Position numbers and translations under genes: made by a program
From: an uncultured Pseudomonadales bacterium
GTDB lineage: Bacteria; Patescibacteriota; Microgenomatia; UBA1400; UBA1396
Length of the DNA stretch: 64,000 nucleotides
NCBI GenBank assembly: GCA_964519905.1
Contig: CAZFLN010000006.1
Span: 4,058 to 68,057 of the forward strand
Direction: 5' to 3'
The notes under the pieces: model-generated
What the model was told of the DNA's origin: nothing
Databases searched by the model: none
Seen by the model: the letters and a program-made list of their open reading frames with translations, nothing else
In this document: positions 1 to 64,000 of the stretch, in pieces
Layout: the number at the start of each line of letters is the position of its first letter
Position numbering within the stretch: the stretch's first letter is position 1

Positions 1-242
1 AGCAAATGGTTGGGGAATGTGATGTGTGTGCTCACTGTGAAATTTTGCCTAAAGAGCAGTATGATTCTTGGCAAACTCACAACAATTCTGACGTACAAGA
101 GTGGCTCAAGAGTGATTTTTCAGATGTTTCTCAAGCGATTGACTCTGGTGAACACTTTTGGAAAGTGCCAGTATCGGTAATGGTGACTGCTTTTACACCT
201 GGTGGTGCAAAAGCGTTGAATACGCCGTATGGAACACGTTAG
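1..242 (+). CDS. 3' part of an unknown protein, open to the window start
   Basis: ORF 6..242 is open upstream to position 1; no recognisable motif. Confidence 0.25.
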   Translation, partial: QMVGECDVCAHCEILPKEQYDSWQTHNNSDVQEWLKSDFSDVSQAIDSGEHFWKVPVSVMVTAFTPGGAKALNTPYGTR

Positions 243-619
243 TGTTTAATCTGTACTTTCCCGGCCAGTAAAATTTCTTGTAAAGTTGGTAAATGGAGAT
301 CATCAGTGCGGTGAAAATGTATTCCATCATTTCGCAAATCAAGCTTTTTATAACTGGTTCTGAATCCGTCTTCCAGTAATTTTTGAAGTAAAGCACTTGA
401 CTGGACAGGTGCCAAAAAGAGAATAAAGAAGTTTTTCCGAACGGAAATACTTGCTACGGTTTGGCCAGTTTTTTTAGATTGATAGAGAAGTTCGTTTTCT
501 GCCACGACTTCTTCCAGTAAGAATTGAGGAGAAAGGAGAAACGTTCGTACAAACTGTATAGTACTGCTTTGTTGGCGCGTGAATGACTGCAAAAATGACT
601 TAATTGGAGTGTTGGCCAT
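239..619 (-). CDS. small hypothetical protein (possible winged-helix regulator)
   Basis: ORF 239..691; the internal Met (MANTPIK) at 619 avoids overlap with the upstream membrane gene; only a weak wHTH-like pattern. Confidence 0.3.
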   Translation of the reverse strand: MANTPIKSFLQSFTRQQSSTIQFVRTFLLSPQFLLEEVVAENELLYQSKKTGQTVASISVRKNFFILFLAPVQSSALLQKLLEDGFRTSYKKLDLRNDGIHFHRTDDLHLPTLQEILLAGKVQIKH

Positions 620-1397
620 TTTGTTCCTCATTTTGCTTTGTTTTTTTTGATTCCAGCACTGCAAATCCGAGCCAAATAAGAGCTGTGGCAAAGGCCATTT
701 CAGCGGCTTCTTCCAGTGTGACCATCCAGAAATATGTTTGGTCAGAGAACTGACCGGTGGAGCTTAACACTTCTGTCAGAAGTATGAGAAAGAGCGAGCC
801 TGCACAAATCGCAATTATTTTAGATTGAGAAGCCAAGGTTTCTTGGAGTGATCGCACCCAATAGCCACCCCAAAAAACGAAAATAATAATTGCTGGTAAA
901 TAGTAGAGTAACCAGAGTGAAGAGCGGTATCCCATGGACAAAGAAGCGGTGACTATTCGGCTGGGGTGGAACCAGTCTACGTACTCAAATACTCGATAAA
1001 TATTTTCATGAATTTGAAGGAGCTCATCAAATCCGAGCGCCACACTGAATAGCCCCAACGGAAGTAAAAATCTTCGAGATTTCTGAGGGAGTTTGACAAA
1101 CAAAGCTATCAACGCGAAGTAGATGCCGGCCAAGATAAGTTTACTGGACTGTACGACAGTAGGCAGATTTTGCTCAACATCAACATTGAAGAACGCAAAG
1201 TGTGGTCCAAGTGTAAGGTGCAGTAAAACCATCAAGACATCGACACAAATAATCCAGCGGATAAGTATTTTGGTATTGATTGCAATCGGTAAGAATTTCA
1301 CACTGTAGTGTACCAAACATTTTGTGGTTTCGGTTACAATGCATCTATGAATGTACGAGGAATCCATCACATAACTGCTATCGCGAGTTATCCGCAA
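600..1397 (-). CDS. polytopic membrane protein of unknown function
   Basis: 265-aa ORF with multiple hydrophobic helices; start uncertain (alternative Met at 1367); diverges from the VOC gene. Confidence 0.5.
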   Translation of the reverse strand: MRITRDSSYVMDSSYIHRCIVTETTKCLVHYSVKFLPIAINTKILIRWIICVDVLMVLLHLTLGPHFAFFNVDVEQNLPTVVQSSKLILAGIYFALIALFVKLPQKSRRFLLPLGLFSVALGFDELLQIHENIYRVFEYVDWFHPSRIVTASLSMGYRSSLWLLYYLPAIIIFVFWGGYWVRSLQETLASQSKIIAICAGSLFLILLTEVLSSTGQFSDQTYFWMVTLEEAAEMAFATALIWLGFAVLESKKTKQNEEQNGQHSN

Positions 1398-2321
1398 CGT
1401 ACCTATGACTTCTATACCGGTGTTCTCGGTTTGCGACTAGTGAAGAAAAGTGTCAACCAAGATGATGTTGGTACGTATCATTTATTTTTTGGTGATAGGA
1501 CTGGCGAGCCAGGAATGGATTTGACATTTTTTACCTTCCAGCCAGCCATGCAGGGAGAGCGAGATGTTGGGCAAGTGACGATGATTTCGCTGGCGGTTCC
1601 TCTTTCCAGTCTTACTTTTTGGAGAGAGCGGTTTCAGCAGTTTTCGGTAGCGATGGAGTCACAACAGAATCGCTTTGGGTACGAGCGTTTTGTGTTCTTT
1701 GATCCAGATAATCAACAGCTCGAATTGGTTGGCGTTCCGGACGCTGAACTTCGATCCCTGGGAGCAGATAAAGATGTTTGGACAACTGAAGAGGTTGGTT
1801 TTGAGCAGGCAATTCGCTGTTTCTTCTCTGCTGGACTCTCTGTTGCTTCGGAAAGTTGGATTTCTCCAGTTTTGTCTTTACTGGGATATGAGTCAGTTGG
1901 TTCGAGAGATAACTCTGTTTCTTTATGGCGTTTACCAGAAGAAGAATTTGGTTCGCATCGCGCTGTTTTCTTAGAAGTGGAGACCACTTCACTCAACGAA
2001 AGTGGATACCCAGGAGCCGGGACAGTGCACCATATTGCCTTTTCAGTTCCAGACAAAGAGGCGCTCCGTGACTTCCAAGCGCGGTTGGTGCAAATTGGCT
2101 TACAGCCCACTCCAATTATTGATCGTTTTTATTTCCAGTCTGTGTACTTCCGTACTCGAGCTGGAATCTTGTTGGAGCTGGCAACCATGGGGCCAGGATT
2201 TGCTGTCGATGAGTCAGAATCCACGCTTGGTGAGAAACTTGCTTTACCTCCTTTCCTAGAATCTCAGCGCGCAGCGATTGAGGCGAGGTTGCCAGAGATT
2301 GTGATTTTTGATTCAAATTGA
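1347..2321 (+). CDS. VOC-family (glyoxalase / ring-cleaving dioxygenase) protein
   Basis: MNVRGIHHITAIAS N-terminus and HHIAF repeat typical of two-domain VOC/glyoxalase-fold enzymes; start taken at the internal Met of ORF 1308..2321. Confidence 0.7.
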   Translation: MNVRGIHHITAIASYPQRTYDFYTGVLGLRLVKKSVNQDDVGTYHLFFGDRTGEPGMDLTFFTFQPAMQGERDVGQVTMISLAVPLSSLTFWRERFQQFSVAMESQQNRFGYERFVFFDPDNQQLELVGVPDAELRSLGADKDVWTTEEVGFEQAIRCFFSAGLSVASESWISPVLSLLGYESVGSRDNSVSLWRLPEEEFGSHRAVFLEVETTSLNESGYPGAGTVHHIAFSVPDKEALRDFQARLVQIGLQPTPIIDRFYFQSVYFRTRAGILLELATMGPGFAVDESESTLGEKLALPPFLESQRAAIEARLPEIVIFDSN

Positions 2322-2371
2322 TATACTCTAGAGTAGAGTCAATAGTATTTGAAAAAAGAAACGAAGGAAAT

Positions 2372-2743
2372 ATGTCATTTTTTGAAGATTTGAGGAAAGT
2401 ACTCGAAGAAGCAGCTGCAGATGTACGTTTAAGACAAGAGAAGATTCATTCAGAAGGTGAAGATAGAGAGCTCAGATCAGCTGTGACGCTTATTATGGAG
2501 AAGGTTGTTGCACTTCGAAAGCAGAATTTGGTGGAGATAGTTGAACGAATTTCTTTACAGAATTTTCAAAAAATGCTCGTGAATGCGTTTCGTACACATA
2601 GTGCATTTAAAGATATTGTTGGGATTGAGATCGATGATCAGAACGCAATCAATGTTGAGGGGCAAGTTGTTTTGAAGTCAAAAATTTCTGGAAGAATTCT
2701 TTTTCAGTCAGAAATTAAGCGTTTTATGGCTGGGATTCGTTAA
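2372..2743 (+). CDS. hypothetical protein, paralog of 4170..4631
   Basis: AGGAAA precedes the ATG at 2372; C-terminal 50 aa (HSAFKDIVGIEI...SGRILFQSEIKRFMAGIR) aligns with the C-terminus of ORF 4170..4631. Confidence 0.5.
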   Translation: MSFFEDLRKVLEEAAADVRLRQEKIHSEGEDRELRSAVTLIMEKVVALRKQNLVEIVERISLQNFQKMLVNAFRTHSAFKDIVGIEIDDQNAINVEGQVVLKSKISGRILFQSEIKRFMAGIR

Positions 2744-2789
2744 CTGTTTCTGAGTAGATTTTTTGTCAGTCTTTGGTGATACTGTCTCT

Positions 2790-3410
2790 ATGAATCAATT
2801 TGTGTATCATTTTGAACCTGTGGTTGGTGCAAAAAAAACTGTTTTCTTGCTCCACGGGACAGGTGGCAATCAGTATGACCTTTTTCCTTTGATTGAAAAT
2901 ATTGGAACTCCAATTCAGAAAGTTGGTTTGCTCGGGAATGTTGTTGAGCATGGTATGCCGCGCTTTTTTGCTCGCTACCCAGATGGTACTTTTGATGAGG
3001 AAAGTATCAAACAAGAGACACAAAAGTTGGCTGATTTTCTTGAAAATTGGCAACTCGAACATGATCTTTTGGTCGACGACATGATTTTTATTGGCTACTC
3101 GAACGGGGCAAATATGATCGTGGCCTTGGGCCAGCGTTTTCCTCATTTGGTGAAAAAAGGAGCGTTGCTGCATGGGCTTTTACCACCAGGACCACGCTGG
3201 AAAGAGAATGATTTGCAAGGCGCAGATTTTTTTGTATCCTATGGATTGAATGATCGACTCATCCCCCCAGATAAATCAAAAGAATTGGTTGTTTCTCTGC
3301 AAGATTCCGGCGCCGATGTATTCGTTCTAGAGCTTCCAGGAGGTCATGAAGTTTTTCGGGATGAGATTCAGTCGCTGAGAGAATTTGTGAGTGCAGTTGT
3401 AGTAAAATAA
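2790..3410 (+). CDS. alpha/beta hydrolase, phospholipase/carboxylesterase family
   Basis: HGTGGN oxyanion region and GYSNGANM nucleophile elbow (GxSxG); about 207 aa. Confidence 0.7.
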   Translation: MNQFVYHFEPVVGAKKTVFLLHGTGGNQYDLFPLIENIGTPIQKVGLLGNVVEHGMPRFFARYPDGTFDEESIKQETQKLADFLENWQLEHDLLVDDMIFIGYSNGANMIVALGQRFPHLVKKGALLHGLLPPGPRWKENDLQGADFFVSYGLNDRLIPPDKSKELVVSLQDSGADVFVLELPGGHEVFRDEIQSLREFVSAVVVK

Positions 3411-3416
3411 ATACGT

Positions 3417-4085
3417 ATGAAAGTAGCAGTCGTCACAGGTGCCTCTAGCGGTTTGGGCAAAGCAGTTGTTGAGCTCTTGGCTCTCGATGGCTGGAAAGTG
3501 TTTGCATTGGCGCGGCGCGTAGAAAATCAGCAGTTCCCAGAGAATGTTGTTCCGATTGTGTGTAATATTCGAGATCTTGACTCGATTGATGCGGCTTTTG
3601 CCCAGATAGGCTCCGAAGTGGAAACGATCGATGTATTAGTGAACTGCGCGGGTCGAGGCTTGGTGAAACCCTTTTCCGAGACCACCCGAGAAGAAATTAT
3701 GGATGTGATTGGCGTAAATCTCAAAGGAAATATGTATATTGCGCAGGAAGTGTACAAGCGCATGATTTCACAGAAACAGGGTCACATTGTGAATGTTGGT
3801 TCGACTTCGAGTTTGCGGGCGCGCGATGCGGAAGTCGTATACGCCGCCAGTAAGTGGGGTTTACGTGGATTTACCGAAAGCCTTCGTCTCGAAGCGCGCC
3901 CGCACGGCATCTTCGTGACTGGAGTCTATCCTGGTGGAATGAGTTCCGATAACTTCTGGAGCGTCGTTCCTGGAAAAGACATGAGCGGATACATGCCCCC
4001 AGAATCAGTGGCTCGCCAAATTGTTGCTGTGGTGAGTGCTCCCAAAGATGTGTCTTTGGCTGAGGTGGTGATTGAGCGAGTGTAA
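3417..4085 (+). CDS. short-chain dehydrogenase/reductase (SDR)
   Basis: TGASSGLGKA Rossmann motif, NCAG, and YAASKWG (YxxxK) active site. Confidence 0.85.
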   Translation: MKVAVVTGASSGLGKAVVELLALDGWKVFALARRVENQQFPENVVPIVCNIRDLDSIDAAFAQIGSEVETIDVLVNCAGRGLVKPFSETTREEIMDVIGVNLKGNMYIAQEVYKRMISQKQGHIVNVGSTSSLRARDAEVVYAASKWGLRGFTESLRLEARPHGIFVTGVYPGGMSSDNFWSVVPGKDMSGYMPPESVARQIVAVVSAPKDVSLAEVVIERV

Positions 4086-4169
4086 GACTCTTACAGAGAG
4101 TCTAATTTGATTGTACTAGGAGGTTTGGCTGAATTTTTTGATATAATCATTCAAAATTATTGAGATACT

Positions 4170-4631
4170 ATGCGATTATTAGATTTACTTGTGACTTTCT
4201 CAGATTATCTTGCGCCAGGTTCTGGTGAGGGTCTTCGTTCATATCGTGTTCATAAGAAAGAACAACTCGATAAGTCTGTTTTGCTAGAAACCGTTAATAG
4301 TGTTTTGTTAGCTGTTAAAAACGCAGAAAAAGATTCTCATAAGCCAAAAATTCCAAACAACTTGCCTCAGGAACAACGTTTGAGAATGGAGAGACTTGTA
4401 GCAGCGCTTGCTGCTCAACAGCTTGAAGTACGTGTTACTGGCCTTTACGTACATCTTCTTAATGAGCTCAAGAAGCATTCTCAATTTTCGGATGTTGTGG
4501 GCCTAGAAATTTCAGCAACTGAAGTCGTTTTAGAACAAGGTGATAGAAAATCTCTTGAAGAAGCTCGTTCTTCTGGGAGAATTCTTCTCATATCAGAACT
4601 TCGTGATTTTTTTGGTCTTGGTACTCGATAA
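4170..4631 (+). CDS. hypothetical protein, paralog of 2372..2743
   Basis: C-terminus HSQFSDVVGLEIS...SGRILLISELRDFFGLGTR is homologous to the 2372 protein. Confidence 0.5.
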   Translation: MRLLDLLVTFSDYLAPGSGEGLRSYRVHKKEQLDKSVLLETVNSVLLAVKNAEKDSHKPKIPNNLPQEQRLRMERLVAALAAQQLEVRVTGLYVHLLNELKKHSQFSDVVGLEISATEVVLEQGDRKSLEEARSSGRILLISELRDFFGLGTR

Positions 4632-4772
4632 TGTTTTTTGTAAAAGATGTACGATATAATGCTCCCATGTTGTTCACGCAAAACACACATCATGCTGCTG
4701 TGCATTACGCCCCAAACGGGAGGTGTGTGTTTCTGATGTTGTAACAGCAATATAAAATAAGACTCGCACAAA

Positions 4773-4798
4773 CCTCCCCAATCGGGGAGGTTTTTTTT
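4773..4798 (+). terminator. intrinsic terminator hairpin plus T8
   Basis: cctcccc-aatc-ggggagg perfect 7-bp stem followed by tttttttt. Confidence 0.65.
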
Positions 4799-4814
4799 GT
4801 GCGGAAAGGAAAAA

Positions 4815-5891
4815 ATGAATAAACAACCAAGGACGCCAATCAGTGCGCCGCGCGGCATGAAGCAGCTCTACGCACTCGGTGAGAAGCGACCGATCGATCT
4901 ATCGTTAAGCGAGAATCCGTTAGGATGTTCTCCATTGGTTTCTGCTGCCTTTCGTGGTCTGCGGATACAAGAAGTGAGTGAGTACCCCTCCGCCAATGGT
5001 CAGCAACTCAAAGCAGGTTTGGCGGAAAAGTTTTCACTCGCTCCACAAAACTTTTTTATCGCCAATGGTTCCGAGACGATTATTAGCGTTTTGCCACGAG
5101 TTTTTGGAGAGCAAAAGGGAAAAGTTTTGGTGCCCGCTTTATCCTTCCCAATGTTTCGGATTTGCTCAGAACTGGCAGGCAAAACGGTTCAATCTGTAGA
5201 GATGGACGAAAATCTTGCCCTCAATCTCGAGGCATTTGCGAAGGCTGTCACTCCGGCTACGGAAATGATCTTCTTATGTAACCCGAATAATCCGACTGGT
5301 TCCGTGATTCCTCGTGAGCGTATTCTGCAGTTTCTCTCCAAGGTTCCATCATCCGTTATTGTTGTGGTAGACGAAGCAAACATTGAGTTTGGCGGCGAAA
5401 GCGTTCTTCAGGATGTTCGTAATTGGCCGAATCTGATTGTGTTACGTACTTTTTCGAAAGCATTTGGGCTGGCAGCACTGCGAGTTGGCTTTGCAGTATC
5501 CAATCCTGAGTTTATACAGAAGTTAGAGGAAGAAATCCCTCTTTTCCCTATCAGCCAAGTGAGTGAAGAACTTGCCTGTGTGGCACTTCAAGATGACGCA
5601 TTTTTGGAAGAAACGAAACGGTTTGTAGCTGTCCAGAGACAGTTTCTAGTTACTGGATTATCTGATCTTGGTTGCAAAGTGTTTCCGAGTGAGGCGAATA
5701 ACCTGTTCGTGCAGATTCCTGAAAAGTTTGACTCTACCCTCTTCACACAGCGACTTCAAGAACAAGGAGTCTCTGTGGTACTGGGTTCGTGCTTTGCTGG
5801 TTGGGATAATTCTGCCTTCAGAATCAGCGTGCGGGATCTTGACACCAACCAACAGTTTCTGGAGAAAATGCGTGTGGTTTTGAGGGAGTGA
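4815..5891 (+). CDS. hisC: histidinol-phosphate aminotransferase (class II aminotransferase)
   Basis: LSENP, NPNNPTG and RTFSKAFGLAALRVGFAV (PLP-lysine region) motifs; AGGAAAAAATG start. Confidence 0.8.
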   Translation: MNKQPRTPISAPRGMKQLYALGEKRPIDLSLSENPLGCSPLVSAAFRGLRIQEVSEYPSANGQQLKAGLAEKFSLAPQNFFIANGSETIISVLPRVFGEQKGKVLVPALSFPMFRICSELAGKTVQSVEMDENLALNLEAFAKAVTPATEMIFLCNPNNPTGSVIPRERILQFLSKVPSSVIVVVDEANIEFGGESVLQDVRNWPNLIVLRTFSKAFGLAALRVGFAVSNPEFIQKLEEEIPLFPISQVSEELACVALQDDAFLEETKRFVAVQRQFLVTGLSDLGCKVFPSEANNLFVQIPEKFDSTLFTQRLQEQGVSVVLGSCFAGWDNSAFRISVRDLDTNQQFLEKMRVVLRE

Positions 5892-5913
5892 TGTCTGCTG
5901 ATATAATTTATAC

Positions 5914-6393
5914 ATGCACGAAAAAAAACTGAATCTTTACCGCTTTAGTCCCATAGAAAGTGAAGATCAGTTTTTTGAAGCTCTCGAATACATTGTTTCA
6001 GCAGCAGATCAGTTGGCACAAGAAGTTCTTGGAGAATCACTCCCCATCAATACTGTGAAAGTTTTTGCTCATTATTACGATGAGTATAAGTATCTGCTTG
6101 ATCTCGTTTCCAGAATGGGAAATCGTTCGCAGCTGAGCTCAGAGACGAGTTACTATGTTGAGATTGACAAGGAGATTTCAAGACAGGCGATTCAATATCT
6201 TGGAGTGAGGATTGTTGATCCATATCGATTACATGTTGGTTGTGCAGATTATGAGATTCAGAATTACCACGATTTGAAAGATGCTTTTTTGAAAAAAGGC
6301 TCATATGTTCGAAGTATAGAAAATGGAGAGATGCTTGAGCTTTGGCATCCAGACACTGACGTGCTTGGCTATGTTGTTCCACCTTTTGTTTGA
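5914..6393 (+). CDS. hypothetical protein
   Basis: 159-aa ORF; no motif recognised. Confidence 0.4.
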   Translation: MHEKKLNLYRFSPIESEDQFFEALEYIVSAADQLAQEVLGESLPINTVKVFAHYYDEYKYLLDLVSRMGNRSQLSSETSYYVEIDKEISRQAIQYLGVRIVDPYRLHVGCADYEIQNYHDLKDAFLKKGSYVRSIENGEMLELWHPDTDVLGYVVPPFV

Positions 6394-6426
6394 GAGAGAA
6401 TGTTAGGTGATTTGGTGAGGGCACTT

Positions 6427-6700
6427 ACCCAAAGAGTATTTCTCAGGTTTGCTTCACTCCGTTTGCAAACTTATAGTGCACGAACTCTCGGATTTGCATC
6501 AAACCATAGGGTTTCAACCACAAAAAAGGCCGCTTATGCGACCTTTTTTATTGCTGTGAACCACCATTGGGCTGGTTCAAACTTTTTCTCTGATGTTTTC
6601 CAGGCGTTGGAAGACTTCCAAGCCTTCATGCTGAGCCTTGGGGAGGCGTACTCGACCGCTCCGGCTCTAGCTTACTAACTACCCAAACCATAACCCACAC
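6427..6700. repeat. copy 1 of an approximately 270-bp conserved non-coding segment (hairpin plus terminator-like stem with T-run)
   Basis: about 85% identical over the first 100 bp to 13893-13990, with weaker homology continuing to about 6700; internal hairpin aggtttgc...gcaaactt; terminator-like aaaaaaggccgcttatgcgacctttttt at 6522-6549. Confidence 0.6.
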
Positions 6701-6756
6701 CACCTCTGTGAGAAATACCCTTAAAGAGGCGACATGCAATAGTAGGCTAACTCGAT

Positions 6757-8688
6757 CTACTGACTGACTGTAGGTTCTACAATTGCGTCTGTTTGGGTAG
6801 GTGGAGAAATTTCTCCAATTATCTCAGCCACAACTTTCATCAGTTTATCCATGTTCTTCTTGGTATTATTATCAAGTTCGTTTAGAGTTATCTTCTCATC
6901 TTCGACTGCATTAAAGAAACGAACAGCTAGTAATCCTTTAGATTCCTTCTTTTTAGGTTGTTTCATATATACAGAGTTTTCTTTAGAAATATCTTTCGGA
7001 TCAACTTCTGCTATCAATTTAGCGAAGTTATCCTTGCTAAATACATCTTCAATGCCTTTGCAACCAGGAATTACTCTGAAAATTTTGTCGAGCCGATCTT
7101 TTAGGTTGTTCCCAGGGTAAACCTCTTTTCTGACCTTTTCTATTGATTTTTTACCGCTATCTTCATCGTCAACAAGAATTCCATAAGTAATGCCCCAACC
7201 AAAAAGTAACCGCGCAAGCTGAGGAACAGTGGTTGTTCCATTTGCTGGTAGCAAGTGGACATTCTTGATACCCTTCAGCTTGAAAAATGCTTGTAAATAA
7301 TAACAAACGCTTACTTCTTCAACAATGATGTTGTTCGTTCTGTCTATAACGTTTTGATTGGCAAAACTACTGCCCATACAGTCAAATATAGGTGTTAGAG
7401 TGTCTGAAGATAGCGCTCCTAATTCGTGTGCACTGAATACCATTGTGTTGGCCAACTCAGACAGACTATATTCGTCAGCCGAAATCTCTCTCTGAGCTGC
7501 AATGATTCGATACAACTTTGTCAAATCAAGTAAGTGGTGAGTATGGGTGGTGTAAATTACCTGAACGTTTTTCTTCAAGGTTTCAAAAACTCTAAGCACG
7601 TCCTCTTGGGCTTTGGCATGAAGACTACCCGCAGGTTCATCAATGAGTAAAATTAAATCTCTCTTTTCTTCGCTTCTAACAGAATTCGCTTTAAGTTGCA
7701 AATAGAAGGACAAGAACCATTGCAGTCCTTTACTTCTTTGTTCTGGAGAAAATTGCGTCCCATTTTCAACTACCCAAAAGCTGAGGTATGACTCGCCAAT
7801 ACGCTCGGTTTCTTCTTTACCGTGTCGGTGAAAAGTTACTTGAATCTCAATTTCGTCACGTTTGCCAATCTTCTGTGACCAAAACTGTCGAAAATCAGCT
7901 GTAAATGTTGTGTTTTTTCTTGTTAACTGATTATTTCGCTGCCTGTCGCCTAATTGTTCTAATTGGTCGACACTAATTCCCATAATTTCAAGTAAGTTAA
8001 GTACCCCATGCAATCCTTTTGCTTTTGGTTTTTTATTTGTGATGTCGGCAACATCCATTTTGTCTGGCAACAGACTTTCAAAATCAATAAATTTTTGAAA
8101 TTCCGGCAATGATGCAATCACTCTATCCATAAAACCCTTTGCATCAAGCGGCGATACTTGTGGTTCGGGCGAAGGCGCAGGGGTTGTCTCTGGCACGAGG
8201 CTGGGAGTGGATGCTTCTACTGTTTCACCATTGGCAGTTGGTTCAGGAGATTTCGGTAATTCTGGTGGTGCTGGCGGAGCAAATAGAGTATCTATGTCTA
8301 AAAAATTGATGGAAACATTGTTTTTTGTTGGTGCTGTCCAGGTTCTTGTAAGAGATATTTTGTTGTCTGCTTCTTTTATCTTTGCTTTTAATCCACGAGG
8401 TAATTCTCCATCTTCAAAATTTTCGTCAAACCAAGCTTTCTGTACTCTAAATACACAGGTAATCTCTGGGTAGCTGTCATCCCTAAGCGCATCCGGATTA
8501 AGTTTGCCAGTGGAAAAGATTTCTAACGCCTCAAGGATTGATGTTTTCCCTGATTCATTTTGTCCTATGATCGCAGTGATATTATCTATTGGGAAATTAA
8601 AAAACCCAGTATCCTGGATTGACTTAAAGTTCGTTATCTTACAGGAGATGAGCTGCATTCTCATATACCACCCCATTTCTTTTGTCAT
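6757..8688 (-). CDS. OLD-family ATP-dependent nuclease (AAA/ABC ATPase N-terminus plus Toprim C-terminus)
   Basis: Walker A GQNESGKTSILEAL; LLIDEPAGSLH Walker B/D-loop region; C-terminal IIVEEVS and GILVDDEDSGKK (Toprim E and DxD); start ambiguous (Met at 8688/8676/8664/8658). Confidence 0.75.
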   Translation of the reverse strand: MTKEMGWYMRMQLISCKITNFKSIQDTGFFNFPIDNITAIIGQNESGKTSILEALEIFSTGKLNPDALRDDSYPEITCVFRVQKAWFDENFEDGELPRGLKAKIKEADNKISLTRTWTAPTKNNVSINFLDIDTLFAPPAPPELPKSPEPTANGETVEASTPSLVPETTPAPSPEPQVSPLDAKGFMDRVIASLPEFQKFIDFESLLPDKMDVADITNKKPKAKGLHGVLNLLEIMGISVDQLEQLGDRQRNNQLTRKNTTFTADFRQFWSQKIGKRDEIEIQVTFHRHGKEETERIGESYLSFWVVENGTQFSPEQRSKGLQWFLSFYLQLKANSVRSEEKRDLILLIDEPAGSLHAKAQEDVLRVFETLKKNVQVIYTTHTHHLLDLTKLYRIIAAQREISADEYSLSELANTMVFSAHELGALSSDTLTPIFDCMGSSFANQNVIDRTNNIIVEEVSVCYYLQAFFKLKGIKNVHLLPANGTTTVPQLARLLFGWGITYGILVDDEDSGKKSIEKVRKEVYPGNNLKDRLDKIFRVIPGCKGIEDVFSKDNFAKLIAEVDPKDISKENSVYMKQPKKKESKGLLAVRFFNAVEDEKITLNELDNNTKKNMDKLMKVVAEIIGEISPPTQTDAIVEPTVSQ

Positions 8689-8810
8689 TTACTAATCTGG
8701 GCAGGTCACCATGAGAGATGTACCAATGAGTATAGCATTTTCGGCAGATATACCAATGACTCAAATTAGATCAAGTCAGCCGTTTTTGAAGCATTCCAAG
8801 AGGTCAAAAA

Positions 8811-11513
8811 TCAGCTTATCTCGACGAAACTTGATATTGGGCCCTTAAATACCACACCCGGCAACTGCTCAAAGTGTTTTTTGCCACACGCGATCTTCAT
8901 GAGCTCAGAAGGTCGTAGTTCTTGGTTTTTACTCTTTGTTTCTGCGACGAAGTAAATCTTGGTCTCGTTTTCTAGTATAAATGCCCAGTCAGGGTTATAT
9001 GAGCCAAGAGGAGTTTCGATTTTGAACCAACGCGGCAGTTTGAAGTAAAATTTTACATCAGGATTGCGCTCCAATTCCCCGGCGAAGTTTCTTTCTGGTT
9101 CGGAGTTGTTATCAATAAGAACATGATCGTAAAGCGTTTTTGTCTGATCTTGCACCTCTACCATGCTATTGAGATAACCCCAAAGCTCTTCGTTCTCAAA
9201 ACGCGCCATTTCCCACGCTTCCGACTCCAATTTTTCGTACTTAATACCCTCTACCATCAACTCATGCAGAACATTGATCAAACGCTTTGAAGCTTGATCT
9301 AAAAACTGTTGAGGATTTTTAAGTATTTTGCCAGCAACTTGAGCAGTATTCAAAATAGTGAGAAGTGTTTGCTTTGTTAATCTCGTGCGAGATTGTAAGT
9401 AACTCAAAACATCGGGCACTAGAACTTGCGCAGCGTTGAGGCGTTTCTCACCAGCACGTCGTACCGCTGAGCTCACCCCCTTTTTGTTCATCTCAATGTT
9501 CACGCTTACGACTCTAATGCGAGGGCTTGTTACTTCAATTGATTGAAGTTCTCTAACAGCCCGGTGAACAAGCTCATCTGTGTCATACTCCACGTTATAG
9601 CGGGTGCGATGTTTGATCTTTTCCCAGAGAGCTTGAAATTGTGGGTCAAGGTTATACCCTTTCTTAAGTTGAACACGTCGTTTTTTCTTGGCATTACTGA
9701 TACGTCCAGAAAAGTCGACGCCACATTCTTCCTGAATCTCGTTCTGTAGACCACGAGCGAAGTCATCATAGTGTTCATTAGCAACAACTGTTAGAACAGC
9801 AATGTTTTGATCGGCAACACGTTCTCCCTGTTGGTTAACTGGCAAACGCAGGCCACGACCAATCTCTTGTCGCTTCTTAATATCAGAGCTTGTTTCATTA
9901 AGAGTACAAATTTGGAAAACATTGGGACTATCCCAACCTTCGCGTAAGGTGGAGTGAGAGAAAATAAACTTAAGCGGTGTAGAGAGCGATAGAAGCCGCT
10001 CTTTATCTCTCATGATTAACTCATAGGTATCATCATCTGCCTTAGTTGTCCCGGTTGTGTCCTTGTAATGGCCACTTTTGTCTCTGGAGAAATAGCCATC
10101 ATGCAACGCACTGATAGAATTGTCTTCTTGGCGTAATGAAGCATACTTTGGATTTTGAATCAGTTCTTGATAAAGTTCCTCGAACCAAACAGCATACTTC
10201 CCGGAAGTTATTGTATTGCCTTGATATTGGCGATAATTGTCTACGCGGTCAATGAAAAAGAGTGAAAGTACTTTAATACCAAGTGGCAACAAAGAGAGTT
10301 CTTTTTCGAGGTGATTGGCAATAGTTTGCTTGATTTGGGTTTTAATCAAATCCTCGGTATAACCACCAGTCACTTGCCCGACATAAATCGTTTGTCCATT
10401 GGAAAAGCGAACATACTCGGAAAGAGTATCAATATCGTCAACCACAAAGCCACGGTATGCCTCTCGTTCTCCAGAAAGACTATATAAGTCGCTCTCTACT
10501 TTCACCGATACTGTCTTTTTTTGTACGCCGGTTGGTGTTTGGACATCTATAGCAAGTTTGGCAGAAACGGTACTTCCTTTGCTGCCTACACTGTGCAATT
10601 CAAGATATGCCTGGTTATAGCTTTCTTCTTGAATGACCGAATCAACCTCAATACGTTTTACGAGACCTAAGTCGTAGGCATCAACCGGAGTAAGTTTGTA
10701 AATAAGATTATAGTTATTGCGATGTGTGGCACTGTAGCGCAGGGTACATAAAGGATTCAGGTTTGAAATAGCTTTTTTAGCTTTCTTGGTCTCCATTGAT
10801 TGGGGTTCATCTACGATCACTATTGGATTGGTAGCTTTAATGTATTCAATTGGAGTACCCCAGTCACTATTTCGGTAAAGAATGTTACCGGAATCTTCAG
10901 AATCACGGATAAACGATTGGATGTTCATCACCATGATTTGTAATGAGTTGGCTTTAGCAAAGTTTTTTGTTTGTACGCGATTTTTTGATTCATAGACGTA
11001 AAAATCATGTTTTGGCCGGTCGTAAATAGTGGCAAAATGCTCATCAGTAATTTCTAAGTTTTTAATCACGCCTTCTTTAATGGCTATGCTCGGAACGACG
11101 ATAATGAATTTTTTGAAGCCATAGGCTTTGTGTAGTTCATAAATTGTACGCAAATATACGTAGGTCTTTCCTGTACCAGTTTCCATTTCAAGCGAGAAGT
11201 TAAGCCCATTCTTTAAACTAATAGAATCTGCTTCTCCCGGGAGCATTGATCCAACAAGTCCAGGAGTAAAAAATCCCTCAGATAAAGGAAGTTTGTACTT
11301 CGTTTGTACTTGTTTGGTGTTATCAAAAATTTGCGAATGTTCAAGAACTAGCTTGTTTGATGTGACCAGTTCAAAAAGATCAGCTTGGCCCGAAGATAAT
11401 TCAATATCATTTTCCTGCGTGCTTTCAGTCAATGGTTGACCAGTAAAGAGTTCTACCACTGAGCTAATGGCATCCAATTGATATTGTTGGTTTGGGTCAA
11501 ACTGTAATTTCAT
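8811..11513 (-). CDS. res: Type III restriction enzyme Res subunit (SF2 helicase plus PD-(D/E)xK nuclease)
   Basis: MKLQFDPNQQYQLDAI N-terminus typical of Type III Res; TGTGKT Walker A; VIVDEPQ motif II; C-terminal endonuclease region. Confidence 0.85.
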   Translation of the reverse strand: MKLQFDPNQQYQLDAISSVVELFTGQPLTESTQENDIELSSGQADLFELVTSNKLVLEHSQIFDNTKQVQTKYKLPLSEGFFTPGLVGSMLPGEADSISLKNGLNFSLEMETGTGKTYVYLRTIYELHKAYGFKKFIIVVPSIAIKEGVIKNLEITDEHFATIYDRPKHDFYVYESKNRVQTKNFAKANSLQIMVMNIQSFIRDSEDSGNILYRNSDWGTPIEYIKATNPIVIVDEPQSMETKKAKKAISNLNPLCTLRYSATHRNNYNLIYKLTPVDAYDLGLVKRIEVDSVIQEESYNQAYLELHSVGSKGSTVSAKLAIDVQTPTGVQKKTVSVKVESDLYSLSGEREAYRGFVVDDIDTLSEYVRFSNGQTIYVGQVTGGYTEDLIKTQIKQTIANHLEKELSLLPLGIKVLSLFFIDRVDNYRQYQGNTITSGKYAVWFEELYQELIQNPKYASLRQEDNSISALHDGYFSRDKSGHYKDTTGTTKADDDTYELIMRDKERLLSLSTPLKFIFSHSTLREGWDSPNVFQICTLNETSSDIKKRQEIGRGLRLPVNQQGERVADQNIAVLTVVANEHYDDFARGLQNEIQEECGVDFSGRISNAKKKRRVQLKKGYNLDPQFQALWEKIKHRTRYNVEYDTDELVHRAVRELQSIEVTSPRIRVVSVNIEMNKKGVSSAVRRAGEKRLNAAQVLVPDVLSYLQSRTRLTKQTLLTILNTAQVAGKILKNPQQFLDQASKRLINVLHELMVEGIKYEKLESEAWEMARFENEELWGYLNSMVEVQDQTKTLYDHVLIDNNSEPERNFAGELERNPDVKFYFKLPRWFKIETPLGSYNPDWAFILENETKIYFVAETKSKNQELRPSELMKIACGKKHFEQLPGVVFKGPISSFVEIS

Positions 11514-11518
11514 ATTTG

Positions 11519-13492
11519 TTACACTACCTTGAAGTCAATATCTGCTCGTTCAAGATTGAGAATAGTGTTTGTTTTTAGATCGTCATTATTCGCAAAAACG
11601 CGTTCTAAAAAGATAACCTTTGCAGGTTTTCCTCGTTCGAGAAAATCGATAAAATCTCTGGTAACTGTCCCTTTCAGGCAAACAACCAACTTATTATTTC
11701 CAACAACGAAATATGTCACGCCGGCTTGCTCTGATCGTTTAACAGGTTCAGTGAGTTCGAGGCCAGATTTAAGTATGAGTTCGTACAAGAGATTGCTCTG
11801 GTTAGCATCTGGGCTGGTGTTTTCTACTGAGAGTTTAAGTTGTTGAGTAAGTTGCATTGGATTAACAACAGATTGATTCCAGACTTCGAAGTTACTCGCT
11901 TTGAGTCTAAAAAACTTGACACCGACCTGAGATGCTATTTTTCTAATTCTTTCAATAGATATCTCAGAAATGGTTCTGTACCCCAAACGAAAAGCTTCTG
12001 AGTTTTCATCTATTTTTTCTGGAAGTTGAACCATAATAAAATTTCTATCTTGGCCATCTTTTTCATTTAGTTCTATTAAGGCGTGTGCCGTTGTGGCAGA
12101 CCCAGCAAAGAAGTCCATAACTAAGTCATTCTTACCCGATCCGATACTAATCAGATAGCTGATAAGGTCTTTAGGTTTTGGATAATCAAAAATAATTCCG
12201 TTTTTCTCCAACTCAGAGCGCATTTTCTCTGTTGTTCCAAAGTTCCTTAATACGGACAGGATATTGCGAGCTTTTTCCCTCTCTCTTCTATAATAAAGAA
12301 CACCTTTCTCAGAAAGAAAGAATGACAATCTATCACCGTTATCCATTATCGGGTTACAATTGTTTTCAATAAATTGTTTTAGTTTGTTTACATTAGCCCA
12401 ACCACTAAACAATTTGCACGGCGCAAGTAACTTGCTATTTTTTACAGTGAGTTTACCAATTCTTACTGGGTATGATGCTGACCACTTTTCAGTAATTTGC
12501 CTTGAAATATAGCCAAGCTTCTTCACATCACTGAAATAACCCTCAGGCAGATCAGAGCTTTCTAAACTAATTTCATCTATTGAACATGGGAAACCTATTG
12601 GTAACTCAATCTCGCTTGGTGGATTGGCGGGACCATTTTTTGTAATTGAATTTTCAGCATATCCCTTCCACAAATTACTATCTTTTCTTGTATTAGGATC
12701 AACAACTTGTTCCAATTTAGCCCGGTTGCTATTCTTAGCATAAAGAATGATGTACTCATGGTTTATTTTAACGTCCAGTTGATTGTCAGTATGTCCGTCA
12801 GTGTTCCAGACAAACTGTGTAATAAAGTTTTCTTCCCCAAATATCTCGTCCATTATTATTCTTAGATTGTGGACTTCATGATCATCCATGCTAATAAATA
12901 CCAGTCCGTCTTGTCGAAGCAAATTTCTGGCCAAAAATAATCGGGGATACATCATATTCAGCCAGTCAGAGTGGTAATGCCCGTTATCGCGAGTGTTACG
13001 TCGTAGGGCAGTGTCTTTTAAGAGATCGCCGTTGTCATTGCGTTGGCCAGATTCAGCTTCATAGGTTGTTTTATCTTGCTTGAAATTGTCATTATAAATA
13101 AAATCATTACCGGTGTTATATGGGGGATCAATATAAATCATCTTAATCTTGCCATAATAAGAACGCTGCAATATACGCAAAACTTCTAGGTTGTCACCTT
13201 CTATGAAAAGGTTTTTTGTGGTATCAAAGTTGACTGATTCCTGGGGAAGAGGGGCTAAAGTAGCACTGGTAGTTTTTTGAATTTCCCGGAAAACATTAGA
13301 CTTTCCCGCCCAATTCAATCCATATCTTTCTGTGCCACTGCTTACTTGTTCTCCCAGGGTTTGCTTGAGCTTATCCGGATCAATTTTACCCTCACTGAAT
13401 ACTTCTGGGAATTGTTCCTTCAGTTGTTGGAGTAATTCCTCTTGAGGATTAATTGATTTACCATTCATCTTTGGAGTGTTCATATCACTCAT
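11519..13492 (-). CDS. mod: Type III R-M Mod subunit (N6-adenine DNA methyltransferase)
   Basis: IYIDPPYNTGNDF (DPPY) catalytic motif and conserved EQFPEVF N-terminal region; ORF extends to 13525, start chosen at MSDMNTPK. Confidence 0.85.
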   Translation of the reverse strand: MSDMNTPKMNGKSINPQEELLQQLKEQFPEVFSEGKIDPDKLKQTLGEQVSSGTERYGLNWAGKSNVFREIQKTTSATLAPLPQESVNFDTTKNLFIEGDNLEVLRILQRSYYGKIKMIYIDPPYNTGNDFIYNDNFKQDKTTYEAESGQRNDNGDLLKDTALRRNTRDNGHYHSDWLNMMYPRLFLARNLLRQDGLVFISMDDHEVHNLRIIMDEIFGEENFITQFVWNTDGHTDNQLDVKINHEYIILYAKNSNRAKLEQVVDPNTRKDSNLWKGYAENSITKNGPANPPSEIELPIGFPCSIDEISLESSDLPEGYFSDVKKLGYISRQITEKWSASYPVRIGKLTVKNSKLLAPCKLFSGWANVNKLKQFIENNCNPIMDNGDRLSFFLSEKGVLYYRREREKARNILSVLRNFGTTEKMRSELEKNGIIFDYPKPKDLISYLISIGSGKNDLVMDFFAGSATTAHALIELNEKDGQDRNFIMVQLPEKIDENSEAFRLGYRTISEISIERIRKIASQVGVKFFRLKASNFEVWNQSVVNPMQLTQQLKLSVENTSPDANQSNLLYELILKSGLELTEPVKRSEQAGVTYFVVGNNKLVVCLKGTVTRDFIDFLERGKPAKVIFLERVFANNDDLKTNTILNLERADIDFKVV

Positions 13493-13591
13493 TCTAACAA
13501 CGAACGGCCTGACGTGAAAGCGCAATATGTGTCAAAGTGATATACTTCATAACTTCTTCAAAGCTTTTTAAGCTATAAGTGCAGTTTTTCA

Positions 13592-13614
13592 AATCCTAAC
13601 AATCTAATAGGATT
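13592..13614. other. 7-bp stem hairpin (aatccta...taggatt)
   Basis: inverted repeat seen upstream of the mod start. Confidence 0.3.
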
Positions 13615-13740
13615 GGTTGTAGACATAATCAAGATTTAATCATTATTTCCTTTTTAAGTAAGCGCTTGTTTGAGATATAACGAGCGGATAAGTTAGTTAT
13701 GACCTAATCCCAGTTTTTCGAAACCGGGTATGGTCAAAAA

Positions 13741-13783
13741 ACCTGAAAGATAAACAACCCTCGCTGAGGAGTATCTTTCAGGT
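13741..13783. other. 12-bp perfect inverted repeat (acctgaaagata...tatctttcaggt) with 19-nt loop
   Basis: seen directly; lies between the mod gene and the att repeat. Confidence 0.4.
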
Positions 13784-13873
13784 CATGTCAGGAAACTGGC
13801 ATGCGTGGCAATACGGTACTCGGCGGGGGCTTTTTGCCACTCCCAAACGAGTCGCCTCGAACCTTACGATACT

Positions 13874-13892
13874 TGTGACCCCACGGAGATTC
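13874..13892. repeat. attL: 19-bp direct repeat identical to the tRNA-Glu 3' end
   Basis: tgtgaccccacggagattc is identical to 24009-24027; flanking bases differ. Confidence 0.8.
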
Positions 13893-14145
13893 ACCCCAAG
13901 AGTATTTCTCAGGTTTGCTTCACTCCGTTTGCAAACTTGAAGTGCACGAACTCGCGACTTCGTATCAAACCATGAGATTTCAGCTACAAAAATAGTCGCT
14001 CAGGCGACTTTTTTTGTACCTGTGACCCAAAGGGTTTGGGATTGGAACCAGATTCTTCGTGATCTGGTCGACCTGTTCGACACCTTCCGCCAAGACGTAA
14101 TGCTACCTGATGTTAAGTACTCCGTCTAGGGAATAGAACCGGTGT
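13893..14145. repeat. copy 2 of the approximately 270-bp conserved non-coding segment with intrinsic terminator
   Basis: homologous to 6427-6700; perfect terminator agtcgc-tcag-gcgact plus T7 at 13984-14006. Confidence 0.6.
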
Positions 14146-14149
14146 AATA

Positions 14150-17100
14150 CTATCCCCATTTAGTAGCATGGAGCTCTGCCTCTTGATCTTCTCTGACGGC
14201 TTCACGGGCATAAGAATCAGCGATAGCTTTCAGAATCGAAGCTGTTATTGGCCAGTCAGGTGCTACATTTTCGCTCATCTCCTGATATTTTTCGGCAAGA
14301 GATCTTTCTTGAGTTCCACCATCATACGGACCACGTGTGGTAACGCCTCGGTTATTGTAAACGTAGCTTTGGATGTGCCGATTAATTACGCTGTTGTCGA
14401 GTTCTTCTATGATCTTTCTTGCCGCTGTGTGTGGCCAGCAACCATCAGTATCATATGGCGTCTTTGCTAGCACGCTTGCTAATTCCAAGTCGCAACCGGT
14501 TGTGAGACTCTGCTCGGCACAAGATTTTCTGGCAGTTTCAACCCAAGTAGATAGCTCCTTCGCGTCAAGAGCCCCTTCTTCATTTGTTCCAGGAAATCCT
14601 TCCCAAGAATCAAGTACGTTTTTTGCATTTCTCGCCAAGTTACTGGATTGATCAGAATTAAGACCCGCATGTTTCGGGTTGGCCTTCCTATCGTCCCTTT
14701 TGTAAACCATGCCGACAAGGTCACAAAAGAATGCCGGATCTTTTTCGAGCAGCTTGTGAATCGAGAAGGATGTTCTTTCGTTGTCCCTCATTCCTCGGAA
14801 AAGCGACGCGCAAGGCCATTCCAGCTTAGCAATCTCTTCATCCGTGAGTTCTTTGCGCTCTTGCAGCTGCCTGAAAACGTTGGATAGGTAATATTCGGTC
14901 ATGCTGTCTGCATGGCGATCTTCAGAGGGAATGGCAAGTAAATCGAGAATAATTTGTCGGAGCAGATTGCTTGGCAATGAAACAACATGATCGCCGGCGA
15001 TTTCCAATGCTGCCTGAGGTCGTTTGGCGAGAAGAAACTTTTCAGCGGCAATTTGCGCGTTCTCGTTCGAGTGACCTGGCGTATAACCTCTGGCATGTTT
15101 CCAGTATTCTGCTTCAAGATCAATTCCAGCTTTTTCGACTTTCAACCAAGTATCTGGCCCTTCAGGGAGTCCAAGATATAGTTGCGCTGCGATCTCTGGT
15201 GTGTAAATGCCCTCATCTTTCAGTTTTTGGATAGCCGCTTCAACCCAAGCCACACCTTCTTTTTCTGTTCTTCCCCAAGAATAGGAAGAGATAAGCAGAT
15301 GGTTTTTTGCGTGTTTGGCAAAGAAGAAGAGTACTCGATCGTCCTCTTCTTCATTCTTGATGGCTTTTCCCAGCGCTTGTCCCAAAACTCCAACGTATGA
15401 AATACCTGAAGAAAACTTGACGATCTCTTCAAGTGGTACTTTGTCTAGTACTTCTCTGGCAGCTTTTCCTCTTTGTACCGCAACTTCTTTGTCACCATCG
15501 GTCCGATCTCTACGACTCACCTCAGGCAAGTGTGGCCACGGATTATCTAGCAACCAACCAACTCGATCGAGTACATACTCTGGAGTAAATTTGGTGAGTA
15601 GCTTTTTGAGCGGCATGAGGTTCTTCCGCTCGGGCTTTTCGCCGTAACTACTAAGCCAATTCATTGCTTCCCGAATATGTGAACAGAGGAGTTTTACTTC
15701 ATCAGGTGAGAGTTGGTCTTTGTCCATTTGGGTGAGAGTATTCATGAGAGCGGTTTGAATGTAATCTGGAAGGCGAGTAAATTCGTCCATAGCGTCAAGG
15801 ATGTTTACTCTTGTGCACGCCAAACTCTCAAGTCTATTGACCAATTCTTTCTGATATTCCTGTGGATTTGTTTCCGGATCAAAGCCAGACCTCAAGATGC
15901 CGTAGTCCCGCCATCTGAAACGATACGCTTCAGTGAAGTGGCCCCCTGAATGATAAGACTTAGTAAAATTCCAAACGAGCTTTGCATCTTTTGATATGAG
16001 CCTGTCAATCTCTCGTATTCTTTCTGGTGCCGCTGCATAAGTTTGAGGCCAGATGGGCATGAAGATATCTGTCAAACTGTTTGCCGGTCGATTGCTGTAT
16101 CTTCCCCCTGTGTCAATTGCGGCCATTCCTCTGAGAATTTCCACTGCACGAGAGAAATATGTAGAACTCCATGCAAGCGCTTCTAGTGCCCAAAGCAACC
16201 CACTGTGATTGCAGTCTCCAAACGGGCCGCCGTCATCGTCTTTCATCAAGTCAGAAAAAACTTGAGGATGCTTGGCAAGTTGTTTGCGTACCACTTCCAG
16301 AAAAACGTCGGGCGCTGCTTCTGCTAACAGTGGGGAAATATCCTTGAGTGAGGCCCAATGCTCCATTGTGGTCGCGGCCTCCAAAACCTCAGCTACGGTT
16401 TGATTGATCGTATCTTGAAGAGAAACGAGATTTGTCGCTCGGTCTCCCAATACTGAAACCATTGCCAGAGAGCCACAAAGTCCTTCCCTCAGCCAGTCGG
16501 AATGTAGTGGGGCTTTACCATAAACGGCTGCAGCCCATCGCTGATCAGCGGGTAGCTCATATTTAGGATCTTTTTTCAGCAAGACATCCTTCACGACCTG
16601 CTGATACCTCTGAAATATCGCCTCGTCGACATAGCGAGCAATGAGAAACCATGTGTCAATCGGTGACTTCAATACCCAAACATTTCCAACCTTGAGCAAT
16701 GGCGGATCTGCCACTGTTAACAGGTTCCCCAGCTCTGAAAGATAATCCGTATACTTTTTACTAGCGATATATTCAACGATTTGTTGGTCTCCATCTTTCT
16801 TTTCATTCCATGCACCAATGAAAAGAACGGGTAAAAGCAAGTGAGTGTTTTGAGGATTCACCCAAGGTGGATCTGTTATAGCTGGTGAAGGCGACATACG
16901 ACGTCTCAAAACTGGTAGACTCCTGCCGGAATCTCTGGAAAGTTTTCGGGCCTCAACCTCTCCAACACCGATTTTTTTAAGATTCTCCTGAATAGTGCCA
17001 ATAAGTGGTCGAGGAAGGCGCCCAGCATCTCGCGTACTTGAAACGTTTGTTCCTGTACCCAGGAAGACATGATGGCCCTTTCTTACGGCCAAACCTACTA

Positions 17101-17932
17101 AATCATTGCACTCGATCGTTACGGCCAAGATGAGCGAGGTTTGGTATGTATCAAGAATATGTCGTAGATCAGCGGGGTTCTCGACGTAAAGACTTTTGGA
17201 GAGTGAGCGCAATCTCTCGTCATCTGGTAGTCTGGAGAAAGAACTGTATAGAAAAGCAAACGGTTCGTCAGCAGAATCACCTTGAAGCGACAGAATAGCA
17301 GGTGGCTTGTTGAGCCAGCCATGAACAATCTCTACATGATTGTCTCTTCCACCCAGCACAACTTCAGCCGAAAGTGGTGGGTTTGTTGATTCCGACCATT
17401 CTTCCCAAAAGCTCTCCAAGCTCCGTATTCCGCCTGCGCTCGCCTTTCCCAGGCGTTTGGCAAGCCATAAACCCACGGCAGGCGCCTGATCGAGCCAGAG
17501 TGCAAGGTCATCGGCATCGATAGCCCTTACTGATTTCCAATGGTTGGATGCAGCCTTGCTGGTTGCCCACTCATGTCGTTTTGGCCAACGTCGTGGCGTT
17601 ACAAAAACGAAAGATGTATCTTTGGGTGTCAGAGCCAACGAGTCAGCGACCCTTTTCGTGTAATCATCGTCAGCTTTTTTCTTGGGCGACTCCTTTGTGC
17701 CCATTTCCCAACCAGAAACGCCATCAGGGAGATAGGGGGATGATGATGCAATGTTCAACCTGCCGTCCCATCCGGGAGTTGCCACACTGTCTTGTTCAGG
17801 GAAAGAAACTTCACTAACAGAATTAGCTGTTGCCAAAACAAGGCGTCGTAGGAGTTGGGGCAAAAAAGAGGCGCAATCTCTTTGATTACTTTCACTCCAA
17901 GACTTGATATCACCGGCACTTATCCATTGCAT
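14150..17932 (-). CDS. 1260-aa protein of unknown function (island cargo)
   Basis: long uninterrupted ORF; no Walker A/B, no HxH, no obvious catalytic signature; weak D...ExxxK pattern (GWDGRL...WEMGTK) in the first 90 aa. Confidence 0.6.
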   Translation of the reverse strand: MQWISAGDIKSWSESNQRDCASFLPQLLRRLVLATANSVSEVSFPEQDSVATPGWDGRLNIASSSPYLPDGVSGWEMGTKESPKKKADDDYTKRVADSLALTPKDTSFVFVTPRRWPKRHEWATSKAASNHWKSVRAIDADDLALWLDQAPAVGLWLAKRLGKASAGGIRSLESFWEEWSESTNPPLSAEVVLGGRDNHVEIVHGWLNKPPAILSLQGDSADEPFAFLYSSFSRLPDDERLRSLSKSLYVENPADLRHILDTYQTSLILAVTIECNDLVGLAVRKGHHVFLGTGTNVSSTRDAGRLPRPLIGTIQENLKKIGVGEVEARKLSRDSGRSLPVLRRRMSPSPAITDPPWVNPQNTHLLLPVLFIGAWNEKKDGDQQIVEYIASKKYTDYLSELGNLLTVADPPLLKVGNVWVLKSPIDTWFLIARYVDEAIFQRYQQVVKDVLLKKDPKYELPADQRWAAAVYGKAPLHSDWLREGLCGSLAMVSVLGDRATNLVSLQDTINQTVAEVLEAATTMEHWASLKDISPLLAEAAPDVFLEVVRKQLAKHPQVFSDLMKDDDGGPFGDCNHSGLLWALEALAWSSTYFSRAVEILRGMAAIDTGGRYSNRPANSLTDIFMPIWPQTYAAAPERIREIDRLISKDAKLVWNFTKSYHSGGHFTEAYRFRWRDYGILRSGFDPETNPQEYQKELVNRLESLACTRVNILDAMDEFTRLPDYIQTALMNTLTQMDKDQLSPDEVKLLCSHIREAMNWLSSYGEKPERKNLMPLKKLLTKFTPEYVLDRVGWLLDNPWPHLPEVSRRDRTDGDKEVAVQRGKAAREVLDKVPLEEIVKFSSGISYVGVLGQALGKAIKNEEEDDRVLFFFAKHAKNHLLISSYSWGRTEKEGVAWVEAAIQKLKDEGIYTPEIAAQLYLGLPEGPDTWLKVEKAGIDLEAEYWKHARGYTPGHSNENAQIAAEKFLLAKRPQAALEIAGDHVVSLPSNLLRQIILDLLAIPSEDRHADSMTEYYLSNVFRQLQERKELTDEEIAKLEWPCASLFRGMRDNERTSFSIHKLLEKDPAFFCDLVGMVYKRDDRKANPKHAGLNSDQSSNLARNAKNVLDSWEGFPGTNEEGALDAKELSTWVETARKSCAEQSLTTGCDLELASVLAKTPYDTDGCWPHTAARKIIEELDNSVINRHIQSYVYNNRGVTTRGPYDGGTQERSLAEKYQEMSENVAPDWPITASILKAIADSYAREAVREDQEAELHATKWG

Positions 17933-18003
17933 ACGGCATCATTCTAGTCCCAATTTTCCCCGAAGTGAATCAGTAATGTTGTGCATCAAAACTGTGTAAA
18001 ATC

Positions 18004-18381
18004 TTGAGTATGCGCGTAAAACGAGGGAGACCATCCCTTCTCACGGAATCTGTCCAAAATCAATTAAAACAAGCGTTTCTGGTCGGCGCAACCGACGACG
18101 AAGCTTGTTTAGTGGTGGGAATTGCCCCAAGCACACTCTATAAATTCCAGGAGAAAAACCCGTCATTTTCGGAGCAAAAACGACTATGGAAGCGTTCTCC
18201 AGTTTTTCGCGCCAAGGCGACGATCGTCCGCAATCTCGACAATGTCGATGTGGCCAAGTGGTACTTGGAACGTAGAGCCAAAGATGAGTTTTCGACAAAA
18301 CACGAGTTGGAAGGGATTTCCGACAATACACCAATCCAAGTAATATTTAGGGGAAAAGATGAAGACAAGGCAAACGTTTAG
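18004..18381 (+). CDS. HTH protein resembling phage terminase small subunit
   Basis: KRGRPSLLTE...GATDDEACLVVGIAPSTLYKFQEKNPSFSEQ matches the conserved N-terminal pattern of P27-type TerS and related HTH proteins. Confidence 0.5.
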   Translation: MSMRVKRGRPSLLTESVQNQLKQAFLVGATDDEACLVVGIAPSTLYKFQEKNPSFSEQKRLWKRSPVFRAKATIVRNLDNVDVAKWYLERRAKDEFSTKHELEGISDNTPIQVIFRGKDEDKANV

Positions 18382-18635
18382 AAATTCACAAGATCATTGA
18401 GCGTTTTGCCCAAGGCCTTGGCGATCTTCCACAAGACAAAAACGGTTGGATGATACTTCCCGGCTTCAAGATGAGCGACGTATGCGGAATGAAGCTTGGC
18501 TCTACCGCCCAGCTCTTCCTGTGAGATACCTTTGCTTTTCCGAGCGTCACGAATATTACCAGCTAATCTTTGGGTGAATTCTTTACGGACTTTGGTGTTG
18601 TCTCCGTCTGTTTCAGGGAGATTTATCGTATTCAT
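18378..18635 (-). CDS. XRE-family HTH transcriptional regulator
   Basis: KGISQEELGGRAKLHSAYVAHLEAGKYHPTVFVLWKIAKALGKTLNDL is a classic Cro/C1-type HTH; start taken at MNTINLP (ORF extends to 18767). Confidence 0.7.
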   Translation of the reverse strand: MNTINLPETDGDNTKVRKEFTQRLAGNIRDARKSKGISQEELGGRAKLHSAYVAHLEAGKYHPTVFVLWKIAKALGKTLNDLVNF

Positions 18636-18708
18636 TTCAACAATTATTTTCCTGGTGATTAGAGGCTTACGCCATGGCGTAGTCATCAAGTTAGTGATAT
18701 GATCTCTG

Positions 18709-19590
18709 GTGATGAAGAAGACCAAAAAAGCATTCGCCCACGGTGTGAATTGGAAATCTCGGCCCATTCAGTTACGGGCAGGTTTCTTAATTCTTGTCCT
18801 CTCGCTCATTCTCTACAAAGCAGTTCCCGGAGTGGTTCGTGCCTACGACGTTCAAAAGGTAAACCAAGCCATTCAGGAAGCCGAGACATTGGCAAAAGCA
18901 GGACAAACCGAGGAAGCTGTATTGGTACTCCAATCTACGTCCTCCCGATACATGACCCAAGAACAGGCGGAGAAAATCACCTCTCAGTTTGGTGAGTTGG
19001 CAAACCCACCGGCCAAAGGTATGAGCTTCGATGATTTCGATCAAATGTTGAAAGATCGAGGAGAACCAGGAATCTTAGGCTCACCTGCGCCAAAACCGTC
19101 ACAGGTACCAAAGCAAATACCAACGCCCTTACCCACAGCGCTTCCAACCGTAAACGCCAATCCACAAGTGCGCTGCTATTACGACAGTCGCTGCGGTGGT
19201 ACGAAGATCACAACCAAAGACGAATGCCTGAATACTACCTGTTGCTATGACGGTTCAACTTGGAACATTAAATCGAAGACGGATTGCCAGAAACAATCGG
19301 ACGAGGCGGCTCAAAAACAACTCGACGCCTGGAATACATCGCAATCCCAGATGCAGGCCGAAATTGAAGCCCTACAGAAGGCCACGGAAACCATTACTCA
19401 ACAAAACGCTCAAACCCAAGCTGAGCTTCTCGAGGCATGTCGACAGCAAGCACAAAAAACCTATGCGCAACCGGCACAAGGGAGTCAAACTTCCACAACT
19501 GGTTACGTTGTTGGTGAATCACCGGAGCAGCGACAAAAGCTTAATCAAGCTATGCAGCGTTGCCTGGATCTGTATGGAGGAGGACAATGA
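18709..19590 (+). CDS. membrane-anchored, Cys-rich, Q-rich secreted protein
   Basis: N-terminal TM (FLILVLSLILY); Pro-rich linker; 8 Cys in 60 aa; divergent from the XRE gene. Confidence 0.45.
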   Translation: MMKKTKKAFAHGVNWKSRPIQLRAGFLILVLSLILYKAVPGVVRAYDVQKVNQAIQEAETLAKAGQTEEAVLVLQSTSSRYMTQEQAEKITSQFGELANPPAKGMSFDDFDQMLKDRGEPGILGSPAPKPSQVPKQIPTPLPTALPTVNANPQVRCYYDSRCGGTKITTKDECLNTTCCYDGSTWNIKSKTDCQKQSDEAAQKQLDAWNTSQSQMQAEIEALQKATETITQQNAQTQAELLEACRQQAQKTYAQPAQGSQTSTTGYVVGESPEQRQKLNQAMQRCLDLYGGGQ

Positions 19591-19826
19591 AAAAGTCGCA
19601 CCTCCTATTCATCGCAGTTGCTCTGTTGGCGTATTATCTGGGATATCGTTCAGGAATCGGCAACCAGGTGGCTCGATATGGCGATACTGGGTTGCCAAAG
19701 AATTGCCGGGCGCTAATTGCCACCAACATCAGTGGTTTTAAGTATAGCCAGTACACCGCAGAGGAAGCGCTTTACTCTATCGACCGTAACTGTGGTCCAG
19801 CTGGGCTTATTTGGAATGAACGATGA
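19587..19826 (+). CDS. small membrane/secreted protein
   Basis: GGAGGAGG RBS then ATG overlapping the upstream stop (ATGA); signal-like MKKSHLLFIAVALLAYYLG. Confidence 0.4.
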   Translation: MKKSHLLFIAVALLAYYLGYRSGIGNQVARYGDTGLPKNCRALIATNISGFKYSQYTAEEALYSIDRNCGPAGLIWNER

Positions 19827-19831
19827 TGCAT

Positions 19832-20596
19832 TCAAGCTATTTTGCCACCGACTTCTTTCCACAATTCTTGTAAACCATTTTTTACTTCTTCTGTCGTTTC
19901 CACTTCATTTGACAAGAGTAAGGCAATTTTCAAACATGCTCCATAGGAAACCATGATGCCCATATGCAAATCCAACTCTGCATAACCGTCGAGTGTGATT
20001 TGTGCCAGGTGGCCAAGAATATCACTGGGTGATGTGTGATTTTTTCTATTACCAGCAATATATATCTTAAAAAGGGTTTGCATTTCGGTTTTAGGGATGA
20101 CTTTCTCCTGAACAAGCCAAGCTACTACTTGTTCCACGCTTTGGCCAGCCCAATTATGGCGGCCATTTTTCAACTTAGCCGGAATGGCATCATATGAGTC
20201 ATTGATCCTTTTTATTTCCTCTGGTTCGATTTCTACACCTGCTGACAGTAAAAAATCCATGTCTTCTTTTTGTTCTACTGCATCAAATTGGATGAATTGC
20301 CGTGAATACGCTTCTTTTCCCTTCTTTTCAATATAAAACATATAGACCATATCCTCTAAAATCCTTCTTGATAGGTCGAGAATAGAGCCGCTGTACACAG
20401 TGCGCAGAGAGGGATCTTCTTCTGCCAGATTGGCCAAAGTGATACTGGTCTGGAGAGTTAAATAATCCTTCCGAAATACCCCCTCAAGGACTCTTCCAAA
20501 GAGGGATTTATACGTGTTTGGTCCTGTTGCCAAGGGGTAGCTAATATCAAGTAGCTGGAGGGATTTTTTACGAAAATCGACTTGTGATTTTTCCAT
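19832..20596 (-). CDS. hypothetical protein
   Basis: 254-aa ORF; no motif recognised. Confidence 0.45.
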   Translation of the reverse strand: MEKSQVDFRKKSLQLLDISYPLATGPNTYKSLFGRVLEGVFRKDYLTLQTSITLANLAEEDPSLRTVYSGSILDLSRRILEDMVYMFYIEKKGKEAYSRQFIQFDAVEQKEDMDFLLSAGVEIEPEEIKRINDSYDAIPAKLKNGRHNWAGQSVEQVVAWLVQEKVIPKTEMQTLFKIYIAGNRKNHTSPSDILGHLAQITLDGYAELDLHMGIMVSYGACLKIALLLSNEVETTEEVKNGLQELWKEVGGKIA

Positions 20597-20640
20597 TGAG
20601 AGGATTATACTCCGGCGTACGGACAGTCAGGTTCAGATAT

Positions 20641-22128
20641 ATGGCAAATTATTGGAGCAACGAGCTTTTAGGAAGGTATGACCCGCAAGATGGTTGGCTT
20701 GGGATTGATTATCGACGGCACTTTCTAAATCCACACCAAACAATGATGACTTACATCCATGAACAAGCCCACGGCATACTTTGCAACGGTACTGAATATG
20801 GGCAGGCAACGAAGACGCTTCTACGATTTCTTCCGCATGCAACAGCAATGTCTGAGGAGCAACGCGCCGCCATCTTTAAGAAACTTCATGATTCACAGTT
20901 TTATGTTCAGGAGGCAGCAGCAACTCTTGCTCCAATTTTTGGGCTGAGAGATGCCAAAGGTCCGGCGGTTGCACGCAAATGGGCCAAAGACAATTTGCCA
21001 GATGATTACTACAACCGTGTTGAGGGGCTTTTTTTTGCGTTGGAATTTGGAGCAAGATACAGAGAACTATTCCTACAACAATCATCGCATTTAGCGATGC
21101 ATACGAAGATTCGTAAAGATGTTGTTGCTTACGATCTACTAAGAAACCCTGAACAATTTATCGACTATTTGTCCCAACCAGATAATATTCCTAGTGACAG
21201 GTTTCAAAAACTTACACAGGCATTTTGGGCTAAGCCCCATCTACCAACTCGCTCAGATGAAGAAGTAGCAAAGCATGCCAACCTACCCCTTTTCGAAATC
21301 TTGACCAAAGATGAAGTCGCAAACTTCCTCAACTATGTTGCAGAGTTTTGTGGACTACCAGTTCGAACTGATGCAACACGCATAAAAGATCCATTGACAC
21401 CAGAAGCTCACGTAAAAGAACTGGCAGAAAACGTTCTTATCGCGAATATGAATTTCAACTTACCTGACCGTGCTATGTGGCTTAAACAAACAGATGATTT
21501 GAAATTTATTTCTGACAAAGTTGATGCGGTTATTATCAACAGAGTCGATCCTTCATCCAACCTCGCTGATAATTTCAAGATTGTTATGGGGCGAGAAGCT
21601 GACCTTGGAATTATTACATTCCAAAAAACGGGCGAAGTATATTTAACAGGTTTGTCTGAAATGGAAGCATCAACAATCCTTAAGCAAGAGTTAAAAAATG
21701 CGACACTTATCACCAAGTGGGGGTTATATGAGCCCGGAAATGAAAACGTTTCTTTCTTCCCAAGTATCCGTCGACCAGATGTAGTTATTTACAACACACT
21801 TGGCGACATGCGCGTGTCAATGCAAAAGTATTTGGAGCAACATGACTGTGTTTGCTTCAATGCCCAAGCTTCTCCAGGAAGCCCGATACATACTTTTGTG
21901 ATCGTAGATCAGAAAGGTACTCTTCATATGTTGAACGCCATGGGAGTTCAACCGATAAACTCCTTTTTGTCTGATAACAAAGAACATCTGCATGTTGTTC
22001 AGCCAGATCAATCAACCGTTAATCCAGCCCACTACAACAATGTCCTTTCTGTTTGGAATGACTTGCCATGGGATGTCGATTGGTATGCCTCCATGCTTGA
22101 TGGTGAAAATGTAATTAATCGCACCTAA
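20641..22128 (+). CDS. HExxH-motif protein (possible metallopeptidase)
   Basis: YIHEQAHGI near the N-terminus; start at MANYWSN within ORF 20584..22128. Confidence 0.5.
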   Translation: MANYWSNELLGRYDPQDGWLGIDYRRHFLNPHQTMMTYIHEQAHGILCNGTEYGQATKTLLRFLPHATAMSEEQRAAIFKKLHDSQFYVQEAAATLAPIFGLRDAKGPAVARKWAKDNLPDDYYNRVEGLFFALEFGARYRELFLQQSSHLAMHTKIRKDVVAYDLLRNPEQFIDYLSQPDNIPSDRFQKLTQAFWAKPHLPTRSDEEVAKHANLPLFEILTKDEVANFLNYVAEFCGLPVRTDATRIKDPLTPEAHVKELAENVLIANMNFNLPDRAMWLKQTDDLKFISDKVDAVIINRVDPSSNLADNFKIVMGREADLGIITFQKTGEVYLTGLSEMEASTILKQELKNATLITKWGLYEPGNENVSFFPSIRRPDVVIYNTLGDMRVSMQKYLEQHDCVCFNAQASPGSPIHTFVIVDQKGTLHMLNAMGVQPINSFLSDNKEHLHVVQPDQSTVNPAHYNNVLSVWNDLPWDVDWYASMLDGENVINRT

Positions 22129-22288
22129 GTTACACTTGTAAGCAATTTTGGTAACAAAATCCTGATTCAGACCCCATTTATTCCAGCAGTTTTTGCGATA
22201 ATTTCTTGTGTTGACAGATCAATCAATTTGCTCGTTTTCATTCCAATTCACACACGGTGTAAATTGACGTATATATCAATCTTTTCTG

Positions 22289-22318
22289 TTGACACCAATG
22301 GTATGCGGATGGTTATAT
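22289..22318 (+). promoter_or_regulatory. sigma70-like promoter (TTGACA-18-TTATAT) for the small-ORF/recombinase operon
   Basis: ttgaca 22289-22294, 18-nt spacer, ttatat 22313-22318. Confidence 0.45.
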
Positions 22319-22337
22319 TCGGACTAGGAAATCTACC

Positions 22338-22496
22338 GTGACCATCGCAAAAGCAAGAAAATTACTGGGAAAATCGGCGGAGCTGCTGACTGATGAACAG
22401 GTGCAGCTCAAAATTGACGTGGCTGAGCAGCTGAAGGAGTTGTTCTTTGATTTTTTGCTCAAGAGTTTAAGACAGAAAAAGGCATACCAATCTTGA
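22338..22496 (+). CDS. 52-aa small protein (GTG start) upstream of the serine recombinase; homolog of 62859..63044
   Basis: AGGAAA 6 nt upstream of GTG; IAKARKLLGKSAELLTDEQVQLKIDVAEQLKEL aligns with IEKAQAILRKSKHSFSDDQTERLIDVMEKFSSAI. Confidence 0.4.
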   Translation: MTIAKARKLLGKSAELLTDEQVQLKIDVAEQLKELFFDFLLKSLRQKKAYQS

Positions 22497-22503
22497 GGAA
22501 ACT

Positions 22504-24048
22504 ATGAAATACTTGGGTCCGATGCGAAAAAGAGTTGTTATATACATCCGAGTATCAGACCCTGGTCAAATCGATAACAATAGCCTTGAAACTCAAGAGA
22601 AATACTGTCGTAAAAAAGCCAGTGAAATGGGCGCTGAAGTTGTTGAGATATTTCGAGAGGAAGGTGTCTCTGCAAAGACAATTGACAAAAGGCCGGAACT
22701 GAGGCGACTTCTACAGTTTTGTAGCCTCAAAAAGAATGATATTCAAGCAGTTATTGTGTATAGACTGGACAGGTGGTCGAGAAATGTAACCGATGCATTG
22801 CAGGCAAAGTTTCTCCTTGCCAAGTATGGTGTTCAGCTTATTTCGGCAACTGAAGGCATAACAGACGATCCTCAAGGCGAATTTCTTGGAACGATCACTT
22901 TCGCTATGGCTCAGCTCGACAATCAACTCAAGGCCGCACGCGTCTCAGATAACATGAAGACTATGTTTCGAAATGGTTTGTGGCCATGGAAGGTCCCACC
23001 TGGTTATAAACGTCCATTCAAAACCAAAGAGGAAAGCAAAGGTAAACCAGCCATAATCGACCCCGACATCGGTCCAATTCTTCATGAGCTGTTTGTTGAG
23101 GCATCCAAAGGGATTTTTTCCAGGAAACAACTTGCTGAAAAGACAAATTTACTTGGATACGCGGATTTCAAAGGGAGGAAAATCAATGAAAAGGTAATCG
23201 TTGACATTCTTTCTGACACCTTTTACCACGGGCTTATGCATGCGCCGAGATGGGATGAGTACGCTGTCGGTTTGCATGAACCCCTGATTGATGAACTCAC
23301 TTGGAAAAAGGCGTATGCTTCAGTAATTAAGAAGCGAAAATATATGTATCAAGATACTGTGGATTACCCACTCAAGGGCACGATCAAGTGTGAGCTTTGT
23401 GACCACTTCATGACCTCGAGCAATCCCAGAGGGCGGACCAAGAACTACAAGCATTACGAATGTGGGAATCCAAAATGCCGTCGGTCACGTATCCTGGCGT
23501 CTTCAGCACATGAGCAGTTTGCATCCATTCTTTCCCGGGTCAAACCCGCTCCAGACGTCATGGTGTTGTTTACGGATATGGTATTTTCCGAATGGGATTC
23601 AGTGGTGAGTACCGTTGCGACACTCACTCAAACATTGGACAAGAGAATTGCCGACCAAAAAAAAGAACTCGATAGGATCAGTAGGTCTTGTGACCGAGGT
23701 ATATATACAGAGGCTGAGGCCAAGGAAAAAGCTGATGAAGTACGTCGAGAAATCACTATCTTGGAGGTTGAAAAAACTGACTCAGTGATAGCTGGATACG
23801 ATGCCAAGATCGTCAAGGCGTTTACCGAAAGATTCCTTGAACACTTTGACGAACTATGGAAACAACTTGATCTGCCCAAGCAGCAAGCTCTCCAGGTGAA
23901 AATATTTCCCAACGGTATCTTGTGTGACAAAAACAAGAATATTCGAACCGCAGAAATGAGCGAATGCTTCCAGCTAATTGAGGCTCTTGGAAGCGAAAAT
24001 GTCGAAAATGTGACCCCACGGAGATTCGAACTCCGGTTACCAGGATGA
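22504..24048 (+). CDS. large serine recombinase (integrase)
   Basis: VVIYIRVSDPGQ resolvase catalytic Ser region plus recombinase domain plus Cys-rich zinc-ribbon (CELCDHF...CGNPKC) plus coiled coil; last 38 nt overlap the tRNA-Glu gene. Confidence 0.85.
   Translation: MKYLGPMRKRVVIYIRVSDPGQIDNNSLETQEKYCRKKASEMGAEVVEIFREEGVSAKTIDKRPELRRLLQFCSLKKNDIQAVIVYRLDRWSRNVTDALQAKFLLAKYGVQLISATEGITDDPQGEFLGTITFAMAQLDNQLKAARVSDNMKTMFRNGLWPWKVPPGYKRPFKTKEESKGKPAIIDPDIGPILHELFVEASKGIFSRKQLAEKTNLLGYADFKGRKINEKVIVDILSDTFYHGLMHAPRWDEYAVGLHEPLIDELTWKKAYASVIKKRKYMYQDTVDYPLKGTIKCELCDHFMTSSNPRGRTKNYKHYECGNPKCRRSRILASSAHEQFASILSRVKPAPDVMVLFTDMVFSEWDSVVSTVATLTQTLDKRIADQKKELDRISRSCDRGIYTEAEAKEKADEVRREITILEVEKTDSVIAGYDAKIVKAFTERFLEHFDELWKQLDLPKQQALQVKIFPNGILCDKNKNIRTAEMSECFQLIEALGSENVENVTPRRFELRLPG
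24009..24027. repeat. attR: 19-bp direct repeat (tRNA-Glu 3' end)
   Basis: identical to 13874-13892. Confidence 0.8.
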
Positions 24049-24083
24049 GAACCTGGCGTCCTAGGCCTCTAGACGATGGGGCC
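24011..24083 (-). tRNA. tRNA-Glu (anticodon CTC)
   Basis: reverse complement folds as GGCCCCA acceptor, GTCTAGAGGCCTAGGAC D-arm, CCAGG-TTCTCAT-CCTGG anticodon arm, CGGAG-TTCGAAT-CTCCG T-arm, discriminator A; CCA not encoded. Confidence 0.85.
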
Positions 24084-24238
24084 GCGTGTGGCGCGGGAGC
24101 AATTGCTCAGACCAGACAGGATTGAATTATATCGCATCAGAGAAGGAATGTGAATTCAGGCTTTTTCCAAGATTTGAGAATTTTTGCAAGCATTTTGTTT
24201 GATTCATTTGCGATAGTGCTGGAAACAAAAGGAGGCAC

Positions 24239-24856
24239 TTGTCCAAATTCCTTACAAAATCGTTGATTCTGGGAGCAGCGTCGGTGGCGTTCTATTCATT
24301 GGTAGCAACAACGGCGCTGGCATTATTTCTGCCACAGGCCCGCGTAGAAACACTCACGTTCAGAACTGCCAAGCTGGCACTTTCGGTTTCGTCTGATCAG
24401 TCTGCTTTGCCCAATACTGCCAGTTTCCAGACAGAAGTAGCGTTTCCAGCACTCTCTTCACTCATTCCTGGCACTGAGCACGAGACGTATTTTTGGGTAA
24501 GAAACGACTCGAATCCAGTTCACACACTCCAGCTCGCTGGACAGTTCTTGTCAGGAGATCAAGCTTGGGATACGTTGCAACATCTCATAGAAGTGCAAAT
24601 TCGTGATATGTCTTCTCAACAAGTTGGCGAGTGGATGTCGCTGCATGAATGGACGAATCAAACGCATCAGTTTCCAGGAGATAAGCTTAATGATAATCAA
24701 CCGAAGCGCTACGTGTTCGCGTATCGATTGCTAGAAAACTATCCCTTGGATCCCGATGGGGATGGCCCCTTGCAAGTTGGCAGTCCGATTGGGAATGAGC
24801 TGATGAGTCAAGAAACTGCTGGAGTCGTTTTCGAGATTGATGGGAGTGTGCAATGA
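24239..24856 (+). CDS. secreted protein with signal peptide (possibly TasA/camelysin-like)
   Basis: N-terminal signal LILGAASVAFYSLVATTALA; the family call is weak. Confidence 0.45.
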   Translation: MSKFLTKSLILGAASVAFYSLVATTALALFLPQARVETLTFRTAKLALSVSSDQSALPNTASFQTEVAFPALSSLIPGTEHETYFWVRNDSNPVHTLQLAGQFLSGDQAWDTLQHLIEVQIRDMSSQQVGEWMSLHEWTNQTHQFPGDKLNDNQPKRYVFAYRLLENYPLDPDGDGPLQVGSPIGNELMSQETAGVVFEIDGSVQ

Positions 24857-25071
24857 ACTCATTCTCTTGGATTCTTCTCGGTTTTCTAAGTATCTGGGTT
24901 ACAACTCTGAGTGCGGCACTTTTATCAAGTAAAGTGTTGCTTACAGCACTGCCAAATTCTCTGGATTCTTTACAAAATGCAACAGTCTTTGCAGGTGTCA
25001 TTGGAATCCCGACTCTTTTGTGCGTCTTGATTCAACTGTGGCAGGTACGACATGTGGAAATGGCTCGATAG
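24853..25071 (+). CDS. 72-aa two-helix membrane protein
   Basis: ATGA overlap with the upstream stop; two hydrophobic segments. Confidence 0.35.
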   Translation: MNSFSWILLGFLSIWVTTLSAALLSSKVLLTALPNSLDSLQNATVFAGVIGIPTLLCVLIQLWQVRHVEMAR

Positions 25072-26359
25072 TCGATTTTTCTGGTACTGCTTGTGGGCGA
25101 CTGCTGCTTGGGTTGTCGTAAGTCTTTGGGGAGTAATGCAAGTTGGCGCGGTGTGGAGGCCACACCGCGCCAGACTCTCCGCCTTTACGTTTCGAGTTGG
25201 CGAGGCACCTGGTTTTCAATCTTTGGACTTTTCTTTACCCGCTCCACAGGACTCAATCTGCGAACCTGTTGGACTTACCCTTTTTTGGGAAGATTCAAGC
25301 CTGCAGATTCAAGAAACAGGTGGAGTTGTAAAATTTTCTCATCCAGAAAACAAAGACACGATTCGGTTTTCCATTCAAAAGCAGGCAGGTCAATTGTGTG
25401 AAGATCGAACACAGCTTGTTTTTACCTCTCCAACATTTCTGGAAAGAACACTCCCTTGGTGGGGAGCAGCATTTTCACTGCATGCAGGTGATATGAATTC
25501 TGAACCGCAGCACGCAATAGAACTTTTCCACACTCCAACAGAAGTTATTTGGTTCGCGCCGGAAGAATTTCTAGAAGTGTCTCTGCATTTGCAGCTTGCT
25601 GTGCCGGATGATACCCCTCTTGTGTCACTCCCTTTGCTCCATTCCTGGTGGCAAGGAAATCCTGCTTCAGAATTTTGTCACAATTTTGTCTCCGTATTTT
25701 TCCCACAGAGTTCTTGTTCCACTGGTTGGTGGAAAATTTGGCAAGCTCCAGAACTTCAACACGAAAATTTGGCAGAATATTCTTCACCAACACCCGGCCA
25801 AGTAGTTATTAGTGAGGTGAACTGGGCAGGTTCGTTTACCGATGCAGCGAATCTCAGCACTGACGAATGGATCGAGCTTACGAACTTGTCTGCTGAACCA
25901 GTTTCATTGCACGGAGTCTCGTTGGCGGGAGCCGGTGTAAATGGCGAAGCGTTATTAATTCCTTCTCCACTTATATTGGCACCCTATCGTCAGGTTGTTC
26001 TGTCCCGGCTGTCAGCCACCCAGTCTCAGCTTAAAGATGCGCCTGATCTCGTCTTGCCGGCCATGCGAATTTCCAATTCGAATGCGCACATACTTCTTAT
26101 TGCAGAGAGCGGAGAAATACTCGATCAAACACCCACTGGTCCTTGGCAAGTCGGAGTGAATCAAACGAGTGGTCATGCGCAGCGAGCTTCTGCACAGCGT
26201 TGGTTAAATGCGCCCGATGGCACCCAGTGGGCGGCTTGGTTTGATTGTGTTGTGATTTCCGACACTTGGTGCCAGGCACAATCTCAAAACTCTCTCCATT
26301 TTGGCGCACAAAAAAATTGGGGAAGTCCACGTCGACTTTCGCCATTCATTCCGAATTAA
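25052..26359 (+). CDS. membrane-anchored lamin-tail-domain (LTD) protein
   Basis: N-terminal TM; [43 protein letters not shown] matches the LTD signature. Confidence 0.55.
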
Positions 26360-26385
26360 GCCAACGTGTGATACTCTATGACCAT

Positions 26386-27114
26386 ATGAAGGGTATTATT
26401 CTCGCCGGAGGTTCTGGCACACGATTGCGACCATTGACCAAGATCACCAGCAAGCAGTTGCTGCCGATCTACAACAAACCAATGGTGTACTATCCGTTAG
26501 AAACGCTCCGCCAGGCAGGAATTGAAGATATTCTTATTATCATTGCCCCGGATCACGCAGGAGATTTTTTGAATCTTCTCGGCAGTGGACGAGAGTTTGG
26601 TTGTGACTTCACCTACGAAATTCAAGACAAGCCAGAAGGCTTGGCTCAGGCCTTTTTGATTGGTGAAAAATTCATCGGTGATGACTCTGTCACGATGGTT
26701 TTAGGTGACAACCTTTATGAGGACGATTTCTCTGAAGCAATCCAGACATTTCAGTCTGGGGCACGTGTGTTTGCCAAAGAAGTTTCCGATCCTGAACGCT
26801 TTGGTGTTGTAGAGTTCGATGAAAATCGTCGCGCTATCTCAATCGAAGAAAAGCCCGCGCAGCCAAAATCCAATCGTGCTGTTACCGGTCTCTATATTTA
26901 TGACAACACTGTGGTGCAGAAGGCTCGATCTTTGCAACCAAGTGCTCGCGGAGAGCTCGAAATTACTGACTTAAACAACTTGTATCTGCAGGAAGGTACA
27001 CTCGACGTGGCTTTGGTAGAAGGTCGTTGGTTTGATACTGGTACGTTTGAGTCATGGTTTGAGGCAACATCTTTTGCTCGTGATCGAGAGCTATCTCGAG
27101 CTGGGCAAGTCTAA
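26386..27114 (+). CDS. rfbA: glucose-1-phosphate thymidylyltransferase
   Basis: [18 protein letters not shown]...[16 protein letters not shown] and downstream sugar-nucleotidyltransferase motifs. Confidence 0.85.
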
Positions 27115-27180
27115 GATTGCATACAACCCTCTCAGAACTCTGCTCGGACAAGCAAGAAAAATTTTGTTACACTAAGCCAT

Positions 27181-28098
27181 ATGACGTTCCGTGGAACATC
27201 GCTCGTTATTTTTTCATTGGTGGTGTTTTTGGGAACAGGTTTTTTTCTCTTGTTTCACTCTCCCATTCGAGCTCAAGAAACGCAGCTTGAATTTTCAGAA
27301 GCAAGTTTAGTCCCAGAATCAGAACTCGAAACAGAGCCAGAATTTTCAGCGAGTTCTTCTGATTTGTCAGTCACTCCAGAAGCTATTCAAGCAGCAACCA
27401 CTCGTTACTTTGCAGCGGTGGAAACATATCGGATTGAAGAAAATCGGTACAATCTTGCTCGAGATCAATACTATCAGCTCAACACACTTACAGCACTCGA
27501 TGAAGCGATTCGCCGAAGTAAAGAGGTTTTGCGCGCTCGTTCTGAGGTGTTACACGCCTATTTTTCGTATCTGAGATTGATTTTGGAAAACACCAAGGGA
27601 ATCGAGATTAACGATAAAATTAATGCTGATCTTGATTTAGTTCGACTTCAAGAAGACCTGGAAACGTATGTGCTCCTGATTCCCAATGCGCAAGATCGAC
27701 AGCAAGTGAACGTTTTATTTGAGAACTTGAATTCACGATCACGCGAGATTCAAAGCGCTGCGTATGGCACGCTCATGCTGATTAAAATTGGAGAAATTCA
27801 AACAGCTGCTGACACAGCTGGAATTCTCCAGCAGCGGACGCAGTCCGCCATTGAACAATCCGAAACACTTTCGGCAGCTGAAGTGGAGATATCAACTCGA
27901 GGAATGAGTGAGATTTCACTGCTCTTGCAACGAGCTAACAACAATACATTCACGCTACTTGAAAATTATCGGCAACAGAAGAGCCGAGGAAATTTTTCTG
28001 AGTCCGGGTATCGCTCCTTCCAGTCGAATGCCGAATTCAGCTACTTACAACTGCGGCAGGTTGTAGATTACCTCCGGGAAATTCAGCAAGGACTCTAA
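27181..28098 (+). CDS. signal-peptide/TM protein with coiled-coil region; unknown function
   Basis: hydrophobic N-terminus then helical, charged sequence. Confidence 0.45.
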   Translation: MTFRGTSLVIFSLVVFLGTGFFLLFHSPIRAQETQLEFSEASLVPESELETEPEFSASSSDLSVTPEAIQAATTRYFAAVETYRIEENRYNLARDQYYQLNTLTALDEAIRRSKEVLRARSEVLHAYFSYLRLILENTKGIEINDKINADLDLVRLQEDLETYVLLIPNAQDRQQVNVLFENLNSRSREIQSAAYGTLMLIKIGEIQTAADTAGILQQRTQSAIEQSETLSAAEVEISTRGMSEISLLLQRANNNTFTLLENYRQQKSRGNFSESGYRSFQSNAEFSYLQLRQVVDYLREIQQGL

Positions 28099-28596
28099 AT
28101 GACGACACTTTTTTCTAGTCAAGCCCGCCAGAAATCTCGAGAAGCTTTATTGGCTCGCAGCGAGAATCAAGATACCTTGACCACTGAGTCCAATGAAGCG
28201 AATGAAATTCCTTTCGATACTCAGCAAACACAGTTTTCTGAGGACGTGATTATCTCTCAGCCAGACAAACCGATTCTTCCTGGGACGGAGCCAGTTGCAG
28301 AAACTGGTTTTTCTCAAAAAAAATATCTAACACTTGCTGGCTTGGTAACCGGTATCTTGGTGGTATTAACTTTGGGAATACTCTTCCGTCGTCCAGGTGG
28401 AAATCAGCAAAATCCAATCATTCTTCCTGGAGCTCAAACAGCCAGTTCACCAGAACTGTCAGCTTTACAGCGTGAGCTTGTGCTCCTTGAAAAAGATGTT
28501 GAAGCGGCTGATCCACTTCAAGCAAAGTTAGCTTTTCCACCAGTGAACTTTGAACTTCAACTGGAAGATGCGAACGTACGCCAACAGCGTCGCTAA
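28099..28596 (+). CDS. single-pass membrane protein; unknown function
   Basis: ATG abuts the upstream stop; TM LAGLVTGILVVLTLGILF. Confidence 0.4.
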   Translation: MTTLFSSQARQKSREALLARSENQDTLTTESNEANEIPFDTQQTQFSEDVIISQPDKPILPGTEPVAETGFSQKKYLTLAGLVTGILVVLTLGILFRRPGGNQQNPIILPGAQTASSPELSALQRELVLLEKDVEAADPLQAKLAFPPVNFELQLEDANVRQQRR

Positions 28597-28598
28597 GT

Positions 28599-29273
28599 TT
28601 AAGAAGATTTCTCAGAGTCAGTCTCTAGTCGACGTTGATTCTGTTTCCATTCCGCAATTTTAACGTGATCACCACTGAGCAGAATTTCTGGAACAGCGTG
28701 ATTTTCGTAGACTGCTGGTCGAGAATACGCTGGAACACCAAAAATACCTGGCTCATCATGAGACTCGCCTTGTAAACTGGCTTCATTTCCGAGAACCTCT
28801 GGAAGGAGTCGAACAACAGCATCTGTCATGACTGCCGCTGCTGGTTCGCCTCCAGTCAAAACATAGTCGCCAATTCTTACTTCCTGGTCGATCAAGAACT
28901 CAGCCACTCGCTCGTCAACTCCTTCGTAGTGACCGCAAATTATGCACAGTCGGTTGAGTTGTGCCCAGCTTCGAGCGGTACCCTGTTTGAACACATTTCC
29001 TTTCGCTGAAGTGAGGACGATCAATTCTTCTGGTGTGCCTTTGGCGTATCCGAGGGTTTTCAGTACACGATCAATCGGTTCAATCAGCAATACCATTCCA
29101 GGACCACCGCCGAAGGGTCGATCATCAGTCAGCGCATGCTTTCCGACGCCAAACTCTCTGAGCCCATGAACGGCAATGTTCACTTTGCTGCTGTTTTGTG
29201 CTTTGCCCAAAATGCTCGTGCTGAGCGCGGAAGAAAAGTACTCTGGGAAGATGGTGAGAATGTCAATTGTCAT
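28599..29273 (-). CDS. trmD: tRNA (guanine37-N1)-methyltransferase
   Basis: IDILTIFPEYF N-terminus, GGGPGMV and ICGHYEGVDER motifs. Confidence 0.9.
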   Translation of the reverse strand: MTIDILTIFPEYFSSALSTSILGKAQNSSKVNIAVHGLREFGVGKHALTDDRPFGGGPGMVLLIEPIDRVLKTLGYAKGTPEELIVLTSAKGNVFKQGTARSWAQLNRLCIICGHYEGVDERVAEFLIDQEVRIGDYVLTGGEPAAAVMTDAVVRLLPEVLGNEASLQGESHDEPGIFGVPAYSRPAVYENHAVPEILLSGDHVKIAEWKQNQRRLETDSEKSS

Positions 29274-29300
29274 ATGTGTGGCGATCTGTATACTGTAATT

Positions 29301-30401
29301 ATGTCAAGCGATCGTCCTCCTATTATATCCTGGTTAAACACGTTCGTCTTCGTGGTTCTGGCCGCGGTTGGCATATACTTCTTGCAGGATATTTTGTTAT
29401 TGGCATTTCTGGGGGTCATTTTGGCTTCGGCAGTGCGTCCAGCTGTTCGATTTGGGAAGAAAATTTTCTTGCCGCCAGTCGTATCGATTATCCTGACGTA
29501 TATTGGGCTTTTTGTTGTCATTTCTCTGTTGCTCTCCCTCATTATTCCGCCACTTGCCGCCGAGTCAGTGGGCTTTGTTCAAAAATTGAGTACGTTGTTG
29601 GGAATCCAAGACATGAGGTTTGTGCAAGAAATTTCATTAGATGTCAGTCAGCTTGGTCAGATCGCGCAGAACTTTGAGAGTTACAACGGATTACTGACTC
29701 AGTTGACGGGATCGGTGCAAGTTGTTCTTGGTCTGCTTGCCTCGACATTTACGCTTTTATTTGTGTTGTTTTCTCTCCTGGTGATTGCTTTCCACATGTT
29801 GAGTGACATTGATGGTTTAAGTTTGAGTTATGCATGGATTCTTCCCGGAAAAAATAGGGAAGAAAAGGCACGTTTGGCAGTCAAAATTATGGATACGCTC
29901 ACCAAGCAGCTCGGATCTTGGGTTCGCGGACAACTCTTCCTCATGTTCTTAATTGGATTCTTTACGTACATTGCTTTACTTGCTTTACAGGTTCCATACG
30001 CACTTCCACTGGCAATATTAGCTGGACTCCTTGAGTTTATTCCAAACTTAGGGCCAACAATTGCTGCTATTCCAGCTGTTTTTGTGGCCTTTTTCTTAGT
30101 GAGTCCACTTACTGGATTCCTCACCCTGGGTTTCTACATTTTATTGCAGCAACTAGAGAATAACTTTATTGTTCCGGGAATTATGAAGAATGCGGTTGAT
30201 GTCCAACCACTGACCACAATTCTCCTTCTCTTGATTGGCTTTGAGCTCAAAGGCGTACTTGGAGCTGTGGTGAGTGTTCCTCTGTATGTTGCGGTGCGTT
30301 GTGTCGCGCGCTATATCTGGCCAGATAAAGGGCCATTCGCTGATTTTTCTGAGTATCTCCCTCAGACCAAAAAACCAGCGAAAAAGACGGATTCCGCCTA
30401 G
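29301..30401 (+). CDS. AI-2E family (UPF0118/PerM) transporter
   Basis: 8 TM helices with LLEFIPNLGPTIAAIPAV signature; start chosen after the trmD start codon (ORF opens at 29136). Confidence 0.7.
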   Translation: MSSDRPPIISWLNTFVFVVLAAVGIYFLQDILLLAFLGVILASAVRPAVRFGKKIFLPPVVSIILTYIGLFVVISLLLSLIIPPLAAESVGFVQKLSTLLGIQDMRFVQEISLDVSQLGQIAQNFESYNGLLTQLTGSVQVVLGLLASTFTLLFVLFSLLVIAFHMLSDIDGLSLSYAWILPGKNREEKARLAVKIMDTLTKQLGSWVRGQLFLMFLIGFFTYIALLALQVPYALPLAILAGLLEFIPNLGPTIAAIPAVFVAFFLVSPLTGFLTLGFYILLQQLENNFIVPGIMKNAVDVQPLTTILLLLIGFELKGVLGAVVSVPLYVAVRCVARYIWPDKGPFADFSEYLPQTKKPAKKTDSA

Positions 30402-30430
30402 ATATCAAAAAATTTGCTATAATACACTCG

Positions 30431-30748
30431 AGGTTTGTTTAGACGTTCGCGTAGCTCTTTTTGGAGTTATGAGGAAAGTCCGGACAGCAGAACGCAGGGT
30501 GCCAAGTGAAAGCTTGGGGGCATGGCAACATGCAACAGTGAGAGCCACAGAAACGATCCGGGTAACGCCGGCTGAAACGCCAAGTGGTCCTTCATCGAGA
30601 GATGAATGAGGCAATCCTCCCCGCTGCAACCGCCGATTTTCACCGTGTTGGATGCGTTCCCAGCTGCTTTTGCAGCCGGTGATAAGGTTGCGGGCATCAG
30701 AGAAATGAACGTCCCCGACAGAATCTGGCTTATCGAACAGACCTCAGT
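30431..30748 (+). ncRNA. rnpB: RNase P RNA (bacterial type, reduced length of about 318 nt)
   Basis: GAGGAAAGTCCGGAC P4 5' strand; ACAGAATCTGGCTTATCG P4 3' strand; P1 pairing aggtttgtt/aacagacct; TATAAT at 30416-30421; hairpin terminator at 30754-30781. Confidence 0.8.
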
Positions 30749-30814
30749 ACATGAAACAGCAAGATCCTCAAGATCTTGCTGTTTCGGTATTCAGACTGGT
30801 GTATACTGATACAC

Positions 30815-31531
30815 ATGTACGAGTTTTTTTCTCCGCTCACTGTCCCTTCTCACTGGATTTACGCCGCTCCACTCCTTTCTTTGTGGCGCGTTTTGGCCAG
30901 TATTTTGATTGTTTTGCTTGGTATGTTGTTGGCTGGGAAAGTGACTGGTTGGTTGCGCCGGTTAGCACGATCAGCTTCTGTAGCCCCAGCCGTAAAAGAC
31001 TCTCCAGTGAGTTCACTCTGGGAAACGACACAAGGACTCAAAGGCACTGGTGTTGTGAGTACGATTATTTTTTGGATGGTGCTGCTTCCATTTATTGCTT
31101 GGGCGGGTGACGTTTTAGGGATTCGTTTCCTTTCAGAAATTGTGAACACCATTATTCGTTTGATTCCTCGCCTCTTTTCAGCGACTATTGTTTTGATCCT
31201 GGGTGTTGTCCTCGCCGGAGTTGGGGAACGACTTATCAAGCAGCAGGCTAAGCGATATGCTCCGCAGCAGTCGGTGTTAGTGGGTACTTTCTTTAGTTAT
31301 GCCATTATGATCTTATTTGGATTGATGGCGATTTCTGAATTAGGAATTGCGAGTAACTTTATTTTGCTTCTCTTCTCTGGCTGCGTATTTGCTTTTGCTC
31401 TTGCGGTTGGTTTGGCGTTTGGTCTTGGAGCAAAAGATCTTGTTGCTGAATCCTTACACGCCATGGTTTCTGATGAGCGTGCTCGTCGAACTCCTTCTGA
31501 GGCAAAGACTAAGAAGTCGAAGAAAGAGTAA
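30815..31531 (+). CDS. membrane protein with conserved TM-helix repeats (MscS-associated-like)
   Basis: 4-5 TM helices; lysine-rich C-terminal tail; start at MYEFFSP. Confidence 0.45.
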   Translation: MYEFFSPLTVPSHWIYAAPLLSLWRVLASILIVLLGMLLAGKVTGWLRRLARSASVAPAVKDSPVSSLWETTQGLKGTGVVSTIIFWMVLLPFIAWAGDVLGIRFLSEIVNTIIRLIPRLFSATIVLILGVVLAGVGERLIKQQAKRYAPQQSVLVGTFFSYAIMILFGLMAISELGIASNFILLLFSGCVFAFALAVGLAFGLGAKDLVAESLHAMVSDERARRTPSEAKTKKSKKE

Positions 31532-31533
31532 AC

Positions 31534-32361
31534 ATGATCTGGTGGCAGGCGCTTTTGCTGGGAGTGGTTCAAGGGATAACTGAGTTCTTACCGATTTCGA
31601 GTGATGGTCACTTGGTTTTGTTCCGATCTTTTCTTGATCTGCGAGAAACTCCCATAACGTTTGACATTTTTGTGCATGCCGGAACACTGGGAGTCATTCT
31701 TGTGTACTTCCGGAAACAGTTACTGGCTTTGCGTCTCTATGATTGGTTCATGTTGGGTATAGCGACTATTCCAGCCGCTTTCTTCGGTGTCTTAATTCGT
31801 GATTCTCTTTCTTCATTGCAGCAATCAGCGTATGTGGTGGCAGCATCATTTTTTATAACCGCTCTTTTTGTTTGGTTAGCTGATGCGTTATGGACACAAC
31901 ACAAAGAACATCCTTTCTCTGTCGTAAATTTTGTTGTGGAGAAAGTAGAAACTCTCGCCAAACGGTTTCATTCTCCAAACCGCGTGACAGTTACGCCACT
32001 TCAAGCCTTTTTAGTGGGACTTTTTCAAGCATTGGCAATATTACCAGGTGTTTCCCGATCTGGAAGCACGCTTTTCGGCAGTGCGGTTGTTGGCCTCAAG
32101 CGAGAAGACGCTTTCCCGTTCGCTTTTGTGGTTGGCGTTCCAGCTATTCTTGGTGCCGTGGGATACGATCTTTTGGCTGTGCTTTCGAGCGGTGAGGCGA
32201 TGCAACAGCAATGGGATATCTATCTTCTTGGAGCCCTTGCAGCCGCGGTAAGTGGGTGGTTTGCCCTCAGTTTATTAGGGAAGATTATGCAGCGAGCACG
32301 CCTGCATTGGTTTGCCATGTATTGTTTGGCTGTTAGTATTTTGTCGCTTTTTGTGGTGTAA
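31534..32361 (+). CDS. uppP: undecaprenyl-diphosphatase
   Basis: GVVQGITEFLPISSDGHLV and PGVSRSGST motifs. Confidence 0.9.
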   Translation: MIWWQALLLGVVQGITEFLPISSDGHLVLFRSFLDLRETPITFDIFVHAGTLGVILVYFRKQLLALRLYDWFMLGIATIPAAFFGVLIRDSLSSLQQSAYVVAASFFITALFVWLADALWTQHKEHPFSVVNFVVEKVETLAKRFHSPNRVTVTPLQAFLVGLFQALAILPGVSRSGSTLFGSAVVGLKREDAFPFAFVVGVPAILGAVGYDLLAVLSSGEAMQQQWDIYLLGALAAAVSGWFALSLLGKIMQRARLHWFAMYCLAVSILSLFVV

Positions 32362-32370
32362 AGTTTTTAC

Positions 32371-33771
32371 ATGATCTTTGGAAGAGTGCGAACAAGTGCT
32401 GGTGTGATTCGAGTACCAATTCGAGTGAGTATAGTCCGTTCTGGTCTGCCTCAGTTTCGGATACTTGGTATTCCCCAAGCAAGTGAGTTGGAGAAAATGA
32501 TTTTGGCAGGATTGCGGGCGGCTGATATTCATCTGCCGCCCGCAAAAATAACCATCTTTTGCGATGCTCCAACAAATCTAAAAGTGCTTTCAATACAACC
32601 TTTAGGATTAGCAATGTGTGCAGCAATTCTAAATGAGCAAAACAAATTGCCGCAGCAGCAAACAGATTTTGTTGGAAATGTTTCAATCGATGGAAGCATT
32701 TTTCTCTCACCGGATGATATCCCTCTCCTCTTTTCGTATCCAGATGTTTCTGTGAGTGGACCAAAGATATCTTCCAGAATTCATGCCGCTTTGGGAAAGG
32801 AGTATGTCGCCTGGCATTCATTGCGTGATATGAGCAAGGCTTCAGGATTTGTTTTCAAGCAAAAAGATTGGAAAGACATTGTTCCGCTACGACCAAAAAG
32901 ATCATTACCAGCGCTTGAAGAAGATCATCTCCTCGTTTTAGCACTCATTTGGGCTGGCGGACACAACACTGTATTTTTCGGGAGCCCTGGAGAAGGGAAA
33001 ACACTTTCCCGGTACTGGCTTGAGTCCCTCTCTCCCGATTTTTCATTAGAAGACTCAAGAGTTTTGGCACACTTTTTTCAGTTTCCCGATTCTGAGATGA
33101 ATCGCGTTCTTCTCCCTCCTGCCTCAGATTCTCTCACTTCTTGGCAGAAGCATTGGTCTGGTTGGTTAGCTCGTGGTTCAAAAAGAGTGCTTTGGATTGA
33201 TGAGTTGCCGCATGTTTCACCAAGTGTCCGATCAAGCCTTCGGTCCTGGATGGAATCAAGTGATCAGCAGACCGCTTCATGGAAAGACGATGGATGGAGC
33301 ACCACTTTTGTCGCAACGATGAATGTCTGCCCTTGTGGTTCATATGGAGAGCAGTCTTGCGTTTGCTCTGCAGGGGAAGTTCGCCAACACTTAAAAAAAG
33401 TTTCTTGGCCATTACTTGAGCGTTTTTCTCTTCAATTACGTATATTTAGAACTAATATTCATCAACCAGCAGATCAGATTCAACTTGATCTCAATACACT
33501 CAAAAAAAGAATTCGGCTTGCTCGGCAGTGCTCAACAACTCGAGCAGGAAAGTTGAATGCACAGTGTTCGTTTGATGAGTTATCGGCAGAAATGCGTTTA
33601 GACTCTCGATGGAAACATCGACTGCGAGGTTGGTCTCTTCGTCGGCAGCTTCAGTTTCTGCAAGTGGCTCAAACGTTGAAAGATGGTGAATGGGAGCCAT
33701 CCAAAGAACAGGCTTTTCAGCGTGCTTGGCATTTGTGTCGCGGTTTAGAAAGTATTCGCTCGAAGTTATAA
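32371..33771 (+). CDS. YifB/ComM-family Mg-chelatase-like ATPase
   Basis: Lon-like N-terminal domain (GLPQFRILGIP...KITIFCDAP); Walker A GSPGEGKT; Walker B LWIDELPH. Confidence 0.65.
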   Translation: MIFGRVRTSAGVIRVPIRVSIVRSGLPQFRILGIPQASELEKMILAGLRAADIHLPPAKITIFCDAPTNLKVLSIQPLGLAMCAAILNEQNKLPQQQTDFVGNVSIDGSIFLSPDDIPLLFSYPDVSVSGPKISSRIHAALGKEYVAWHSLRDMSKASGFVFKQKDWKDIVPLRPKRSLPALEEDHLLVLALIWAGGHNTVFFGSPGEGKTLSRYWLESLSPDFSLEDSRVLAHFFQFPDSEMNRVLLPPASDSLTSWQKHWSGWLARGSKRVLWIDELPHVSPSVRSSLRSWMESSDQQTASWKDDGWSTTFVATMNVCPCGSYGEQSCVCSAGEVRQHLKKVSWPLLERFSLQLRIFRTNIHQPADQIQLDLNTLKKRIRLARQCSTTRAGKLNAQCSFDELSAEMRLDSRWKHRLRGWSLRRQLQFLQVAQTLKDGEWEPSKEQAFQRAWHLCRGLESIRSKL

Positions 33772-35016
33772 CTCTAACACTGCTGATTCAAGCGCTTCAT
33801 CTGCTTCGGTCTCAGGGTTGTCTATCATTTCGATGTCTGGTGCAAGACCAGTGTCTTGAATGGAAGCGCCAGATGGGAGAAGCCACTTGGCAATGGTGAT
33901 GTTCACGCCTGAACCATCAGGGAGACTTTGAGCGTCCTGAACCGTTCCTTTGCCAAAAGTATTTTCTCCAACCAGTTTTGCCTGGCGACGGTCTCGGAGC
34001 GCGCCGGCTAAGATTTCCGAGGCAGAGGCACTGCCTTTGTTGACGAGGATACTCACAGGAATATTTTCAAGTCGAGGACTTCTTGTTGGCCGATAGTTTT
34101 CAGAAAGAGTTCTGCCTTGCTGTGAAACAACGATTCCACCACTAAAGAAGTCACTTCCAATCACAATTGCGTCTTGAAGGTACCCTCCAGGATTATTGCG
34201 AAGATCGAGTACTAGACCAGAGATATTTTGTCGCTGCAACTCTGTTACCGCTGTATTCCACTCATCAATGGTTTTTTCACCAAAGGTGCTGAGCGAAATA
34301 ACGCCAATTTTTTTCCCGTCTCGCTCAATAATTTCATGCTCAACAGAAGGCACAACAATTGGTTGACGGGTAATCTGAACATCTCGAGGATCTTCCCCTT
34401 TCGTGATGAGGGAGAGTGTCACTTTACTTCCTCGACGACCGCGAATCAGTGTGACTGCCTCATCGGCGCTCATTCCTACGGCATCGACATTGATATCTCT
34501 CTCAGAGTCTTGGATACGTACAATGTAATCGCCTGCTTTCACACCCGCTGCTTCGGCAGGTTGTCCTTTGAGAGGGGCGATAACTGCGAGTTGTTGATCA
34601 ATGTACCCAAGTTGAATCCCAACACCGTTAAACTCCCCGAGCAAATCTTCTTCTAAGCGAGTTTTACTGCTTGGCTCGAGAAACACTGTGTACGGATCAT
34701 CGAGGGATTGAGTCAGACCAGAAATAGCTCCATAGAGCATTTTTTGAGCGTCCAACTTGCTTGGATCATAGTAGTCTCTCTCGAGTCGCATCCACACATC
34801 CCAGAATTGCGAGAAATCAATTTCTTGCAGTTTATCTGGAGGAGTAGTATTCACCAACCGAGCAATTTGACTCCCACTCGGCTGATTGTTCCAGAGTCCA
34901 ATCATTTGACGAAATGTCAGACCAGACCCAAAACGGAGCCCAAGGAGCAAGAAAATTGCTGCCACGGCTAAGTGAGAGAGAAAATAAAATCCAGATCTGG
35001 AAGAACGTTGGTGCAT
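33766..35016 (-). CDS. ctpA: carboxy-terminal processing protease (S41 family)
   Basis: PDZ region; LVLDLRNNPGGYL and LVNKGSASASEILAGAL S41 motifs; N-terminal TM. Confidence 0.85.
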   Translation of the reverse strand: MHQRSSRSGFYFLSHLAVAAIFLLLGLRFGSGLTFRQMIGLWNNQPSGSQIARLVNTTPPDKLQEIDFSQFWDVWMRLERDYYDPSKLDAQKMLYGAISGLTQSLDDPYTVFLEPSSKTRLEEDLLGEFNGVGIQLGYIDQQLAVIAPLKGQPAEAAGVKAGDYIVRIQDSERDINVDAVGMSADEAVTLIRGRRGSKVTLSLITKGEDPRDVQITRQPIVVPSVEHEIIERDGKKIGVISLSTFGEKTIDEWNTAVTELQRQNISGLVLDLRNNPGGYLQDAIVIGSDFFSGGIVVSQQGRTLSENYRPTRSPRLENIPVSILVNKGSASASEILAGALRDRRQAKLVGENTFGKGTVQDAQSLPDGSGVNITIAKWLLPSGASIQDTGLAPDIEMIDNPETEADEALESAVLEL

Positions 35017-35081
35017 AGAATTGATAGACTCCTACTGTACCAGAACTTTGATTGTTCTACCAGATACAACCAGCTGCTCGA

Positions 35082-35276
35082 TTAGAGCATGCTGGTGTAT
35101 GGAAGCAGAGACAATTGGCGAGCGCGCTTGATCTCTCGTGAGACTTTGCGTTGGACCTTGGCTGTGACGCCAGTCTTAGCCCGTGGCATCATACTGCCAG
35201 ATGGAGTCAAGAATTGACGTAAGAGTTTTGTGTTTGTGTAGTGAACCTCATCGAGGTTAATAATTCGTTTTGCCAT
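35082..35276 (-). CDS. rpsR: 30S ribosomal protein S18
   Basis: LLRQFLTPSG...IKRARQLSLLPY. Confidence 0.85.
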   Translation of the reverse strand: MAKRIINLDEVHYTNTKLLRQFLTPSGSMMPRAKTGVTAKVQRKVSREIKRARQLSLLPYTSML

Positions 35277-35306
35277 AGTTTCTTTCTAAATTCGTAATTT
35301 GGTGTT

Positions 35307-35750
35307 TTAAAAAGGAATGTCATCAGCCAGATCGTCAATTCCTGAAGTGACACTATCGTCGATGGCGAGACCGTTGTCGTTCGGAGCGGCGTTATCTGGA
35401 GACATTCCAGCTCCGCCTCTACTATCGAGCGCAATGACGTTCTCAGCCACGATTTCAGTTGTCTGGCGCTTCTGACCCTCTTTGGTTTCCCATTCGCGGG
35501 TGCGAAGACGACCTTCAACAAAAACTTTTCGACCCTTCTGGATGATTTGGCCGACAATTTCAGCCAGCTTTCCCCAGACAACCACTCGAGAGAACTCAGT
35601 TTCTTCTTGGGTTTGACCATTTGTATCGTTCCAACTGCGGTTGGTAGCGATACTAAAGTTAGCAACTGCCGTATTTTGCGCGGTGAAGCGAACTTCTGGG
35701 TCGCGAACGACGTTGCCAATGAGAAGAACTTTGTTGAGTGATCGAGCCAT
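35307..35750 (-). CDS. ssb: single-stranded DNA-binding protein
   Basis: OB-fold N-terminus MARSLNKVLLIGNV...; acidic tail ending DDIPF. Confidence 0.9.
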   Translation of the reverse strand: MARSLNKVLLIGNVVRDPEVRFTAQNTAVANFSIATNRSWNDTNGQTQEETEFSRVVVWGKLAEIVGQIIQKGRKVFVEGRLRTREWETKEGQKRQTTEIVAENVIALDSRGGAGMSPDNAAPNDNGLAIDDSVTSGIDDLADDIPF

Positions 35751-35770
35751 GAGCTTCCTTTCGTAATCGT

Positions 35771-36061
35771 TTATTCTTCTTTGAGGGTAACCAGGTGTCG
35801 GAGGACTCCTTCAGTGAGCTTGAGTGTGTTCTCAAGTTCAGCAACCTTTGAGCCATCGAGCTCTACGGTGTAGAAGGTGTAGTAAGCCTCTGTATGGCCT
35901 GCCAATGGATAGGCGGTAGCCTTACGACCCCAAGCATCTTCTGCGGTGATGTTTCCCTCAATCTTTGAGAGCATTGCCTTGAAACTGTGACCAAATCGCT
36001 CAAATTCAGCTTCGGTCATTTCTGGAGTAACAACAATGGCTACTTCATAGGTGCGCATCAT
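35771..36061 (-). CDS. rpsF: 30S ribosomal protein S6
   Basis: MMRTYEVAIVV start within ORF 35771..36145; rpsF-ssb-rpsR gene order. Confidence 0.8.
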   Translation of the reverse strand: MMRTYEVAIVVTPEMTEAEFERFGHSFKAMLSKIEGNITAEDAWGRKATAYPLAGHTEAYYTFYTVELDGSKVAELENTLKLTEGVLRHLVTLKEE

Positions 36062-36225
36062 ATTTTCCTTTCTTTCCTTCGCGGCGCGTGTTTGGTTCGT
36101 TATGCAGGATGCAGAACGAGCGAAGGTAGCCATATTGTACCACAATCAAGTTTTTACTCTGTGTGTTTTTTAGCACACAATTCTTACAAAAAGCTTACAA
36201 AATAGAAGTTTTTTCTGGATAAGTG

Positions 36226-37308
36226 TTAGGAACCAATGAGAAACTCAACGACATCGTCTTCTTGCATACTATAGTCGCGACCTTCTTGTCTGAGTTTTCC
36301 TTGCTCTTTAGCACCTTTCCAGCCACCAACAGAGACAAAATCTTCAAACCGAACGACATTGGCTCGAATAAAATGCTTTACAAAATCTGTGTGAATGACG
36401 CCAGCAGCATCTGGCGCGAGAGTGCCACGGCGAATAGTCCAGGCTCGTACTTCTTTTTCTCCGGCAGTGTAGTAGCTCTGGAGCCCTAAGAATGAGTATG
36501 ACTTTTGAATAAGGTTCTCAAGACCAGTTTGAGTGAGTCCAGCTGCTTCCAAGAACTCAATTCGTTCTTCTGGGGAAAGTTGAACGAGTTCAGATTCGAG
36601 TTTGGCGCAAATGACAACAATTCTCTCTGGAGGAATGCTGAGTAATGTACTGAATTCTTCGACGATTTTATCAGAAGACTCGAGCTGCTCTTCACTTACA
36701 TTCAGTGCCACCATTTCTGGTTTTGCACTCAAGAGTCCAAGTTCGGTGGCCAATTTTTCTTCTTCTGGAGTTTCAATGACGCTCCGCAGCGAAGTGCCGG
36801 CTCCTAAAGTTTCTTTCCAGCGTTGAATGGTTTCCCAGCGAGCTGTCTGTTCGCGACTCACCTGACCTTTGGGGAGTGATTGTTTTTCTACGGTAGCCAG
36901 GTCAGAGAGCTGGAGCTCAGTGGTAATGGTTTCGTAATCATCCTTTGGGCTGACACTTCCCTCTTTCAAAATGTTGCTGTCCTCAAAGGCACGGACAACA
37001 TGGAGGACAAACTGCACATTTCGAATGTGTGAGAGGAACTTATTGCCAAGACCGGCGCCTTCGGCGGCACCTTTTACCAAACCAGCAATGTCAACGAACT
37101 CAATAGTGGCAGGAACAATCGTATTTGTTTTTGCAACTGCTTGGAGAGCCTCAAGTTTGGGATCTGGAACTGGAACCACGCCTACGTTCGGTTCAATGGT
37201 CGCAAAAGGATAGTTCGCGGCCAGGGCAGCTTGTTTTTGCAACAGGGCGTTAAAGAGAGTTGATTTTCCAACGTTTGGGAGACCAACAATTCCGACAGAC
37301 AGTGACAT
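36226..37308 (-). CDS. ychF: ribosome-binding ATPase YchF
   Basis: GIVGLPNVGKSTLFNAL and NYPFATIEPN motifs; C-terminal TGS domain. Confidence 0.9.
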   Translation of the reverse strand: MSLSVGIVGLPNVGKSTLFNALLQKQAALAANYPFATIEPNVGVVPVPDPKLEALQAVAKTNTIVPATIEFVDIAGLVKGAAEGAGLGNKFLSHIRNVQFVLHVVRAFEDSNILKEGSVSPKDDYETITTELQLSDLATVEKQSLPKGQVSREQTARWETIQRWKETLGAGTSLRSVIETPEEEKLATELGLLSAKPEMVALNVSEEQLESSDKIVEEFSTLLSIPPERIVVICAKLESELVQLSPEERIEFLEAAGLTQTGLENLIQKSYSFLGLQSYYTAGEKEVRAWTIRRGTLAPDAAGVIHTDFVKHFIRANVVRFEDFVSVGGWKGAKEQGKLRQEGRDYSMQEDDVVEFLIGS

Positions 37309-37323
37309 GGTGTGTATTCTACC

Positions 37324-38304
37324 CTATCTCCGGAGATATCGATTGATATTTTGCAGGTGTACCTCATAACTCGGAGTGAAGAACATTTGGCTCCCATCGA
37401 GCGTAGAGATGTAGTAAATATCTTGGCTTGGTGTTGGATTCAAAACAGCATGGAGCGCGTCTTTCCCAGGGTTAGCAATTGATCCGGCTGGCAAACCAGT
37501 ATGCATGTAGGTGTTGTATGGTGAATCGATATTCTTGTCTGCTGCGAGCGGCACCGGCCACCAAGTTTTTTTAGTCGAGTCGTATCCTTTCGCGTACTGC
37601 AGTGTAGCGTCAATTTGGAGCGGCATTCCAATTTCCAGACGATTAAAAAGGATTCCCGCCACCCGACGCATGTCCTCAGGCTTTTTTGCTTCTCTTTGAA
37701 CCAGAGCAGCAAGATTTACTAAATCGTCTTGATCCCACTGATCTCTGGCTGGACTCGTGGACAGGAGTGCTTCCCATTGCGTATCAAATTGATTCCGTAG
37801 GCGCTGACAGGCTTGTTGCAGTGTCGTTCCCGGGACAAAGCTATATGTTTCTGGGAACAAAAAACCATTGTATTGCAGACAAGTTTCTGCTCCCGCTTGA
37901 TCTGTACCAAGTTGTGTGGCAAGGATTTCCACTACTTCCTCGGCCCGGTGCCCTTCTGGAATAGTGACGCGAATATCAGAGGTATTTCGAGTGAGTTTTT
38001 GAGCAATTTCAAAGGCACTGTTATTGGGAGCAAGTTCGTATACACCAGCTTGCAAAGATCCACCGAGGTTTTGGAGCCGAACTGCCAAACGGAAGCCAAA
38101 TTCACTCTTAATGAGTTTTTTTTCTTCCAAAATGTTTCCGATTCGAGTTTGAGACGCTCCTTGCGGGATCTCTACACGAATTGTTTGCGCATCATCAGGA
38201 TTTGGTGCAGCAAAGAGCACCCAGACTCCAGCCACGACGGCAACTCCACTGGCAAAAATTCCTCCCAGCAAAACGAAAGCGAGAATTTTGAGAATCGGTT
38301 TCAT
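37324..38304 (-). CDS. mltG: endolytic murein transglycosylase MltG (YceG)
   Basis: N-terminal TM; YceG-like conserved C-terminus (LQIDATLQYAKG, PYNTY). Confidence 0.85.
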   Translation of the reverse strand: MKPILKILAFVLLGGIFASGVAVVAGVWVLFAAPNPDDAQTIRVEIPQGASQTRIGNILEEKKLIKSEFGFRLAVRLQNLGGSLQAGVYELAPNNSAFEIAQKLTRNTSDIRVTIPEGHRAEEVVEILATQLGTDQAGAETCLQYNGFLFPETYSFVPGTTLQQACQRLRNQFDTQWEALLSTSPARDQWDQDDLVNLAALVQREAKKPEDMRRVAGILFNRLEIGMPLQIDATLQYAKGYDSTKKTWWPVPLAADKNIDSPYNTYMHTGLPAGSIANPGKDALHAVLNPTPSQDIYYISTLDGSQMFFTPSYEVHLQNINRYLRR

Positions 38305-38696
38305 AGAATTTCTCCTGAGTGATCATCGAGATATCGCTCCAAAATAATGGCCGCGGCATAGTGATCAATCGGCTGATTTTTTCTGGCTTTTCCCGGGACT
38401 CTGGCTTCGCGAAGTTTTCTTTCTACTTCTACGGAACTCAGCGTTTCGTCAACAAAAATTACTGGCAGATTCAATGTTTCGGCAATTGATTCTCCCCAGG
38501 ATTTACTTTCGTCGGCCATATTTTGTTCACTCACGCCAACCACCAAGCTCTGAATATCGTATTGGCGTTGGAGAGATCGAATGAACTCAATTGTTTTTTC
38601 TGGTGAAATGACTTCAAGTGGCTCTGCAAGTGTTCCTGCGGAAAGAGCGACTCCAACCCGAGCGCGACCATAATCCAAAGCGAGAATTCTTGACAT
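38301..38696 (-). CDS. ruvX: YqgF/RuvX Holliday-junction resolvase-like pre-16S rRNA nuclease
   Basis: MSRILALDYGRARVGVALS N-terminus; start is the internal Met of ORF 38301..38792. Confidence 0.85.
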   Translation of the reverse strand: MSRILALDYGRARVGVALSAGTLAEPLEVISPEKTIEFIRSLQRQYDIQSLVVGVSEQNMADESKSWGESIAETLNLPVIFVDETLSSVEVERKLREARVPGKARKNQPIDHYAAAIILERYLDDHSGEIL

Positions 38697-38710
38697 CTCT
38701 CTATTGTACG

Positions 38711-39718
38711 CTACTCGAGAGGCGTACTCTCCATCGTTTCCAATTGTGCTAACACCACGCCGCGACGTAAGTACGTTCCTTCTGGTACGCAAGTAATGAG
38801 CTTGAGTTGGCGGGCGTTATATTCTTGTTCCAGGATGTACATATCCTCTGGTTTTACTTCTACTTTCTTCACCACTGAGTATGTGTAGCGAATTCCGTCA
38901 TAGTCTATGTAAATTTTTTCTCCAGACTGCATGGTCATAATTTTACTAAAAATTGACATGTATCGGCGTGGGTTTTTTTCACTCGGATTGTAGAACTGTC
39001 GGAGCACCGAGTGGCCAAAAATTACTGGAGCGCCAAAATCTCCTGGATCAGCGGTTCCAGGATACTGAATAAGATTGTTATCAAGATCCGTTCCGCCAAC
39101 TTTTACGACTGCGTTTTCAATGCCTAATGTTGGAATGTGGAGTGTGTACTCCTCTACTCTTTGTTGTGCGACTGCCTCATCGGCAGCATGAGCAACACCA
39201 GAAGGGAACCAATTGCTGAGGTTGGTGTAATCCAAATTATCTCGAATGATTTTAGGACGCAGTGCTTCTGGAGTGGTAACGGTGTTTTGAGCTTGTGCGA
39301 GGACACTGCTTTGTCGGATCACTGGATTGTCTGGAACGGGAGAAACGAGCTGCTGCTGCTGCAAAAATGGAGAGGTGAAGACTAAGTATGAAGCAATTGG
39401 CCAGAGTGCATTAGCCAAGATAATCGTTCCCACTCCAATAAAAGCGAGTGGAAAAAAGCGAAACATACTTTGTTTGGTATGCATTTTATTTTGCCGAAAC
39501 CAATGCTGCCGCACAAATTTTTCCCAGCGCTTACGATGCTCTTTCTCAAGACTTTCCCGGAACGCCTCTTCTCTTTGCAGCAAAACAGGGAGTTCAATGC
39601 GGATTTGAATGACATTGTGAGACTCTGGATGTATTGGCAGTTTTTGAGTTGCTGGTGTATCCAGTTCGTCTAGAAACCAGTCTCGAAGATTTCGGAGGCC
39701 AGAGAAAAAAGACAACAT
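38711..39718 (-). CDS. sortase-family transpeptidase
   Basis: N-terminal TM; catalytic His (VIFGHS), TLxTC-like LITCVP Cys, conserved Arg (RRGVV). Confidence 0.75.
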   Translation of the reverse strand: MLSFFSGLRNLRDWFLDELDTPATQKLPIHPESHNVIQIRIELPVLLQREEAFRESLEKEHRKRWEKFVRQHWFRQNKMHTKQSMFRFFPLAFIGVGTIILANALWPIASYLVFTSPFLQQQQLVSPVPDNPVIRQSSVLAQAQNTVTTPEALRPKIIRDNLDYTNLSNWFPSGVAHAADEAVAQQRVEEYTLHIPTLGIENAVVKVGGTDLDNNLIQYPGTADPGDFGAPVIFGHSVLRQFYNPSEKNPRRYMSIFSKIMTMQSGEKIYIDYDGIRYTYSVVKKVEVKPEDMYILEQEYNARQLKLITCVPEGTYLRRGVVLAQLETMESTPLE

Positions 39719-39719
39719 G

Positions 39720-41969
39720 TCAGCGATCCAATTTAATATTTACCTGAATACGATTCTGATCACTTGGAACGCTTGAGAAGAACCACTTTGCCCAGGTTGG
39801 GTGCAAAGACACTTCTTGTTTTGCAATAGCGGGTTGTTCTGCTAACAGTGTTTCAGCTCGTCCTTCGTACTGCCCGGCAATAATCTCTTTCAAGTTTTCC
39901 GCGAGCACTCGGCTTACTTTTTGTCCGCTCACCACCGCTTGCAGCGAAAAAGTTTTTCCATCCGAGGAAACTGAAATGTCTCGGGCGCTAAACTTGACAG
40001 TGTCTGGCAAGAGTTCTTCATTTTCAGACAGTTGTGTCGCCAATAATTTGTTTCCTTCTTCGAGCGTTTGCTCTGCTGTGAGATGGAGTGCATTGGTCTT
40101 AGCCTGGAGGGAGACGGTCACAAACTTTGCCTCTTCTCCGACTTTCGGAGTGGTGACTATATTCCCAAGCGTAATATTTTGATTCGGGAAAACAGTGTCT
40201 CCAGCTTTTTCTTTTTGACCAAACAGTGTCGTGAGCTCTTGCAAAGCACTCGTTCGTAACTGCGCGACTGCTTGATCTACATCCTTTTGACTGGCAGCTT
40301 GAATTTCTCGACGACTTCCTCCAGCAAATGCTTCTGTTGAAACGGCTTCATAGGTAGAAGTGTCAAAATTTGCGATGGTGAAATTCACGTCCTTTTCAAG
40401 ATTATTTTCCGGACCAATCTCAATTGCTCGTGCGCGAGCGGATGCTTTGCCAAAAATGCTGGTGCTGGAACCAGTCGATTCTTGTGTAGACGCTGAAGCG
40501 ACTTGCACCTCTTCAGTCAGTTCGAAAGTCTTTCCGCCTGTTTGTAATCGAGTTCCCGCAGTAAATGTTTTGTTCTGACCTGTTTTATTAAAGATGGTCA
40601 CTGGTCCGCTGGCGGGATCTCCAGTAAGTTTGGTTCCGGTGGTTGGTACTTCCAGTTCGAGGGATACGGTCTCGGTGATAATATTTCCTGGGAATGCTGA
40701 AGTGGTTTGTGCCGAAGGAGTGGCTGTTCCAGAAGAAAATGAAAATTCTTCTTGAAGAAGTTCCGGCTTGAGCCAAATCGTAGCGGTTGCTGAGTATGTC
40801 TGGCGAGCGTTCCAAAACAGTCCGCCACCAGTCAAAAAGAGGAGCGCAGCACTGCCTGCCAGTATCCAGACTAATTTATTTTTTCCTGATAAATTGGGTT
40901 TTCCTGGCAACGAAAATGCTGGCCAAGAAAATGCTGGAAGCAAACTTTTCTTCGGTGCTTTGAAAGGAATTTCTTCGTCCAGTTCTTCTGGAAGATTTTC
41001 CTCGTATTCCTCTTCGATTGCGTCTTGGGCTGATCGATGGATCACAAAACCGGCCGGGCTTACCTCAGTGATTCGTGAACCTTCTTGTGGTTCAACATCC
41101 CACACAGTTGGCGCATGTACAGCAGCAACTGATTCTGGCGTGCCTGAATCTGTATTCAGGTCTTCTGCTGTGAGTGCTTGGAAGTCATCGTCCGGATCAG
41201 TGAGGGATTCTTCAAGAACGACCTCAGTATCAGAAAGTTCTGCCAGGTTTTCATCTCCGGGAACTGTTTCCGCTGTTGTATCCACTCGTTGCTGAAGAAT
41301 TTCTCCTCCTCCAACTTCTACTGCAATTCTCAGGAGGTCTTCAGCAGAAATGTTTTCAGCTGAGTTTTTGGTATTTTTCGTGAGAATTTCTTCGGTTGCA
41401 CCCTGTGTGGCAGGAGAAAGTGGAACAAAGATGATACGAGGCAGGTTTCGCACTTTTTTGAGACGGCTAGAAAACTCTGCTATATCTGCGGGTAAGTCAT
41501 GACTTTTGCCCACGATCTCGAGGCTTTGTGGTTGGCCGTTTTGGATTGTCTCGATGATCCATTCGCGAGGAGAGTCATAAATGATTCCCCCATTAAATTC
41601 TTGGGTCGATTGTTTTGCCTCGTGAGCGAGGATCGTGTCACTCAACACTACGTATCCGAGTGGCTCGAGCATTAAGTCATGGGTGAGCGAAGTAAGAAAT
41701 CTTTTTTTCGTTGGTGCTAGATCATTTTGTTCCACCCACTTTGGGGAGACGATAAAAACAGCCTCCTTTACGTCCAGGGCATCTGAACCGAGTTCATCCA
41801 AAGCGGTGTCAAATCCGCGAGAGATTTCAGCATCATGGTCAGAACTGACATCGATGAGATTTGACTGCGAAAGTATTCGTATGGAGCCAGCTGTTTGTTG
41901 CCAGAGGACCACTCCAACTTTCCCAGGAAAAACAACAAAGGCGAGATAGGAACCAGCGGCAGGACTCAT
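39720..41969 (-). CDS. 749-aa membrane-anchored protein with large extracytoplasmic domain
   Basis: central TM (LVWILAGSAALLFLTGGGLFW); stop overlaps the sortase start (TGACATG); no LPxTG. Confidence 0.5.
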   Translation of the reverse strand: MSPAAGSYLAFVVFPGKVGVVLWQQTAGSIRILSQSNLIDVSSDHDAEISRGFDTALDELGSDALDVKEAVFIVSPKWVEQNDLAPTKKRFLTSLTHDLMLEPLGYVVLSDTILAHEAKQSTQEFNGGIIYDSPREWIIETIQNGQPQSLEIVGKSHDLPADIAEFSSRLKKVRNLPRIIFVPLSPATQGATEEILTKNTKNSAENISAEDLLRIAVEVGGGEILQQRVDTTAETVPGDENLAELSDTEVVLEESLTDPDDDFQALTAEDLNTDSGTPESVAAVHAPTVWDVEPQEGSRITEVSPAGFVIHRSAQDAIEEEYEENLPEELDEEIPFKAPKKSLLPAFSWPAFSLPGKPNLSGKNKLVWILAGSAALLFLTGGGLFWNARQTYSATATIWLKPELLQEEFSFSSGTATPSAQTTSAFPGNIITETVSLELEVPTTGTKLTGDPASGPVTIFNKTGQNKTFTAGTRLQTGGKTFELTEEVQVASASTQESTGSSTSIFGKASARARAIEIGPENNLEKDVNFTIANFDTSTYEAVSTEAFAGGSRREIQAASQKDVDQAVAQLRTSALQELTTLFGQKEKAGDTVFPNQNITLGNIVTTPKVGEEAKFVTVSLQAKTNALHLTAEQTLEEGNKLLATQLSENEELLPDTVKFSARDISVSSDGKTFSLQAVVSGQKVSRVLAENLKEIIAGQYEGRAETLLAEQPAIAKQEVSLHPTWAKWFFSSVPSDQNRIQVNIKLDR

Positions 41970-42026
41970 GCAGCCAGTAAAGCAAAAAAATGCCTCCGCT
42001 GCAAGATCTTCCAGAGAAATGATCTC

Positions 42027-43871
42027 TTATTTCTGAGCTGCAAAACGCAAGTACACTCGGCGCACACCCGCACTGACCGGTTTTTGTTTAAAAACCTCGA
42101 TTGGACCAATCTCTCGTGTGTTGGTCACGTGTGGTCCGCCACAGAGTTCTTTACTTACCCAGTTTCCTGGCGTACCAACAGTGTACACACTGACAATATC
42201 TGGATATTTCTCATTAAAGAAGGCCAGTGCTCCTTGAGCTAACGCAGTCTCTTTTGGCAATGTTTCTTTGCTCACTGGGAGTTCATTTTGAATTTGCTCA
42301 TTAATCCATGTTTCTACAGAGGTGAGCTGTTCCGGTGTTAAAGCCGTGTCGTGAGAAAAGTCAAAGCGAAGTCGCTCTGCCGTAATATTTGAGCCCTCTT
42401 GATGCACATGATCCCCGACAATTGTCCGGAGTGCCGCGTGCAACAAGTGAGTTGCTGTGTGGTATCGAGTGGCTTCTGCAGAGTGATCAGCGAGACCACC
42501 CTTGAATGTTTGAGCGGATTGCGCGCGAGAGAGATTCTGGTGCTGCTCAAATTGTGATCGAAACTCGCCGTCGTCTACACGCTGCCCTCTTTCGCGCGCA
42601 ATCTCTTGCGTCATCTCGAGTGGGAAACCGTAGGATTGATAAATTTGGAAGGCAACTTGTCCGTCAATTGTCTGGAACTTTTCCAGTTCGCGCAATCCAG
42701 TTCGCAGGGCACGAGTGAATTTTTCGACTTCTTCAGCCACGGTTTGAGCGATAGTATCTCTATTTTTCTCCAGCTCAGGGTACTGCATGGTGTAGGCCAA
42801 GTTACTGCAGAACTCGTTTACGATTTGTCGACTGAGAGCAGCATACTGTGTTTCTGGAATGCCAAGCTTGAACATTTCGCGGACACTTCGGCGGATGAGC
42901 CGTCGAAGAACGTATCCGCGCTCTTTATTACTTGGTTGAACTCCATCCTGTACCATGAAGACACTGGCTCGAAGGTGATCAGCGATAATGCGCAGACTCT
43001 TTTTGGCAGTTGAGTCACTGTAAGACTGCCCACTGGTTTGTTCTAAAAGATGAATGACAGGCGCGAACAACTCAGTCACGTAGGCATCTGGTTCTGAAAT
43101 GCTGCCACCAATCCAGTTCAAGATGGCGAGCATTCGCTCGAATCCCAAGCCAGTATCGACGTTATTTTTGGCGAGCTTTTCAAATGTTCCATCTGCAGTT
43201 TTGTTGTACTGCATGAAGACATTATTCCAAACTTCCACAAAATCGCTTACGTCCTTGGCGGGTTCATCTGAAAATCCGGGTGCAAATGGATTCGCATCAC
43301 CTGTGTAGTAAAAAATTTCAGTGTCTGGGCCACATGGTCCGGTTACACCTGCTGGTCCCCACCAGTTTTCGGATTTTGGATAGGCATAAATTCTTTTTTC
43401 AGGGTGTTGTACGCCTGCTTTGGTGAGAACTTCCAACCAAATGTCATACGATTCAGTGTCCTTTGGTGCGTCACTGTCGCCTTCAAAGATTGTGACAAAC
43501 AGTTTCTCGGCATCGAGTCCAAGGTATTCTGGACTAGTAAGAAAATCCCAACTCCAAGTGATTGCTTCTTTTTTGAAGTAATCACCAAGCGACCAGTTGC
43601 CGAGCATCTCAAAAAAAGTTAAGTGTGTCCGATCGCCAACTTCTTGAATATCAACGGTACGAATACACTTTTGGATATCAACCAGTCGAGTTCCCTCTGG
43701 ATGAGGTTGTCCGAGCAAATATGGCACGAGTGGGTGCATCCCAGCGGTGATAAACAAAGTCGTTGGATCGTTATCTGGAATAATACTGGCAGAAGGAATC
43801 ACCGCGTGCTTTTGCTTTCGGAAGTAATCAAGAAACAGTGTTCGAAGTTGTTGCGCAGAGATGGTCTTCAT
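42027..43871 (-). CDS. alaS: alanyl-tRNA synthetase, short form (catalytic plus editing domains only)
   Basis: FITAGMHPLVPYLLG and THLTFFEMLGNWSLGDYFK class II motifs; HTATHLLH plus CGGPHV editing motifs; start at MKTISAQQ; only 614 aa. Confidence 0.85.
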   Translation of the reverse strand: MKTISAQQLRTLFLDYFRKQKHAVIPSASIIPDNDPTTLFITAGMHPLVPYLLGQPHPEGTRLVDIQKCIRTVDIQEVGDRTHLTFFEMLGNWSLGDYFKKEAITWSWDFLTSPEYLGLDAEKLFVTIFEGDSDAPKDTESYDIWLEVLTKAGVQHPEKRIYAYPKSENWWGPAGVTGPCGPDTEIFYYTGDANPFAPGFSDEPAKDVSDFVEVWNNVFMQYNKTADGTFEKLAKNNVDTGLGFERMLAILNWIGGSISEPDAYVTELFAPVIHLLEQTSGQSYSDSTAKKSLRIIADHLRASVFMVQDGVQPSNKERGYVLRRLIRRSVREMFKLGIPETQYAALSRQIVNEFCSNLAYTMQYPELEKNRDTIAQTVAEEVEKFTRALRTGLRELEKFQTIDGQVAFQIYQSYGFPLEMTQEIARERGQRVDDGEFRSQFEQHQNLSRAQSAQTFKGGLADHSAEATRYHTATHLLHAALRTIVGDHVHQEGSNITAERLRFDFSHDTALTPEQLTSVETWINEQIQNELPVSKETLPKETALAQGALAFFNEKYPDIVSVYTVGTPGNWVSKELCGGPHVTNTREIGPIEVFKQKPVSAGVRRVYLRFAAQK

Positions 43872-43935
43872 GGTGGTGATTATATCAAGAAACGAAGGCT
43901 TGACTCGCACGCATTTTTTTGGCAATAATGGAGAC

Positions 43936-44337
43936 ATGTTCTTTAGTATTTTCGGCGGACGCAAACAAGAAACAGATCCACATTTTTCTGTGGAGTCATC
44001 AGAAGATGAAGCTGCGATTCCAACATCGTCGGTGATTGAGGCTCCTGCTGGTGAGGCTCATGGTCCAAGTATTTCGACAGAATCCCCAGTGGTGGCGAGT
44101 CCTGAAATGCCGCTTGTTGTTCAACCGACAGTTGAAGATTCTGCAGGCCCTGTTGGAGAGCGCGCTTCTTATCCTGTTCGGATGGTTGATCCTAAATCGG
44201 ATACTCCAGTTCCTGAGAATGTGATTACTATCGCGGCTCCAATTGCAGAATTTGAGAAACCTTCTATTGAAGCAGCAGATCAAAGAAGGACACCTATTGC
44301 GCAAGAATTTGTTCGAAGTCGTTTGAGTAAAGAATAA
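43936..44337 (+). CDS. hypothetical Pro/Ser-rich protein
   Basis: ORF 43861..44337 overlaps the alaS 5' end; downstream Met chosen. Confidence 0.3.
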   Translation: MFFSIFGGRKQETDPHFSVESSEDEAAIPTSSVIEAPAGEAHGPSISTESPVVASPEMPLVVQPTVEDSAGPVGERASYPVRMVDPKSDTPVPENVITIAAPIAEFEKPSIEAADQRRTPIAQEFVRSRLSKE

Positions 44338-44364
44338 TAATTAATAACTAAGTAAAGGCCTGCC

Positions 44365-44886
44365 ATGAATACCTTTTCACAAGATCTCAGAAACAAAAGT
44401 GTTTTCCAGTTGCTCGGGACGTCCGAGACCGAAAATCAAGAAGACGATCTCAAGCTCGCCGAACTTGGTACGCTCCGTCAATTGGTGCTGAATTTACAAA
44501 CCAACGGTGTGTCTGCCACTGAGTCTCAACCGCTCTCGGATGACTTGAGTGCTTTGGAGTCAGTCTCCAGTGAGGAATTTCCGACTCGTTTAGATGCTTT
44601 TTATGGCAAACTTTCAGAAAAGTACGGCGAGCAGCTTGAGTCGATGCTGGAGAAGGCTGTCGAAGATTTCAAGGTTGATGTGCTCCGCGAACGCATTCGC
44701 TTCTTGCAGGAAAGTATGCAGTCATATATTGACGGCATTTTCTCTCGTGCAAATGATTTACTCAAAGCGGAAGATCTGAATCAATTGCTCCCTTATTTAG
44801 ACGAGGTGCAAACCTATTTGAAGTCAATTGAAAAGTCTGAATCAGAGCCTACTCCAGCTGATAAGCCAGCTGAACTAAGTCTGTAG
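44365..44886 (+). CDS. hypothetical acidic protein
   Basis: 173-aa ORF, helical, Glu/Asp-rich. Confidence 0.4.
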   Translation: MNTFSQDLRNKSVFQLLGTSETENQEDDLKLAELGTLRQLVLNLQTNGVSATESQPLSDDLSALESVSSEEFPTRLDAFYGKLSEKYGEQLESMLEKAVEDFKVDVLRERIRFLQESMQSYIDGIFSRANDLLKAEDLNQLLPYLDEVQTYLKSIEKSESEPTPADKPAELSL

Positions 44887-44899
44887 TTTTCTCACCTCC

Positions 44900-45595
44900 T
44901 TACCAGAGAGTAAAAAGAAGCCAAGTACCCATAATAATCATGGTTATTCCGCCGATGATTCGCAAAGCAGATCCAAATTTCTGAATCTTCCCTTTGAGAG
45001 CTTGATTGAGCCGGTCAAAACTGATCCCAAAAAGCGTGAATGGGATGGTGATTCCAGCGCTAAATGCCAGGAGTAAGAAAATTGCATGGGCAAGATTGTT
45101 TTGATTCGCAATCCAAAATAAGATCACCGCGAGCACCGGACCAATGCATGGTGACCAGCCCCAAGCAATTCCGGCTCCAAGTAAAAAGCCACGTAACGCA
45201 ACACTTTTTTGTGCCCATTTTGGCGAAGAAAAATGATACTCCCGGAGCAGTGGTGTCCAACGAATAATTCCTAAGAACATCAATCCAATAAGGATGGTGA
45301 GTATTCCAGCGATAACATGTAGGTACACTTTATAGCTTGCGACGAGATAAGAAAACTGCGCCAGTAGGACGGCGAGCGCGGTAAAGGAGAAGAAAAAACC
45401 GAAAGAAAATGCCAAGCTCGCGATCAAAAGTGGCCGACGTTTTACAGGCATTTGTTGCGTGCTCCCCATTTCTCCGCTCAAGTATCCAAGATACATTGGC
45501 AAGAGTGGAAAAAAACAGGAGGCAAAAAACGCTCCTACTCCAGAAAAGAAGGCAATGAGAATGTTTACTTGTGAGCCATCAAAATCAAAGAGCAT
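44900..45595 (-). CDS. ccdA: CcdA/DsbD-family thiol-disulfide electron-transfer membrane protein
   Basis: six TM helices with FFASCFFPLLP and WSPCIGPVL conserved Cys motifs. Confidence 0.75.
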   Translation of the reverse strand: MLFDFDGSQVNILIAFFSGVGAFFASCFFPLLPMYLGYLSGEMGSTQQMPVKRRPLLIASLAFSFGFFFSFTALAVLLAQFSYLVASYKVYLHVIAGILTILIGLMFLGIIRWTPLLREYHFSSPKWAQKSVALRGFLLGAGIAWGWSPCIGPVLAVILFWIANQNNLAHAIFLLLAFSAGITIPFTLFGISFDRLNQALKGKIQKFGSALRIIGGITMIIMGTWLLFTLW

Positions 45596-45646
45596 ATCGG
45601 TTATTTCTTGTATTCAGTATAAATGAGTTGGTGTGTTTACGAAACA

Positions 45647-45671
45647 AGCGGGGAGCACTAAGTGCTCCCCG
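45647..45671 (-). terminator. hairpin downstream of the dsbA-like gene
   Basis: gcggggagcac-taagt-gctccccgc inverted repeat; weak T-tract. Confidence 0.35.
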
Positions 45672-45697
45672 CTTGTAGAATTGTTCAATATCTTTCA

Positions 45698-46429
45698 TTA
45701 AAGATAGCGATCAATTGCCAGCTTTACTTGGTCAATTGGGAGTGCACCGTTGATGAACTCGCCTTCACCATCTTCAGTAAGAACGATTGTTCCTGGAGTA
45801 CCAGTCACACCAGCAGCTGTTCCGTTGGCCATATCGGCAGCAACTTTTTCAGCATACTTGCCACTGTCAAGACAGGTCTGGAACTGAGCTTCATTTACGC
45901 CAGCGGTTTTGGCAGCGGACAAGATAGCAGCTGGAGTGAGTGATCCACCCAGTTTGTCTTGTTCTGCAAAGATTGCATCAGCGAATGACCAGAAGCCATT
46001 GTTTCCACGTTGTTCAGCGACACACTCTGAGGCTTCAGCCGACTTTTGAGCATTTGGGTGGAAGGACAATGGATAGTGACGGTAGACCCATCGAACGTCA
46101 TCTCCGTATTCATCCAACACTTGTTTCATGGTTGGATGGAATCGAGAACAGAATGGACACTCAAAATCAGAGTACTCAATAAGCGTGATTTTGGCGTTAG
46201 CATTTCCACGAACGTGATCAGTGTCATCAACTGGTCGAACGGCAGCCAAGTTTGCTGTTGGGGCAGCAGCAAGGTCGTCTCCGCCCACAATTTGGGTTCC
46301 AGCTCCTGTTGGGCCAGCACCTTGTTTCAGGTAACGAACCTCAGTCAGCAACATACCAATCACAAAGGCAGCCGCGACCATGAGACCAGTGGTAAGCCAC
46401 TGCTGCCATTGATTTTTAACTTCAGCCAT
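45698..46429 (-). CDS. DsbA-like thioredoxin-fold thiol:disulfide oxidoreductase
   Basis: N-terminal TM; CPFC active site in ITLIEYSDFECPFCSRF. Confidence 0.8.
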   Translation of the reverse strand: MAEVKNQWQQWLTTGLMVAAAFVIGMLLTEVRYLKQGAGPTGAGTQIVGGDDLAAAPTANLAAVRPVDDTDHVRGNANAKITLIEYSDFECPFCSRFHPTMKQVLDEYGDDVRWVYRHYPLSFHPNAQKSAEASECVAEQRGNNGFWSFADAIFAEQDKLGGSLTPAAILSAAKTAGVNEAQFQTCLDSGKYAEKVAADMANGTAAGVTGTPGTIVLTEDGEGEFINGALPIDQVKLAIDRYL

Positions 46430-46613
46430 TTTTCTCCTTTTTTTTGCTCTTTATGAGTCTTACTACGCAGTGTAGTGGACTTTCGGTTGGTTCGTCAAGC
46501 CTGACTTCTCGTGTTCTCATTTCAGAAACGACGAGCTACTGGAAACTCGCCAACACAGAGCTAGCTCAGGGCTTATAATAGGCCTAACTTAAAAACACCT
46601 GTGAAAGACGCCT

Positions 46614-48476
46614 ATGGCAAGTTCGCCCCTTCCTGCATATTCTCCATCTTTGGAGATGGTGCTGCGTACCTGGGTGCAGAGTGTTTTACAGTCGCAAGGG
46701 ATTGTGCTTGAAGATGAAAAAATTTTCTGGGAGCGACCTGCTCAAGAATCTCACGGTGATTGGGCAACTCCATTAGCGTTGCAACTTTTTCAGCAGCGAG
46801 CAAATTGGCCAGAATCTCCACTCTTTGTAAACGCCAGCTCTCCACGAGCGGTTGCTGAACAGTTGCTCCAGTTGCTTCAAGATGATCAATCTTCTTCGGT
46901 CGAGCCAACATGGATAGACTCTCTTTCGGTGGCTGGTCCTGGTTTTATTAATGTGCGTCTCAGTGAGTCCTACTGGCTGCAGATTCCGCATATGATTGTT
47001 TCTGCCGGAAACGAATTTGGCCGCTTGGATATTGGGGCTGATCAAGTGTGGGAAGTTGAGCATACTTCTCCGAATCCGAATAAAGCCATGCACCTTGGCC
47101 ATTTGCGCACCAATGTGACCGGTATGTCTCTCGCCAATATTTGGGAAGCAGTTGGTGTAAAAGTCATTCGTGAATCAGTCGATAATAATCGCGGAATTTC
47201 GATTGCGAAACTGATGTGGGGATTCTTGAAATTTGCTCGCAAGTCGACAGATACTCCAATAGACCTTGCGTATTGGTCTGAAAATCCAGAAAAGTGGATG
47301 ACTCCTGAAGAATCTGGTCAGCGACCTGATCGCTTCATGGATAATCTCTATGTTCAAGGTGCTGCTGACTGTGAGAGTTCTCCAGAATCAGAAGCGCTGG
47401 TTCGACAGTGGGTGGTAGATTGGGAAGCCAAAGATCCGCTCAATTGGAAGTTGTGGCGTCATGTTTTGGAGTACGTCTACGAGGGTCAGAATCTGACATT
47501 AGAGCGATTGCACAATCACTTTGATCATGTCTGGCATGAACACGACCATTATGAAGCTGGAAAAGAATGGGTGCAACAAGGGGTTGAATCTGGAGTGTTT
47601 CGTCAGCTGGAAGACAGCGCCATTTTGACCAATCTAGAGACGTATAAAATTCCAGATACGGTTGTTCAGAAAAAAGATGGAACCTCGTTATACATTACGC
47701 AAGATATTGCTCTTACAAATTTGAAGAATCAGGCCTATCAACCAGATCGTTTAGTCTGGGTGGTTGGTTCTGAGCAGTCGTTGGCATTGCAACAAATGTT
47801 TGCGGTCTGTGAGCAGCTGGGAATTGTGACTTTGCAGCAGTGTGAGCATATCAATTACGGCTTTATGAGTATAAAAGGCCAAGGGAAAATGAGTTCTCGT
47901 AAAGGAAATACCATTTTTATTGATGACCTTCTTGATATGGCACGAGACTCGGTGCGCAGTCGCATTCAAAATGATGATTTAAGTGAAACCGATAAAGATG
48001 CGGTAGCGGAGCTACTCGCAGAATCGGCTGTGAAGTACGCTATTCTCAAGGTTGGGCGCACGACCGATACTCAATTTGATGTTGAAACCTCGATCTCCTT
48101 GGAAGGAGATTCTGGTCCATACTTGCAGTACACGCATGCTCGCTGTTGTTCTATTTTGCGACAGGCAGAAAATGATTTAGTAGTTTCTGGAGAGTTTGAC
48201 TCATCGCTTCATCCAAGTGAAGTGGCACTGGTTCGCTGGCTTGATCGCTACCCAGAAATCGTTTCTGAGGCTGCGCATGCTGCTGCTCCAAACATGATTG
48301 CTCAATACCTGTATGAACTTGCACAGCGCTTTAATGCGTTTTACTCTCAAGTGAGTGTCCTCAATGCTGACTCGGCAGCCGCTCGAGCGCATCGTTTGCA
48401 GGAAGTTCGTAGTGTGGCTCAGGTGCTGAAATCGGGCTTTGCGCTACTTGGTTTTGCTGCGGTTGAGCGAATGTAA
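46614..48476 (+). CDS. argS: arginyl-tRNA synthetase
   Basis: class I HIGH-type KAMHLGHLRT; KMSSRKG (KMSKS); C-terminal DALR anticodon-binding domain. Confidence 0.85.
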   Translation: MASSPLPAYSPSLEMVLRTWVQSVLQSQGIVLEDEKIFWERPAQESHGDWATPLALQLFQQRANWPESPLFVNASSPRAVAEQLLQLLQDDQSSSVEPTWIDSLSVAGPGFINVRLSESYWLQIPHMIVSAGNEFGRLDIGADQVWEVEHTSPNPNKAMHLGHLRTNVTGMSLANIWEAVGVKVIRESVDNNRGISIAKLMWGFLKFARKSTDTPIDLAYWSENPEKWMTPEESGQRPDRFMDNLYVQGAADCESSPESEALVRQWVVDWEAKDPLNWKLWRHVLEYVYEGQNLTLERLHNHFDHVWHEHDHYEAGKEWVQQGVESGVFRQLEDSAILTNLETYKIPDTVVQKKDGTSLYITQDIALTNLKNQAYQPDRLVWVVGSEQSLALQQMFAVCEQLGIVTLQQCEHINYGFMSIKGQGKMSSRKGNTIFIDDLLDMARDSVRSRIQNDDLSETDKDAVAELLAESAVKYAILKVGRTTDTQFDVETSISLEGDSGPYLQYTHARCCSILRQAENDLVVSGEFDSSLHPSEVALVRWLDRYPEIVSEAAHAAAPNMIAQYLYELAQRFNAFYSQVSVLNADSAAARAHRLQEVRSVAQVLKSGFALLGFAAVERM

Positions 48477-48481
48477 GAATT

Positions 48482-49375
48482 TTATTCCTCAGAAAAAAAC
48501 CGGTGCAAGACTTCTTGGCACAGTTGAAAAGTGTTCCCAGAGAAATCTTTCTTGGGATTCAATTCCACTACATCCATCGACCAAGTGTGATTCTTTTCTT
48601 GCAGTTTTTGTCGGACAAAATCCACTACCGGCCAAATTTCTTCTGGAGAGAGACCTTTTTCATTGGGTGTTCCTGTGCCTGGGGCATATTTTTTTGCAAA
48701 CACATCAATATCGAAGGAAATATGAATGTGTTTGGTTGTGTTAAAAATAGTCTCGAGTCGAGTTTTCCAGATTTCTGGGTTCTTCAATTCCTGGCTGGTA
48801 ATGGGCGGACGATTGTGATGTTTCAGAAAGTTGATTTCTTCTTCCTCCAGCACCGGATTCCCGATAAGCTGATATTTTTGAGGAGAAATTTTATTTGGGA
48901 TGAGCGTGTTGATTTGTGGAAATGAAAACTCATCCAGTACCGCTCGTAACCACATGCCATGGAGGTTGCCACTCGGGCTGGTTTCTGGCTGATGGAGATC
49001 CCCATGAGAATCAAATTGAATGAGTCCAACCGACTCGGCTGGAAAAACGGTGAGCACGCTGGCGACAGTCATGAGACTGATACTGTGATCTCCTCCAAAG
49101 AAAACAGGCGTTGTGTCCGGTTCCCACATCTGGAGAACAGTCTTTTTCCCTTCTCGGTACTCTTCTACTACTGCCTGGAGTGACTGGGAAATGCTCTGCA
49201 GTTCCGTTTTGGGAGGAGAAAAAGCAAGGAGTTTCTTTTTTTCTGCCAAGGAAAATGTTTTAAGAAGCACTTCGGCACCTGTTTCTACTCCAAAGTTATA
49301 TTCTGTTTCGCCCAAAGAAAGGAACTCCATTCCTCGGCGAGATGCCAACCCAAATGCTTGAATTTTTTGTTCCAT
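48482..49375 (-). CDS. arginase/agmatinase/formiminoglutamase-family ureohydrolase
   Basis: GGDHSIS, DSHGD and SFDIDVFAKKYAPGTGTP Mn-binding motifs. Confidence 0.8.
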   Translation of the reverse strand: MEQKIQAFGLASRRGMEFLSLGETEYNFGVETGAEVLLKTFSLAEKKKLLAFSPPKTELQSISQSLQAVVEEYREGKKTVLQMWEPDTTPVFFGGDHSISLMTVASVLTVFPAESVGLIQFDSHGDLHQPETSPSGNLHGMWLRAVLDEFSFPQINTLIPNKISPQKYQLIGNPVLEEEEINFLKHHNRPPITSQELKNPEIWKTRLETIFNTTKHIHISFDIDVFAKKYAPGTGTPNEKGLSPEEIWPVVDFVRQKLQEKNHTWSMDVVELNPKKDFSGNTFQLCQEVLHRFFSEE

Positions 49376-49449
49376 AGTACCTCTGTGCCAAGTCTAGCAC
49401 GCGGAATTTCTTTCTTCATCTTTCGTGTTCTCTTTGGTATTCTGAATAT

Positions 49450-49725
49450 GTGGAGTACCTAATAATACACGAAGAGATATCTGTGGCTGGAGTCTTCTCT
49501 GAGGGGAAATTTTCCCCGACAGCGTTTGTGTGGTCAGGAACAAAATGGCATATTCAGGAGATTACCAGTAAAGTTTTGGAACGAGATGGTGGCGTTCCAC
49601 GTTGTTACTACAGCGTCGTAGCCAAGACTGACCAGCGGACACAAGTGTTTCGATTGCTCTTCCAGAAATGGGCCGAAACATGGTGGATTGAGGAGGTGTG
49701 GGATGAGCCGTTGGCTGCATATTGA
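49450..49725 (+). CDS. hypothetical 91-aa protein upstream of and overlapping dinB
   Basis: ORF only. Confidence 0.3.
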   Translation: MEYLIIHEEISVAGVFSEGKFSPTAFVWSGTKWHIQEITSKVLERDGGVPRCYYSVVAKTDQRTQVFRLLFQKWAETWWIEEVWDEPLAAY

Positions 49726-50938
49726 TATTAATGCTTACTTTGCCACGCTTTTACAGCAAGAAAATCCAGGATTACGGGGAAAACCAATTGGCGTTTTAAA
49801 AAGTGCTGGTCGAACGTGTGTTATCACCGCCTCAAAAGAAGCGAAGGCGCGGGGAGTTCGCACTGGTTGTTCCAAACAGGAAGCTGAGTCACTGGTTCCA
49901 GAAATAATTTTTGTACCGGCGAACTTTCCGATGTGTTTGGATGCGACCAAAGGTCTTCACAAAATTTTTACCGACACCGCGCCAACTGTGGAGATTTTTT
50001 CTTTGGATGAATCCTTTATTGATCTGGCAGATTGTCAGCGCCTCTACCCTTCTGCACGAGCGGTAGCAGAGCAAATCCAGCAAAAAATAAAAGCAGAACT
50101 CGGGGATTGGGTCACGTGTAACATTGGGATTGCCAGGAATCGTTTTCTTGCCAAATTGGCGAGTGAAGTTTCTCCAAAGGGTTCTATCACTGAAATCACG
50201 GACGAAAACCAAGATGATTACCTGAGTTCTGCTGAGTTCTCGAGTGTCTGTGGCATTGGATATCGACTGGAGCAGCGGTTGCGGAAAATGGGAGTGCAGA
50301 ATACGTACCTCATTAATTTTGTTTCGGAAGAAGATTTGTTGGGAGAATTCGGTCCATTTTGGACACAAGAATTGCTGAAAATGGCACGGGGTGACGAACC
50401 CCTTATGCTGGCGCGTGGCAGTGAACCTCCCAAACCGATTCAAAGCATTGGGAGATCTATAACTGGATACCGTTTAAATAGTGATCCAGCGACCACGCGC
50501 CGCATTCTCTACAATTTGTGTGCGGAAGTGATGTATAAAGCGCGTCGGCAAAAAGTGGTTGGGCGGCACGTGAGCGTGTATCTTTCTAATAAGCATGGTC
50601 GTTCTTGGTATCGTCACCAGACGCAATTGACTCCAATTTTTCATCTGGATGAGCTTTTTTCTGTGGTGGAGAAACTCTCTCAGTTAGAGACGAAGCCTTT
50701 TCCAGTTATAAAGTATGCGGTACGAATGAGTTTGTTGCAGTCACAGTACACAACCGTAGAGCCACTGTGGGAAGATTGGCAGCGACAAGAAAAGGTGGCA
50801 CAAGCACTTGATACACTTACTCAAAAATATGGCTTGTACAGTGTTCGATCTGGTGTGATGATGGACCGAGAAACACTGATTCGTCCAGAGGTAACTGGGT
50901 ATCTAGGCGATAAAGATTTTCAGATGAATCTGACCTGA
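49703..50938 (+). CDS. dinB: Y-family DNA polymerase IV
   Basis: LHIDINAYFATL and SLDESFIDL motifs. Confidence 0.8.
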   Translation: MSRWLHIDINAYFATLLQQENPGLRGKPIGVLKSAGRTCVITASKEAKARGVRTGCSKQEAESLVPEIIFVPANFPMCLDATKGLHKIFTDTAPTVEIFSLDESFIDLADCQRLYPSARAVAEQIQQKIKAELGDWVTCNIGIARNRFLAKLASEVSPKGSITEITDENQDDYLSSAEFSSVCGIGYRLEQRLRKMGVQNTYLINFVSEEDLLGEFGPFWTQELLKMARGDEPLMLARGSEPPKPIQSIGRSITGYRLNSDPATTRRILYNLCAEVMYKARRQKVVGRHVSVYLSNKHGRSWYRHQTQLTPIFHLDELFSVVEKLSQLETKPFPVIKYAVRMSLLQSQYTTVEPLWEDWQRQEKVAQALDTLTQKYGLYSVRSGVMMDRETLIRPEVTGYLGDKDFQMNLT

Positions 50939-50941
50939 TCT

Positions 50942-52759
50942 TTACCAGCTCCCGCCGCCACCACCACCGCCACCGCCGCCAGATGATCCTCCTCCACCAC
51001 TCCAGCCAGATGATGAACTCGATGGGGCAGAAAACCCAGCTTTGGATTGTGAACGAAAAGAGTTGACTAAGCTTTGTTGCATCAGTCCGTTTTGAACGAG
51101 TGCTTGGGCATATTCTGGGGGTTTGAGGTGCAGGTCTTTGAGGTCTTTCGTAAGTTGTCTCACAACTCCAAATGCGACCGCGAACGGAAGGACTTCTTCC
51201 ACAAAAAGGTTTTTTTCCTTAATTTCTTCTCGCCACTTCCCGCGTGAGATTGTTTGACTCAGACCTTTCATCTTCCAGGCAAGATTACTTCCGACTGCTG
51301 TTCGGCTTGGCATCGCCCAAGCACAAGCAAGGGAGAGACCAGTCGAAAATATGAAGAGTGGCCAAAGAAGCATGGGAACAAATGGCGACAAAGCATTGAG
51401 TGCGCCAACCAGAATCACGGCATTGACTCCAATTGCAGCGAATATCCAGCCGGTTCGTATATAACTGGTTCGTCCTTGGATGAGATTTTTTTCTACGAGC
51501 TGCTTTTCGATCTCTTGTCCAACTTTGTGCATTGTCATGGAAAGCTTTCCACTCAAATCTTTGAGTGAAACTTCGTCTCCCGTAGCAAAAATTCCATCGA
51601 GAAGGACTTGTTGTGCGGCAGAGATTTTCTGCTTGGTATTTATTTTTTTCTTGAACCAGTACTCATTCTTCTTTCGTCGTTCGATGGTGAGAAGTTTTTT
51701 TCTGGCTAAATCAAGAATCTCAGCCGTCACCGCTTCTTGAGAAAATTGTTCTTGGACAAGGAAACTTGCTTCGCCAGGAGTCAGCTCTTTGGGTGGTTCG
51801 TAGATGAATGGAACCGTCGGCAAGTTCCAGGGCCAGTACTGTTTTTGCTCCCCAGAAGTGTTGGGAGTATGAATATTTCCACCATACCACCAGTCGCGAC
51901 CTTTCTTTCTGTAAGCATTTACAAAGAAAAGAACTGGGCCAATGGCAAAGAAGAGTGCCCAGTTATCTTTGAGCCACCATACCCAAGTTTGCAGTGGCGT
52001 GGGAGCTTGGACTGGTCCAGATGAATCAAGAGAAATTTGAGCGGTGACATTGTCTCCAAAGTAGATTGTTTTTGGATACGTGAGTTCAGCTGTTTTTCCT
52101 GAAGCAGTAATAGTACATAAGAAGTTATTTTTTCCATACGCACCAGAGAAACACTCAGCCAGAGTGATCTCGTTTGGACTGGTAATTGTGGCAGAGGTGG
52201 AAAAGACAGGAATGCGCCAGCTTTCTCCTACAATGTCCCAGTACAACTGTGGTGTTTCTGGAGAGTCGCTGTGAGCTTGAATAGCATGATCGACTCTATA
52301 CGAAATCGTATAGGTTTTTGGTCCAGTAAAGGTGGTGATTGGGTCACCGATCTTGAGAGTCAAGAACGCCCCATCGGCTGTTTGCTCAACCGGTACCGAT
52401 CGACCATCTGCCCGGACTCGCACGTCTCGTACCTGTGCAGTAAATCGCCATCCGTCGCGGTTGTAACGGAAGGGAATTTGGCGGTAAATGCCATGACGGG
52501 GACTTGGGGCAAAGAATTCAAGTGTTTCGGTAATGATGATGTCGCCATTTTCCTGAATTTGTATATCACTGTGGAAAGAGTGAATACCTTCTTGGAGTGA
52601 GACGGTATCTTCGGTGTTTGATTGCGCGTTGATTTGGTTTGCGTGTGTGAGTGGAACTATTGTAAAAATCACTGCCAAAATCAGGTACAATGCGGTGGTA
52701 TGACAACCTCGGCACACTTGAGCGATTTGGCGGAACAGATTTGGAAAGAACTGGATCAT
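50942..52759 (-). CDS. DUF2207-like membrane protein with C-terminal poly-Gly/Ser tail
   Basis: signal peptide, central TM helices, SSSSSGWSGGGGSSGGGGGGGGGGSW C-terminus; the annotated Met start overlaps nrnA head-to-head by about 60 nt; an internal GTG/TTG start is possible. Confidence 0.6.
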   Translation of the reverse strand: MIQFFPNLFRQIAQVCRGCHTTALYLILAVIFTIVPLTHANQINAQSNTEDTVSLQEGIHSFHSDIQIQENGDIIITETLEFFAPSPRHGIYRQIPFRYNRDGWRFTAQVRDVRVRADGRSVPVEQTADGAFLTLKIGDPITTFTGPKTYTISYRVDHAIQAHSDSPETPQLYWDIVGESWRIPVFSTSATITSPNEITLAECFSGAYGKNNFLCTITASGKTAELTYPKTIYFGDNVTAQISLDSSGPVQAPTPLQTWVWWLKDNWALFFAIGPVLFFVNAYRKKGRDWWYGGNIHTPNTSGEQKQYWPWNLPTVPFIYEPPKELTPGEASFLVQEQFSQEAVTAEILDLARKKLLTIERRKKNEYWFKKKINTKQKISAAQQVLLDGIFATGDEVSLKDLSGKLSMTMHKVGQEIEKQLVEKNLIQGRTSYIRTGWIFAAIGVNAVILVGALNALSPFVPMLLWPLFIFSTGLSLACAWAMPSRTAVGSNLAWKMKGLSQTISRGKWREEIKEKNLFVEEVLPFAVAFGVVRQLTKDLKDLHLKPPEYAQALVQNGLMQQSLVNSFRSQSKAGFSAPSSSSSGWSGGGGSSGGGGGGGGGGSW

Positions 52760-53719
52760 GCTGACTCTATTCTACTGCATTTTCATCCAAATCCGGATGG
52801 CGATAGCATGGGCTCAGCGCTCGGTTTAGCGCATGTATTGCGTGATTCTGGAAAGGCGGTCACGGTTATTGCTGGCGATTCTTTGATTCCAGAGTATTTG
52901 CGCCATCTTCCGGGTGTTGAGTTGGTGCAGGAGATTCCTTTTACCTCGGTAGATCAAACTCAGTTTGATCTGTTTGTTATTCTGGATAGTGCCTCTAAAG
53001 ATCAAATTTCCAAACAAAGTGAGGTGGAGTTTTCTCCTTCTTTGCGTACCATTGTGGTTGATCATCACGCCACAAATACTGGCTACGCTGATATAAACTG
53101 GATTGACTCTTCTGCTCCAGCCACGGCCCAATTGGTGACTGAACTTGTTACTTTGAAAGACCTTTCCATTTCTACCGCGGCGGCAACTTGTTTGCTGGTT
53201 GGTCTGTACACCGATACTGGTGGATTTCAGTATCCGCCAACTGGTCCAAGAACCTTTGCGGCTGCCGCCACACTGGCTGCTGTTGCTCCAGAGTATCACC
53301 AAGCTATTTTCCCAATTCACAATCAGTTGAGTCCGCACAACGTGCAGTATCAAGGATTGGCGTTGCGGAATATTCAGTTGTTCCCACTTCCAGATGGAAA
53401 GCAGCTCGCTCTCTCGGTAGTTTCGGCGCAGGAGCGTTTAGAGGCTGGAATCACTCCGGAATTTGCAGACAAGAGTCATATTGCCAATATCCTGAAATCA
53501 GTTGTTGGTTGGGATGTAGCGGTTGGTGTGGTCGAGATTGAGCCCGGAAACGTCAAAGCCAGTTTCCGCACTCGGAATACTAAGCAGTACCATGTTGGGA
53601 ACATTGCTGCGAGTTTAGGGGGCGGTGGACATGCAGCAGCAGCAGGTTTGTCTCTGCAGGATTCTCTCCCAGAGACAGTGCAAAAGATTGTGCAAGCTGT
53701 TCAGGAGTATGTTTCCTGA
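52700..53719 (+). CDS. nrnA: DHH-family phosphoesterase (NrnA-like oligoribonuclease / pAp phosphatase)
   Basis: HFHPNPDGDSMGS, VVDHHAT (DHH) and GGGGHAAAAG (DHHA1) motifs. Confidence 0.8.
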   Translation: MTTSAHLSDLAEQIWKELDHADSILLHFHPNPDGDSMGSALGLAHVLRDSGKAVTVIAGDSLIPEYLRHLPGVELVQEIPFTSVDQTQFDLFVILDSASKDQISKQSEVEFSPSLRTIVVDHHATNTGYADINWIDSSAPATAQLVTELVTLKDLSISTAAATCLLVGLYTDTGGFQYPPTGPRTFAAAATLAAVAPEYHQAIFPIHNQLSPHNVQYQGLALRNIQLFPLPDGKQLALSVVSAQERLEAGITPEFADKSHIANILKSVVGWDVAVGVVEIEPGNVKASFRTRNTKQYHVGNIAASLGGGGHAAAAGLSLQDSLPETVQKIVQAVQEYVS

Positions 53720-54198
53720 TTTTTTACGTGTCGTCTAGAGATACATCTCCAAGCCGCCACACTGCTGAGCCCTAACATTCCGCCGAGAACGTTGAGCAGA
53801 ATATCATCTATGTCACTGGCTCCAATATGGAGAAAGTACTGCAGTATCTCAACAGTCAGACTTAAAAAAATCATGAGTACCAGATGCCGCCAGTATGGGA
53901 CGGCACGACAAATGGCTGGCAAGAGTATCCCGAGCGGAAGAAACAACAGAATGTTCCCCAGAATATTATTGAGTATTACAGTCTGAGAAACACTCGTTGC
54001 TCGCCAGTAGTTTCGGATGGTTCGAAACGGTTCAAGGTTTATGCCTTGATACGTGGTTCGCTCTTGGATCAGCAGCTCAGCAGGAGAAACATATGCCAGA
54101 AGCGTAGCGGTAATAAAGAGCACGAAGTACAGTCCAAGCAGGAGCGGGAGTGCTCGTCTCCAGAGCTGAACACTTTTTGGAGACGAAGAAACAGTCAT
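53701..54198 (-). CDS. VanZ-family membrane protein
   Basis: VanZ-like GASDIDDILLNVLGGMLG and four TM segments. Confidence 0.7.
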   Translation of the reverse strand: MTVSSSPKSVQLWRRALPLLLGLYFVLFITATLLAYVSPAELLIQERTTYQGINLEPFRTIRNYWRATSVSQTVILNNILGNILLFLPLGILLPAICRAVPYWRHLVLMIFLSLTVEILQYFLHIGASDIDDILLNVLGGMLGLSSVAAWRCISRRHVKNQETYS

Positions 54199-54226
54199 GC
54201 TGATTTTTTGCTTCTGTGCAAACAGA

Positions 54227-54760
54227 TTAGAAAGTCAGTTCCATGAATCGCACCGTGGTTGGTGGCTGGAAAGTACTATCTGGAAGAGACTCAAACGTAC
54301 AGCTGATCTGCTCTTTTACCTTTTCCATTTCCTCGATTTCTTCTTCAGTTAAGTCTGAAAGATTAAAGGGATCATTGTCTGAGTCTGAATCAGTATCTGA
54401 ACCTTCAGTTTCATACTCTACAACCGGCATCTTTATGCCTGTCTCTTCCCCACTACTCCAGATATAGGTAAACTCCCCGTCGGTGAGGATATTGGCCGTT
54501 TCGTTGAGCTCAGGGTCGACGGAAGAAATAAACTGTTTCTTTCCACTCGACTTGAATTCGGCATCACCATCTTCTGAGCGGATGGTACAAGAGATATCAT
54601 TTCCTGCCTGCAGTGCGGCATAAATTCGGCTCTGGCCAACAATGTTGTCTCCCGTTGCTTCTTGGGATTGTCCGAGACCAGGAACATTTGCAGGGATGCA
54701 AGCCGTGAGTAAAACTCCAGAGAAAATGGTGAGTGCAGTGAGGGAAATTCGATGTAACAT
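54227..54760 (-). CDS. lipoprotein, acidic; unknown function
   Basis: lipobox LLTAC after a signal peptide. Confidence 0.5.
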   Translation of the reverse strand: MLHRISLTALTIFSGVLLTACIPANVPGLGQSQEATGDNIVGQSRIYAALQAGNDISCTIRSEDGDAEFKSSGKKQFISSVDPELNETANILTDGEFTYIWSSGEETGIKMPVVEYETEGSDTDSDSDNDPFNLSDLTEEEIEEMEKVKEQISCTFESLPDSTFQPPTTVRFMELTF

Positions 54761-55108
54761 GAACGGCTCCTTTTTGGTATGAGTCGACCCCCAATTTTGA
54801 GGGCTGTATTGGTTATAGCGTGTTGAGCAGATATTTGCAATGCGGTTGGAGAGCGAGTGCGTTGATGGTGCACCTATTGTACCAAAATTGGAACACCTTA
54901 CTTGAGTACCTGAGGAAACTTACTGAAACTGTCTCACGATGGTTCGATGTGCCAGTCCCTGCCTACCAGATTTCGGTCTAAATTATTCCACCTTAGAGGG
55001 AATAGAACATTGTTAGATGCGACAAATTCTTCGGGTTATTTTATAATCAAAGTATATAAAACGGAAGATGAAAATAGAGACTTCCGTCCCAATTTGGATT
55101 GAAACACA

Positions 55109-58018
55109 ATGGCAAAATATGATTTTCTAACACCAGATGGACATAAACCAATACGAGAAGTTCGTGCCGAGTTATTACAGCCATCTACGTGGAATGGTCC
55201 AAAACTTACTGAAGATGACGTAGACGCAGTAATTGAGCTGTTTTGGTTCCGTGATGCTCACGCTGCATTTATTTCTAAGGAAGAGATTTATCCTAAGTTT
55301 CTTGAATTCCTAAAAGAAAGAAAAGGTAAGAGCTTTAGGAGAGTTGATTTTTATGACTACCTTTTCTCGAGTCACCCACTTTACAAAGAGATACTCACAC
55401 TTGCTTATATTTTTGAAGAAGGAATGAGTGACAAGATTCCAGAGCAAGAATATCAAGAACTTGAGAAAAGACTTTCATTACACACAGGTCAATTAGTTTC
55501 AGAGCATATTTTGTACATAGATGAAGAAAACGCCATCCTTTCTCACCATACTATTTCCGAATACTTCGTTTCTCGAGATTTATTGACAAAAAAGAGTCCA
55601 CTTGAAGAATTAGAAAAGTTAGCAGTTATTGATGTTCCACAAACTGGAGAGCGCTATTTCAATCCTTCGTGGTATGGGGTCGTTTATTTCTTACTCGACT
55701 CAGAGATAACTCCTAGGCTTGTAGATTTTTTTACTAGTTTGGCTGACACAAATAAAAAAGTTGTTGACCAGAATTACTCTGAAATACTCTCCCACTCTAA
55801 TCTTGACTTACTTACCACTAAGCAAAGAAAAAAACTTTTCAATCAAATTTACACAAACTCGAAAGAGTCTGGCATTTGGATTTCAGAATGGGCAGTTGCT
55901 GGTCTGGTAAACCTTTATTCTAATGAAAGTACAGAAACTCTAGAAAGAGATTTAGTTGATGAACCTAGTGAATTTCCTGACATTCTCAAAACAGCGAACG
56001 TTGTTGCTGTAATGGGAGCATTACTTGAGGAAAAAAGGATAATTGATAAAGAAACCAAAAACCGTTGGAAAGATATTTTTATCAAATATGCAACTCAAAA
56101 AATTGGCAATGGAGTTCTACAACGGCGTAGTCTAAAAGCACTAGAGAGTTTTGATGATGAATCAATTATTGACCAAGTAAAGTCGTCATTTGACTTTACA
56201 AATGAAGGAGTACTAGAACAGTTCGTTCAGGAGGCATTCCTTCGTCTCTGCTATGAAATAGCACCAAATCATCCAACAACTATTGAGTACGTTATTAGAG
56301 GTTTTGACTCTCAAGCTCGTGCTTATGCCTGGTTTGGTTTGCAAAAAATAACTAACCTTGATTCAATCCTAAAATTTCTCGAGCAGCTAAGTAATGACTC
56401 AAAGTTACTAGACTTATTTTTGGATGATGAGAGTATTTTTTTGAAAAGCGATGAAGATGACGAAGAGGAGAAAGCATTCTTGCAGAGAGTAAGAGAGTTG
56501 GCTAACTCTGAAAAATTAGAGGAATTTTTGTCTATTGCTGCCAATCTAATTGTGGAAGCTTGCGATGTTCAACGCTATTACTACATTCAAAAGAAAACAT
56601 TTGTTCCCACTGTCTTGGAAACGGCGTTAGCAGCTGAACCAGATTTTTGGAGACGATTACTTACAGCAGAACCTGGTGAAAAAAGAAACCGTGAACACTT
56701 CAACCTCATTCATTTATTAGCCTCTGTGACCAATGAAAATAACTGTCAAAGTATCAGTGGTGGTATCAGAGAACTCAAACCAGATTTATTTGATAAATAT
56801 GTTTACAACATCCCTGTGAAGCAAGTAAGGGACAAGCTTATTGAAGAGCATTCTTTGAAGCCTATTGAGACAAGAGATTGGGAGAAGGAAGAAGCTGATA
56901 GAAAGCAAAAATTTATTGATGATTTCAACTTCAAGTTAGAACCAGAACCAAAGCAGTACATTACAGACGTTTTTGATTATTATTTACGTAATAAAAAAGA
57001 AATTGGAGAGCTTACTGTAAAGCAACGAGAAAGACTACTCTTCTTAGCATATGAAGACGGAGTCAAACGACTCAATCCCCGTGATTTTACATTGAAAATA
57101 AATAAATATGGCGACGGGAAGAATTTTTCCTGGTCTAGGCAAGCCCAGTTTTATGGGGATATGGTGAGAGTTGTTCGAGAGCTTGAACCACAACTCCTAG
57201 AAAACTGCAAACAGCAGCTGATTGACTTCATTCCTTTTGCATTCAGCGATGATGCCTCGACAATCAAGGAAGTTGTAGACCGAGTAGGTGAAGAAGAGAT
57301 TGCTTACCTCAATGAAGTGTTTTCTGACGAGGAAAATGATAGACGCTACTTGATGCCTAGCTCCTACATTTACTTCGTCCGTGATATGAAAAAGAAGGGA
57401 TGTGAACTTACTACTCCCAAAGAGGTTTTGAAATCATTTATTGGCGATGAGAAAATAAGTGAATATGACCAGAGTTCGGCTTTAGAAACCCTTGAATACT
57501 TTATAAACCAATCAGACCAGGATACTAAGCAATTTCTAAAGGAAATTGAAGGCAAGGAAGATAAAAGACTATCAGAAGAGGCAAATGCTCTTCTTATCAA
57601 GATATTCAAAGATAATGATTCGATTGATTGGAGATTCTCCAGTCTCAGGAAGTTTGCGGTACCTGTAAAACCTCATCGTAGTGGTGAAGTTTACAGTGTA
57701 GCTTTCCCAGAAGAAGAGTTTATTAGTCGTCCATTTATTTCCCCGCTGGTAGATGTTGGGAGTCCTAAATTGGCTAGCAAATTTATAAACCTTCTTGATT
57801 TTAGTTTCGAATTTTCTCAAGAGAAAGATTCTGAACAATTTTGTGAGTATGTAAATAGGTCTGTTTTAGCTTATTTTGAGAAAATAGCTAAACCAGAAAA
57901 TTATAAACTCTTTCTAGAATTAGAGGAAAAAGTCCAAAATAGTGAAAGTATTTTTTGGAAATACCATCTGCCCAATCTACGCATTCTTTATTTGAATAGG
58001 AAGGTGAGCAATGCCTAG
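55109..58018 (+). CDS. 969-aa alpha-helical repeat protein of unknown function
   Basis: long ORF in the AT-rich block; no NTPase or nuclease motif seen. Confidence 0.55.
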   Translation: MAKYDFLTPDGHKPIREVRAELLQPSTWNGPKLTEDDVDAVIELFWFRDAHAAFISKEEIYPKFLEFLKERKGKSFRRVDFYDYLFSSHPLYKEILTLAYIFEEGMSDKIPEQEYQELEKRLSLHTGQLVSEHILYIDEENAILSHHTISEYFVSRDLLTKKSPLEELEKLAVIDVPQTGERYFNPSWYGVVYFLLDSEITPRLVDFFTSLADTNKKVVDQNYSEILSHSNLDLLTTKQRKKLFNQIYTNSKESGIWISEWAVAGLVNLYSNESTETLERDLVDEPSEFPDILKTANVVAVMGALLEEKRIIDKETKNRWKDIFIKYATQKIGNGVLQRRSLKALESFDDESIIDQVKSSFDFTNEGVLEQFVQEAFLRLCYEIAPNHPTTIEYVIRGFDSQARAYAWFGLQKITNLDSILKFLEQLSNDSKLLDLFLDDESIFLKSDEDDEEEKAFLQRVRELANSEKLEEFLSIAANLIVEACDVQRYYYIQKKTFVPTVLETALAAEPDFWRRLLTAEPGEKRNREHFNLIHLLASVTNENNCQSISGGIRELKPDLFDKYVYNIPVKQVRDKLIEEHSLKPIETRDWEKEEADRKQKFIDDFNFKLEPEPKQYITDVFDYYLRNKKEIGELTVKQRERLLFLAYEDGVKRLNPRDFTLKINKYGDGKNFSWSRQAQFYGDMVRVVRELEPQLLENCKQQLIDFIPFAFSDDASTIKEVVDRVGEEEIAYLNEVFSDEENDRRYLMPSSYIYFVRDMKKKGCELTTPKEVLKSFIGDEKISEYDQSSALETLEYFINQSDQDTKQFLKEIEGKEDKRLSEEANALLIKIFKDNDSIDWRFSSLRKFAVPVKPHRSGEVYSVAFPEEEFISRPFISPLVDVGSPKLASKFINLLDFSFEFSQEKDSEQFCEYVNRSVLAYFEKIAKPENYKLFLELEEKVQNSESIFWKYHLPNLRILYLNRKVSNA

Positions 58019-58877
58019 TCTCACCTCTAAACCTTCTGGAGAGCAACAAGACTATGATTTTCTGGTTTCACCAGATGTACCTGAAAGAGTTCGCTTAGCA
58101 AAAGAAAAAATCTTTGAATCATCTTCTTCAATTTTTGAAAAGATGAGTTCAATCTTCTTTATTATTTCTGAGGGATACTTGAGAGAGCTTCCACACGAGA
58201 TAGAACATTCGTTACTTGTGTGCAACTTAGTAACCCGTACTGAGCGTGGTTATGAGATAAACAAGGTAAATGGCCTCACTAGTCCTTTTTACGTTTCATT
58301 TACAGAGGTTGCTTATTTAGCAGCTGTATTTCAACCTTGTCTTTCCAGCTCAGAATACAGAGGTTTGATTGATTTTGATACAAGTCTCAACGGAGATAGT
58401 TTTTTTCTGAATAAAGACGAAATTGATAGGCTCAACTTAGTTGCTTTTATGGAGGTGCTTGGAATACTGAAAGTTGAAAAAGTATCTGGCATTAGAAAAA
58501 AGTGTGTTTTTTCGGAGGTAGGCAAACAATTTCTTAGTGAAATTAGAAATTATAAAGGTCCTGAAACAAAGGCTGAAATTATTTCTGAGCAAAGCAGTGT
58601 GGATGAAGTAGTAGAAGTTACTCAGACTTCATCTCCACCTGTGCCAAAATCAAAAAATAAGAATTTGGTAATGCAGGTTCTGCTATGGGGGAAGAACCAG
58701 GTTTGGGATAGTTTCAACGCATCAATAAAAATAGTACTAATTTCTGGATTTTTACTTACATTTGCAATGCTATTTATCTTCGTTATAAAACCTCATATTG
58801 GGCAAGGACAAATTGATTACTGGAAACCTAAAGTTGATGCGGCATATTCCTTTGTTGCAAGGCGCCTTTTCCCATAA
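58011..58877 (+). CDS. 288-aa protein with C-terminal TM anchor, translationally coupled to the 969-aa gene
   Basis: 8-nt overlap with the upstream stop; C-terminal helix IVLISGFLLTFAMLFIFVI. Confidence 0.5.
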   Translation: MPSLTSKPSGEQQDYDFLVSPDVPERVRLAKEKIFESSSSIFEKMSSIFFIISEGYLRELPHEIEHSLLVCNLVTRTERGYEINKVNGLTSPFYVSFTEVAYLAAVFQPCLSSSEYRGLIDFDTSLNGDSFFLNKDEIDRLNLVAFMEVLGILKVEKVSGIRKKCVFSEVGKQFLSEIRNYKGPETKAEIISEQSSVDEVVEVTQTSSPPVPKSKNKNLVMQVLLWGKNQVWDSFNASIKIVLISGFLLTFAMLFIFVIKPHIGQGQIDYWKPKVDAAYSFVARRLFP

Positions 58878-58881
58878 GTAT

Positions 58882-59247
58882 ATGTATAACAATCTTATTG
58901 AATATAGAAATGTTGCCATTCCAACTAATGCTTGCTTGCTTACCACAAGATATAGGTGCGGAAAGAAAAGTTGCAAGTGTAACCGTGGTTATCTACACAC
59001 AGCCAATGCTATCAAGTACAGAATTGACTCTGTTCAAAAAATGAAATACGTAAGGCAATCAGACGTTGAACGTGTTCGTAAACTTCTCTATCAAGCTAAA
59101 GGTATTGAGATATTAGAACGTGCAGATAAATACATCTTTTCTATTGCCGCAATGTTTCCAGAGCTAAGCGGTCAAGATATTCACATCAAGGCATACGAAG
59201 TTTTTGGACAACAAAAACAGCTCCCTGTCTTCTCTCCTGCCAACTGA
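58882..59247 (+). CDS. small Cys-cluster (zinc-ribbon-like) protein
   Basis: CGKKSCKCNRGYLH; start at MYNNLIE just after the upstream stop. Confidence 0.35.
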   Translation: MYNNLIEYRNVAIPTNACLLTTRYRCGKKSCKCNRGYLHTANAIKYRIDSVQKMKYVRQSDVERVRKLLYQAKGIEILERADKYIFSIAAMFPELSGQDIHIKAYEVFGQQKQLPVFSPAN

Positions 59248-59294
59248 TGATTGAAATAGCCCTGTTGTGGTATATCAGATAAAATGAATACCAG

Positions 59295-59798
59295 ATGTAT
59301 AGGGATAAAAATAAGCCACCATTATCACCACAGGATACTAAGTTTTGGAGCTATGCTGCCAAACTAAAGAAGAACGGTCACAAGACTATTGTTCACGCAT
59401 TAGCTTGGGAGTCTCCGAAAGCATATCAGTACCTACTCTCACTGTTTCGAGATAAAACTCCACTAGAACGCATCACAATTCTTCTCTGGCGTGATTATCA
59501 ATCCGTGGTCAGGAAACTTGAGATGAAAGGTTATGGCACGCTCTCACCATCCAGCCTGAGAACTTTTCGGGAAAAATACTTCCTTACTAAGGATCTTCCT
59601 AATCCTGAGTTGGATAAAAATAAGACGTCAGTAGAGGCAACACTCGCTCACCAGCTAGGCACACAACTCACCAAAATGGCTGAATCTCTCGATGAGATTG
59701 AACGAAGAGTGTATCCAACCAAAATTGGACATAATCTTCGTAAAAAAGCCTTTGATTCACTCCGAAAAGCTGTGATTTTGCAAACTCGATTGTCATAA
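59295..59798 (+). CDS. hypothetical protein
   Basis: 167-aa ORF. Confidence 0.4.
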   Translation: MYRDKNKPPLSPQDTKFWSYAAKLKKNGHKTIVHALAWESPKAYQYLLSLFRDKTPLERITILLWRDYQSVVRKLEMKGYGTLSPSSLRTFREKYFLTKDLPNPELDKNKTSVEATLAHQLGTQLTKMAESLDEIERRVYPTKIGHNLRKKAFDSLRKAVILQTRLS

Positions 59799-60068
59799 AG
59801 TGTCGGATAAGTCGGCATATTCTTGACGTACTCGGTCTGCGAGTCATACTAAGTTCATATATTCAATAAATACGGATATATCGAACTAATATGACATCAA
59901 GAAAATATAGAAATACCCCTATAAATCCTCTCAAATCAGAGCAGTTACTCACTCAAAAACAGCTCATCAGCAAGATAAATAAGCACACAGCCTTTACGTA
60001 TAGGTTTGTGGACATCCTTTCCAGACAAATTGACCAGATGGATAACAAGTACAGAAAGGATAAAGAAA

Positions 60069-60686
60069 ATGGCAGGTAAAGCTCCTTACAAACCCTCTCT
60101 AATTGGTGACTATGAATGGGACGAGGTTTCATCAGCACTCAATAAAATGATTCGCAGAAATCGTGAGTATGAAGCCTGCTTCTGGGCTTATGTCATACAC
60201 CAATCTGGTTATGGTCTGTATTTGTGGAGAAGACTTACCCTCATAGCTGCTGAAGATATTGGCAATGCTAGTCCAATGAGCCAAATCTTGGTTGATGCTC
60301 TGGCCTCAAATTGGGAACGGATGCACAAGCAAGCTAAAGAACCAACTTTAGCAAAGTTAGCTTTAGTGTTTCAGGCAATTCAAGCTCTTTGTCAGGCAAA
60401 GAAAACTCGTGAGATTGATGACCTGAGAAATCTCATTGCTCAGGAATACGAATATCTTGGTAAGAGGTTGGAAATCCCTGATGTAGCAAAAGACTGTCAC
60501 ACCGCCGTTGGCAAGGCTAAGTACGGAAAGTTTGGTGATAAAGATGGTCGTGAAGAAGAACGTCTGAGGCTCTGGAGAGCTGAATGGAATGTGGTTGAGC
60601 CAGAAGCATATAAGGGAAAGTACTTGGAGCAGCTCAAGGTAGTCGAGAAAGAAATTATCAAAAGAAAGGGAGAGGAAAAGGAGTGA
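60069..60686 (+). CDS. standalone MgsA/RarA C-terminal-domain-like protein
   Basis: MIRRNREYEACFWAY...LWRRLTLIAAEDIGNASP matches the MgsA_C signature (SIRGSDxDAALYW...RRLxxIAsEDIGlAdP). Confidence 0.5.
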   Translation: MAGKAPYKPSLIGDYEWDEVSSALNKMIRRNREYEACFWAYVIHQSGYGLYLWRRLTLIAAEDIGNASPMSQILVDALASNWERMHKQAKEPTLAKLALVFQAIQALCQAKKTREIDDLRNLIAQEYEYLGKRLEIPDVAKDCHTAVGKAKYGKFGDKDGREEERLRLWRAEWNVVEPEAYKGKYLEQLKVVEKEIIKRKGEEKE

Positions 60687-60868
60687 AAACTACTTTTTTT
60701 ATATTCGGTATTGAATATAAACCTGATTATAAATGATACGTAAAAGAATAATAAATCTAATTTTCCCAAGTATGAAATTTCTCATAATTCAGTCCCTAGC
60801 TTTTCAAATTTCTTCCCCAGATACAGTACCTATTTATATTGAACTAAATCAGGTTTAGACACACAAAA

Positions 60869-61780
60869 ATGAATATGCAAACCGCCATTACTCAGTTTCA
60901 AGATTACATAACAATACAGAAAGGTTTCTCACCAAAAACTATTGATGCTTACGTAAGTGACCTGAATAAATTTTCTGACTTTTTAGCGACTCGAAATTTT
61001 CCATTCACTGTTCACCAGATACAAGAAGAGCATATAGTGAGCTACTTAGCCTTTCTCTCACATCCTAATGATAATAAAAAGCCGAATCTCGCCACCTCAA
61101 GGGCAAGAAAATTAGCGAGTATTCGTAGTTTTTTCAATTTCTTGAGAAAAAAACACTATATTGATGTCAGTCCAGCAATAGATATTGATATTCCAAAATT
61201 ACCGCAGAAAGAACCTGACTATCTAACCATCAGTGAATACCAACATTTACTTGCCACAATTAGAGAAGTAGCTTCCCCATTTTTCAAGTTGCGTGATTTG
61301 TGTATTTTTTCGTTATTTCTTTCAACTGGAATTAGAGTTAGTGAACTAGTCAACCTTACACTCGCTGATGTTGACCTTGAATATAAGACAATAAAAATTC
61401 ATCGCAAAGGTAATAAGGAGCAAACCATACCTCTGAATGATGAAATTTCTACTCTTATTCGAGAATACCTTGCCAATCGTCCTGAAGCACAAATAAATCA
61501 GCTTTTTATTAGCAAAAAAGGTAATGGAGTCAAAGCAAATACTGTTTATTGTCTGGTAAAAAAGTACCTAAAGTTGGCAAATCTTGAGAAGAGCAAACAA
61601 GGCCCTCACATTCTAAGGCACTCCTGCCTTAGCACACTTCTCGCCAATGGTGTAAATCCAGTCATTATTCAGCAGTTAGCTGGACATAGAAGCTTCGATA
61701 CAACCAGACGTTACTTACACCTCAATAACGCTCAAATTCGTGAAGCAGTACAAACAATAAATCTGAAAGGAGATTTATGA
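60869..61780 (+). CDS. tyrosine recombinase (XerC/XerD-like integrase)
   Basis: SAM-like N-terminal domain; catalytic R (GIRVSE), HILRHS, GHRSFDTTRRYLH (H-R-Y). Confidence 0.8.
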   Translation: MNMQTAITQFQDYITIQKGFSPKTIDAYVSDLNKFSDFLATRNFPFTVHQIQEEHIVSYLAFLSHPNDNKKPNLATSRARKLASIRSFFNFLRKKHYIDVSPAIDIDIPKLPQKEPDYLTISEYQHLLATIREVASPFFKLRDLCIFSLFLSTGIRVSELVNLTLADVDLEYKTIKIHRKGNKEQTIPLNDEISTLIREYLANRPEAQINQLFISKKGNGVKANTVYCLVKKYLKLANLEKSKQGPHILRHSCLSTLLANGVNPVIIQQLAGHRSFDTTRRYLHLNNAQIREAVQTINLKGDL

Positions 61781-61926
61781 CCAAAGCAGTAAAAATTATC
61801 GCCATTGGATTGGCTGTGATAGTTGGTATCACATTTATCTCAATGATGTTTTCTGGCAAGGCTCAAGAGTCATTCCAGCAAGGAATGGATAGTGCCAAAA
61901 ATACTGTTCAAGAAGGAGGAAAATGA
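61777..61926 (+). CDS. 49-aa membrane peptide
   Basis: ATGA overlaps with both neighbours; one TM helix. Confidence 0.3.
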   Translation: MTKAVKIIAIGLAVIVGITFISMMFSGKAQESFQQGMDSAKNTVQEGGK

Positions 61927-62627
61927 AAACAGCAACGAAAAAACCAATGAAGTGGTGGATGTGGTTAGTAGCTCTCGCTTTCTTACCCATCTCGCTGAGC
62001 GTATGGGCGTGGAAAAAGGAAAACTGGTCACAATCTAAAAAACTCAAAGTTATTGCTGGTGTTTGGATAGGTTTCCTGGTGATTGGTGCTTTGAATGGTT
62101 CATTTGCTGAACCTTCCACTACATCGTCACAAAATACCGTCAACAATGCTGTTTCTCAGCCTCCTAAAGAGGAAAAAAGAGACGAAAATGCAGTCATCAA
62201 TCAAGAACTCCTTGATGAGAGAAAAACCTACGATACGCAACGTGGGAATAACTTGGAAGCTGCCAAAACTGCTCAAGCCCTCGTTGACCTAGCTCAAGCT
62301 GCTAGTCCAGGCACAGGATTTGATACATATATTCGTCTTGAAGCGCCAGATAAAGCCAGCAAAAAGTATGAGCTGGGCGGAGATGCACAAGAATATAAAA
62401 ATGAAGTTAGTTTTGTTGGCTTGACTATTGTGATTGATTCAAGTGTGTGGTCAGGTGCAAATGAAGACCAAAAAAAGAACTTGATTGCTTCTTGGGCTAA
62501 GATTATGCAAAACCAATATCCTAACGCTGGTGGCTGGATGAAAGTGACCAATGGTCTACGAGATGTGGCAGAAGCTAATTGGCTAACAGCTAAGTATGGG
62601 AAGAGTCCAGATATCAAATTGAAATAG
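61923..62627 (+). CDS. membrane-anchored secreted protein
   Basis: two N-terminal hydrophobic helices then a soluble domain. Confidence 0.45.
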   Translation: MKTATKKPMKWWMWLVALAFLPISLSVWAWKKENWSQSKKLKVIAGVWIGFLVIGALNGSFAEPSTTSSQNTVNNAVSQPPKEEKRDENAVINQELLDERKTYDTQRGNNLEAAKTAQALVDLAQAASPGTGFDTYIRLEAPDKASKKYELGGDAQEYKNEVSFVGLTIVIDSSVWSGANEDQKKNLIASWAKIMQNQYPNAGGWMKVTNGLRDVAEANWLTAKYGKSPDIKLK

Positions 62628-62858
62628 TTAGAAGAAAGTTGGTCTCAAAATTAGATTCACGCTCATTGACATTCTATTACTTTTATTGCGATACACAGAT
62701 ATATTTGCATATTTTGTTGTGTAATTGGTTGCTATAATGGCAATACGCAAAAAAGTTATTGCTAGCCACTCTGAGTGAGCTAAATCCTTCGGTACGGTGC
62801 CGAAGTCAAACAACAGTTCCGTAGTTATTTCTACTTGCGTTAGAAAGCTACGGTTGTT

Positions 62859-63044
62859 GTGAGACAAAGTTCAATTATCTCTATTGAAAAAGCCCAGGCA
62901 ATACTGCGTAAGAGCAAGCACAGTTTTTCAGATGACCAAACAGAGCGTCTGATTGATGTGATGGAAAAATTTTCTTCCGCAATTATCGACAAAATCGACT
63001 CCAAAAAAGAATCGGTTCCCCATTTGGCGGAGCGGAAAACTTAG
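62859..63044 (+). CDS. 61-aa small protein (GTG start) upstream of the second serine recombinase; homolog of 22338..22496
   Basis: about 35% identity over 36 aa (KA..L..KS....D.Q...ID....) with the small ORF preceding the first serine recombinase. Confidence 0.4.
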   Translation: MRQSSIISIEKAQAILRKSKHSFSDDQTERLIDVMEKFSSAIIDKIDSKKESVPHLAERKT

Positions 63045-63064
63045 CTATTATCTGAAGGTAAGAA

Positions 63065-64000
63065 ATGAGAGATAAAAAACCCACAGCACTAATAATGACG
63101 CGAGCATCATCTGGAAAACAGGTGATTGAAGGAGATACTATTGATGCTCAGATTGAAGATGCTAAATACTTTATAAGCCAAAATAATTGGGATTGGCATG
63201 CAAAAATATTTGAACTTGTTGAATCTGCCACTATCCCGGATAGGGAGCAATTTCAAGAGGTTTTAGACTTTTGTGAATCTCATAAAAATGAGATAGATTT
63301 TGTTGTTTTCAAAGATATTTCAAGACTAACAAGAAAAGGAACTACTGATTATTTCATACTCAAAAAAGGCCTAGCTGAGTTTGGTATAGAAATTAGAGAT
63401 ACAACTGGTGTGATTCGACCAGTTATAAACCCTTTCGAAAAATACAACCTCCAATATGACTGGGCTATGTATTCCCCCTCAGAGCGGGAAGAAGCAAATG
63501 AAGCAGAATCAGCAAGAGCTTATATGAGACAAAGTATTGGTCGAATGATTCTTGCTGAGGTGAGATATGCTAAAAAAGGTTATTGGGTTAGAAGTCCTGT
63601 TTATGGATTCAAAAACGAAAAAATAACTACCTCTGACGGAATCAGGAACATAATGGTGGAAGAACCTGATGAGGCATTTTTTGTACGATTGATTTTTCAA
63701 CTAAGGGCAGAGGGACAGTTGAATGATGTGGAAATATCAGAAAAACTCAACGGTATTGGTTTTAGAACTAGAAAAATTATAAGGAGAGATAAAAGAACCA
63801 AAGCAATTATTGGGTATGGAGGAGAAAATAAAATGACTCCTAAACTTCTTCAAAGGATGATACGAAGAACAATCTATGCTGAGGTGATTTGTGAAAAGTG
63901 GACCAAGCACAAACCAATTTTAGCTGCTTTCGATGGCTTGATTGATATTGATACATTCAACAAAGCCAATCGTGGAGCTATTGAACTTGAAATGCTAAGC
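63065..64000 (+). CDS. large serine recombinase, 5' portion (runs off the window)
   Basis: ATG at 63065 and open frame to 64000 with no stop; ALIMTRASSGKQ catalytic Ser region then recombinase domain (LRAEGQLNDVEISEKLNGIGFRTRK). Confidence 0.75.
   Translation, partial: MRDKKPTALIMTRASSGKQVIEGDTIDAQIEDAKYFISQNNWDWHAKIFELVESATIPDREQFQEVLDFCESHKNEIDFVVFKDISRLTRKGTTDYFILKKGLAEFGIEIRDTTGVIRPVINPFEKYNLQYDWAMYSPSEREEANEAESARAYMRQSIGRMILAEVRYAKKGYWVRSPVYGFKNEKITTSDGIRNIMVEEPDEAFFVRLIFQLRAEGQLNDVEISEKLNGIGFRTRKIIRRDKRTKAIIGYGGENKMTPKLLQRMIRRTIYAEVICEKWTKHKPILAAFDGLIDIDTFNKANRGAIELEMLS

Follow-up and report, generated by a model that had tools for sequence, protein, structure and literature searches.

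An Avs8-like putative sensor-nuclease without a P-loop, encoded at the end of a small integrative island

The largest complete ORF in the 64,000-nucleotide stretch of DNA that we analysed (the window) lies on the reverse strand at 14150..17932, and its ATG-to-stop translation is 1260 aa long. An earlier note on this DNA had already called it the largest, and the runners-up, at 969 and 900 aa, agree. Its start codon is backed by homologues whose sequences start with these MKWI.A.DIK residues too. Upstream on the same strand is an XRE-type HTH gene of 85 aa (18378..18635; Pfam HTH_3, E = 4e-14), whose true start is M45 of a 129-aa ORF and whose product matches the PADLOC models for capH and for restriction-modification control proteins. 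A promoter-like site directly 5' of the 1260-aa ORF (17941..17969, reverse strand) and a terminator-like hairpin in the intergenic region between the two genes (18162..18184, reverse strand) are consensus matches only; the hairpin suggests that the genes form separate transcripts. Another terminator-like hairpin, bidirectional in sequence, is found 3' of the large ORF at 13994..14009, outside the 8-bp repeat described below.

The 1260-aa ORF is at one end of a ~10 kb island of the serine-recombinase type, inserted at the 3' end of a tRNA-Glu gene. The tRNA-Glu(CUC) gene (24011-24083, reverse strand) contains in its 3' end the 19-bp repeat TGTGACCCCACGGAGATTC (24009..24027), and an exact copy of this sequence forms a second, outer att-like repeat at 13874..13892. 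An 8-bp copy of the tRNA-Glu 3' end, TGTGACCC, which is also the start of the 19-bp repeat, is found at 14021..14028. Homology to a related island, L091, stops exactly at these eight bases, the likely island junction beside the ORF, and the two kinds of repeat are 121-258 nt from its stop codon. A large serine recombinase is encoded on the forward strand at the opposite, tRNA-proximal end (22504..24048; Pfam Resolvase, E = 6.5e-31, with weaker matches to Recombinase and Zn_ribbon_recom, E = 3e-4 each), and it accompanies the ORF both in L091 (87% DNA identity) and in L001 (50% aa identity). Pfam and PADLOC identify a Type III restriction-modification system and an OLD/Gabija-like ATPase as island neighbours. 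The ORF had been described as lying immediately inside attL, as accessory cargo at the att-proximal end of an island; the repeats and the recombinase at the far end confirm the first point and support the second, and the island is a small integrative one.

Pfam, NCBIfam and PDB sequence searches, run with the single sequence and with a profile, returned nothing for the core protein, so that in database terms the absence of recognisable signatures reported earlier stands for Pfam and NCBIfam. In PADLOC, the AVAST models did not match, and the only similarity was a weak, collinear one to PD-Lambda-4_A (16.7 bits, E = 2.7e-4, residues 573-649 against profile positions 590-666), in which no stretch passes the threshold by itself, leaving the protein unclassified at the usual thresholds. 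A full-length match was obtained to phrog_18693, a function-unknown family in PHROGs (E = 2.8e-159). Using hhalign, we aligned the family profile with a profile of 48 Avs8 sequences, and residues 22-1258 were matched to positions 17-1281 over 1090 columns with a probability of 99.6% and an E-value of 5.1e-24; the reversed-profile control had a score of 22 and an E-value of 0.32. Close relatives of EcAvs8A gave 95.2% (E = 2.7e-8), and BLASTP against EcAvs8A found collinear segments (E = 8e-5 and 2e-4). The similarity to Avs8 is not significant for the NBD region alone (hhalign E = 0.08). The proteins are of similar length (1260 aa vs. 1283 aa for EcAvs8A, WP_000963924.1) and their profiles are collinear from end to end, although pairwise identity is ~20% or less. 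The proposal in the earlier note of a novel system is therefore not supported, as the protein is remotely homologous, over its full length, to Avs8A/PD-lambda-4A, whose role in defence has been characterised. PD-lambda-4A was reportedly described by Vassallo and colleagues in 2022.

AlphaFold (AF2) models of the protein were confident (pLDDT 92.5 and 90.6). In them a PD-(D/E)xK nuclease is followed by a nucleotide-binding fold like that of AAA+/STAND proteins, then by a helical and winged-helix region and finally by an alpha-solenoid of ~800 aa, the same order as the Mrr-like PD-(D/E)xK nuclease, NBD-like fold, helical/WHD region and long helical sensor of Avs8A. The nuclease domain, of the Mrr/FokI-like kind, comprises residues 1-160 (17453..17932; this and the following parts are all on the reverse strand) and is joined by the segment at 17033..17452 to residues 301-430 (16643..17032), where AF2 and structural alignments place a helical domain and a winged-helix-like domain in the STAND HD1-WHD position. 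The predicted secondary structure of this part consists of helices at 311-372 and 380-403 and strands at 374-376 and 412-421, and it gives long alignments to CED-4, ZAR1, WRR4A and EfAvs5. Residues 431-1260 (14153..16642) form the all-alpha solenoid, the presumed sensor, and its first ~300 residues are the stretch closest to Avs8A. A nucleotide-binding domain, helical domain and winged helix followed by repeats are thus present, as in STAND (NB-ARC/NACHT-like) NTPases.

When the N-terminal 600 aa were compared with the PDB in Foldseek, Avs3 was the top match (E = 3.4e-7), followed by Avs4, Avs5 and then other STAND proteins. The best structural matches, SeAvs3 and EcAvs4 (PDB 8dgc and 8dgf; E = 3.4e-7 and 1.3e-6, probability 1.00), share the logic of a nuclease effector, a STAND module and a helical sensor. 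However, they have no detectable sequence similarity to the 1260-aa protein, and differing domain arrangements keep the TM-scores low (0.24-0.29). Avs3 and Avs4 are also ATP-dependent, with an intact P-loop, and have their own sensors and triggers (terminase and portal); they are said, in work by Gao and colleagues from 2022, to be activated by phage-protein binding and tetramer formation.

The absence of recognisable catalytic motifs, as claimed earlier, does not hold for the N-terminus. The core fold of a PD-(D/E)xK nuclease (alpha-beta-beta-beta-alpha-beta) is present in the model, with D56 at the start of strand 2 and E76 in strand 3, and the domain resembles the cleavage domains of MspJI, AspBHI and FokI. 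D56, E76 and K86 are each conserved in 90/90 family sequences. A weak D...ExxxK pattern had been noticed in the first 90 aa, and its two acidic residues are indeed these invariant ones, but the lysine it implied is not: position 80 is a lysine in just 13/90 sequences, and the conserved lysine is K86, displaced in the prediction onto the helix after strand 3. The alignment to Avs8 pairs D56 with Avs8 D55 and E76 with Avs8 Q78, and where the canonical Avs8 motif (D...QxK) has its lysine, the family has a glycine (G78 in 82/90). The family motif is therefore D...E-x-G plus K86, and catalysis putatively depends on K86 standing in for the canonical lysine.

The nucleotide-binding position differs from Avs8 more radically. 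Aligned to GLSGVGKT of EcAvs8A, codons 218-225 (17258..17281, reverse strand) read GDSADEPF; an acidic loop stands where Walker A (GxxGxGK[ST]) would be. None of 162 family members has a Walker A there; a conserved G-D-S-x-D-E loop is found instead (G218 in 73/90, D/E219 in 87/90, D/E222 in 87/90 and E223 in 90/90), and the Walker B residues are absent across the family as well. Among Avs8-type proteins, in contrast, the glycines, lysine and serine or threonine of Walker A are kept in 48/48 profile sequences, in 118/120 Rhizobium-clade matches and in all full-length EcAvs8A relatives of at least 68% identity. Even at E <= 1, none of 31 members matched Pfam AAA, NACHT or NB-ARC. The earlier report of no P-loop is thus extended from the 1260-aa protein to the whole set of 162, and the missing P-loop is the sign of a STAND module that has degenerated, rather than of there being none. 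DNase activation of EcAvs8A requires ATP (bioRxiv 10.1101/2025.07.02.662641), whereas the switch of the 1260-aa protein cannot use it. Lacking the nucleotide site, such a relative may follow another mechanism, or may be no switch.

Only one precedent emerged for a STAND immune sensor that lacks an ATP site. KpAvs8, an Avs8-type protein of Klebsiella pneumoniae, is described in the legends to Extended Data Fig. 11 and Supplementary Fig. 16 as having naturally degenerate Walker motifs, and it features both among the models that show Avs proteins with their triggers bound and in the plaque-assay panel (Nature 2026, PMC13581612; bioRxiv 10.64898/2026.01.04.697583). By those descriptions it resembles the present family in lacking conserved nucleotide-binding residues. 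The paper (PMC13581612) mentions the degeneracy in figure legends only and describes neither a pan-bacterial P-loop-less clade nor an acidic replacement motif.

The family is large, with 5,476 clusters at 50% identity, and is found in nearly all bacterial phyla, although models for it are absent from Pfam, NCBIfam and PADLOC. Its distribution is sporadic. By a rough count rather than a statistical test, the neighbourhoods of homologues are variable and often mobile or defence-rich, and not core; Avs8 genes likewise occur in mobile and defence islands. Immediate neighbours include AbiE (8 loci), Type I specificity subunits, restriction enzymes, MADS mad5, integrases and resolvases, and plasmid copies adjoin Abi_2 and SieB, or AbiE and restriction enzymes. 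Clustering of ORFs from 80 loci found no conserved partner gene, AbiEi/AbiEii being present in 7-8 loci of one subclade only, and no Avs8B-like gene was seen anywhere among the loci searched. The earlier label of a single-protein system therefore fits, apart from the small HTH gene, since no partner is conserved across 77 related loci, and single-gene action is common to both groups (Avs8B is dispensable). A phage origin was considered and rejected, as the gene turned up at just 7 loci among 2.9 million viral contigs and in a single phage record; it is mainly cargo of chromosomal islands and plasmids. Effector swapping was also rejected, as several short representatives are N-terminally truncated fragments and not new architectures; the real variants are few (a Shewanella N-terminus, the P0353 N-terminus and the AIG2-like tail of P0386). 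A partial match in Buttiauxella that might have been a bridging form is a copy that a group II intron has split.

The HTH gene of the window is 95% identical to one in the same position in L091, compared with 86% for the 1260-aa gene. It is most likely the regulator of the module and would repress or tune its expression. The 1260-aa protein of the window itself has no HTH domain in Pfam, but an N-terminal HTH is fused in 25/77 members of the genome loci, about a quarter to a third of the family, and the fused domains are of at least three types (HigA, XRE and MerR/excisionase). The fused HTH adds ~95 aa to the N-terminus of a ~1260-aa core, and some clades of Avs8 have such fusions too. A phmmer search with the HTH of the window did not recover the fused domains. 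RefSeq labels the fused members 'HigA family addiction module antitoxin' or 'HTH transcriptional regulator', and the latter identity can be rejected for the core protein, which in the window has no HTH. An HTH gene as universal partner was likewise rejected, as most ORFs upstream of unfused members look spurious.

We infer that this evidence all points to anti-phage defence. The product of the gene is probably an innate-immune protein of the Avs (antiviral STAND) type that combines sensor and effector in one chain and belongs to a divergent branch of the Avs8/PD-lambda-4A superfamily in which the P-loop has been lost. In EcAvs8A, direct binding of capsid protein turns the receptor into a DNase, for which its nuclease residues are required but Avs8B is not (bioRxiv 10.1101/2025.07.02.662641), and the trigger of Avs8 is the monomeric HK97-fold major capsid protein (bioRxiv 10.1101/2025.07.02.662641; Nature 2026, PMC13581612). 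By analogy, the 1260-aa protein is most likely a phage-protein-triggered but nucleotide-independent DNase. Its ~800-aa C-terminal solenoid would bind a conserved phage protein, as that of Avs8 binds capsid protein; binding would release autoinhibition and drive oligomerisation through the central NBD-like/helical/winged-helix module; this would bring the N-terminal PD-(D/E)xK domains together, and the assembled nucleases would degrade DNA and abort the infection. Against such an Avs-type reading count the ATP requirement of EcAvs8A, the glycine at the canonical lysine position of the nuclease, the lack of significant similarity between the NBD region alone and Avs8, and the failure of PADLOC to classify the protein. 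In addition, the solenoid shows few indels and is conserved throughout its length even between phyla, which is less variation than might be expected of a receptor in an arms race.

Loss of the ATP site could also mean that the protein is a decayed or regulatory paralogue, a decoy, sensor, helper or inhibitor of a canonical Avs8-type protein, comparable to paired plant NLRs. On three Rhizobium plasmids, tblastn matches to the family and to EcAvs8A directly adjoin, and in the one region detailed, on an R. gallicum plasmid, an HTH-fused member lies 54 nt upstream, on the same strand, of a canonical Avs8-like gene whose GASGLGKS and VVDEC motifs are intact. Since EcAvs8A needs ATP, a P-loop-less copy might not switch on alone. 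However, no Avs8-type gene adjoins the family member in the window or in any of the 77 genome loci, so that a partner would have to be encoded elsewhere or be missing. The invariance of D56, E76 and K86 and the strong purifying selection on the acidic loop argue for an active, self-contained enzyme, and KpAvs8, which also has degenerate motifs, is reported, in the legends cited above, with a capsid-protein model and in defence assays. We consider a paralogue of this kind unlikely.

The toxin half of an addiction (toxin-antitoxin-like) module is quite improbable. Here the nuclease would be the toxin and a separate or fused HigA- or XRE-like HTH the antitoxin and autorepressor, stabilising islands and plasmids without any phage sensing. 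The RefSeq labels, the HigA, XRE and MerR/excisionase fusions, the greater conservation of the HTH gene than of the large gene between the window and L091, and the frequency of the family on plasmids and islands are all in keeping with it. Yet about two-thirds of the members in the genome loci have no HTH fusion, and no recognisable HTH gene was found upstream of these, and HTH regulators are also common beside genuine defence genes. A toxin has no obvious need of a conserved ~270-aa NBD-WHD module and a ~800-aa alpha-solenoid, and the full-length homology leads to Avs8A, a receptor that binds a phage protein through its solenoid. That homology, extending through the solenoid to Avs8A, a demonstrated direct protein sensor, also makes it very unlikely that the protein is a DNA-directed, restriction-like enzyme whose solenoid and pseudo-NBD read modified or foreign DNA for Type IV or MspJI-like cutting. 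The nuclease domain does resemble those of MspJI, AspBHI and FokI, the Type III restriction-modification system adjoins the gene, and DNA-binding HTH domains are fused within the family, but the domain searches revealed none that recognises DNA (SRA, YTH, TRD or similar).

Returning to an immune receptor of the Avs type, a bolder and tentative version would take the family as a distinct class of STAND-derived immune receptors switched on without any nucleotide. The invariant G-D-S-x-D-E loop of acidic character and the conserved residues E274/C275 and H287/H288 would then form a new site in the old ATP pocket, for a metal or another ligand or as a mimic of the nucleotide-bound state; the highly conserved solenoid would respond to a trigger other than the capsid protein of Avs8, and in some genomes the protein may serve as a sensor that pairs with a canonical Avs8, as in the Rhizobium tandem.

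STAND/NLR-type receptors of bacteria, plants and animals are understood as nucleotide-driven switches. In this branch the ATP site has been swapped for another conserved motif, while the nuclease and the sensor have been kept under strong selection. With no model in Pfam, NCBIfam or PADLOC, and with misleading labels in RefSeq, the family is currently missed by censuses of defence systems. If these proteins do defend against phage, they would offer a natural system for NLR-like oligomerisation and firing without a nucleotide.

The large gene had been described in the earlier note as an open reading frame at 14150..17932, and this was borne out: it runs from ATG to stop on the minus strand and encodes 1260 aa, its start matches the N-termini of its homologues, and among complete ORFs it is, as claimed, the largest in the window. 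Searches of Pfam and NCBIfam with the window protein returned no match, nor did sequence searches of the PDB with either the single sequence or a profile. The PHROGs search matched phrog_18693, a function-unknown family, over the full length (E 2.8e-159). The sole PADLOC match was PD-Lambda-4_A, weak and position-matched (residues 573–649 against profile positions 590–666 of 1283).

PD-lambda-4 is now named Avs8, and in the characterised Escherichia coli protein, EcAvs8A, an Mrr-type nuclease is combined with a STAND NTPase and a helical sensor (bioRxiv 10.1101/2025.07.02.662641). Avs8B is dispensable, and EcAvs8A by itself confers protection against lambda and several BASEL phages. The protein binds HK97-fold capsid proteins in monomeric form (Kd 14–127 nM) and then degrades dsDNA, for which Mg2+ and ATP are required, and nuclease active-site mutations abolish defence (bioRxiv 10.1101/2025.07.02.662641). 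We took the EcAvs8A sequence from an E. coli genome via the construct sequence in the supplement of that paper; the gene downstream of the recovered sequence bears the paper's Avs8B accession. Aligned with EcAvs8A by BLASTP, the window protein gave two weak collinear segments (E 8e-5 and 2e-4), and hhalign against close EcAvs8A relatives gave 95.2% (E 2.7e-8, residues 510–801 against 529–825). After the Avs8 profile was broadened to 48 sequences by adding a Rhizobium clade and more distant clades, hhalign reached 99.6% (E 5.1e-24) over 1090 aligned columns, residues 22–1258 against 17–1281, while the reversed Avs8 profile, used as a control, scored 22 (E 0.32). By region, the nuclease gave E 1.1e-10, the sensor-proximal part E 3.3e-13 and the far C-terminus E 5.5e-4, collinear. 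The nucleotide-binding-like domain (NBD) alone gave E 0.08, and is thus the most diverged part.

AlphaFold2 models built from 90-sequence alignments were confident, with a pLDDT of 92.5 and a pTM of 0.89 for residues 1–600, and a pLDDT of 90.6 for residues 520–1260. When compared with all PDB chains using Foldseek, the top matches were Avs3 (8dgc, E 3.4e-7), Avs4 (8dgf, E 1.3e-6) and Avs5 (9nc9, E 4.4e-5), followed by a STAND-TPR protein, NLRP3 and Apaf-1. The longest alignments, of 250–296 residues, were to the STAND proteins CED-4, ZAR1, WRR4A, EfAvs5 and DARK, and these extend through the helical domain and winged helix (residues ~311–421).

The family differs from Avs8 most plainly at the nucleotide site. 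Where Avs8 has the Walker A motif GLSGVGKT, the family has GDSADEPF (residues 218–225), and the Avs8 Walker B (ILDNCP / VVDEC) aligns with LILA--VT / IIAAPxEC. GxxxxGK[ST] was found at the Walker A position in none of 162 family proteins. In contrast, all 48 Avs8-type sequences have G241, G244, G246, K247 and S/T248, with the Walker B aspartate in 46; Walker A is present in 118 of 120 Rhizobium-clade matches, and every full-length relative of EcAvs8A at ≥68% identity keeps it. Because residue counts in the family loop are high among 90 aligned members (G218 in 73, D/E219 and D/E222 in 87 each, E223 in all 90), the loop is a conserved acidic motif of another kind rather than the product of simple decay. 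Near the loop, H287 (89/90), H288 (83/90), C275 (71/90) and an acidic residue at E274 (61 E and 11 D) are also conserved. In the nuclease, family D56 corresponds to Avs8 D55, while E76 takes the place of Avs8 Q78 and G78 that of Avs8 K80; an invariant lysine, K86, lies on the next helix. For one Avs8 homologue, KpAvs8 from Klebsiella pneumoniae, a degenerate NTPase is already in print (PMC13581612), so an Avs8 without a P-loop has published precedent.

The family is large. A word-index search scored 8,000 candidates and picked out 378 relatives, nearly all of 1255–1265 aa, and an exhaustive search with residues 351–1260 returned 5,476 clusters at 50% identity (E ≤ 1e-3), 2,572 of which reach E ≤ 1e-30. 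Relatives occur in at least 593 species-representative genomes, spread over Proteobacteria, Bacteroidota, Actinobacteria, Chloroflexi, Acidobacteria, Cyanobacteria, Firmicutes, Verrucomicrobia, Planctomycetes, Chlamydiae and CPR groups, and in another 24 plasmid records; viral occurrence is limited to seven viral contigs and one phage record. Conservation is uniform end to end with very few indels, and Pfam sees nothing except the added helix-turn-helix (HTH) domain of some members.

Across 77 loci, taken with flanks of up to 10 kb where the contig allowed, no gene was conserved beside the family member. This agrees with the single-protein part of the earlier note's proposal of a novel single-protein system, but its novelty did not stand: the kind is already known, namely Avs/STAND and specifically Avs8, and the system is not categorically new. 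The neighbours were tallied by a rough count rather than by statistical enrichment. AbiEi/AbiEii adjoin the family gene in 7–8 of these loci, all in one subclade. The other immediate neighbours are heterogeneous and include Type I specificity subunits, Type II restriction enzymes, MADS mad5, RloB, YgjP, integrases and resolvases. A Rhizobium plasmid copy is flanked by AbiE and restriction endonucleases. On the Buttiauxella sp. plasmid pBTX_57, the family gene (1561–6661 of its locus) is annotated only as fragments of 106 and 922 aa, with a group II intron reverse transcriptase/maturase gene just upstream, which suggests disruption by a group II intron.

An N-terminal extension of ~95 aa is present in 25 of the 77 family members, and the same offset was seen in about a quarter of the representatives among the matches listed from the exhaustive search (residues 351–1260). 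They fall into at least three types of HTH domain (XRE-like, HigA-like and MerR/excisionase-like), which explains why RefSeq labels such members 'HTH transcriptional regulator' or 'HigA antitoxin'. The window carries its HTH as a gene of its own (18378–18635) on the same strand, 445 nt upstream of the large gene; its true start is M45, giving 85 aa. L091, the locus of an 86%-identical homologue, has a 95%-identical HTH in the matching position. Between the two genes lie a terminator-like hairpin and a promoter-like site, both consensus matches only. Most unfused members lack a recognisable upstream HTH, so we regard the HTH as an optional regulator and not a core part. An N-terminal HTH (PF15731 MqsA-antitoxin type, HTH_31) is also present in distant Avs8-type proteins whose Walker A is intact (P0493–P0506); the fusion therefore recurs across the whole Avs8 superfamily, not in the P-loop-less branch alone. 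Other architectures are rare: in P0353 the nuclease is replaced by a ~400-aa N-terminus opening with a hydrophobic segment, P0386 has an added C-terminal AIG2-like/gamma-glutamyl cyclotransferase domain, and P0341 a ~330-aa N-terminal extension. A 1187-aa relative on the conjugative Shewanella baltica OS117 plasmid pSBAL11702 (3152–6715 of its locus) is family-like at residues ~290–1187 and has a different N-terminus of ~290 aa, with DD...QVK and no Pfam match; its gene comes directly after genes for Abi_2 and the superinfection-exclusion protein SieB.

The most likely explanation, and in our judgement probably the correct one, is an Avs-type sensor-nuclease. The C-terminal solenoid would bind a phage protein, the central module would mediate assembly and the N-terminal nuclease would destroy DNA, with switching occurring without nucleotide and expression tuned by the HTH; defence activity, oligomerisation and DNase activity are inferences. 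By analogy with EcAvs8A the trigger might be a capsid protein, although we think this rather unlikely. Alternatively, and less probably, the family protein could be a helper, decoy or partner of a canonical Avs8. On the Rhizobium gallicum plasmid pRgalIE4872c, an HTH-fused P-loop-less member of 1356 aa (4835–8905 of locus L092) is followed after 54 nt, on the same strand, by the gene of a 1280-aa canonical Avs8-like protein (8959–12801) with GASGLGKS and VVDEC intact, which may be a paired-receptor arrangement; against this reading, 77 other loci have no Avs8-like neighbour. The island around the pair also holds AbiEi/AbiEii and restriction endonucleases, and NZ_CP022669.1 and NZ_CP006879.1 have matches in the same adjacency. 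Less probably still, the protein might be an addiction-type toxin with the HTH as its antitoxin, a reading that the lack of a recognisable upstream HTH at most unfused members speaks against, or a DNA-sensing restriction-like enzyme.

The large gene is island cargo. An exact 19-bp direct repeat occurs at 13874–13892 and 24009–24027, and its second copy is the 3' end of tRNA-Glu(CUC) (24011–24083, minus strand); TGTGACCC at 14021–14028 is an 8-bp copy of the repeat's start. DNA comparison with L091 revealed a common backbone at 14022–14140, 14150–19586 and 22180–24019, and since the shared backbone spans these blocks, the mobile unit is ~10 kb. The backbone contains the large gene, the 85-aa HTH gene, a function-unknown ORF of ~300 aa and a large serine recombinase (22504–24048, plus strand; Pfam Resolvase with weaker Recombinase and Zn-ribbon matches). 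The recombinase ORF enters the tRNA-Glu 3' end by ~38 nt on the opposite strand, and its last codons therefore overlap the att core. At L001, the locus of a 75%-identical homologue, the family gene likewise stands beside a tRNA-Glu and a recombinase related to this one (50% aa identity). The segment at 19590–22180 is missing from the otherwise collinear L091 island and is thus additional variable cargo, with two uncharacterised ORFs, one of DUF5677 (19832–20596, minus) and one of 514 aa with no match (20584–22128, plus).

Housekeeping genes flank this region below 6.4 kb and above 24 kb (aminotransferase, SDR-family dehydrogenase, TrmD, RNase P RNA). Directly outside the island is a second variable block (6757–13525) with an OLD/AriA/Gabija-like AAA_15 ATPase (6757–8688) and Type III Res (8811–11513) and Mod (11519–13525) genes. 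It is flanked by a 137-nt direct repeat (83% identity; 6427–6563 and 13893–14029) that includes a terminator-like hairpin; together with the 19-bp tRNA-end copy at 13874–13892, this suggests nested or tandem insertions at the tRNA-Glu hotspot. Between the mod gene and the att-like repeat sits a LOOT RNA (Rfam RF03000; 13701–13815, plus strand; 77.8 bits against a gathering threshold of 46.4). Elsewhere, G+C drops from ~0.46 to ~0.36–0.40 from 55 kb on, where a 969-aa ORF (55109–58018) starts, and 55000–64000 may be another horizontally acquired segment.

In the literature we found no description of a very large pan-bacterial branch with universal P-loop loss, a conserved acidic replacement and an altered nuclease motif. 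The family has been invisible in databases, and it offers a testable route to how an NLR-like receptor works without nucleotide.

Follow-up and report, generated by a model that had tools for sequence, protein, structure and literature searches.

SaPIs, which are known phage satellites, use their small terminase subunit (TerS) to interfere with the packaging of their helper. The PLE of Vibrio cholerae, a satellite of about 18 kb, uses a large serine recombinase, the directionality factor of which is a small protein, and encodes its own replication initiator together with several anti-ICP1 effectors. Among defence proteins, Avs4 is an antiviral STAND NTPase that recognises the phage portal. Phage-inducible chromosomal islands (PICIs) have been defined by their size and components, with an integrase at one end, for which the tyrosine and serine types are exchangeable, a regulation module with homology to alpA, merR or stl, a primase-replicase module, a gene for capsid morphogenesis or size redirection, a small terminase that lacks its large partner, and induction by a helper phage whose particles package the island; their median size is 9.5 kb (PMC10085698). 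PICMIs are minimalist satellites of the Vibrionaceae, inserted beside fis by a tyrosine integrase, in which a primase and AlpA are present, terS is absent and excision requires iolg, a small gene that adjoins the integrase (PMC10803314).

Here we describe an island carried by an uncultured, ultra-small, Patescibacteria-like bacterium, contained in a stretch of 64,000 nucleotides (the window, from whose first letter all positions are counted). A preliminary description of the locus had likened it to a PICI that hijacks helper packaging; the open reading frames described there, including the integrase at 22504-24048, were all recovered. We consider it somewhat more probable than an even bet that the island is a PICI-like phage satellite of its Patescibacteria-like host.

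A mobile island at a tRNA-Glu gene

The features of the island are as follows.

14021-14028, no strand: attL crossover core TGTGACCC, the left island end
14022-14129, plus: recombinase tail, 35 codons and stop (VTQRVWDWNQILRDLVDLFDTFRQDVMLPDVKYSV*)
14150-17932, minus: 1260-aa cargo protein (PHROG 18693 along its full length, 2.8e-159)
17933-18009, no strand: promoter region of the divergent 1260-aa gene and terS
18004-18381, plus: orphan TerS homologue, 125-aa ORF (PHROG 4102)
18378-18635, minus: XRE-family HTH regulator, conserved 85 aa (Pfam HTH_3, 4.3e-14), ORF open to 18767
18668-18681, no strand: perfect 14-nt palindrome TACGCCATGGCGTA, candidate XRE operator
18709-19590, plus: 293-aa membrane-anchored, Cys-rich, coiled-coil protein, kept in all three islands
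19560-19826, plus: small protein of 79-88 aa with an N-terminal hydrophobic segment, variable cargo
19832-20596, minus: DUF5677 protein, 254 aa (PF18928, 7.1e-9), variable cargo
20641-22128, plus: 495-aa HExxH...E protein, ORF open from 20584, variable cargo
22338-22496, plus: 52-aa protein, directly 5' of the recombinase
22504-24048, plus: large serine recombinase
24009-24016, no strand: attR crossover core, TGTGACCC as at attL
24010-24083, minus: tRNA-Glu(CTC), the target gene (ARAGORN, Rfam)

The island is a discrete element spanning 14021-24016, and its length of 9,988 bp, measured between the TGTGACCC cores at 14021 and 24009, bears out the initial estimate of about 10 kb. Its ends were set by three independent insertions, namely the window copy and two others, L001 and L002; similarity to these begins exactly at the attL core, while the flanks differ. 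The window copy and L001 share 86.7% nucleotide identity across 14021-24084, with flanks that are unrelated or ~68% similar, and L002 is inserted at a non-tRNA site. The island is mobile: divergent hosts carry it, and one copy has reached a non-tRNA site.

Compared with L001 and L002, the island genes are under purifying selection (dN/dS 0.02-0.1 at dS 0.5-1.6), with the exception of three near-identical genes. L001 carries and L002 lacks three cargo genes, which encode the 79-88-aa, DUF5677 and HExxH proteins; the other genes are conserved in both. Because it is conserved in two other copies with low dN/dS, the gene set lies above chance level. Scans of the ORFs with Pfam, PHROG and NCBIfam returned no gene for a large terminase, for structural or lysis proteins or, as far as recognisable, for replication, and no ORF matched a primase, replicase, helicase or Rep. 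Neither origin-like or iteron-like repeats nor a gene for capsid morphogenesis or size redirection were found in the island, TerS being the only match to a head/capsid PHROG.

By its domain matches, the protein encoded at the right end is a large serine recombinase/integrase. It contains a Resolvase domain (PF00239, 6.5e-31) with the catalytic Ser motif in YIRVSDPGQ and a Recombinase domain (PF07508) at 21.4 bits (cut-off 21.1), and matches PHROG 95 (3.5e-73); the zinc ribbon (Zn_ribbon_recom, PF13408) is sub-threshold, and CcrB/XisF-like NCBIfam matches fall below cut-off. For insertion the recombinase uses a TGTGA(CCC) core that lies at the extreme 3' end of tRNA-Glu, with the tRNA gene left intact. 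This core is all that attL and attR have in common in the three copies and seven sister islands, with no long direct repeats.

In the integrated state the recombinase comprises 514 aa, its ORF crossing attR and taking its final 11 codons from the tRNA gene. The tail at the left end is predicted to join it in frame in the excised circle; it shows 7 synonymous and 1-2 non-synonymous differences from L001 and L002, has a homologue in frame at attL of seven more islands, and in L181 is contiguous with the recombinase gene. As the recombinase frame spans attP, integration strips a conserved 35-residue C-terminal tail, and since that tail is encoded beyond attP, the full-length recombinase is obtainable only from the excised circle. 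The 52-aa protein (dN/dS 0.02), a homologue of which is found immediately 5' of the recombinase gene in nearly all of 57 related loci, is a candidate recombination directionality factor. No JGI metagenome contig contained the exact predicted attP junction, and the recombinase family was absent from 2.9 million IMG/VR contigs, so that these collections gave no sign of excision or encapsidation.

The small terminase homologue and its neighbours

The 125-aa protein had been described as TerS-like from its N-terminal pattern, which does read MSMRVKRGRPSLLTESVQNQLKQAFLVGATDDEACLVVGIAPSTLYKFQEKNPSF. Instead of matching transposase-type HTH families alone, it matches four PHROG TerS profiles, 4102 (2.9e-19), 309, 1482 and 24579; the terminase models of Pfam and NCBIfam did not match it, and Pfam returned only a sub-threshold HTH_Tnp_1_2. 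Its orthologues begin at the ATG at 18010, and from the sequence the gene product probably starts there and is 123 aa long.

Relatives of this protein in phages lie beside the large terminase (TerL). The homologue directly precedes TerL in phage contigs L003-L006, abuts it in Streptococcus phages phiZJ20091101-4 and IPP23, and in 39.5-kb phage contigs a protein 47% identical to the island TerS (P0006) overlaps a Terminase_3 gene. IMG/VR contained 136 relatives; the best viral relative is 57% identical and set in a TerS-TerL-portal-capsid block. The downstream ORF (n=53) was Terminase_3 in 30 cases, Terminase_6N in 16, GpA in 3 and TerL_ATPase in 1, placing a large terminase directly 3' of the homologue in up to 50 of the 53 viral contigs. 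The top phage-database matches were the Streptococcus satellite prophages Javan594 and Javan560 (42-44% identity), where the homologue is located at the integrase-distal end. For the AF2 model (pLDDT 69), the top PDB fold match was Sf6 gp1 (probability 0.98, with a weak E of 0.09 and a TM of 0.4), and 2ao9 was also among the top matches. Together, these comparisons assign the 125-aa protein to a genuine phage small-terminase family, as had been proposed. The island terS is an orphan with no adjacent TerL, and is under purifying selection (dN/dS 0.06-0.07 among the three island copies). The region between it and the 1260-aa gene remains 93% conserved among the three islands despite saturated synonymous sites, and contains a promoter-like site on the minus strand (17969-17941).

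The XRE regulator, 95% identical in L001 and L002 (dN/dS 0.016), is encoded divergently from the membrane-anchored 293-aa protein, in line with the arrangement first described. It matched no AlpA, MerR or Stl profile in the general profile scans, and the 293-aa protein had no family match in Pfam, PHROG, NCBIfam or PADLOC. The palindrome between the two genes occurs exactly once in the window, and the intergenic region around it is 94% conserved. There is no second copy at the terS promoter, so that a circuit from the repressor to terS is not evident.

Most of the cargo is probably related to anti-phage functions or phage interaction. The 1260-aa protein comprises an N-terminal α/β domain, a second α/β domain that lacks Walker motifs, and an extended α-solenoid; 378 homologues were found at E <= 0.001 among 8,000 candidates scored, nearly all of them, among the matches listed, ~1,260 aa long. 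The top PDB fold match of its AF2 model (pLDDT 88.6) was 8dgf, Avs4 bound to the phage portal (E 5e-8, with a TM-score of only 0.18). Both proteins present, in the same order, an N-terminal effector-like α/β domain, a central α/β domain and a long helical-repeat, sensor-like region. Unlike the STAND NTPase Avs4, the 1260-aa protein has no Walker A/B motif of the kind that the central NTPase of that class contains, and PADLOC gave no Avs profile match and only a faint PD-Lambda-4_A. The model thus suggests a candidate Avs-like anti-phage sensor, the likeness being confined to fold and architecture.

The 495-aa protein is predicted to be zinc metallopeptidase-like and to represent an uncharacterised family, for which 117 representatives were found and in which H40, E41, H44 and E91 are invariant across 37 diverse members. 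It had no match in Pfam, PHROG, NCBIfam, PADLOC or the PDB; a profile of its five closest relatives was likewise unmatched, as were ten distant members in Pfam. The earlier suggestion that it works, ImmA-like, with the XRE repressor was not supported: no Peptidase_M78/ImmA (ImmA/IrrE, M78) profile matched a protein that displays just the generic HExxH...E motif, and three genes separate it from the XRE gene, which L002 retains while lacking the HExxH gene. Homologues in L010 and L012 occur in other contexts, without the island XRE.

Sister islands and the role of TerS

Islands with recombinases 46-52% identical to that of the window measure 3.5-10 kb and usually occupy tRNA-Glu. In one position they carry three unrelated TerS types, along with defence cargo such as an NgoPII restriction-modification pair or a SLOG+NUDIX pair. 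A GP3_package-type TerS was found in L013 and 8 metagenome loci of this family, a PHROG 1206-like type in 7 loci, and another type adjoins the 1260-aa homologues of L175 and L176. Minimal islands, 3.5-4.8 kb long, are reduced to the recombinase and its tail, the 52-aa homologue, TerS and defence-like cargo. No recognisable TerS was present in ~40% of the related recombinase islands with sufficient sequence.

These results bear out the satellite reading in part. The orphan TerS, the XRE regulator, the integrase and the discrete, mobile 10-kb island agree with what was first proposed; a primase/replicase, a capsid-morphogenesis gene and evidence of excision or packaging are absent. No helper phage was identified, and terS was the only phage gene that the viral contigs examined had in common with the island. 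As a satellite ('hitcher'), the island would be excised upon helper infection or induction by the recombinase together with the 52-aa protein, the latter acting as directionality factor. Its TerS would bind a pac site in the island DNA and recruit the large terminase of the helper, and helper capsids would thereby receive island DNA. In a new cell, full-length recombinase expressed from the circle would integrate the island at tRNA-Glu. The Avs-like 1260-aa sensor, the DUF5677 and HExxH proteins and the membrane protein would be cargo, and the XRE protein may act through the 18668-18681 palindrome as a repressor of, at a minimum, its own divergent operon.

Rather unlikely, in our view, is an ordinary integrative defence island in which, with no packaging involved, the TerS-like protein was co-opted to bind DNA in an accessory role, either as an architectural or directionality factor of the serine recombinase or as a transcription regulator. 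The N-terminal 45 residues of TerS do correspond to a Hin-recombinase-type GRP-arm and HTH (a match to the Hin DNA-binding domain), and the TerS-like gene of many sister islands is found immediately 5' of the 52-aa/recombinase pair. This reading would also accommodate the sister islands that lack TerS and the absence of a replication module and of any packaging sign in the JGI attP and IMG/VR searches. However, TerS aligns with phage TerS over its full length, at 40-57% identity and including the C-terminal region past the HTH, and the same family occurs in Streptococcus satellite prophages. Moreover, the conserved small neighbour of the recombinase is the 52-aa protein rather than TerS, and three unrelated TerS families in one slot fit helper-specific packaging selection better than a recombinase cofactor.

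It is improbable that the orphan TerS is a defensive decoy, selected not for transfer but for keeping the large terminase of incoming phages from packaging their DNA, by titration or misdirection. The defensive look of the cargo and, by analogy, the interference of SaPI TerS with helper packaging would be in keeping with a decoy, but the linkage of TerS to a self-mobile recombinase backbone, down to elements of 3.5 kb, is left unexplained. Furthermore, interference is compatible with transfer, making this partly a sub-case of the satellite explanation.

Mobilisation by conjugation instead of by phages appears quite improbable. L002 adjoins type IV secretion genes (VirB4/TraG-like, PrgI, M23 peptidase) and L177 has a 1260-aa homologue within a similar cluster, but such genes do not neighbour the window or L001 copies, and the clean-ended L002 island resembles an insertion into a conjugative element. 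In the island, Pfam, PHROG and NCBIfam revealed neither a relaxase nor a coupling protein, and nothing resembling an oriT. Finally, a decayed prophage that kept terS and int by chance is very improbable and already largely refuted by conservation: in L176 a 1260-aa homologue and a serine recombinase do have TerS and a large terminase as neighbours, but three copies share a backbone with clean ends and dN/dS <0.1 despite dS up to 1.6, the island holds no pseudogenes or structural-gene fragments, and its compact architecture is conserved in sister islands.

Comparison with described satellites

Compared with PICIs (SaPIs, Javan594/560), the island is of similar size (~10 kb, near the 9.5-kb median) and likewise combines an integrase at one end (here the right), an HTH regulator, a small terminase without a large one and accessory/defence cargo, with no structural or lysis genes; with the Javan594/560 prophages it also shares the TerS sequence family. 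It differs in having neither a primase-replicase nor a capsid-morphogenesis gene, in using a large serine rather than a tyrosine recombinase, in its XRE regulator, with no AlpA/MerR/Stl homology by the tests run, and in its host, which is Patescibacteria-like as opposed to Bacillota or Proteobacteria; its induction and packaging by a helper are putative.

PLE resembles the island in integrating via a large serine recombinase, and the island's candidate directionality factor is small as well. In contrast, PLE is larger and has a replication initiator and anti-ICP1 effectors of its own; PHROG, Pfam and PADLOC scans yielded no PLE-type matches and so revealed no sequence relationship. With PICMIs it shares a tiny gene content and the absence of a capsid remodelling gene, its 52-aa gene being the analogue of iolg by position; the island family has terS without a primase, whereas PICMIs have a primase and AlpA without terS.

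The modelled TerS, with its N-terminal HTH and probable helices behind it, may be similar in layout to Sf6 gp1 and P22 gp3, and sister islands encode a P22 gp3-type (Pfam GP3_package) protein. In contrast to TerS of the Sf6/P22 type, the island copy has no adjoining large terminase, and its oligomerisation, pac binding and TerL stimulation are putative. Like known satellites, the island and its sister islands carry defence-type cargo, and a phage satellite is its most likely identity, one of a kind not described before in Patescibacteria-like bacteria.

Island limits and the recombinase gene split by integration

We delimited the 9,988-bp island using two further copies. The first, L001 (Logan SRR24236060), is 86.7% identical to window 14021-24084 and also lies inside a tRNA-Glu(CTC), with a left flank unrelated to the window and a right flank only ~68% similar. 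The second, L002 (JGI 3300048836), aligns to window 14022-14140, 14150-19586 and 22180-24019, and occupies a non-tRNA site beside type IV secretion genes. All three copies share the left end (T)GTGACCCAAAGGG and the right end GTCGAAAATGTGA, so that the element runs from 14021 to the core at 24009-24016. TGTGA(CCC) is the sole sequence common to both junctions, which fits the expectation for a serine recombinase. The crossover falls within the final bases of the tRNA-Glu(CTC) gene (24010-24083, minus strand), into which the recombinase ORF extends with its 3' end and which is left intact by the insertion. The predicted empty site reads ...TTTTTTTGTACC joined to TGTGACCCCACGGAGATTCGAAC, and the predicted attP junction, GTCGAAAATGTGACCCAAAGGGT, had 0 exact matches in JGI metagenome contigs.

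A 19-nt exact direct repeat of the tRNA 3' end (13874-13892 and 24009-27) was first read as attL/attR. Its left copy was ruled out as attL by the comparison with L001 and L002, which puts the island start at 14021, and the repeat is part of a neighbouring remnant element. Upstream of the tRNA-Glu gene, a promoter-like site at 24154-24126 (minus strand) matches 11/12 consensus positions, and the intrinsic terminator (14009-13994, minus strand) is now 10 kb from its gene because of the island. As the island lies between the two, read-through from the tRNA would go antisense into the recombinase gene.

The gene called an integrase in the preliminary description (22504-24048) is present, and its type can be specified as a large serine recombinase (Resolvase, 6.5e-31; PHROG 95, 3.5e-73). 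In the integrated form, its ORF reads ...ENVENV followed by TPRRFELRLPG and a stop, these final 11 codons being supplied by the tRNA; in this form the protein has 514 aa, 503 of them in the core. When the right end is joined to the left, as in an excised circle, the frame runs on for 35 codons, VTQRVWDWNQILRDLVDLFDTFRQDVMLPDVKYSV and a stop, encoded at 14022-14129. This tail differs among the three copies by 7 synonymous and 1-2 non-synonymous changes. Seven sister islands carry a homologous tail peptide, VTL[ST][LI]PHP[NH]Q[IL]I.D[LIV].DLFNTF..., at their left junction. In each of these islands the peptide shares its frame with a GTGAC core, which at the right junction is likewise read in frame within the recombinase gene. 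Their exact sizes, given by the junctions, are 3,535, 3,837, 3,864, 3,959, 4,766, 5,783 and 6,350 bp. At L181, a locus of the same recombinase family, the gene is unbroken with its tail and encodes a 538-aa protein.

Since the tail is joined in frame only across attP, the full-length recombinase could be made only from a circular or attP-intact form, and the tail may have a role in directionality or stability. A frame cut by integration, together with a conserved tail available only in the circle, is a candidate mechanism for direction control in serine integrases, which is of interest for genome-engineering tools. A shallow literature search found no precedent for attP inside a serine integrase gene. 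At L217, another locus of the family, three tail-coding copies (117-221, 1633-1710, 2897-3001) lie upstream of one recombinase gene, pointing to tandem or remnant islands arrayed at a single site.

The small terminase and its exchange among sister islands

The 125-aa ORF with the N-terminus quoted in the preliminary description was found at 18004-18381 (plus strand); its orthologues begin at ATG 18010, giving 123 aa. Its proposed identity as a phage small terminase subunit (TerS) was borne out by profile searches, which matched four PHROG 'terminase small subunit' families (best PHROG 4102, 2.9e-19, residues 3-103). Pfam, NCBIfam and PADLOC made no terminase call for the protein, Pfam returning only a sub-threshold HTH_Tnp_1_2 match.

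The genomic context of its homologues is that of small terminases. In phage contigs of 39.5 kb, a 47%-identical homologue runs into the start of a Terminase_3 gene. IMG/VR contains 136 relatives, and in most of the 80 IMG/VR loci examined an ORF of 390-690 aa begins a few bases from the homologue's stop; among these downstream ORFs (n = 53), 30 matched Terminase_3, 16 Terminase_6N, 3 GpA_ATPase and 1 TerL_ATPase. The closest viral relative (57% identity) is the first gene of an apparent TerS-TerL-portal-capsid block, read from gene order and size, in which Pfam confirmed only the large terminase (TerL). The best matches among deposited phages are two 'satellite phages' of Streptococcus, Javan594 and Javan560. 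Both measure 9-10 kb, encode an integrase and carry the homologue at their distal end; Javan594, the one examined, also has a replicative helicase. In the next-best deposited matches, Streptococcus phages phiZJ20091101-4 and IPP23, the homologue adjoins the large terminase. Judged by these contexts, the 125-aa protein is homologous to small terminases, and at the sequence level its family assignment is secure.

Residues 1-45 comprise a Hin-type GRP arm and a helix-turn-helix (HTH), as found by PDB profile search, and an AlphaFold model of the protein (pLDDT 69) retrieved the Sf6 gp1 small terminase first and the nonameric phage protein 2ao9 second, with weak statistics. In the island, terS is followed by a convergent XRE gene, with no large terminase next to it. 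Its dN/dS of 0.06-0.07 at dS 0.5-1.1 indicates purifying selection.

A related island, L013, is inserted in a tRNA-Glu(TTC) and carries a 1260-aa gene, a recombinase and a 52-aa gene (in the window at 22338-22496, a candidate recombination directionality factor) that are 75%, 50% and 48% identical to those of the window, together with a TerS of a different family, Pfam GP3_package. A metagenome scan yielded 57 loci. Their full-length recombinases are 46-52% identical, and a 52-aa homologue lies directly upstream of the recombinase in nearly all of them. The recombinase ORF ends at or inside tRNA-Glu in 29 of 36 scorable loci; the others lie at tRNA-Arg (2), tRNA-Ile (1) or non-tRNA sites (3), or on a contig too short to call (1). 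Immediately upstream of the 52-aa/recombinase pair, 8 loci carry a GP3_package protein and 7 a protein of 170-185 aa with weak but consistent matches to TerS PHROGs (1206, 6299, 2606). No recognisable small terminase was found in three tail-delimited islands (L183, L203, L205), and TerS is present in ~19 of ~33 informative loci. Among the cargo of sister islands are an NgoPII restriction-modification pair and a pair of SLOG/LOG and NUDIX genes. A search among GTDB species representatives found nothing for the recombinase, and its family had no relatives in IMG/VR with either a narrow or a broad profile; the latter absence counts for little, because small elements lacking hallmark genes are hardly called viral.

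Homologues of the 1260-aa protein also occur in two other serine-recombinase-bounded islands, both with a LexA-like repressor, restriction-modification genes and a ParB-methylase. One of them, L175, has a TerS-like gene only (2960-3433), and the other, L176, a TerS-like gene and a large terminase (1307-3269; PHROG 38, 3.5e-84). They may mark stages between a prophage, or an island that forms capsids, and an island with TerS alone. At a third locus, L177, the homologue lies in a type IV secretion cluster without TerS.

Cargo, regulator and neighbouring elements

The 1260-aa protein is a probable anti-phage cargo. PHROG 18693 matches the entire protein (2.8e-159), which has 378 homologues at E <= 0.001 among 8,000 candidates scored, nearly all of those listed being ~1,260 aa long. 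These homologues have no Pfam domain, except for an N-terminally fused XRE HTH in a few longer members. The AlphaFold model is confident (pLDDT 88.6). In it, an N-terminal alpha/beta domain, where D56, E76 and K86 are invariant, is followed by another alpha/beta domain, which lacks Walker motifs, and by a helical solenoid of ~750 residues. Avs4 in complex with a phage portal is the closest fold in the PDB (E 5e-8), and generic solenoids come next; TM-scores are low. PADLOC gave a faint but collinear match to PD-Lambda-4_A.

The XRE gene (XRE/HTH_3, 4.3e-14; 18378-18767, minus strand) is divergent from its partner at 18709-19590, as described earlier, and convergent to terS; only its C-terminal 85 aa are kept in orthologues. 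The partner's 293-aa product carries a membrane anchor at its N-terminus and is Cys-rich in the middle. The two divergent intergenic regions show 93-94% conservation. A perfect 14-nt palindrome, unique in the window, lies between the XRE and 293-aa genes and is not repeated at the terS promoter. An origin-like repeat search of the island found no meaningful tandem repeats or iterons.

The 495-aa HExxH protein is present at 20641-22128 and belongs to a family with 117 representatives of ~495 aa, in which H40, E41, H44 and E91 are invariant, a gluzincin-type motif. Searches against known families and solved structures gave no match, including a PDB search with a profile and Pfam searches of distant members. 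The suggestion that it is an ImmA-like partner of the XRE repressor did not hold: together with a DUF5677 protein and a 79-88-aa protein, it is missing from L002, where the XRE protein is 95% identical, and its homologues occur in unrelated contexts, so it is better regarded as variable cargo. One such homologue (35% identical) is carried, with a Cys-rich surface protein resembling the Cys motif of the 293-aa protein, by another serine-recombinase island (L010, 2755-14993) next to YchF in a syntenic relative that shares the window gene order S41 peptidase, SSB, S6, YchF.

The segment from the 293-aa gene to DUF5677 (window 18709-20596, L001 10703-12587) is near-identical between the two copies, with dS of 0.01-0.06 against 0.5-1.6 for the rest of the island. 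This contrast indicates a recent recombinational exchange of a three-gene cassette (293-aa, 79-88-aa, DUF5677) between islands.

Directly left of the island lies a second element without a recombinase (6427-14021), which carries the following features.

Cargo of the left-hand element
6757-8688, minus strand: OLD/AriA-like ATPase
8811-11513, minus strand: res gene of a type III restriction-modification pair
11519-13525, minus strand: mod gene of the same pair
13701-13815, plus strand: LOOT RNA (Rfam RF03000, 77.8 bits), at the recombinase-distal cargo end

At its left boundary, the downstream flank of tRNA-Glu is repeated as a 137-nt copy (83% identical), followed by a TGTGAACC core and a degenerate recombinase-tail ORF (6556-6678); at its right boundary a 19-nt tRNA-Glu 3' fragment (13874-13892) precedes a second copy of the 137-nt flank. 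The element is collinear with positions 11494-20743 of L181, in which this cargo comes after the intact 538-aa recombinase gene, and is probably a tandem sister element that has lost its recombinase module. The LOOT RNA occupies the equivalent place in L181 (20607-20721), so this orphan RNA motif appears to travel with such mobile elements; we found no functional literature on it. At the window's opposite end, a low-GC block (55000-64000; 0.36-0.40 versus ~0.46 elsewhere) contains large ORFs without a family match (969 and 288 aa), an ATPase (60006-60686) and a tyrosine recombinase-like gene (60869-61780), and may be a further mobile element or a Xer-type recombinase locus.

A possible satellite life cycle and known systems

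The comparative-genomic finding is solid at the level of sequence, and from it we infer a satellite life cycle: with somewhat better than even confidence, the island is a phage satellite resembling phage-inducible chromosomal islands (PICIs). Such a self-integrating island would depend on the capsids and large terminase of a helper phage, its own small terminase would turn the helper terminase toward island DNA, and defence cargo would be brought along. We favour this reading because the TerS assignment is secure, the orphan gene is kept under selection, unrelated TerS families replace one another at the same position in sister islands, and islands of 3.5-4 kb exist with little else. No helper phage was found. 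The main rival, an ordinary integrative defence island whose TerS-like HTH protein serves the recombinase or controls transcription, would account for the Hin-type arm and for the sister islands that lack TerS; the exchange of TerS families at one position fits it less well, and it appears rather improbable. A decoy-defence role of TerS, conjugative mobilisation of the island and a prophage remnant are less likely.

Extending the satellite reading, we tentatively consider, at well below even confidence, that the island is the largest member seen here of an undescribed Patescibacteria family of 'TerS-only' satellites, with no self-replication module and with the recombinase split acting as a direction switch. 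These elements would be 3.5-10 kb long, have a backbone made up solely of a serine recombinase, a small protein resembling a directionality factor and a TerS open to exchange, plus defence cargo, and be the smallest satellites known. They could possibly spread without a replication module of their own, via helper or host replication, or by in situ packaging and recombinase rescue in the recipient. A full-length enzyme made only upon excision would constitute a built-in switch of recombination direction.

The host, to judge by YchF and by the sources of 1260-aa homologues, is Patescibacteria-like (Microgenomatia-like), and no close relative of it is found among the sequenced species representatives. 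Among these, the window YchF reaches 58% identity at best, its top five matches (55-58%) coming from Woesebacteria, Paceibacterota/Pacebacteria and Levyibacteriota genomes; the 1260-aa homologues with a named source belong to Parcubacteria, Moranbacteria, Margulisbacteria and cyanobacteria. Little is known about the phages of these ultra-small episymbionts or the routes by which such bacteria exchange genes. Phage satellites have been described chiefly in Proteobacteria and Bacillota, and more recently in Mycobacteriaceae (Actinobacteria) and archaea; our full-text literature search found no report of one in Patescibacteria, and in the two papers that contained both terms the phylum is named a single time. 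If these islands are satellites, helper-dependent packaging would operate in Patescibacteria and would move defence genes between divergent hosts. Copies of the island are 87% identical in genomes with ~68% similarity between their chromosomal genes. In that case, the sister islands of 3.5-4 kb would also lower the known minimum for a satellite.

The island combines a serine recombinase that acts at the tRNA-Glu 3' end with a reading frame across attP and a TerS that can be exchanged, and it lacks a replication module. PICIs are defined by an integrase, a regulator, a primase-replicase, capsid morphogenesis genes and TerS, with a median size of 9.5 kb (PMC10085698). By this definition, the integrase, TerS and size of the island fit, in line with the PICI-like layout proposed in the preliminary description; the regulator appears to be of a different type, and replication and capsid genes are missing. 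The island would thus act as a PICI does without being a canonical one. PICMIs, which have a primase and lack terS (PMC10803314), are its mirror image, and with PLE it has only the serine integrase in common.

Follow-up and report, generated by a model that had tools for sequence, protein, structure and literature searches.

A family of small proteins encoded directly upstream of large serine recombinases, and its possible role in recombination

Finding the recombination directionality factor (RDF) is the bottleneck in making reversible genome-engineering tools from serine integrases. The stretch of DNA analysed here, called the window below, is 64,000 nucleotides long and contains exactly two genes for large serine recombinases (LSRs), named LSR1 and LSR2. 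Directly in front of each lies a small open reading frame (ORF). The question is whether these two ORFs are genes at all, whether they belong with the recombinases, and what their product might do there.

A preliminary description of the window took the two ORFs to be homologous. It proposed that they encode a conserved, co-transcribed partner of serine integrases, which could be an RDF or a regulatory factor. The coordinates of the features involved are collected in Table 1.

Table 1 Features discussed in the text. Positions are those of the window, except where a locus is named.
Feature	Position	Strand	Details
attL core GTGACCC	14022-14028	+	Left homology boundary with L001 at 14022
Post-attL tail	14022-14129 (including the core)	+	35 in-frame codons and a stop, VTQRVWDWNQILRDLVDLFDTFRQDVMLPDVKYSV
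Cargo, 1260-aa protein	14150-17932	-	No Pfam match
Probable XRE-type helix-turn-helix regulator	18378-18767	-	Position-equivalent genes in L001 and L162 carry HTH_31/HTH_3
Cargo, 293-aa protein	18709-19590		No Pfam match
Cargo, DUF5677 protein	19832-20596	-	Pfam
Cargo, 514-aa protein	20584-22128		No Pfam match
Conserved non-coding block	22180-22288	+	TTCCAATTCACACACGGTGTAAATTGACGTATATATCAATCTTTTC; repeats TTGACAGATCAATCAAT / TTGACGTATATATCAAT; nearly invariant against L001 and L162
Promoter-like site	22289-22319	+	-35 TTGACA (22289-22294), 19-nt spacer, -10 TATATT (22314-22319)
Small ORF 1	22338-22496	+	GTG start, 52 aa, short form, MTIAKARKLLGKSAELLTDEQVQLKIDVAEQLKELFFDFLLKSLRQKKAYQS
LSR1 Shine-Dalgarno GAGGA	22495-22499	+	Overlaps the TGA stop of small ORF 1 (22494-22496); sequence inspection
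LSR1	22504-24048	+	514 aa in the integrated form; Pfam domains and coiled coil
attR core GTGACCC	24010-24016		LSR1 codons 503-505; end point of the homology with L001 and L162
tRNA-Glu (CTC)	24010-24083	-	Integration target; ARAGORN and Rfam
Small ORF 2	62859-63044	+	61 aa, divergent family member
LSR2	63065-64000, cut by the window end	+	Resolvase domain seen
Coupling-protein ORFs	L094:126-2762, L091:75-2768, L147:32-2797, L025:42-2678	-	Domain scan

The small protein and its family

Compared with each other by BLASTP, the products of small ORF 1 and small ORF 2 are 34% identical over 38 amino acids, with E=2e-6 for this single comparison. A profile made from other loci finds both window copies and nothing else there, small ORF 2 with E=7.9e-9. 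The proposed homology holds on both counts. Given the reciprocal linkage with LSRs and the dN/dS values below, the similarity is far beyond chance. As described earlier, each ORF is located 5' of an LSR on the same strand; the gaps had been given as 8-20 nt, but they measure 7 nt and 20 nt. The sequence AGGA is found 8 nt 5' of small ORF 1. For small ORF 2, a GTG is the sole canonical start. No match to the exact small ORF 2 is on record, and the contig that holds the neighbouring gene ends at the same place as the window's LSR2.

Comparing the window copy with that of L001, a related locus, yields a dN/dS of 0.02 (11 synonymous differences, 1 non-synonymous). In other pairs with measurable dS, values range from 0.12 to 0.44. 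A ratio near 1 would be expected of a frame that is not conserved as protein; the range of 0.02-0.44 indicates purifying selection instead. The small ORF is a real protein-coding gene, and not a chance ORF.

What the members share is a core of about 38 residues, I-x-K-A-R-K-I-L-G-x-x-A-x-x-h-S-D-E-E-h-x-x-x-I-x-x-A-E-h-L-K-x-L-F-F, which is conserved in more than 150 loci. A word-index search with the 52-aa peptide alone delivers just one near-identical protein, on a JGI contig, which also stands before an LSR. The family surfaced only via the LSR loci and an iterated profile, and not through this first search. With a threshold of E<=1e-3, an exhaustive profile search over 1.84 billion representatives, clustered at 50% identity, gives at least 474 clusters; 321 of them also pass E<=1e-10.

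Members are stand-alone proteins of about 50-156 aa. The best 150 listed clusters are 62-156 aa long, with a single matched stretch and no fused domain, and no natural fusions of the small protein to an LSR were found. None of the 366 matches in a set of 5.8 billion proteins has a Pfam domain, and the ones that are named at all are called 'hypothetical protein'.

The family comes in two forms. The short form, which is the one present in the window, is 50-66 aa long and is found with LSRs that share 40% identity or more with LSR1. The long form, at 80-145 aa, is found with LSRs that are around 30% identical to LSR1. At its N-terminus it has an additional variable region that closes with LFPEQ, and at its C-terminus the motif WLDDFERxIFxGKTLxELLHEKG. 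The long form is strongly acidic (median pI 4.6, net charge -8 to -10), whereas Lys/Asn-rich tails make the short form basic (pI 9.4). The core common to both is acidic to neutral.

AlphaFold2 models of both forms are all-helical, without strands. The 52-aa protein from the window has two helices, at residues 3-16 and 19-51 (pLDDT 92), and a long-form member has four (pLDDT 84.5).

Searches for known relatives came back empty. Pfam, NCBIfam and PHROGs hold no match to the small protein at E<=0.1-1, and this includes the XisH/XisI families of Pfam. A structure search with both models finds no significant match in PDB or BFVD. Scans of GenBank phages, PLSDB plasmids (by tblastn) and IMG/VR find no homologue. 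As to winged-helix excisionases, there is no Pfam match to HTH_17 or Excisionase-like, and no beta-hairpin wing in the models. No helix-turn-helix (HTH), RHH or other DNA-binding fold was detected, nor a chaperone-like one, nor any likeness in sequence or fold to a known RDF or excisionase. A literature search found no paper that describes the family, or LSR modules in Patescibacteria. Judged by these searches, the small protein belongs to no described family.

A likeness to calmodulin and centrin (PDB profile E of at least 6e-4; Foldseek E of at least 3) covers only the helix-linker-helix between EF-hands. The protein is not an EF-hand: the 12-residue Ca2+-binding loop (DxDxDG...E) is absent from the family alignment.

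Pairing with the recombinases

LSR1 has the canonical LSR architecture in a domain scan, with a catalytic domain, DBD1, DBD2 and a coiled coil. The Pfam scan reports Resolvase (E=6.5e-31), Recombinase and Zn_ribbon_recom, and the coiled coil is at 374-420. LSR1 and LSR2 are only 24% identical. At E<=1e-20, LSR1 has 246 homologues; few of these come with a source name, and those are labelled Patescibacteria. Where homologues are longer, the extra length is at the C-terminus and not at the N-terminus.

Linkage was measured from both sides. For the LSR side, loci were fetched with an alignment of LSR homologues (80 fetched; counts are over 81). The profile of the small protein started from three peptides and was refined in rounds against every six-frame ORF in these loci, where it converged on 76 of the 81. 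All matches are on the strand of the LSR, directly upstream, ending at the LSR start, and there are zero matches elsewhere in the loci. The five misses were inspected by eye. One is a copy truncated by the contig end, three are divergent copies, and one locus (L056) is without the ORF. In the opposite direction, 80 metagenome loci were sampled by way of the small protein.

The idea that homologues always precede serine recombinases can therefore be stated in numbers: the small gene is directly 5' of the LSR and on its strand in 80 of 81 LSR-sampled loci, and an LSR is immediately downstream in 78 of the 78 small-protein-sampled loci that have enough downstream sequence. The pairing persists across LSRs that are only 24-30% identical. 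Further homologues with the same linkage, on which the original proposal depended, thus exist in quantity, as the clusters from the profile search attest.

The two genes are not merely adjacent. The small-ORF stop and the LSR start overlap in 58 of 75 loci. The distance between them is -4 (ATGA) in 32 loci, -14 in 11 and -8 in 5, where it should be kept in mind that LSR starts were assigned automatically, and that single spacing values may be off. The widest gap among the 75 loci is 20 nt. In L162, another locus related to that of the window, the TGA of the small ORF overlaps a GTG that aligns with the LSR1 start in the window. The overlaps, together with the promoter upstream of the small ORF described below, support the earlier suggestion that it is expressed along with the LSR.

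One locus hints at something wider. In L005, a 76-aa ORF (7130-7360, minus strand) overlaps the start of a second, more distant LSR (5497-7149, 550 aa). It has an 'LTDQEA' motif, a resemblance seen by eye only, and the family profile misses it. The C-terminus of this LSR also consists of tRNA-antisense residues, a feature that returns below. Going by this ORF, the pairing of a small ORF with an LSR may extend beyond the detected family.

Upstream regions and the integrated element

Small ORF 1 is preceded by a promoter-like site. This had been described as TTGACA-18-TTATAT, a form that is weaker than claimed, with a -10 that fits the consensus at only 3 of 6 positions. The same -35 with a different -10, as TTGACA-19-TATATT, is the better reading. 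In a three-way alignment, TTGACA and TATATT are conserved in L001 and L162, and the spacer has diverged. A promoter scanner makes no call at this site; the spacers it allows are 16-18 nt only. Conservation extends further upstream. Homology to L001 restarts at 22180, after unrelated cargo, with a non-coding block that is presumed to be a regulatory region, and a block of around 50 nt 5' of the -35 is conserved in the window, L001 and L162.

Long-form loci have a more regular arrangement. Of their 99 distinct upstream regions, 83 contain the pattern TTGAC-N(17-18)-TA(T/A)ACT, which has a background frequency of 1.2%. Over this near-consensus promoter lie two 20-bp palindromes (ACTA-N12-TAGT), one in the spacer, the other running from the -10 into the leader. 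In L082-L161 and L025-L081, promoter and palindromes are about 20-75 nt 5' of the small ORFs. Leaders are short, with a median of 31 nt from the end of the -10 to the ATG, and a Shine-Dalgarno sequence is absent from most of these small ORFs. Given the upstream promoter and palindromes, the small ORF opens an operon that is under tight regulation. Among 27 short-form upstream regions, a TTGACA-type promoter is found in 3 (the window, L001 and one misclassified locus), and the other 24 are without one.

The palindromes vary between loci and agree within a locus. Such a match would imply a dimeric DNA-binding protein that is specific to the element and co-evolves with its sites. The LSR itself was considered for this part and rejected, as the P-arms beside the tRNA junction share no convincing motif.

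Two short hairpins (cttcgg...ccgaag and ccgtag...ctacgg) are found at 62770-62850, just 5' of small ORF 2. This region contains no tRNA and has no Rfam match. About 1 kb further 5' of the hairpins is a gene for a XerC-like tyrosine recombinase (60869-61780).

Small ORF 1 and LSR1 are part of an element of roughly 10 kb, 14022-24016, located at the 3' end of a tRNA-Glu. Its boundaries come from the comparison with L001, and the small ORF is inside them, between attL at 14022 and attR at 24010. The window and L001 are homologous over 14022-19586 and 22180-24019, and the cargo in between differs. The genes for the DUF5677 protein and the 514-aa protein are replaced in the L001 copy by a different gene, so the cargo beside the integration module is variable. 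No tRNA was detected at the insertion site of the L001 copy. The element also carries the probable XRE-type gene, whose product is a candidate repressor of the operon of small ORF and LSR.

The attachment site has an unusual position. In the integrated state, the last 10 codons of LSR1 run antisense through tRNA-Glu (within 24010-24048). At the other end of the element, attL is followed by 35 codons that carry on the LSR frame and match the tail that is joined to the LSR in an un-integrated relative (P0003/L162). This places attP inside the LSR1 gene. Related tails are present on P0051, P0076 and P0102; in most other listed homologues, the final residues are tRNA-antisense ones (VTPxGxEPxLxG). 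Integration thus swaps the last 35 or so residues of LSR1, and excision would restore the conserved tail. A separate thought was that this tail, in its attP form, imitates helix 2 of the small protein; hhalign assigns this a probability of 0.4%, and it was discarded.

The module travels in different kinds of elements. Many long-form loci have a divergent upstream ORF of 836-921 aa, and the 4 that were scanned are all coupling proteins of type IV secretion (TrwB_AAD_bind, TraG-D_C). This suggests that such loci belong to Patescibacteria elements of the integrative conjugative type. In some short-form loci, the upstream neighbour is instead a gene for a terminase small subunit (GP3_package).

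Possible roles and known systems

Our main reading is that the small protein is an accessory factor that binds the LSR, probably an RDF, and that its translation is coupled to that of the LSR. We put the probability of this at about one half. From the context of the gene we infer the label of RDF or regulator, and likewise that the protein physically contacts the LSR and affects directionality.

The gene for the small protein and the LSR gene after it form a two-gene operon, the integration and excision module of Patescibacteria mobile elements, among them conjugative, prophage-like and cargo-island types. The first gene yields a small alpha-helical protein whose translation is coupled to that of the recombinase. 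In the scheme that we favour, this protein would attach to the LSR with which it is paired and control which way, or how actively, recombination runs, like an RDF. With the operon derepressed, the element could then leave the tRNA site through attL x attR recombination.

Several observations point to an RDF. The RDFs of LSRs are small, encoded on the element, structurally unrelated to each other and without a common motif, and they dock on the DBD2 and coiled coil of the LSR (PMC12286644). The LSRs paired with the small protein have this docking region. The long-form protein is acidic and has no detected DNA-binding fold, and its acidity would suit binding to protein rather than to DNA. The layout of the genes also resembles that of classical xis-int operons.

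Other observations argue against it. An RDF that is obligatorily co-translated would bias the enzyme to excision, unless there is another switch. Neither the charge, as noted, nor the C-terminal motifs are the same in the short form as in the long one. Finally, the locus-specific palindromic operators leave room for a regulatory role.

The bias to excision could, speculatively, be resolved by the tail exchange. Small protein and LSR might together work as a self-contained switch that reads the state of the element, integrated or free, an idea to which we give a slim chance. The free circle would encode an LSR with the tail of some 35 residues, the integrated element an LSR without it and with a tRNA-antisense end. 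The small partner would promote excision only with the tail-less LSR. With the tail present, the partner would be neutralised or redirected, and the free element would integrate. Direction would then be set by the C-terminus that is encoded in each state, and not by the timing of RDF expression.

The same facts can be read without any effect on direction. Obligatory coupling implies a fixed ratio of small protein to LSR in every state, and the near-absolute linkage in both directions, with no fusions and no independent occurrences, is also what one would see if the small protein were a cofactor, subunit or chaperone for LSR folding, DNA binding or synapsis, or else a labile inhibitor. Against such a rather unlikely function stands that characterised LSRs integrate without a cofactor (PMC12286644). 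The partner LSRs moreover have the full canonical domain set, and the small protein shows neither a chaperone-like fold nor a DNA-binding one. The last point weighs as well on the notion of an autoregulator that would act on the palindromes of its own promoter and, in conjugative elements, on the divergent coupling-protein gene too. Here the match of long-form palindromes within a locus does call for an element-encoded, co-evolving dimeric binder, the clade of the window keeps a highly conserved block 5' of the -35, and the short form is basic. However, precisely the proteins encoded beside the palindromes are strongly acidic, as is the core. The protein is also retained where 24 of 27 short-form upstream regions lack the promoter in question, and the probable XRE-type HTH gene of the element is a more obvious source of an operator binder. 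This makes autoregulation distinctly unlikely.

Finally, the peptide might have no function, and the ORF might be a leader that acts purely in cis by delivering ribosomes to the LSR start. Such a leader would explain the overlaps of stop and start, and in the window also the Shine-Dalgarno sequence of LSR1 that overlaps the small-ORF stop. It is hard to square with a 38-residue core that is conserved across LSRs as diverged as these, with the low dN/dS values or with confident AlphaFold2 models. The candidate hairpin that would mask the ribosome-binding site of LSR1 is also no more stable than shuffled sequence (z=0.54). A pure leader is therefore barely credible.

Small accessory proteins of site-specific recombinases are as such a known kind, to which this one would belong. 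The new part is a large family, defined by sequence, that is strictly syntenic with a serine integrase gene and overlaps it.

If the small protein is indeed an RDF, the obvious comparison is with the RDFs of other LSRs. These are normally expressed apart from the integrase, since an RDF inhibits integration. Examples are SprB of SPbeta, Orf7 of TP901-1, Xis of phiRv1 (Rv1584c) and the RDF of a Listeria integrase. Like these, the protein described here is small and shares a mobile element with an LSR that has DBD2 and a coiled coil. Some known RDFs are only helical and act via protein-protein contact, which fits an acidic helical protein. It differs from them in that no likeness to any known RDF could be detected, in sequence or in structure. 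The gene order differs too. LSR RDFs 'do not show consistent synteny' with their integrases (PMC12286644), in contrast to the strict synteny of this family, which is immediately upstream of the LSR and mostly overlaps its start. An obligatory coupling to the integrase is atypical among known LSR RDFs.

The arrangement looks more like that of tyrosine recombinases. In lambda, xis overlaps int, and Tn916 also has a xis-int operon; such operons have a regulated promoter. In sib retroregulation of lambda, the att site is beside the 3' end of int, and what follows downstream differs between the integrated and excised states. Here, likewise, a small gene lies directly upstream of the integrase gene and overlaps it, and att is at the 3' end region of that gene. 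The differences are that the recombinase is of the serine family, and that the small protein has no winged-helix fold or Pfam match. In addition, att is inside the integrase coding sequence and alters the protein itself.

Another precedent is from Anabaena, where the LSR XisF needs the small accessory proteins XisH and XisI for excision of its element. These share with the present case that small accessory proteins go alongside an LSR, a role that is only proposed for the protein described here. It has no Pfam match, and size, fold and gene arrangement differ.

An attP inside a gene has also been seen before, in the repressor gene of mycobacteriophage BPs and in SSV1, where integration splits the integrase gene. 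There too, an attP in coding sequence means that the integrated and free forms encode different C-termini. In the present case the remodelled gene is that of a serine integrase, only the last 35 or so residues are exchanged, and the replacement residues are coded antisense to a tRNA. That integration rewrites the integrase's own C-terminus is an unusual arrangement.

If the family is the cognate partner of these LSRs, such partners could be identified by position alone. This would make available hundreds of natural pairs of LSR and partner, whose att sites are mappable at the 3' ends of tRNA genes. The pair of small ORF and LSR also defines the module with which conjugative and other mobile elements integrate in Patescibacteria, the ultra-small bacteria of the CPR. 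To our knowledge, almost no genetic tools exist for these organisms.

The surroundings of the element contain some further features. A second exact copy of the tRNA-Glu 3' end, GTGACCCCACGGAGATTC, is found at 13875-13892, 130 nt left of attL, where none is expected by chance; it may be the relic of an earlier integration or of a decayed element. Just left of the element is a LOOT RNA (Rfam RF03000, 77.8 bits) at 13701-13815, flanked by a type III restriction-modification pair (N6_N4_Mtase; ResIII with RE_endonuc) at 8811-13525. A bacterial RNase P RNA of class A is located at 30431-30748.

Follow-up and report, generated by a model that had tools for sequence, protein, structure and literature searches.

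In its segment from 55.0 to 64.0 kb, the window (i.e., the whole 64,000-nt stretch of DNA analysed) covers the left portion of an integrative mobile element with tyrosine and large serine recombinases. In the explanation that we favour, and consider reasonably probable, this element carries a swappable two-gene cassette of the defence type, consisting of an NLR-derived, NTPase-less sensor of 969 aa and a 288-aa partner that occupies an effector slot. The features of the segment are as follows.

55019..55090, + strand: candidate left-end control region, conserved, with a promoter-like site, a 31-nt shared stretch and a small 5' UTR hairpin
55109..58018, + strand: 969-aa NBD-less protein, NACHT-derived (ORF; profile homology)
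58011..58877, + strand: 288-aa partner in the putative effector slot (ORF, hydropathy, AF2)
58882..59247, + strand: 121-aa Cys-cluster protein, DUF6788-like, first backbone gene (sub-threshold Pfam match)
59295..59798, + strand: 167-aa backbone protein (ORF, synteny)
60069..60686, + strand: 205-aa standalone MgsA_C-like protein (RarA C-terminal domain), backbone gene (Pfam, PDB, PHROG)
60869..61780, + strand: tyrosine recombinase of 303 aa, XerC/D-like phage-integrase family (Pfam)
61923..62627, + strand: membrane protein of 234 aa, final backbone gene before a second variable region (ORF)
63065..64000, + strand: N-terminal part of a large serine recombinase, with an ORF that runs off the window end (read from sequence)

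The descent of the 969-aa protein was traced through its relatives. A profile built on five homologues identified 346 related representatives, 203 of them at E<1e-30; approximately half of the 346 are about 1340 aa long and combine an N-terminal NACHT P-loop domain, the common helical/HEAT region and a C-terminal nuclease-like domain. In the long form P0069, the N-terminal NACHT match (1.8e-9) lies above the cut-off, and in some long forms an HTH precedes the NACHT domain. The long relatives, which match only generic P-loop or HTH models in PADLOC, share the Walker A consensus EPGxGKT, and D[GAS]hDE, defined as a NACHT signature (bioRxiv 10.1101/2022.07.19.500537), was present in all 65 of the 65 N-extensions of these proteins. 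From about residue 26 on, the 969-aa protein aligns just past the NACHT Pfam domain of the long forms. It comprises a helical and winged-helix part (~26-190), a HEAT-type alpha-solenoid with a PBS-HEAT-like NGVLQRRSLKALESF at residues 334-348, and a variable C-terminal region of ~190 residues. The AF2 model has a helix/beta-hairpin pattern at 105-185; inside this winged-helix part, ILSHHTISEYFVS (residues 143-155) aligns with IEFxNTEFQEYLAA of the long forms, and we take this region to be the equivalent of the NLR winged-helix motif of the FxHxSxQEFLAA type. A His of the 969-aa protein also aligns with the NLR sensor His. By contrast with the long forms, neither Walker A (GxxxxGK[ST], strict and relaxed patterns), Walker B nor the NACHT Walker B signature D[GAS]hDE was found in the 969-aa protein, and Pfam gave no P-loop match. 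The 49 NBD-less representatives form a single contiguous clade in an NJ tree, and no separate NBD ORF or NBD-bearing paralogue was found within 8-10 kb at any of 59 loci.

Judged by profile homology, the 969-aa protein derives from bacterial NACHT proteins (NLR-like STAND) but is NTPase-less: the post-NBD helical/winged-helix part and the HEAT solenoid are retained, and the P-loop NBD has been lost along with the covalent effector. The preliminary description had reported no motifs in this protein, which is correct for single-sequence library scans (no match in Pfam, NCBIfam or PADLOC) but not for profile searches, where the NACHT/STAND homology is clear. Fold searches returned only generic HEAT/ARM solenoids, in line with an all-alpha HEAT solenoid that corresponds to a C-terminal repeat-type sensor; in NLR-like STAND proteins, the HEAT-repeat solenoid is the ligand sensor. 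A standard phage structural or replication role for the genes described had been denied in the preliminary description, and for the 969-aa protein the searches agree as to a structural role: tblastn found nothing in 50,697 phage records or in plasmid collections, IMG/VR gave no match, and the PHROG comparison stayed at chance level (E 0.0036, to a family without known function).

With regard to the 288-aa partner, its ORF shares 8 nt (ATGCCTAG) with that of the 969-aa protein, and GGAAGGTGA immediately 5' of it is a ribosome-binding site. The partner's only hydrophobic segment, ~235-258 (nt 58713-58784), is a C-terminal TM helix followed by a short tail, so that both the overlap and the C-terminal TM reported earlier agree with the ORFs and hydropathy. 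Its AF2 model (pLDDT 63.5 overall, ~80 over residues 21-180) has a long helix at 217-262 and a cytoplasmic N-domain of two winged-helix-like units (~21-180) followed by a disordered linker; there was no significant fold match, and the weak matches were to winged-helix proteins only. Pfam and fold searches revealed no recognisable toxic domain and PADLOC returned nothing, and the TM helix might do no more than anchor the protein, instead of being a toxic effector. Homologous TM-anchored partners are found at L001, L005 and L049, and in P0003/L004 the big protein carries the partner N-domain as a fusion (hhalign E 6e-5, probability 65%) and a 60-aa TM peptide then follows, which suggests, with modest force, that the window's own partner type also occurs in fused form. 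Because coupling and overlap are kept in homologous loci and the partner is fused in relatives, the 969-aa and 288-aa genes are best read as the two-gene unit that had been proposed for them.

The place behind the big protein behaves as a modular slot, which in 54 of the 59 loci is filled by a coupled small gene (37 loci, with a gap mode of -4 nt) or a fused C-terminal domain (17 loci). Separate and fused versions are homologous to each other, e.g., the L002 partner and the P0036 C-extension (7e-9) or the L006 partner and the P0080 C-extension (1e-12). Occupants of the slot include TIR domains (TIR_2 at 1.5e-14; a 'KIFISHAS' cluster matching TIR at 97.6% by hhalign), an Mrr-like nuclease (Mrr_cat at 1.6e-6) and the TM-anchored type, as well as, on the strength of motifs alone, a possible HEPN domain and two effector clusters that resemble nucleases. 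The 288-aa partner, a polypeptide separate from the sensor, stands at the position that fused TIR or Mrr domains take in relatives. Genomic context varies between genomes, i.e., a synteny check on the 969-aa homologues gave no conserved core synteny, and the pair is also found in low-GC islets of other genomes; among 141 flanking ORFs from about 45 other loci, restriction-modification families dominate. Given the NLR-like descent, the TIR, nuclease and TM effectors in the slot and the restriction-modification-rich neighbourhoods, the pair looks like defence cargo, probably an abortive-infection-type, NTPase-less variant of NLR-like systems, and on the same grounds, together with the recombinase genes, the earlier suggestion of accessory or defence cargo on a recombinase-bearing element is upheld.

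Composition and comparison with sibling elements delimit the cassette. GC content is 0.46-0.48 up to 55.0 kb and then 0.36-0.40 to the window end (1-kb windows); at 300-nt resolution, the step from 0.46 to 0.36, at ~54.95 kb, was placed within 54.85-55.0 kb, consistent with the sharp drop near 55.0 kb already described. The AT-rich block was, however, said to end at 60686, and the low-GC stretch in fact continues to at least 64000, the window end, taking in the tyrosine recombinase and the start of the large serine recombinase. Just inside the step, a promoter-like site (GCGACA-17-TATAAT, 55019-55047) is the top sigma-70-like match across 54.7-63.1 kb; DNA similarity to L001 begins exactly at 55038, and the 31-nt stretch 55038-55068 is identical to L070 at 29 of 31 positions despite different downstream cargo. 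The -10 box and a hairpin, GGGAC-N4-GTCCC (here 55077-55090), are visible in an alignment of six loci, and we infer that 55019-55090 is a promoter/leader. L070 and L071 retain this leader and the backbone (DUF6788-like, 167-aa, MgsA_C-like and integrase genes; 76% DNA identity) without the 969-aa and 288-aa genes, in place of which they have a NucC-like nuclease (PADLOC 2.8e-27) and a 400-aa gene; the genes beyond 55038-55068 differ until backbone similarity to L070/71 picks up again at 58984. At L001, the big gene is 83% identical and the partner merely 29% identical. These comparisons place a swappable cargo cassette at ~55069-58983, between the leader and the backbone operon. The backbone itself, as delimited by the sequence comparisons, consists of the DUF6788-like, 167-aa, MgsA_C-like, integrase and TM protein genes. 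A second variable site follows 62626, where sibling DNA similarity stops; siblings have restriction-modification systems there, of type I or type II, or nothing at all.

The recombinases are recognisable by their domains. The 303-aa protein matches Phage_integrase (PF00589, 8.9e-39) and a SAM-like N-domain (PF02899, 8.8e-17) in Pfam; assignment as a XerC/XerD equivalog was ruled out (NCBIfam score 217, cut-off 330). The serine recombinase at 63065 has weak CcrB/XisF-type matches in NCBIfam, and siblings have Resolvase+Recombinase proteins of 503-511 aa in the equivalent position; the 234-aa gene is syntenic with 231-256-aa genes of sibling elements. Between cassette and integrase, the 121-aa protein contains the Cys cluster CGKKSCKCNRGYLH and scores 18.2 bits against DUF6788, under the cut-off of 27.2, and its gene is kept behind different cargo in L070/L071. 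The 167-aa protein has no family match in Pfam or NCBIfam, and its gene is syntenic in L001, L007-9, L069 and L070/71. The next protein had been described as MgsA_C without the AAA+ module, which is right, and as 206 aa long, where 205 aa is correct; it matches Pfam MgsA_C (28.5 bits, cut-off 27) and no AAA+ module, and RarA C-domains in PDB (3bge, 1.4e-6; 3pvs, 1.7e-5). It shares with RarA/MgsA the conserved 'IAxEDIGNA' region, here within RRLTLIAAEDIGNA, but differs from E. coli RarA (447 aa) in lacking the AAA+ module and reaches only 20-25 bits against NCBIfam RarA models with cut-offs of 570-1197. It resembles standalone phage proteins, i.e., phrog_33349 (3.6e-18) and gp78 of Arthrobacter phage KellEzio, the latter located in a DNA-metabolism region, and shares at least 90% identity with its counterparts in L070/71, elements without the two cassette genes.

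Could the genes at 55109-60686, the Cys-cluster and MgsA_C-like ones among them, all constitute one functional module? They lie on one strand with short gaps in a single AT-rich block and are syntenic across five closely related contigs, but we regard this, which the preliminary description had implied, as scarcely credible. The backbone genes persist without the pair in L070/L071 and thus, being retained under other cargo, fall outside the module, and the pair occurs without the element backbone in L002 and L006; furthermore, MgsA_C and DUF6788 are not among the recurrent families of the flanking ORFs, and MgsA_C-like homologues are located in phage DNA-metabolism regions. Very improbable, too, is the reading of the 969-aa protein as an ordinary scaffold of HEAT repeats whose partner is a membrane anchor, e.g., in envelope or surface biology, with no role in conflict; such a scaffold would fit the generic solenoid matches, the absence of a catalytic motif and the lack of a recognisable toxic domain in the partner, but not the family's patchy occurrence, low-GC islets, cassette exchange and restriction-modification-rich neighbours, nor its NACHT descent and the TIR or Mrr domains that occupy the partner's slot.

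The two remaining alternatives retain a role in conflict or in element maintenance, and both are considered unlikely, the second slightly more so. According to one, the 969-aa protein is not autonomous; it would either serve as a subunit, sensor or decoy, that co-assembles through its HD/WHD part with a full-length NACHT paralogue from another place in the genome, or poison such a paralogue as an anti-defence factor encoded by a mobile element. The HD/WHD part mediates NOD-NOD contacts in NLR assemblies, and sensor/helper NLR pairs exist; this part, including the His aligned to the NLR sensor His, is retained, the gene rides on a mobile element, and full-length paralogues with the same solenoid are present in metagenomes. 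Against this, no NBD-bearing paralogue was seen within 8-10 kb of any locus, the L002 pair stands alone among housekeeping genes, and the short forms bring their own TIR, Mrr-like or TM effectors, fused or coupled, at 54 of 59 loci; since an inhibitor alone has no need of effectors, the purely inhibitory version is disfavoured. According to the other, the pair would stabilise the element as an addiction or exclusion module, with a membrane toxin restrained by a large scaffold in a toxin-antitoxin-like manner, and not an anti-phage sensor. The tight coupling of the two genes, which pairs a small TM protein with a large adjoining binding partner, their position beside recombinases where an integrative element ends, and cargo-slot neighbours that are restriction-modification systems, themselves also addiction modules, are compatible with this; however, in L002 (876-kb contig) the pair lies between M48 peptidase and dnaE without mobile-element genes, a 969-aa HEAT solenoid derived from an immune receptor far exceeds known antitoxins in size, and the diversity of TIR and nuclease effectors fits sensor-effector immunity.

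Under the favoured reading as defence cargo, the 969-aa solenoid would bind a protein of an invader (phage or other mobile element), and binding would, with no nucleotide switch involved, alter how the complex is assembled; the winged-helix-like domain of the 288-aa partner probably docks on the 969-aa protein at its variable C-terminal region, and the partner could then oligomerise in, or perturb, the membrane, leading to abortive infection or exclusion. Since the NBD is absent, canonical STAND activation cannot apply and the signalling step is speculative. The closest known systems are bNACHT/Avs proteins, which share with the window protein homologous post-NBD helical/winged-helix and HEAT-solenoid regions (its long relatives being genuine NACHT proteins with D[GAS]hDE), with the family an effector repertoire of REase/Mrr, TIR, TM and possibly HEPN domains, and defence-island-like surroundings; they differ in that the window protein has no P-loop NBD and thus no nucleotide switch, its effector comes as a protein of its own, translationally coupled, and it has no PADLOC Avs/NLR match. 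STAND sensors are reused by defence proteins without an NTPase domain, e.g., the Avs7 sensor and Dsr1 (PMC13581612). Dsr1-type reuse thus provides a precedent for NTPase-independent signalling by STAND-derived sensors, and Dsr1 and SIR2-HEAT Dsr2 likewise couple a large helical sensor to an effector without a STAND NTPase; however, no sequence relation to them was detected (no PADLOC matches), and the window protein retains the NOD winged-helix part and has its effector at the C-terminus or in trans rather than as an N-terminal SIR2. Neither cassette protein matches any PADLOC v2 model, i.e., the pair corresponds to no catalogued system. P2/P4-type prophages and satellites carry variable anti-phage cargo between conserved flanks; the window element similarly surrounds mutually exclusive cargo with a conserved leader and backbone, but belongs to a different, uncharacterised lineage with tyrosine and serine recombinases in uncultured small-genome bacteria.

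More tentatively, the family may represent an NLR-like lineage without the nucleotide-binding switch, in which a winged-helix/HEAT scaffold controls interchangeable effectors in trans or fused. If true, this would mean NTP-independent NLR-type signalling that is spread as plug-in cargo of integrative elements. The NBD-less lineage comprises at least 49 clusters at 50% identity, mainly from uncultured groundwater and sediment bacteria. The effectors of such a switch-less lineage would be TIR domains, nucleases and a membrane protein that is anchored by its tail and equipped with a tandem winged-helix adaptor.

GC content lies at 0.44-0.48 from approximately 14 kb to 55.0 kb and at 0.36-0.40 from 55.0 kb to the window end; a scan with 300-nt resolution placed the step at 54.85-55.0 kb, in agreement with the preliminary description, which had put it near 55.0 kb. 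The same description closed the AT-rich block at 60686, which is too early, as the block goes further and includes both a tyrosine recombinase (Pfam, 8.9e-39) and the start of a large serine recombinase. The genes of this island, which forms the left part of an integrative mobile element, are as follows:

55109-58018, + strand, 969-aa ORF
58011-58877, + strand, 288-aa ORF (partner)
58882-59247, + strand, 121-aa ORF with a Cys cluster, CGKKSCKCNRGYLH
59295-59798, + strand, 167-aa ORF
60069-60686, + strand, 205-aa ORF, MgsA_C-like
60869-61780, + strand, 303-aa ORF
61923-62627, + strand, 234-aa ORF
63065 onward, past the window end, + strand, large serine recombinase, start only

The first two genes do overlap by 8 nt (ATGCCTAG, with GGAAGGTGA directly 5' of it), as had been described, and the 288-aa partner does have a C-terminal TM, its single hydrophobic segment at ~235-258. 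At the left edge, a 50-nt stretch in front of the island, 54877-54926, matches L004:36-85 with 90% identity, whereas other sibling contigs differ there, so the true left junction may fall in 54760-55038. Searches within the window revealed no convincing direct or inverted repeats at the cassette or element ends, and no Rfam families were found in the island. Two small ORFs, 59891-60079 (+, 62 aa) and 60733-60858 (+, 41 aa), lie on either side of the MgsA_C-like gene; each is gene-called in some sibling contigs and uncalled in others.

The earlier statement that the 969-aa protein has no motifs holds for library scans, since neither the 969-aa nor the 288-aa protein had an informative match when scanned as a single sequence against Pfam, NCBIfam, PADLOC and PHROGs, but not for profile searches, which revealed homology to NACHT proteins. 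While a word-indexed protein search returned only five relatives (100, 83, 73, 49, and 29% identity), an exhaustive search of 1.84 billion cluster representatives with a profile built from these five yielded 346 proteins, 203 of them with E<1e-30. About half of the 346 are of window-like size (965-1010 aa); many others have 1310-1435 aa, with an additional 170-310 residues at the N-terminus and ~190 at the C-terminus. The N-terminal addition of these long forms is a NACHT-type STAND P-loop domain (38.1 bits against a cut-off of 26.7 in the relative P0069, with weaker yet consistent scores in other long forms), preceded in some by an HTH; D[GAS]hDE, the signature used to part NACHT from other STAND clades (bioRxiv 10.1101/2022.07.19.500537), is present in 65 of 65 N-extensions. 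The alignment of the window protein begins at about residue 26, right behind the Pfam-defined NACHT domain of the long forms, and its motif ILSHHTISEYFVS (residues 143-155) is aligned to the long-form 'IEFxNTEFQEYLAA'. We take this shared motif to be the NLR winged-helix signature (FxHxSFQEFLAA), with His146 of the window protein presumably corresponding to the sensor histidine of NLRs. Walker A and D[GAS]hDE are both absent from the 969-aa protein. Given where the alignment starts, the motif match and these two absences, the protein corresponds to a bacterial NACHT protein reduced to its helical/winged-helix region and HEAT sensor, minus the nucleotide-binding domain (NBD). Of the checks proposed in the preliminary description, remote homology thus gave NACHT kinship, whereas a fold search of the 969-aa model returned generic HEAT solenoids only; NLR structures were not recovered by sequence profile (NOD2, E 0.78).

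The gene is not a truncated pseudogene: 49 NBD-less representatives (one per 50%-identity cluster) begin with a common N-terminus and cluster contiguously in an NJ tree, apart from the NBD-bearing forms. No separately encoded NBD was found near the short forms in 59 loci. With regard to variation within the large protein, identity to close relatives falls from 88-98% over residues 240-720 to 65% or less over 780-969, as would fit a surface for docking or recognition that co-varies with the partner. In five metagenomic loci (L014, L028, L048, L050, and L067), the first ~190-240 residues (helical/winged-helix) are encoded by an ORF of their own just upstream of the remainder; the gene may have split at a domain boundary, or frameshifts may have recurred. 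Separately, relatives P0069-P0172 (~1340 aa) make up a sizeable family, not in the window, with the architecture (HTH)-NACHT-HEAT-PD-(D/E)xK-like C-terminal domain; in PADLOC v2, these have generic P-loop or HTH matches only.

For the partner, a word-index search returned only its near-identical copy and one other homologue. In a structure model based on a shallow alignment of 3 sequences, the N-domain (residues 21-180, pLDDT ~80) is predicted as two helix/beta-hairpin units, with only winged-helix proteins as fold neighbours, none of them significant. Gene order was read from 59 metagenomic loci, one MAG locus, and the contigs of close homologues. Among the 59 retrieved loci in which the family C-terminus is present, 37 have a coupled + strand ORF after the large gene (~190-320 aa, a few as short as 70 aa; gap -47 to +20 nt, mode -4), while in 17 the large protein itself ends in a fused domain of 147-214 residues; of the other five, three stop at a contig end and two have an unclear arrangement. 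The fused domains are homologous to separate partners, as indicated by matches of the L002 partner to the P0036 extension (7e-9) and of the L006 partner to the P0080 extension (1e-12).

This effector slot holds a TIR domain in L059 (partner, TIR_2, 1.5e-14) and in a 19-member 'KIFISHAS' cluster that matches it (hhalign probability 97.6%, E 4e-12), and a Mrr-type restriction endonuclease in the P0063 extension (1.6e-6). Two more slot clusters carry D...E.K motifs, one of which matches the PADLOC candidate PDC-M36A (8e-7), and a helical domain of ~150 residues that contains the motif RNEFTH is a possible HEPN candidate. The TM-anchored type occurs in the window, L001, L005, L007-9, and L049. In P0003/L004 (73% identical), a partner-type N-domain is seemingly fused to the large protein (hhalign E 6e-5, probability 65%) and is followed, with a 4-nt overlap, by a 60-aa ORF with a terminal TM helix, a layout that would be expected of proteins working as a complex. 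Two other proposed matches were dropped: the 200-aa P0003 extension was ruled out as a whole partner by BLAST, with hhalign salvaging the N-domain only, and homology of the L002 partner to the window partner was rejected. Between the window and L001, DNA identity is ~80% in the large gene, similarity disappears over 57978-58971, and the partners are only 29% identical. Judged by these gene layouts and matches, we count the 969/288 coupling and the modularity of the slot as established.

Comparisons with sibling elements separate the pair from the genes that follow it. The window and five close contigs share one gene run after the pair, up to a 231-235-aa membrane protein; beyond it, siblings have a C5 methylase, accompanied in some by a NgoBV-type endonuclease, and then the large serine recombinase, whereas the window has no restriction-modification system there. 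The decisive case is that of two near-complete contigs, L070 and L071 (1.37 and 1.10 Mb). They keep this backbone, i.e., the DUF6788-like, 167-aa, and MgsA_C-like (at least 90% identical) genes, the integrase, and a 256-aa protein; a type I hsdMSR system comes next. Where the 969+288 pair would be, they carry a DUF6602/NucC-like nuclease (PADLOC PD_DExK, 2.8e-27) and a 400-aa protein. The DNA of the window and L070 is alike over 55038-55068 (29/31), then shows no similarity until the backbone resumes at 58984. The 31-nt stretch lies just upstream of the first cargo gene and overlaps the best promoter-like site (55019-47), and a small conserved hairpin is found 3' of it in most loci. Since leader and backbone match around non-matching cargo, 55069-58983 is, by this comparison, an exchangeable cassette in an integrative element, with the conserved leader on its left and the backbone operon on its right. 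The L070/L071 nuclease (258 aa, PD-(D/E)xK; L070:6827-8798 for the pair) overlaps the 400-aa gene by 8 nt, and the two are a candidate for another two-gene defence system.

The Cys-cluster and MgsA_C-like genes, which the preliminary description had placed in one module with the 969+288 pair, thus travel with the backbone and independently of the pair. The assignment of the latter to the C-terminal domain of RarA/MgsA without AAA+ was correct (the protein has 205 aa): it narrowly passes Pfam MgsA_C (28.5 vs 27) and matches the C-terminal domain of RarA structures 3bge (1.4e-6) and 3pvs (1.7e-5), with the AAA+ part absent. Standalone MgsA_C-like proteins also occur in phages (phrog_33349, 3.6e-18), for example gp78 of Arthrobacter phage KellEzio (239 aa, 31% identity, 6e-15), whose gene has RecB-like exonuclease and HNH genes as neighbours. 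The simplest interpretation would be a role in replicating or recombining the element's own DNA; the RarA-C-terminal-like gene shows itself to be a probable part of the DNA-transaction backbone and not a defence gene.

The surroundings of relatives elsewhere are rich in restriction-modification genes. A Pfam census of 141 flanking ORFs from ~45 independent loci was led by Eco57I (9), N6_Mtase (8), Methylase_S (7), ResIII (5), and TaqI_C (5), with HsdM_N (4), EcoEI_R_C (3), integrases and PLD nucleases also present. In L002, an 876-kb contig, the pair alone fills the space between the M48 peptidase gene and dnaE; in both L002 and L006, it sits in a local GC trough. A scan of genome contigs returned nothing with the single protein and one MAG with the alignment as query; no relatives were found among IMG/VR viral contigs or phage and plasmid records. 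Related contigs, 0.9-1.4 Mb in size, have groundwater and sediment metagenomes as their source, and the hosts may therefore be uncultured bacteria with small genomes.

We regard NACHT descent, NBD loss, coupling, slot modularity, cassette exchange, and restriction-modification-rich surroundings as established, and rate the system as a putative NTPase-less, two-gene-split NLR-like/STAND defence type in a mobile-element cargo hotspot. The HEAT solenoid would bind an invader protein, like other STAND sensors; as there is no nucleotide switch, activation would proceed by ligand-driven assembly or by partner release, after which the tail-anchored partner could work on the membrane and bring about abortive infection. 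Reuse of STAND sensors in NTPase-less defence proteins is known from Avs7 and Dsr1 (PMC13581612). Alternatively, the NBD-less protein could be a helper-dependent or decoy subunit, or a scaffold with no part in conflict, or the pair could belong to the six-gene module proposed earlier; the fused TIR and nuclease domains of short forms and the mutual independence of pair and backbone argue against all three. The pair could also be an addiction module of the element.

PADLOC models gave no match to the window proteins and only generic P-loop and HTH matches to long relatives, and no description of the 969-aa family was found in the literature. An NTP-driven oligomerisation switch is the defining feature of NLR/STAND immune receptors; the diversified NBD-less clade, by contrast, has the winged-helix, the sensor, and the usual effectors without the NBD. 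It thus poses the question of how a receptor signals without nucleotide exchange and provides a compact system of two genes for studying it. To our knowledge, the immune repertoires of small-genome uncultured bacteria are poorly known; the system would extend them by a defence family absent from the catalogues and by a cargo hotspot.

The gene for the 231-256-aa membrane protein is followed by a second variable site, which has no cargo in the window (62627-63064) and holds a C5 methylase and a NgoBV-type endonuclease in L007-9 (L007:9198-11182), another C5 methylase in L001 (L001:8107-9865), and type I hsdMSR in L070/71 (L070:12571-20618). Finally, the host part of the window carries, at Rfam gathering level, matches to LOOT RNA (13701-13815, +, 77.8 bits) and to bacterial RNase P class A (30431-30748, +, 132.9 bits); just outside the island, 50942-52759 (-) encodes a 605-aa membrane protein with a long C-terminal Gly/Ser run, SSSSSGWSGGGGSSGGGGGGGGGGSW.
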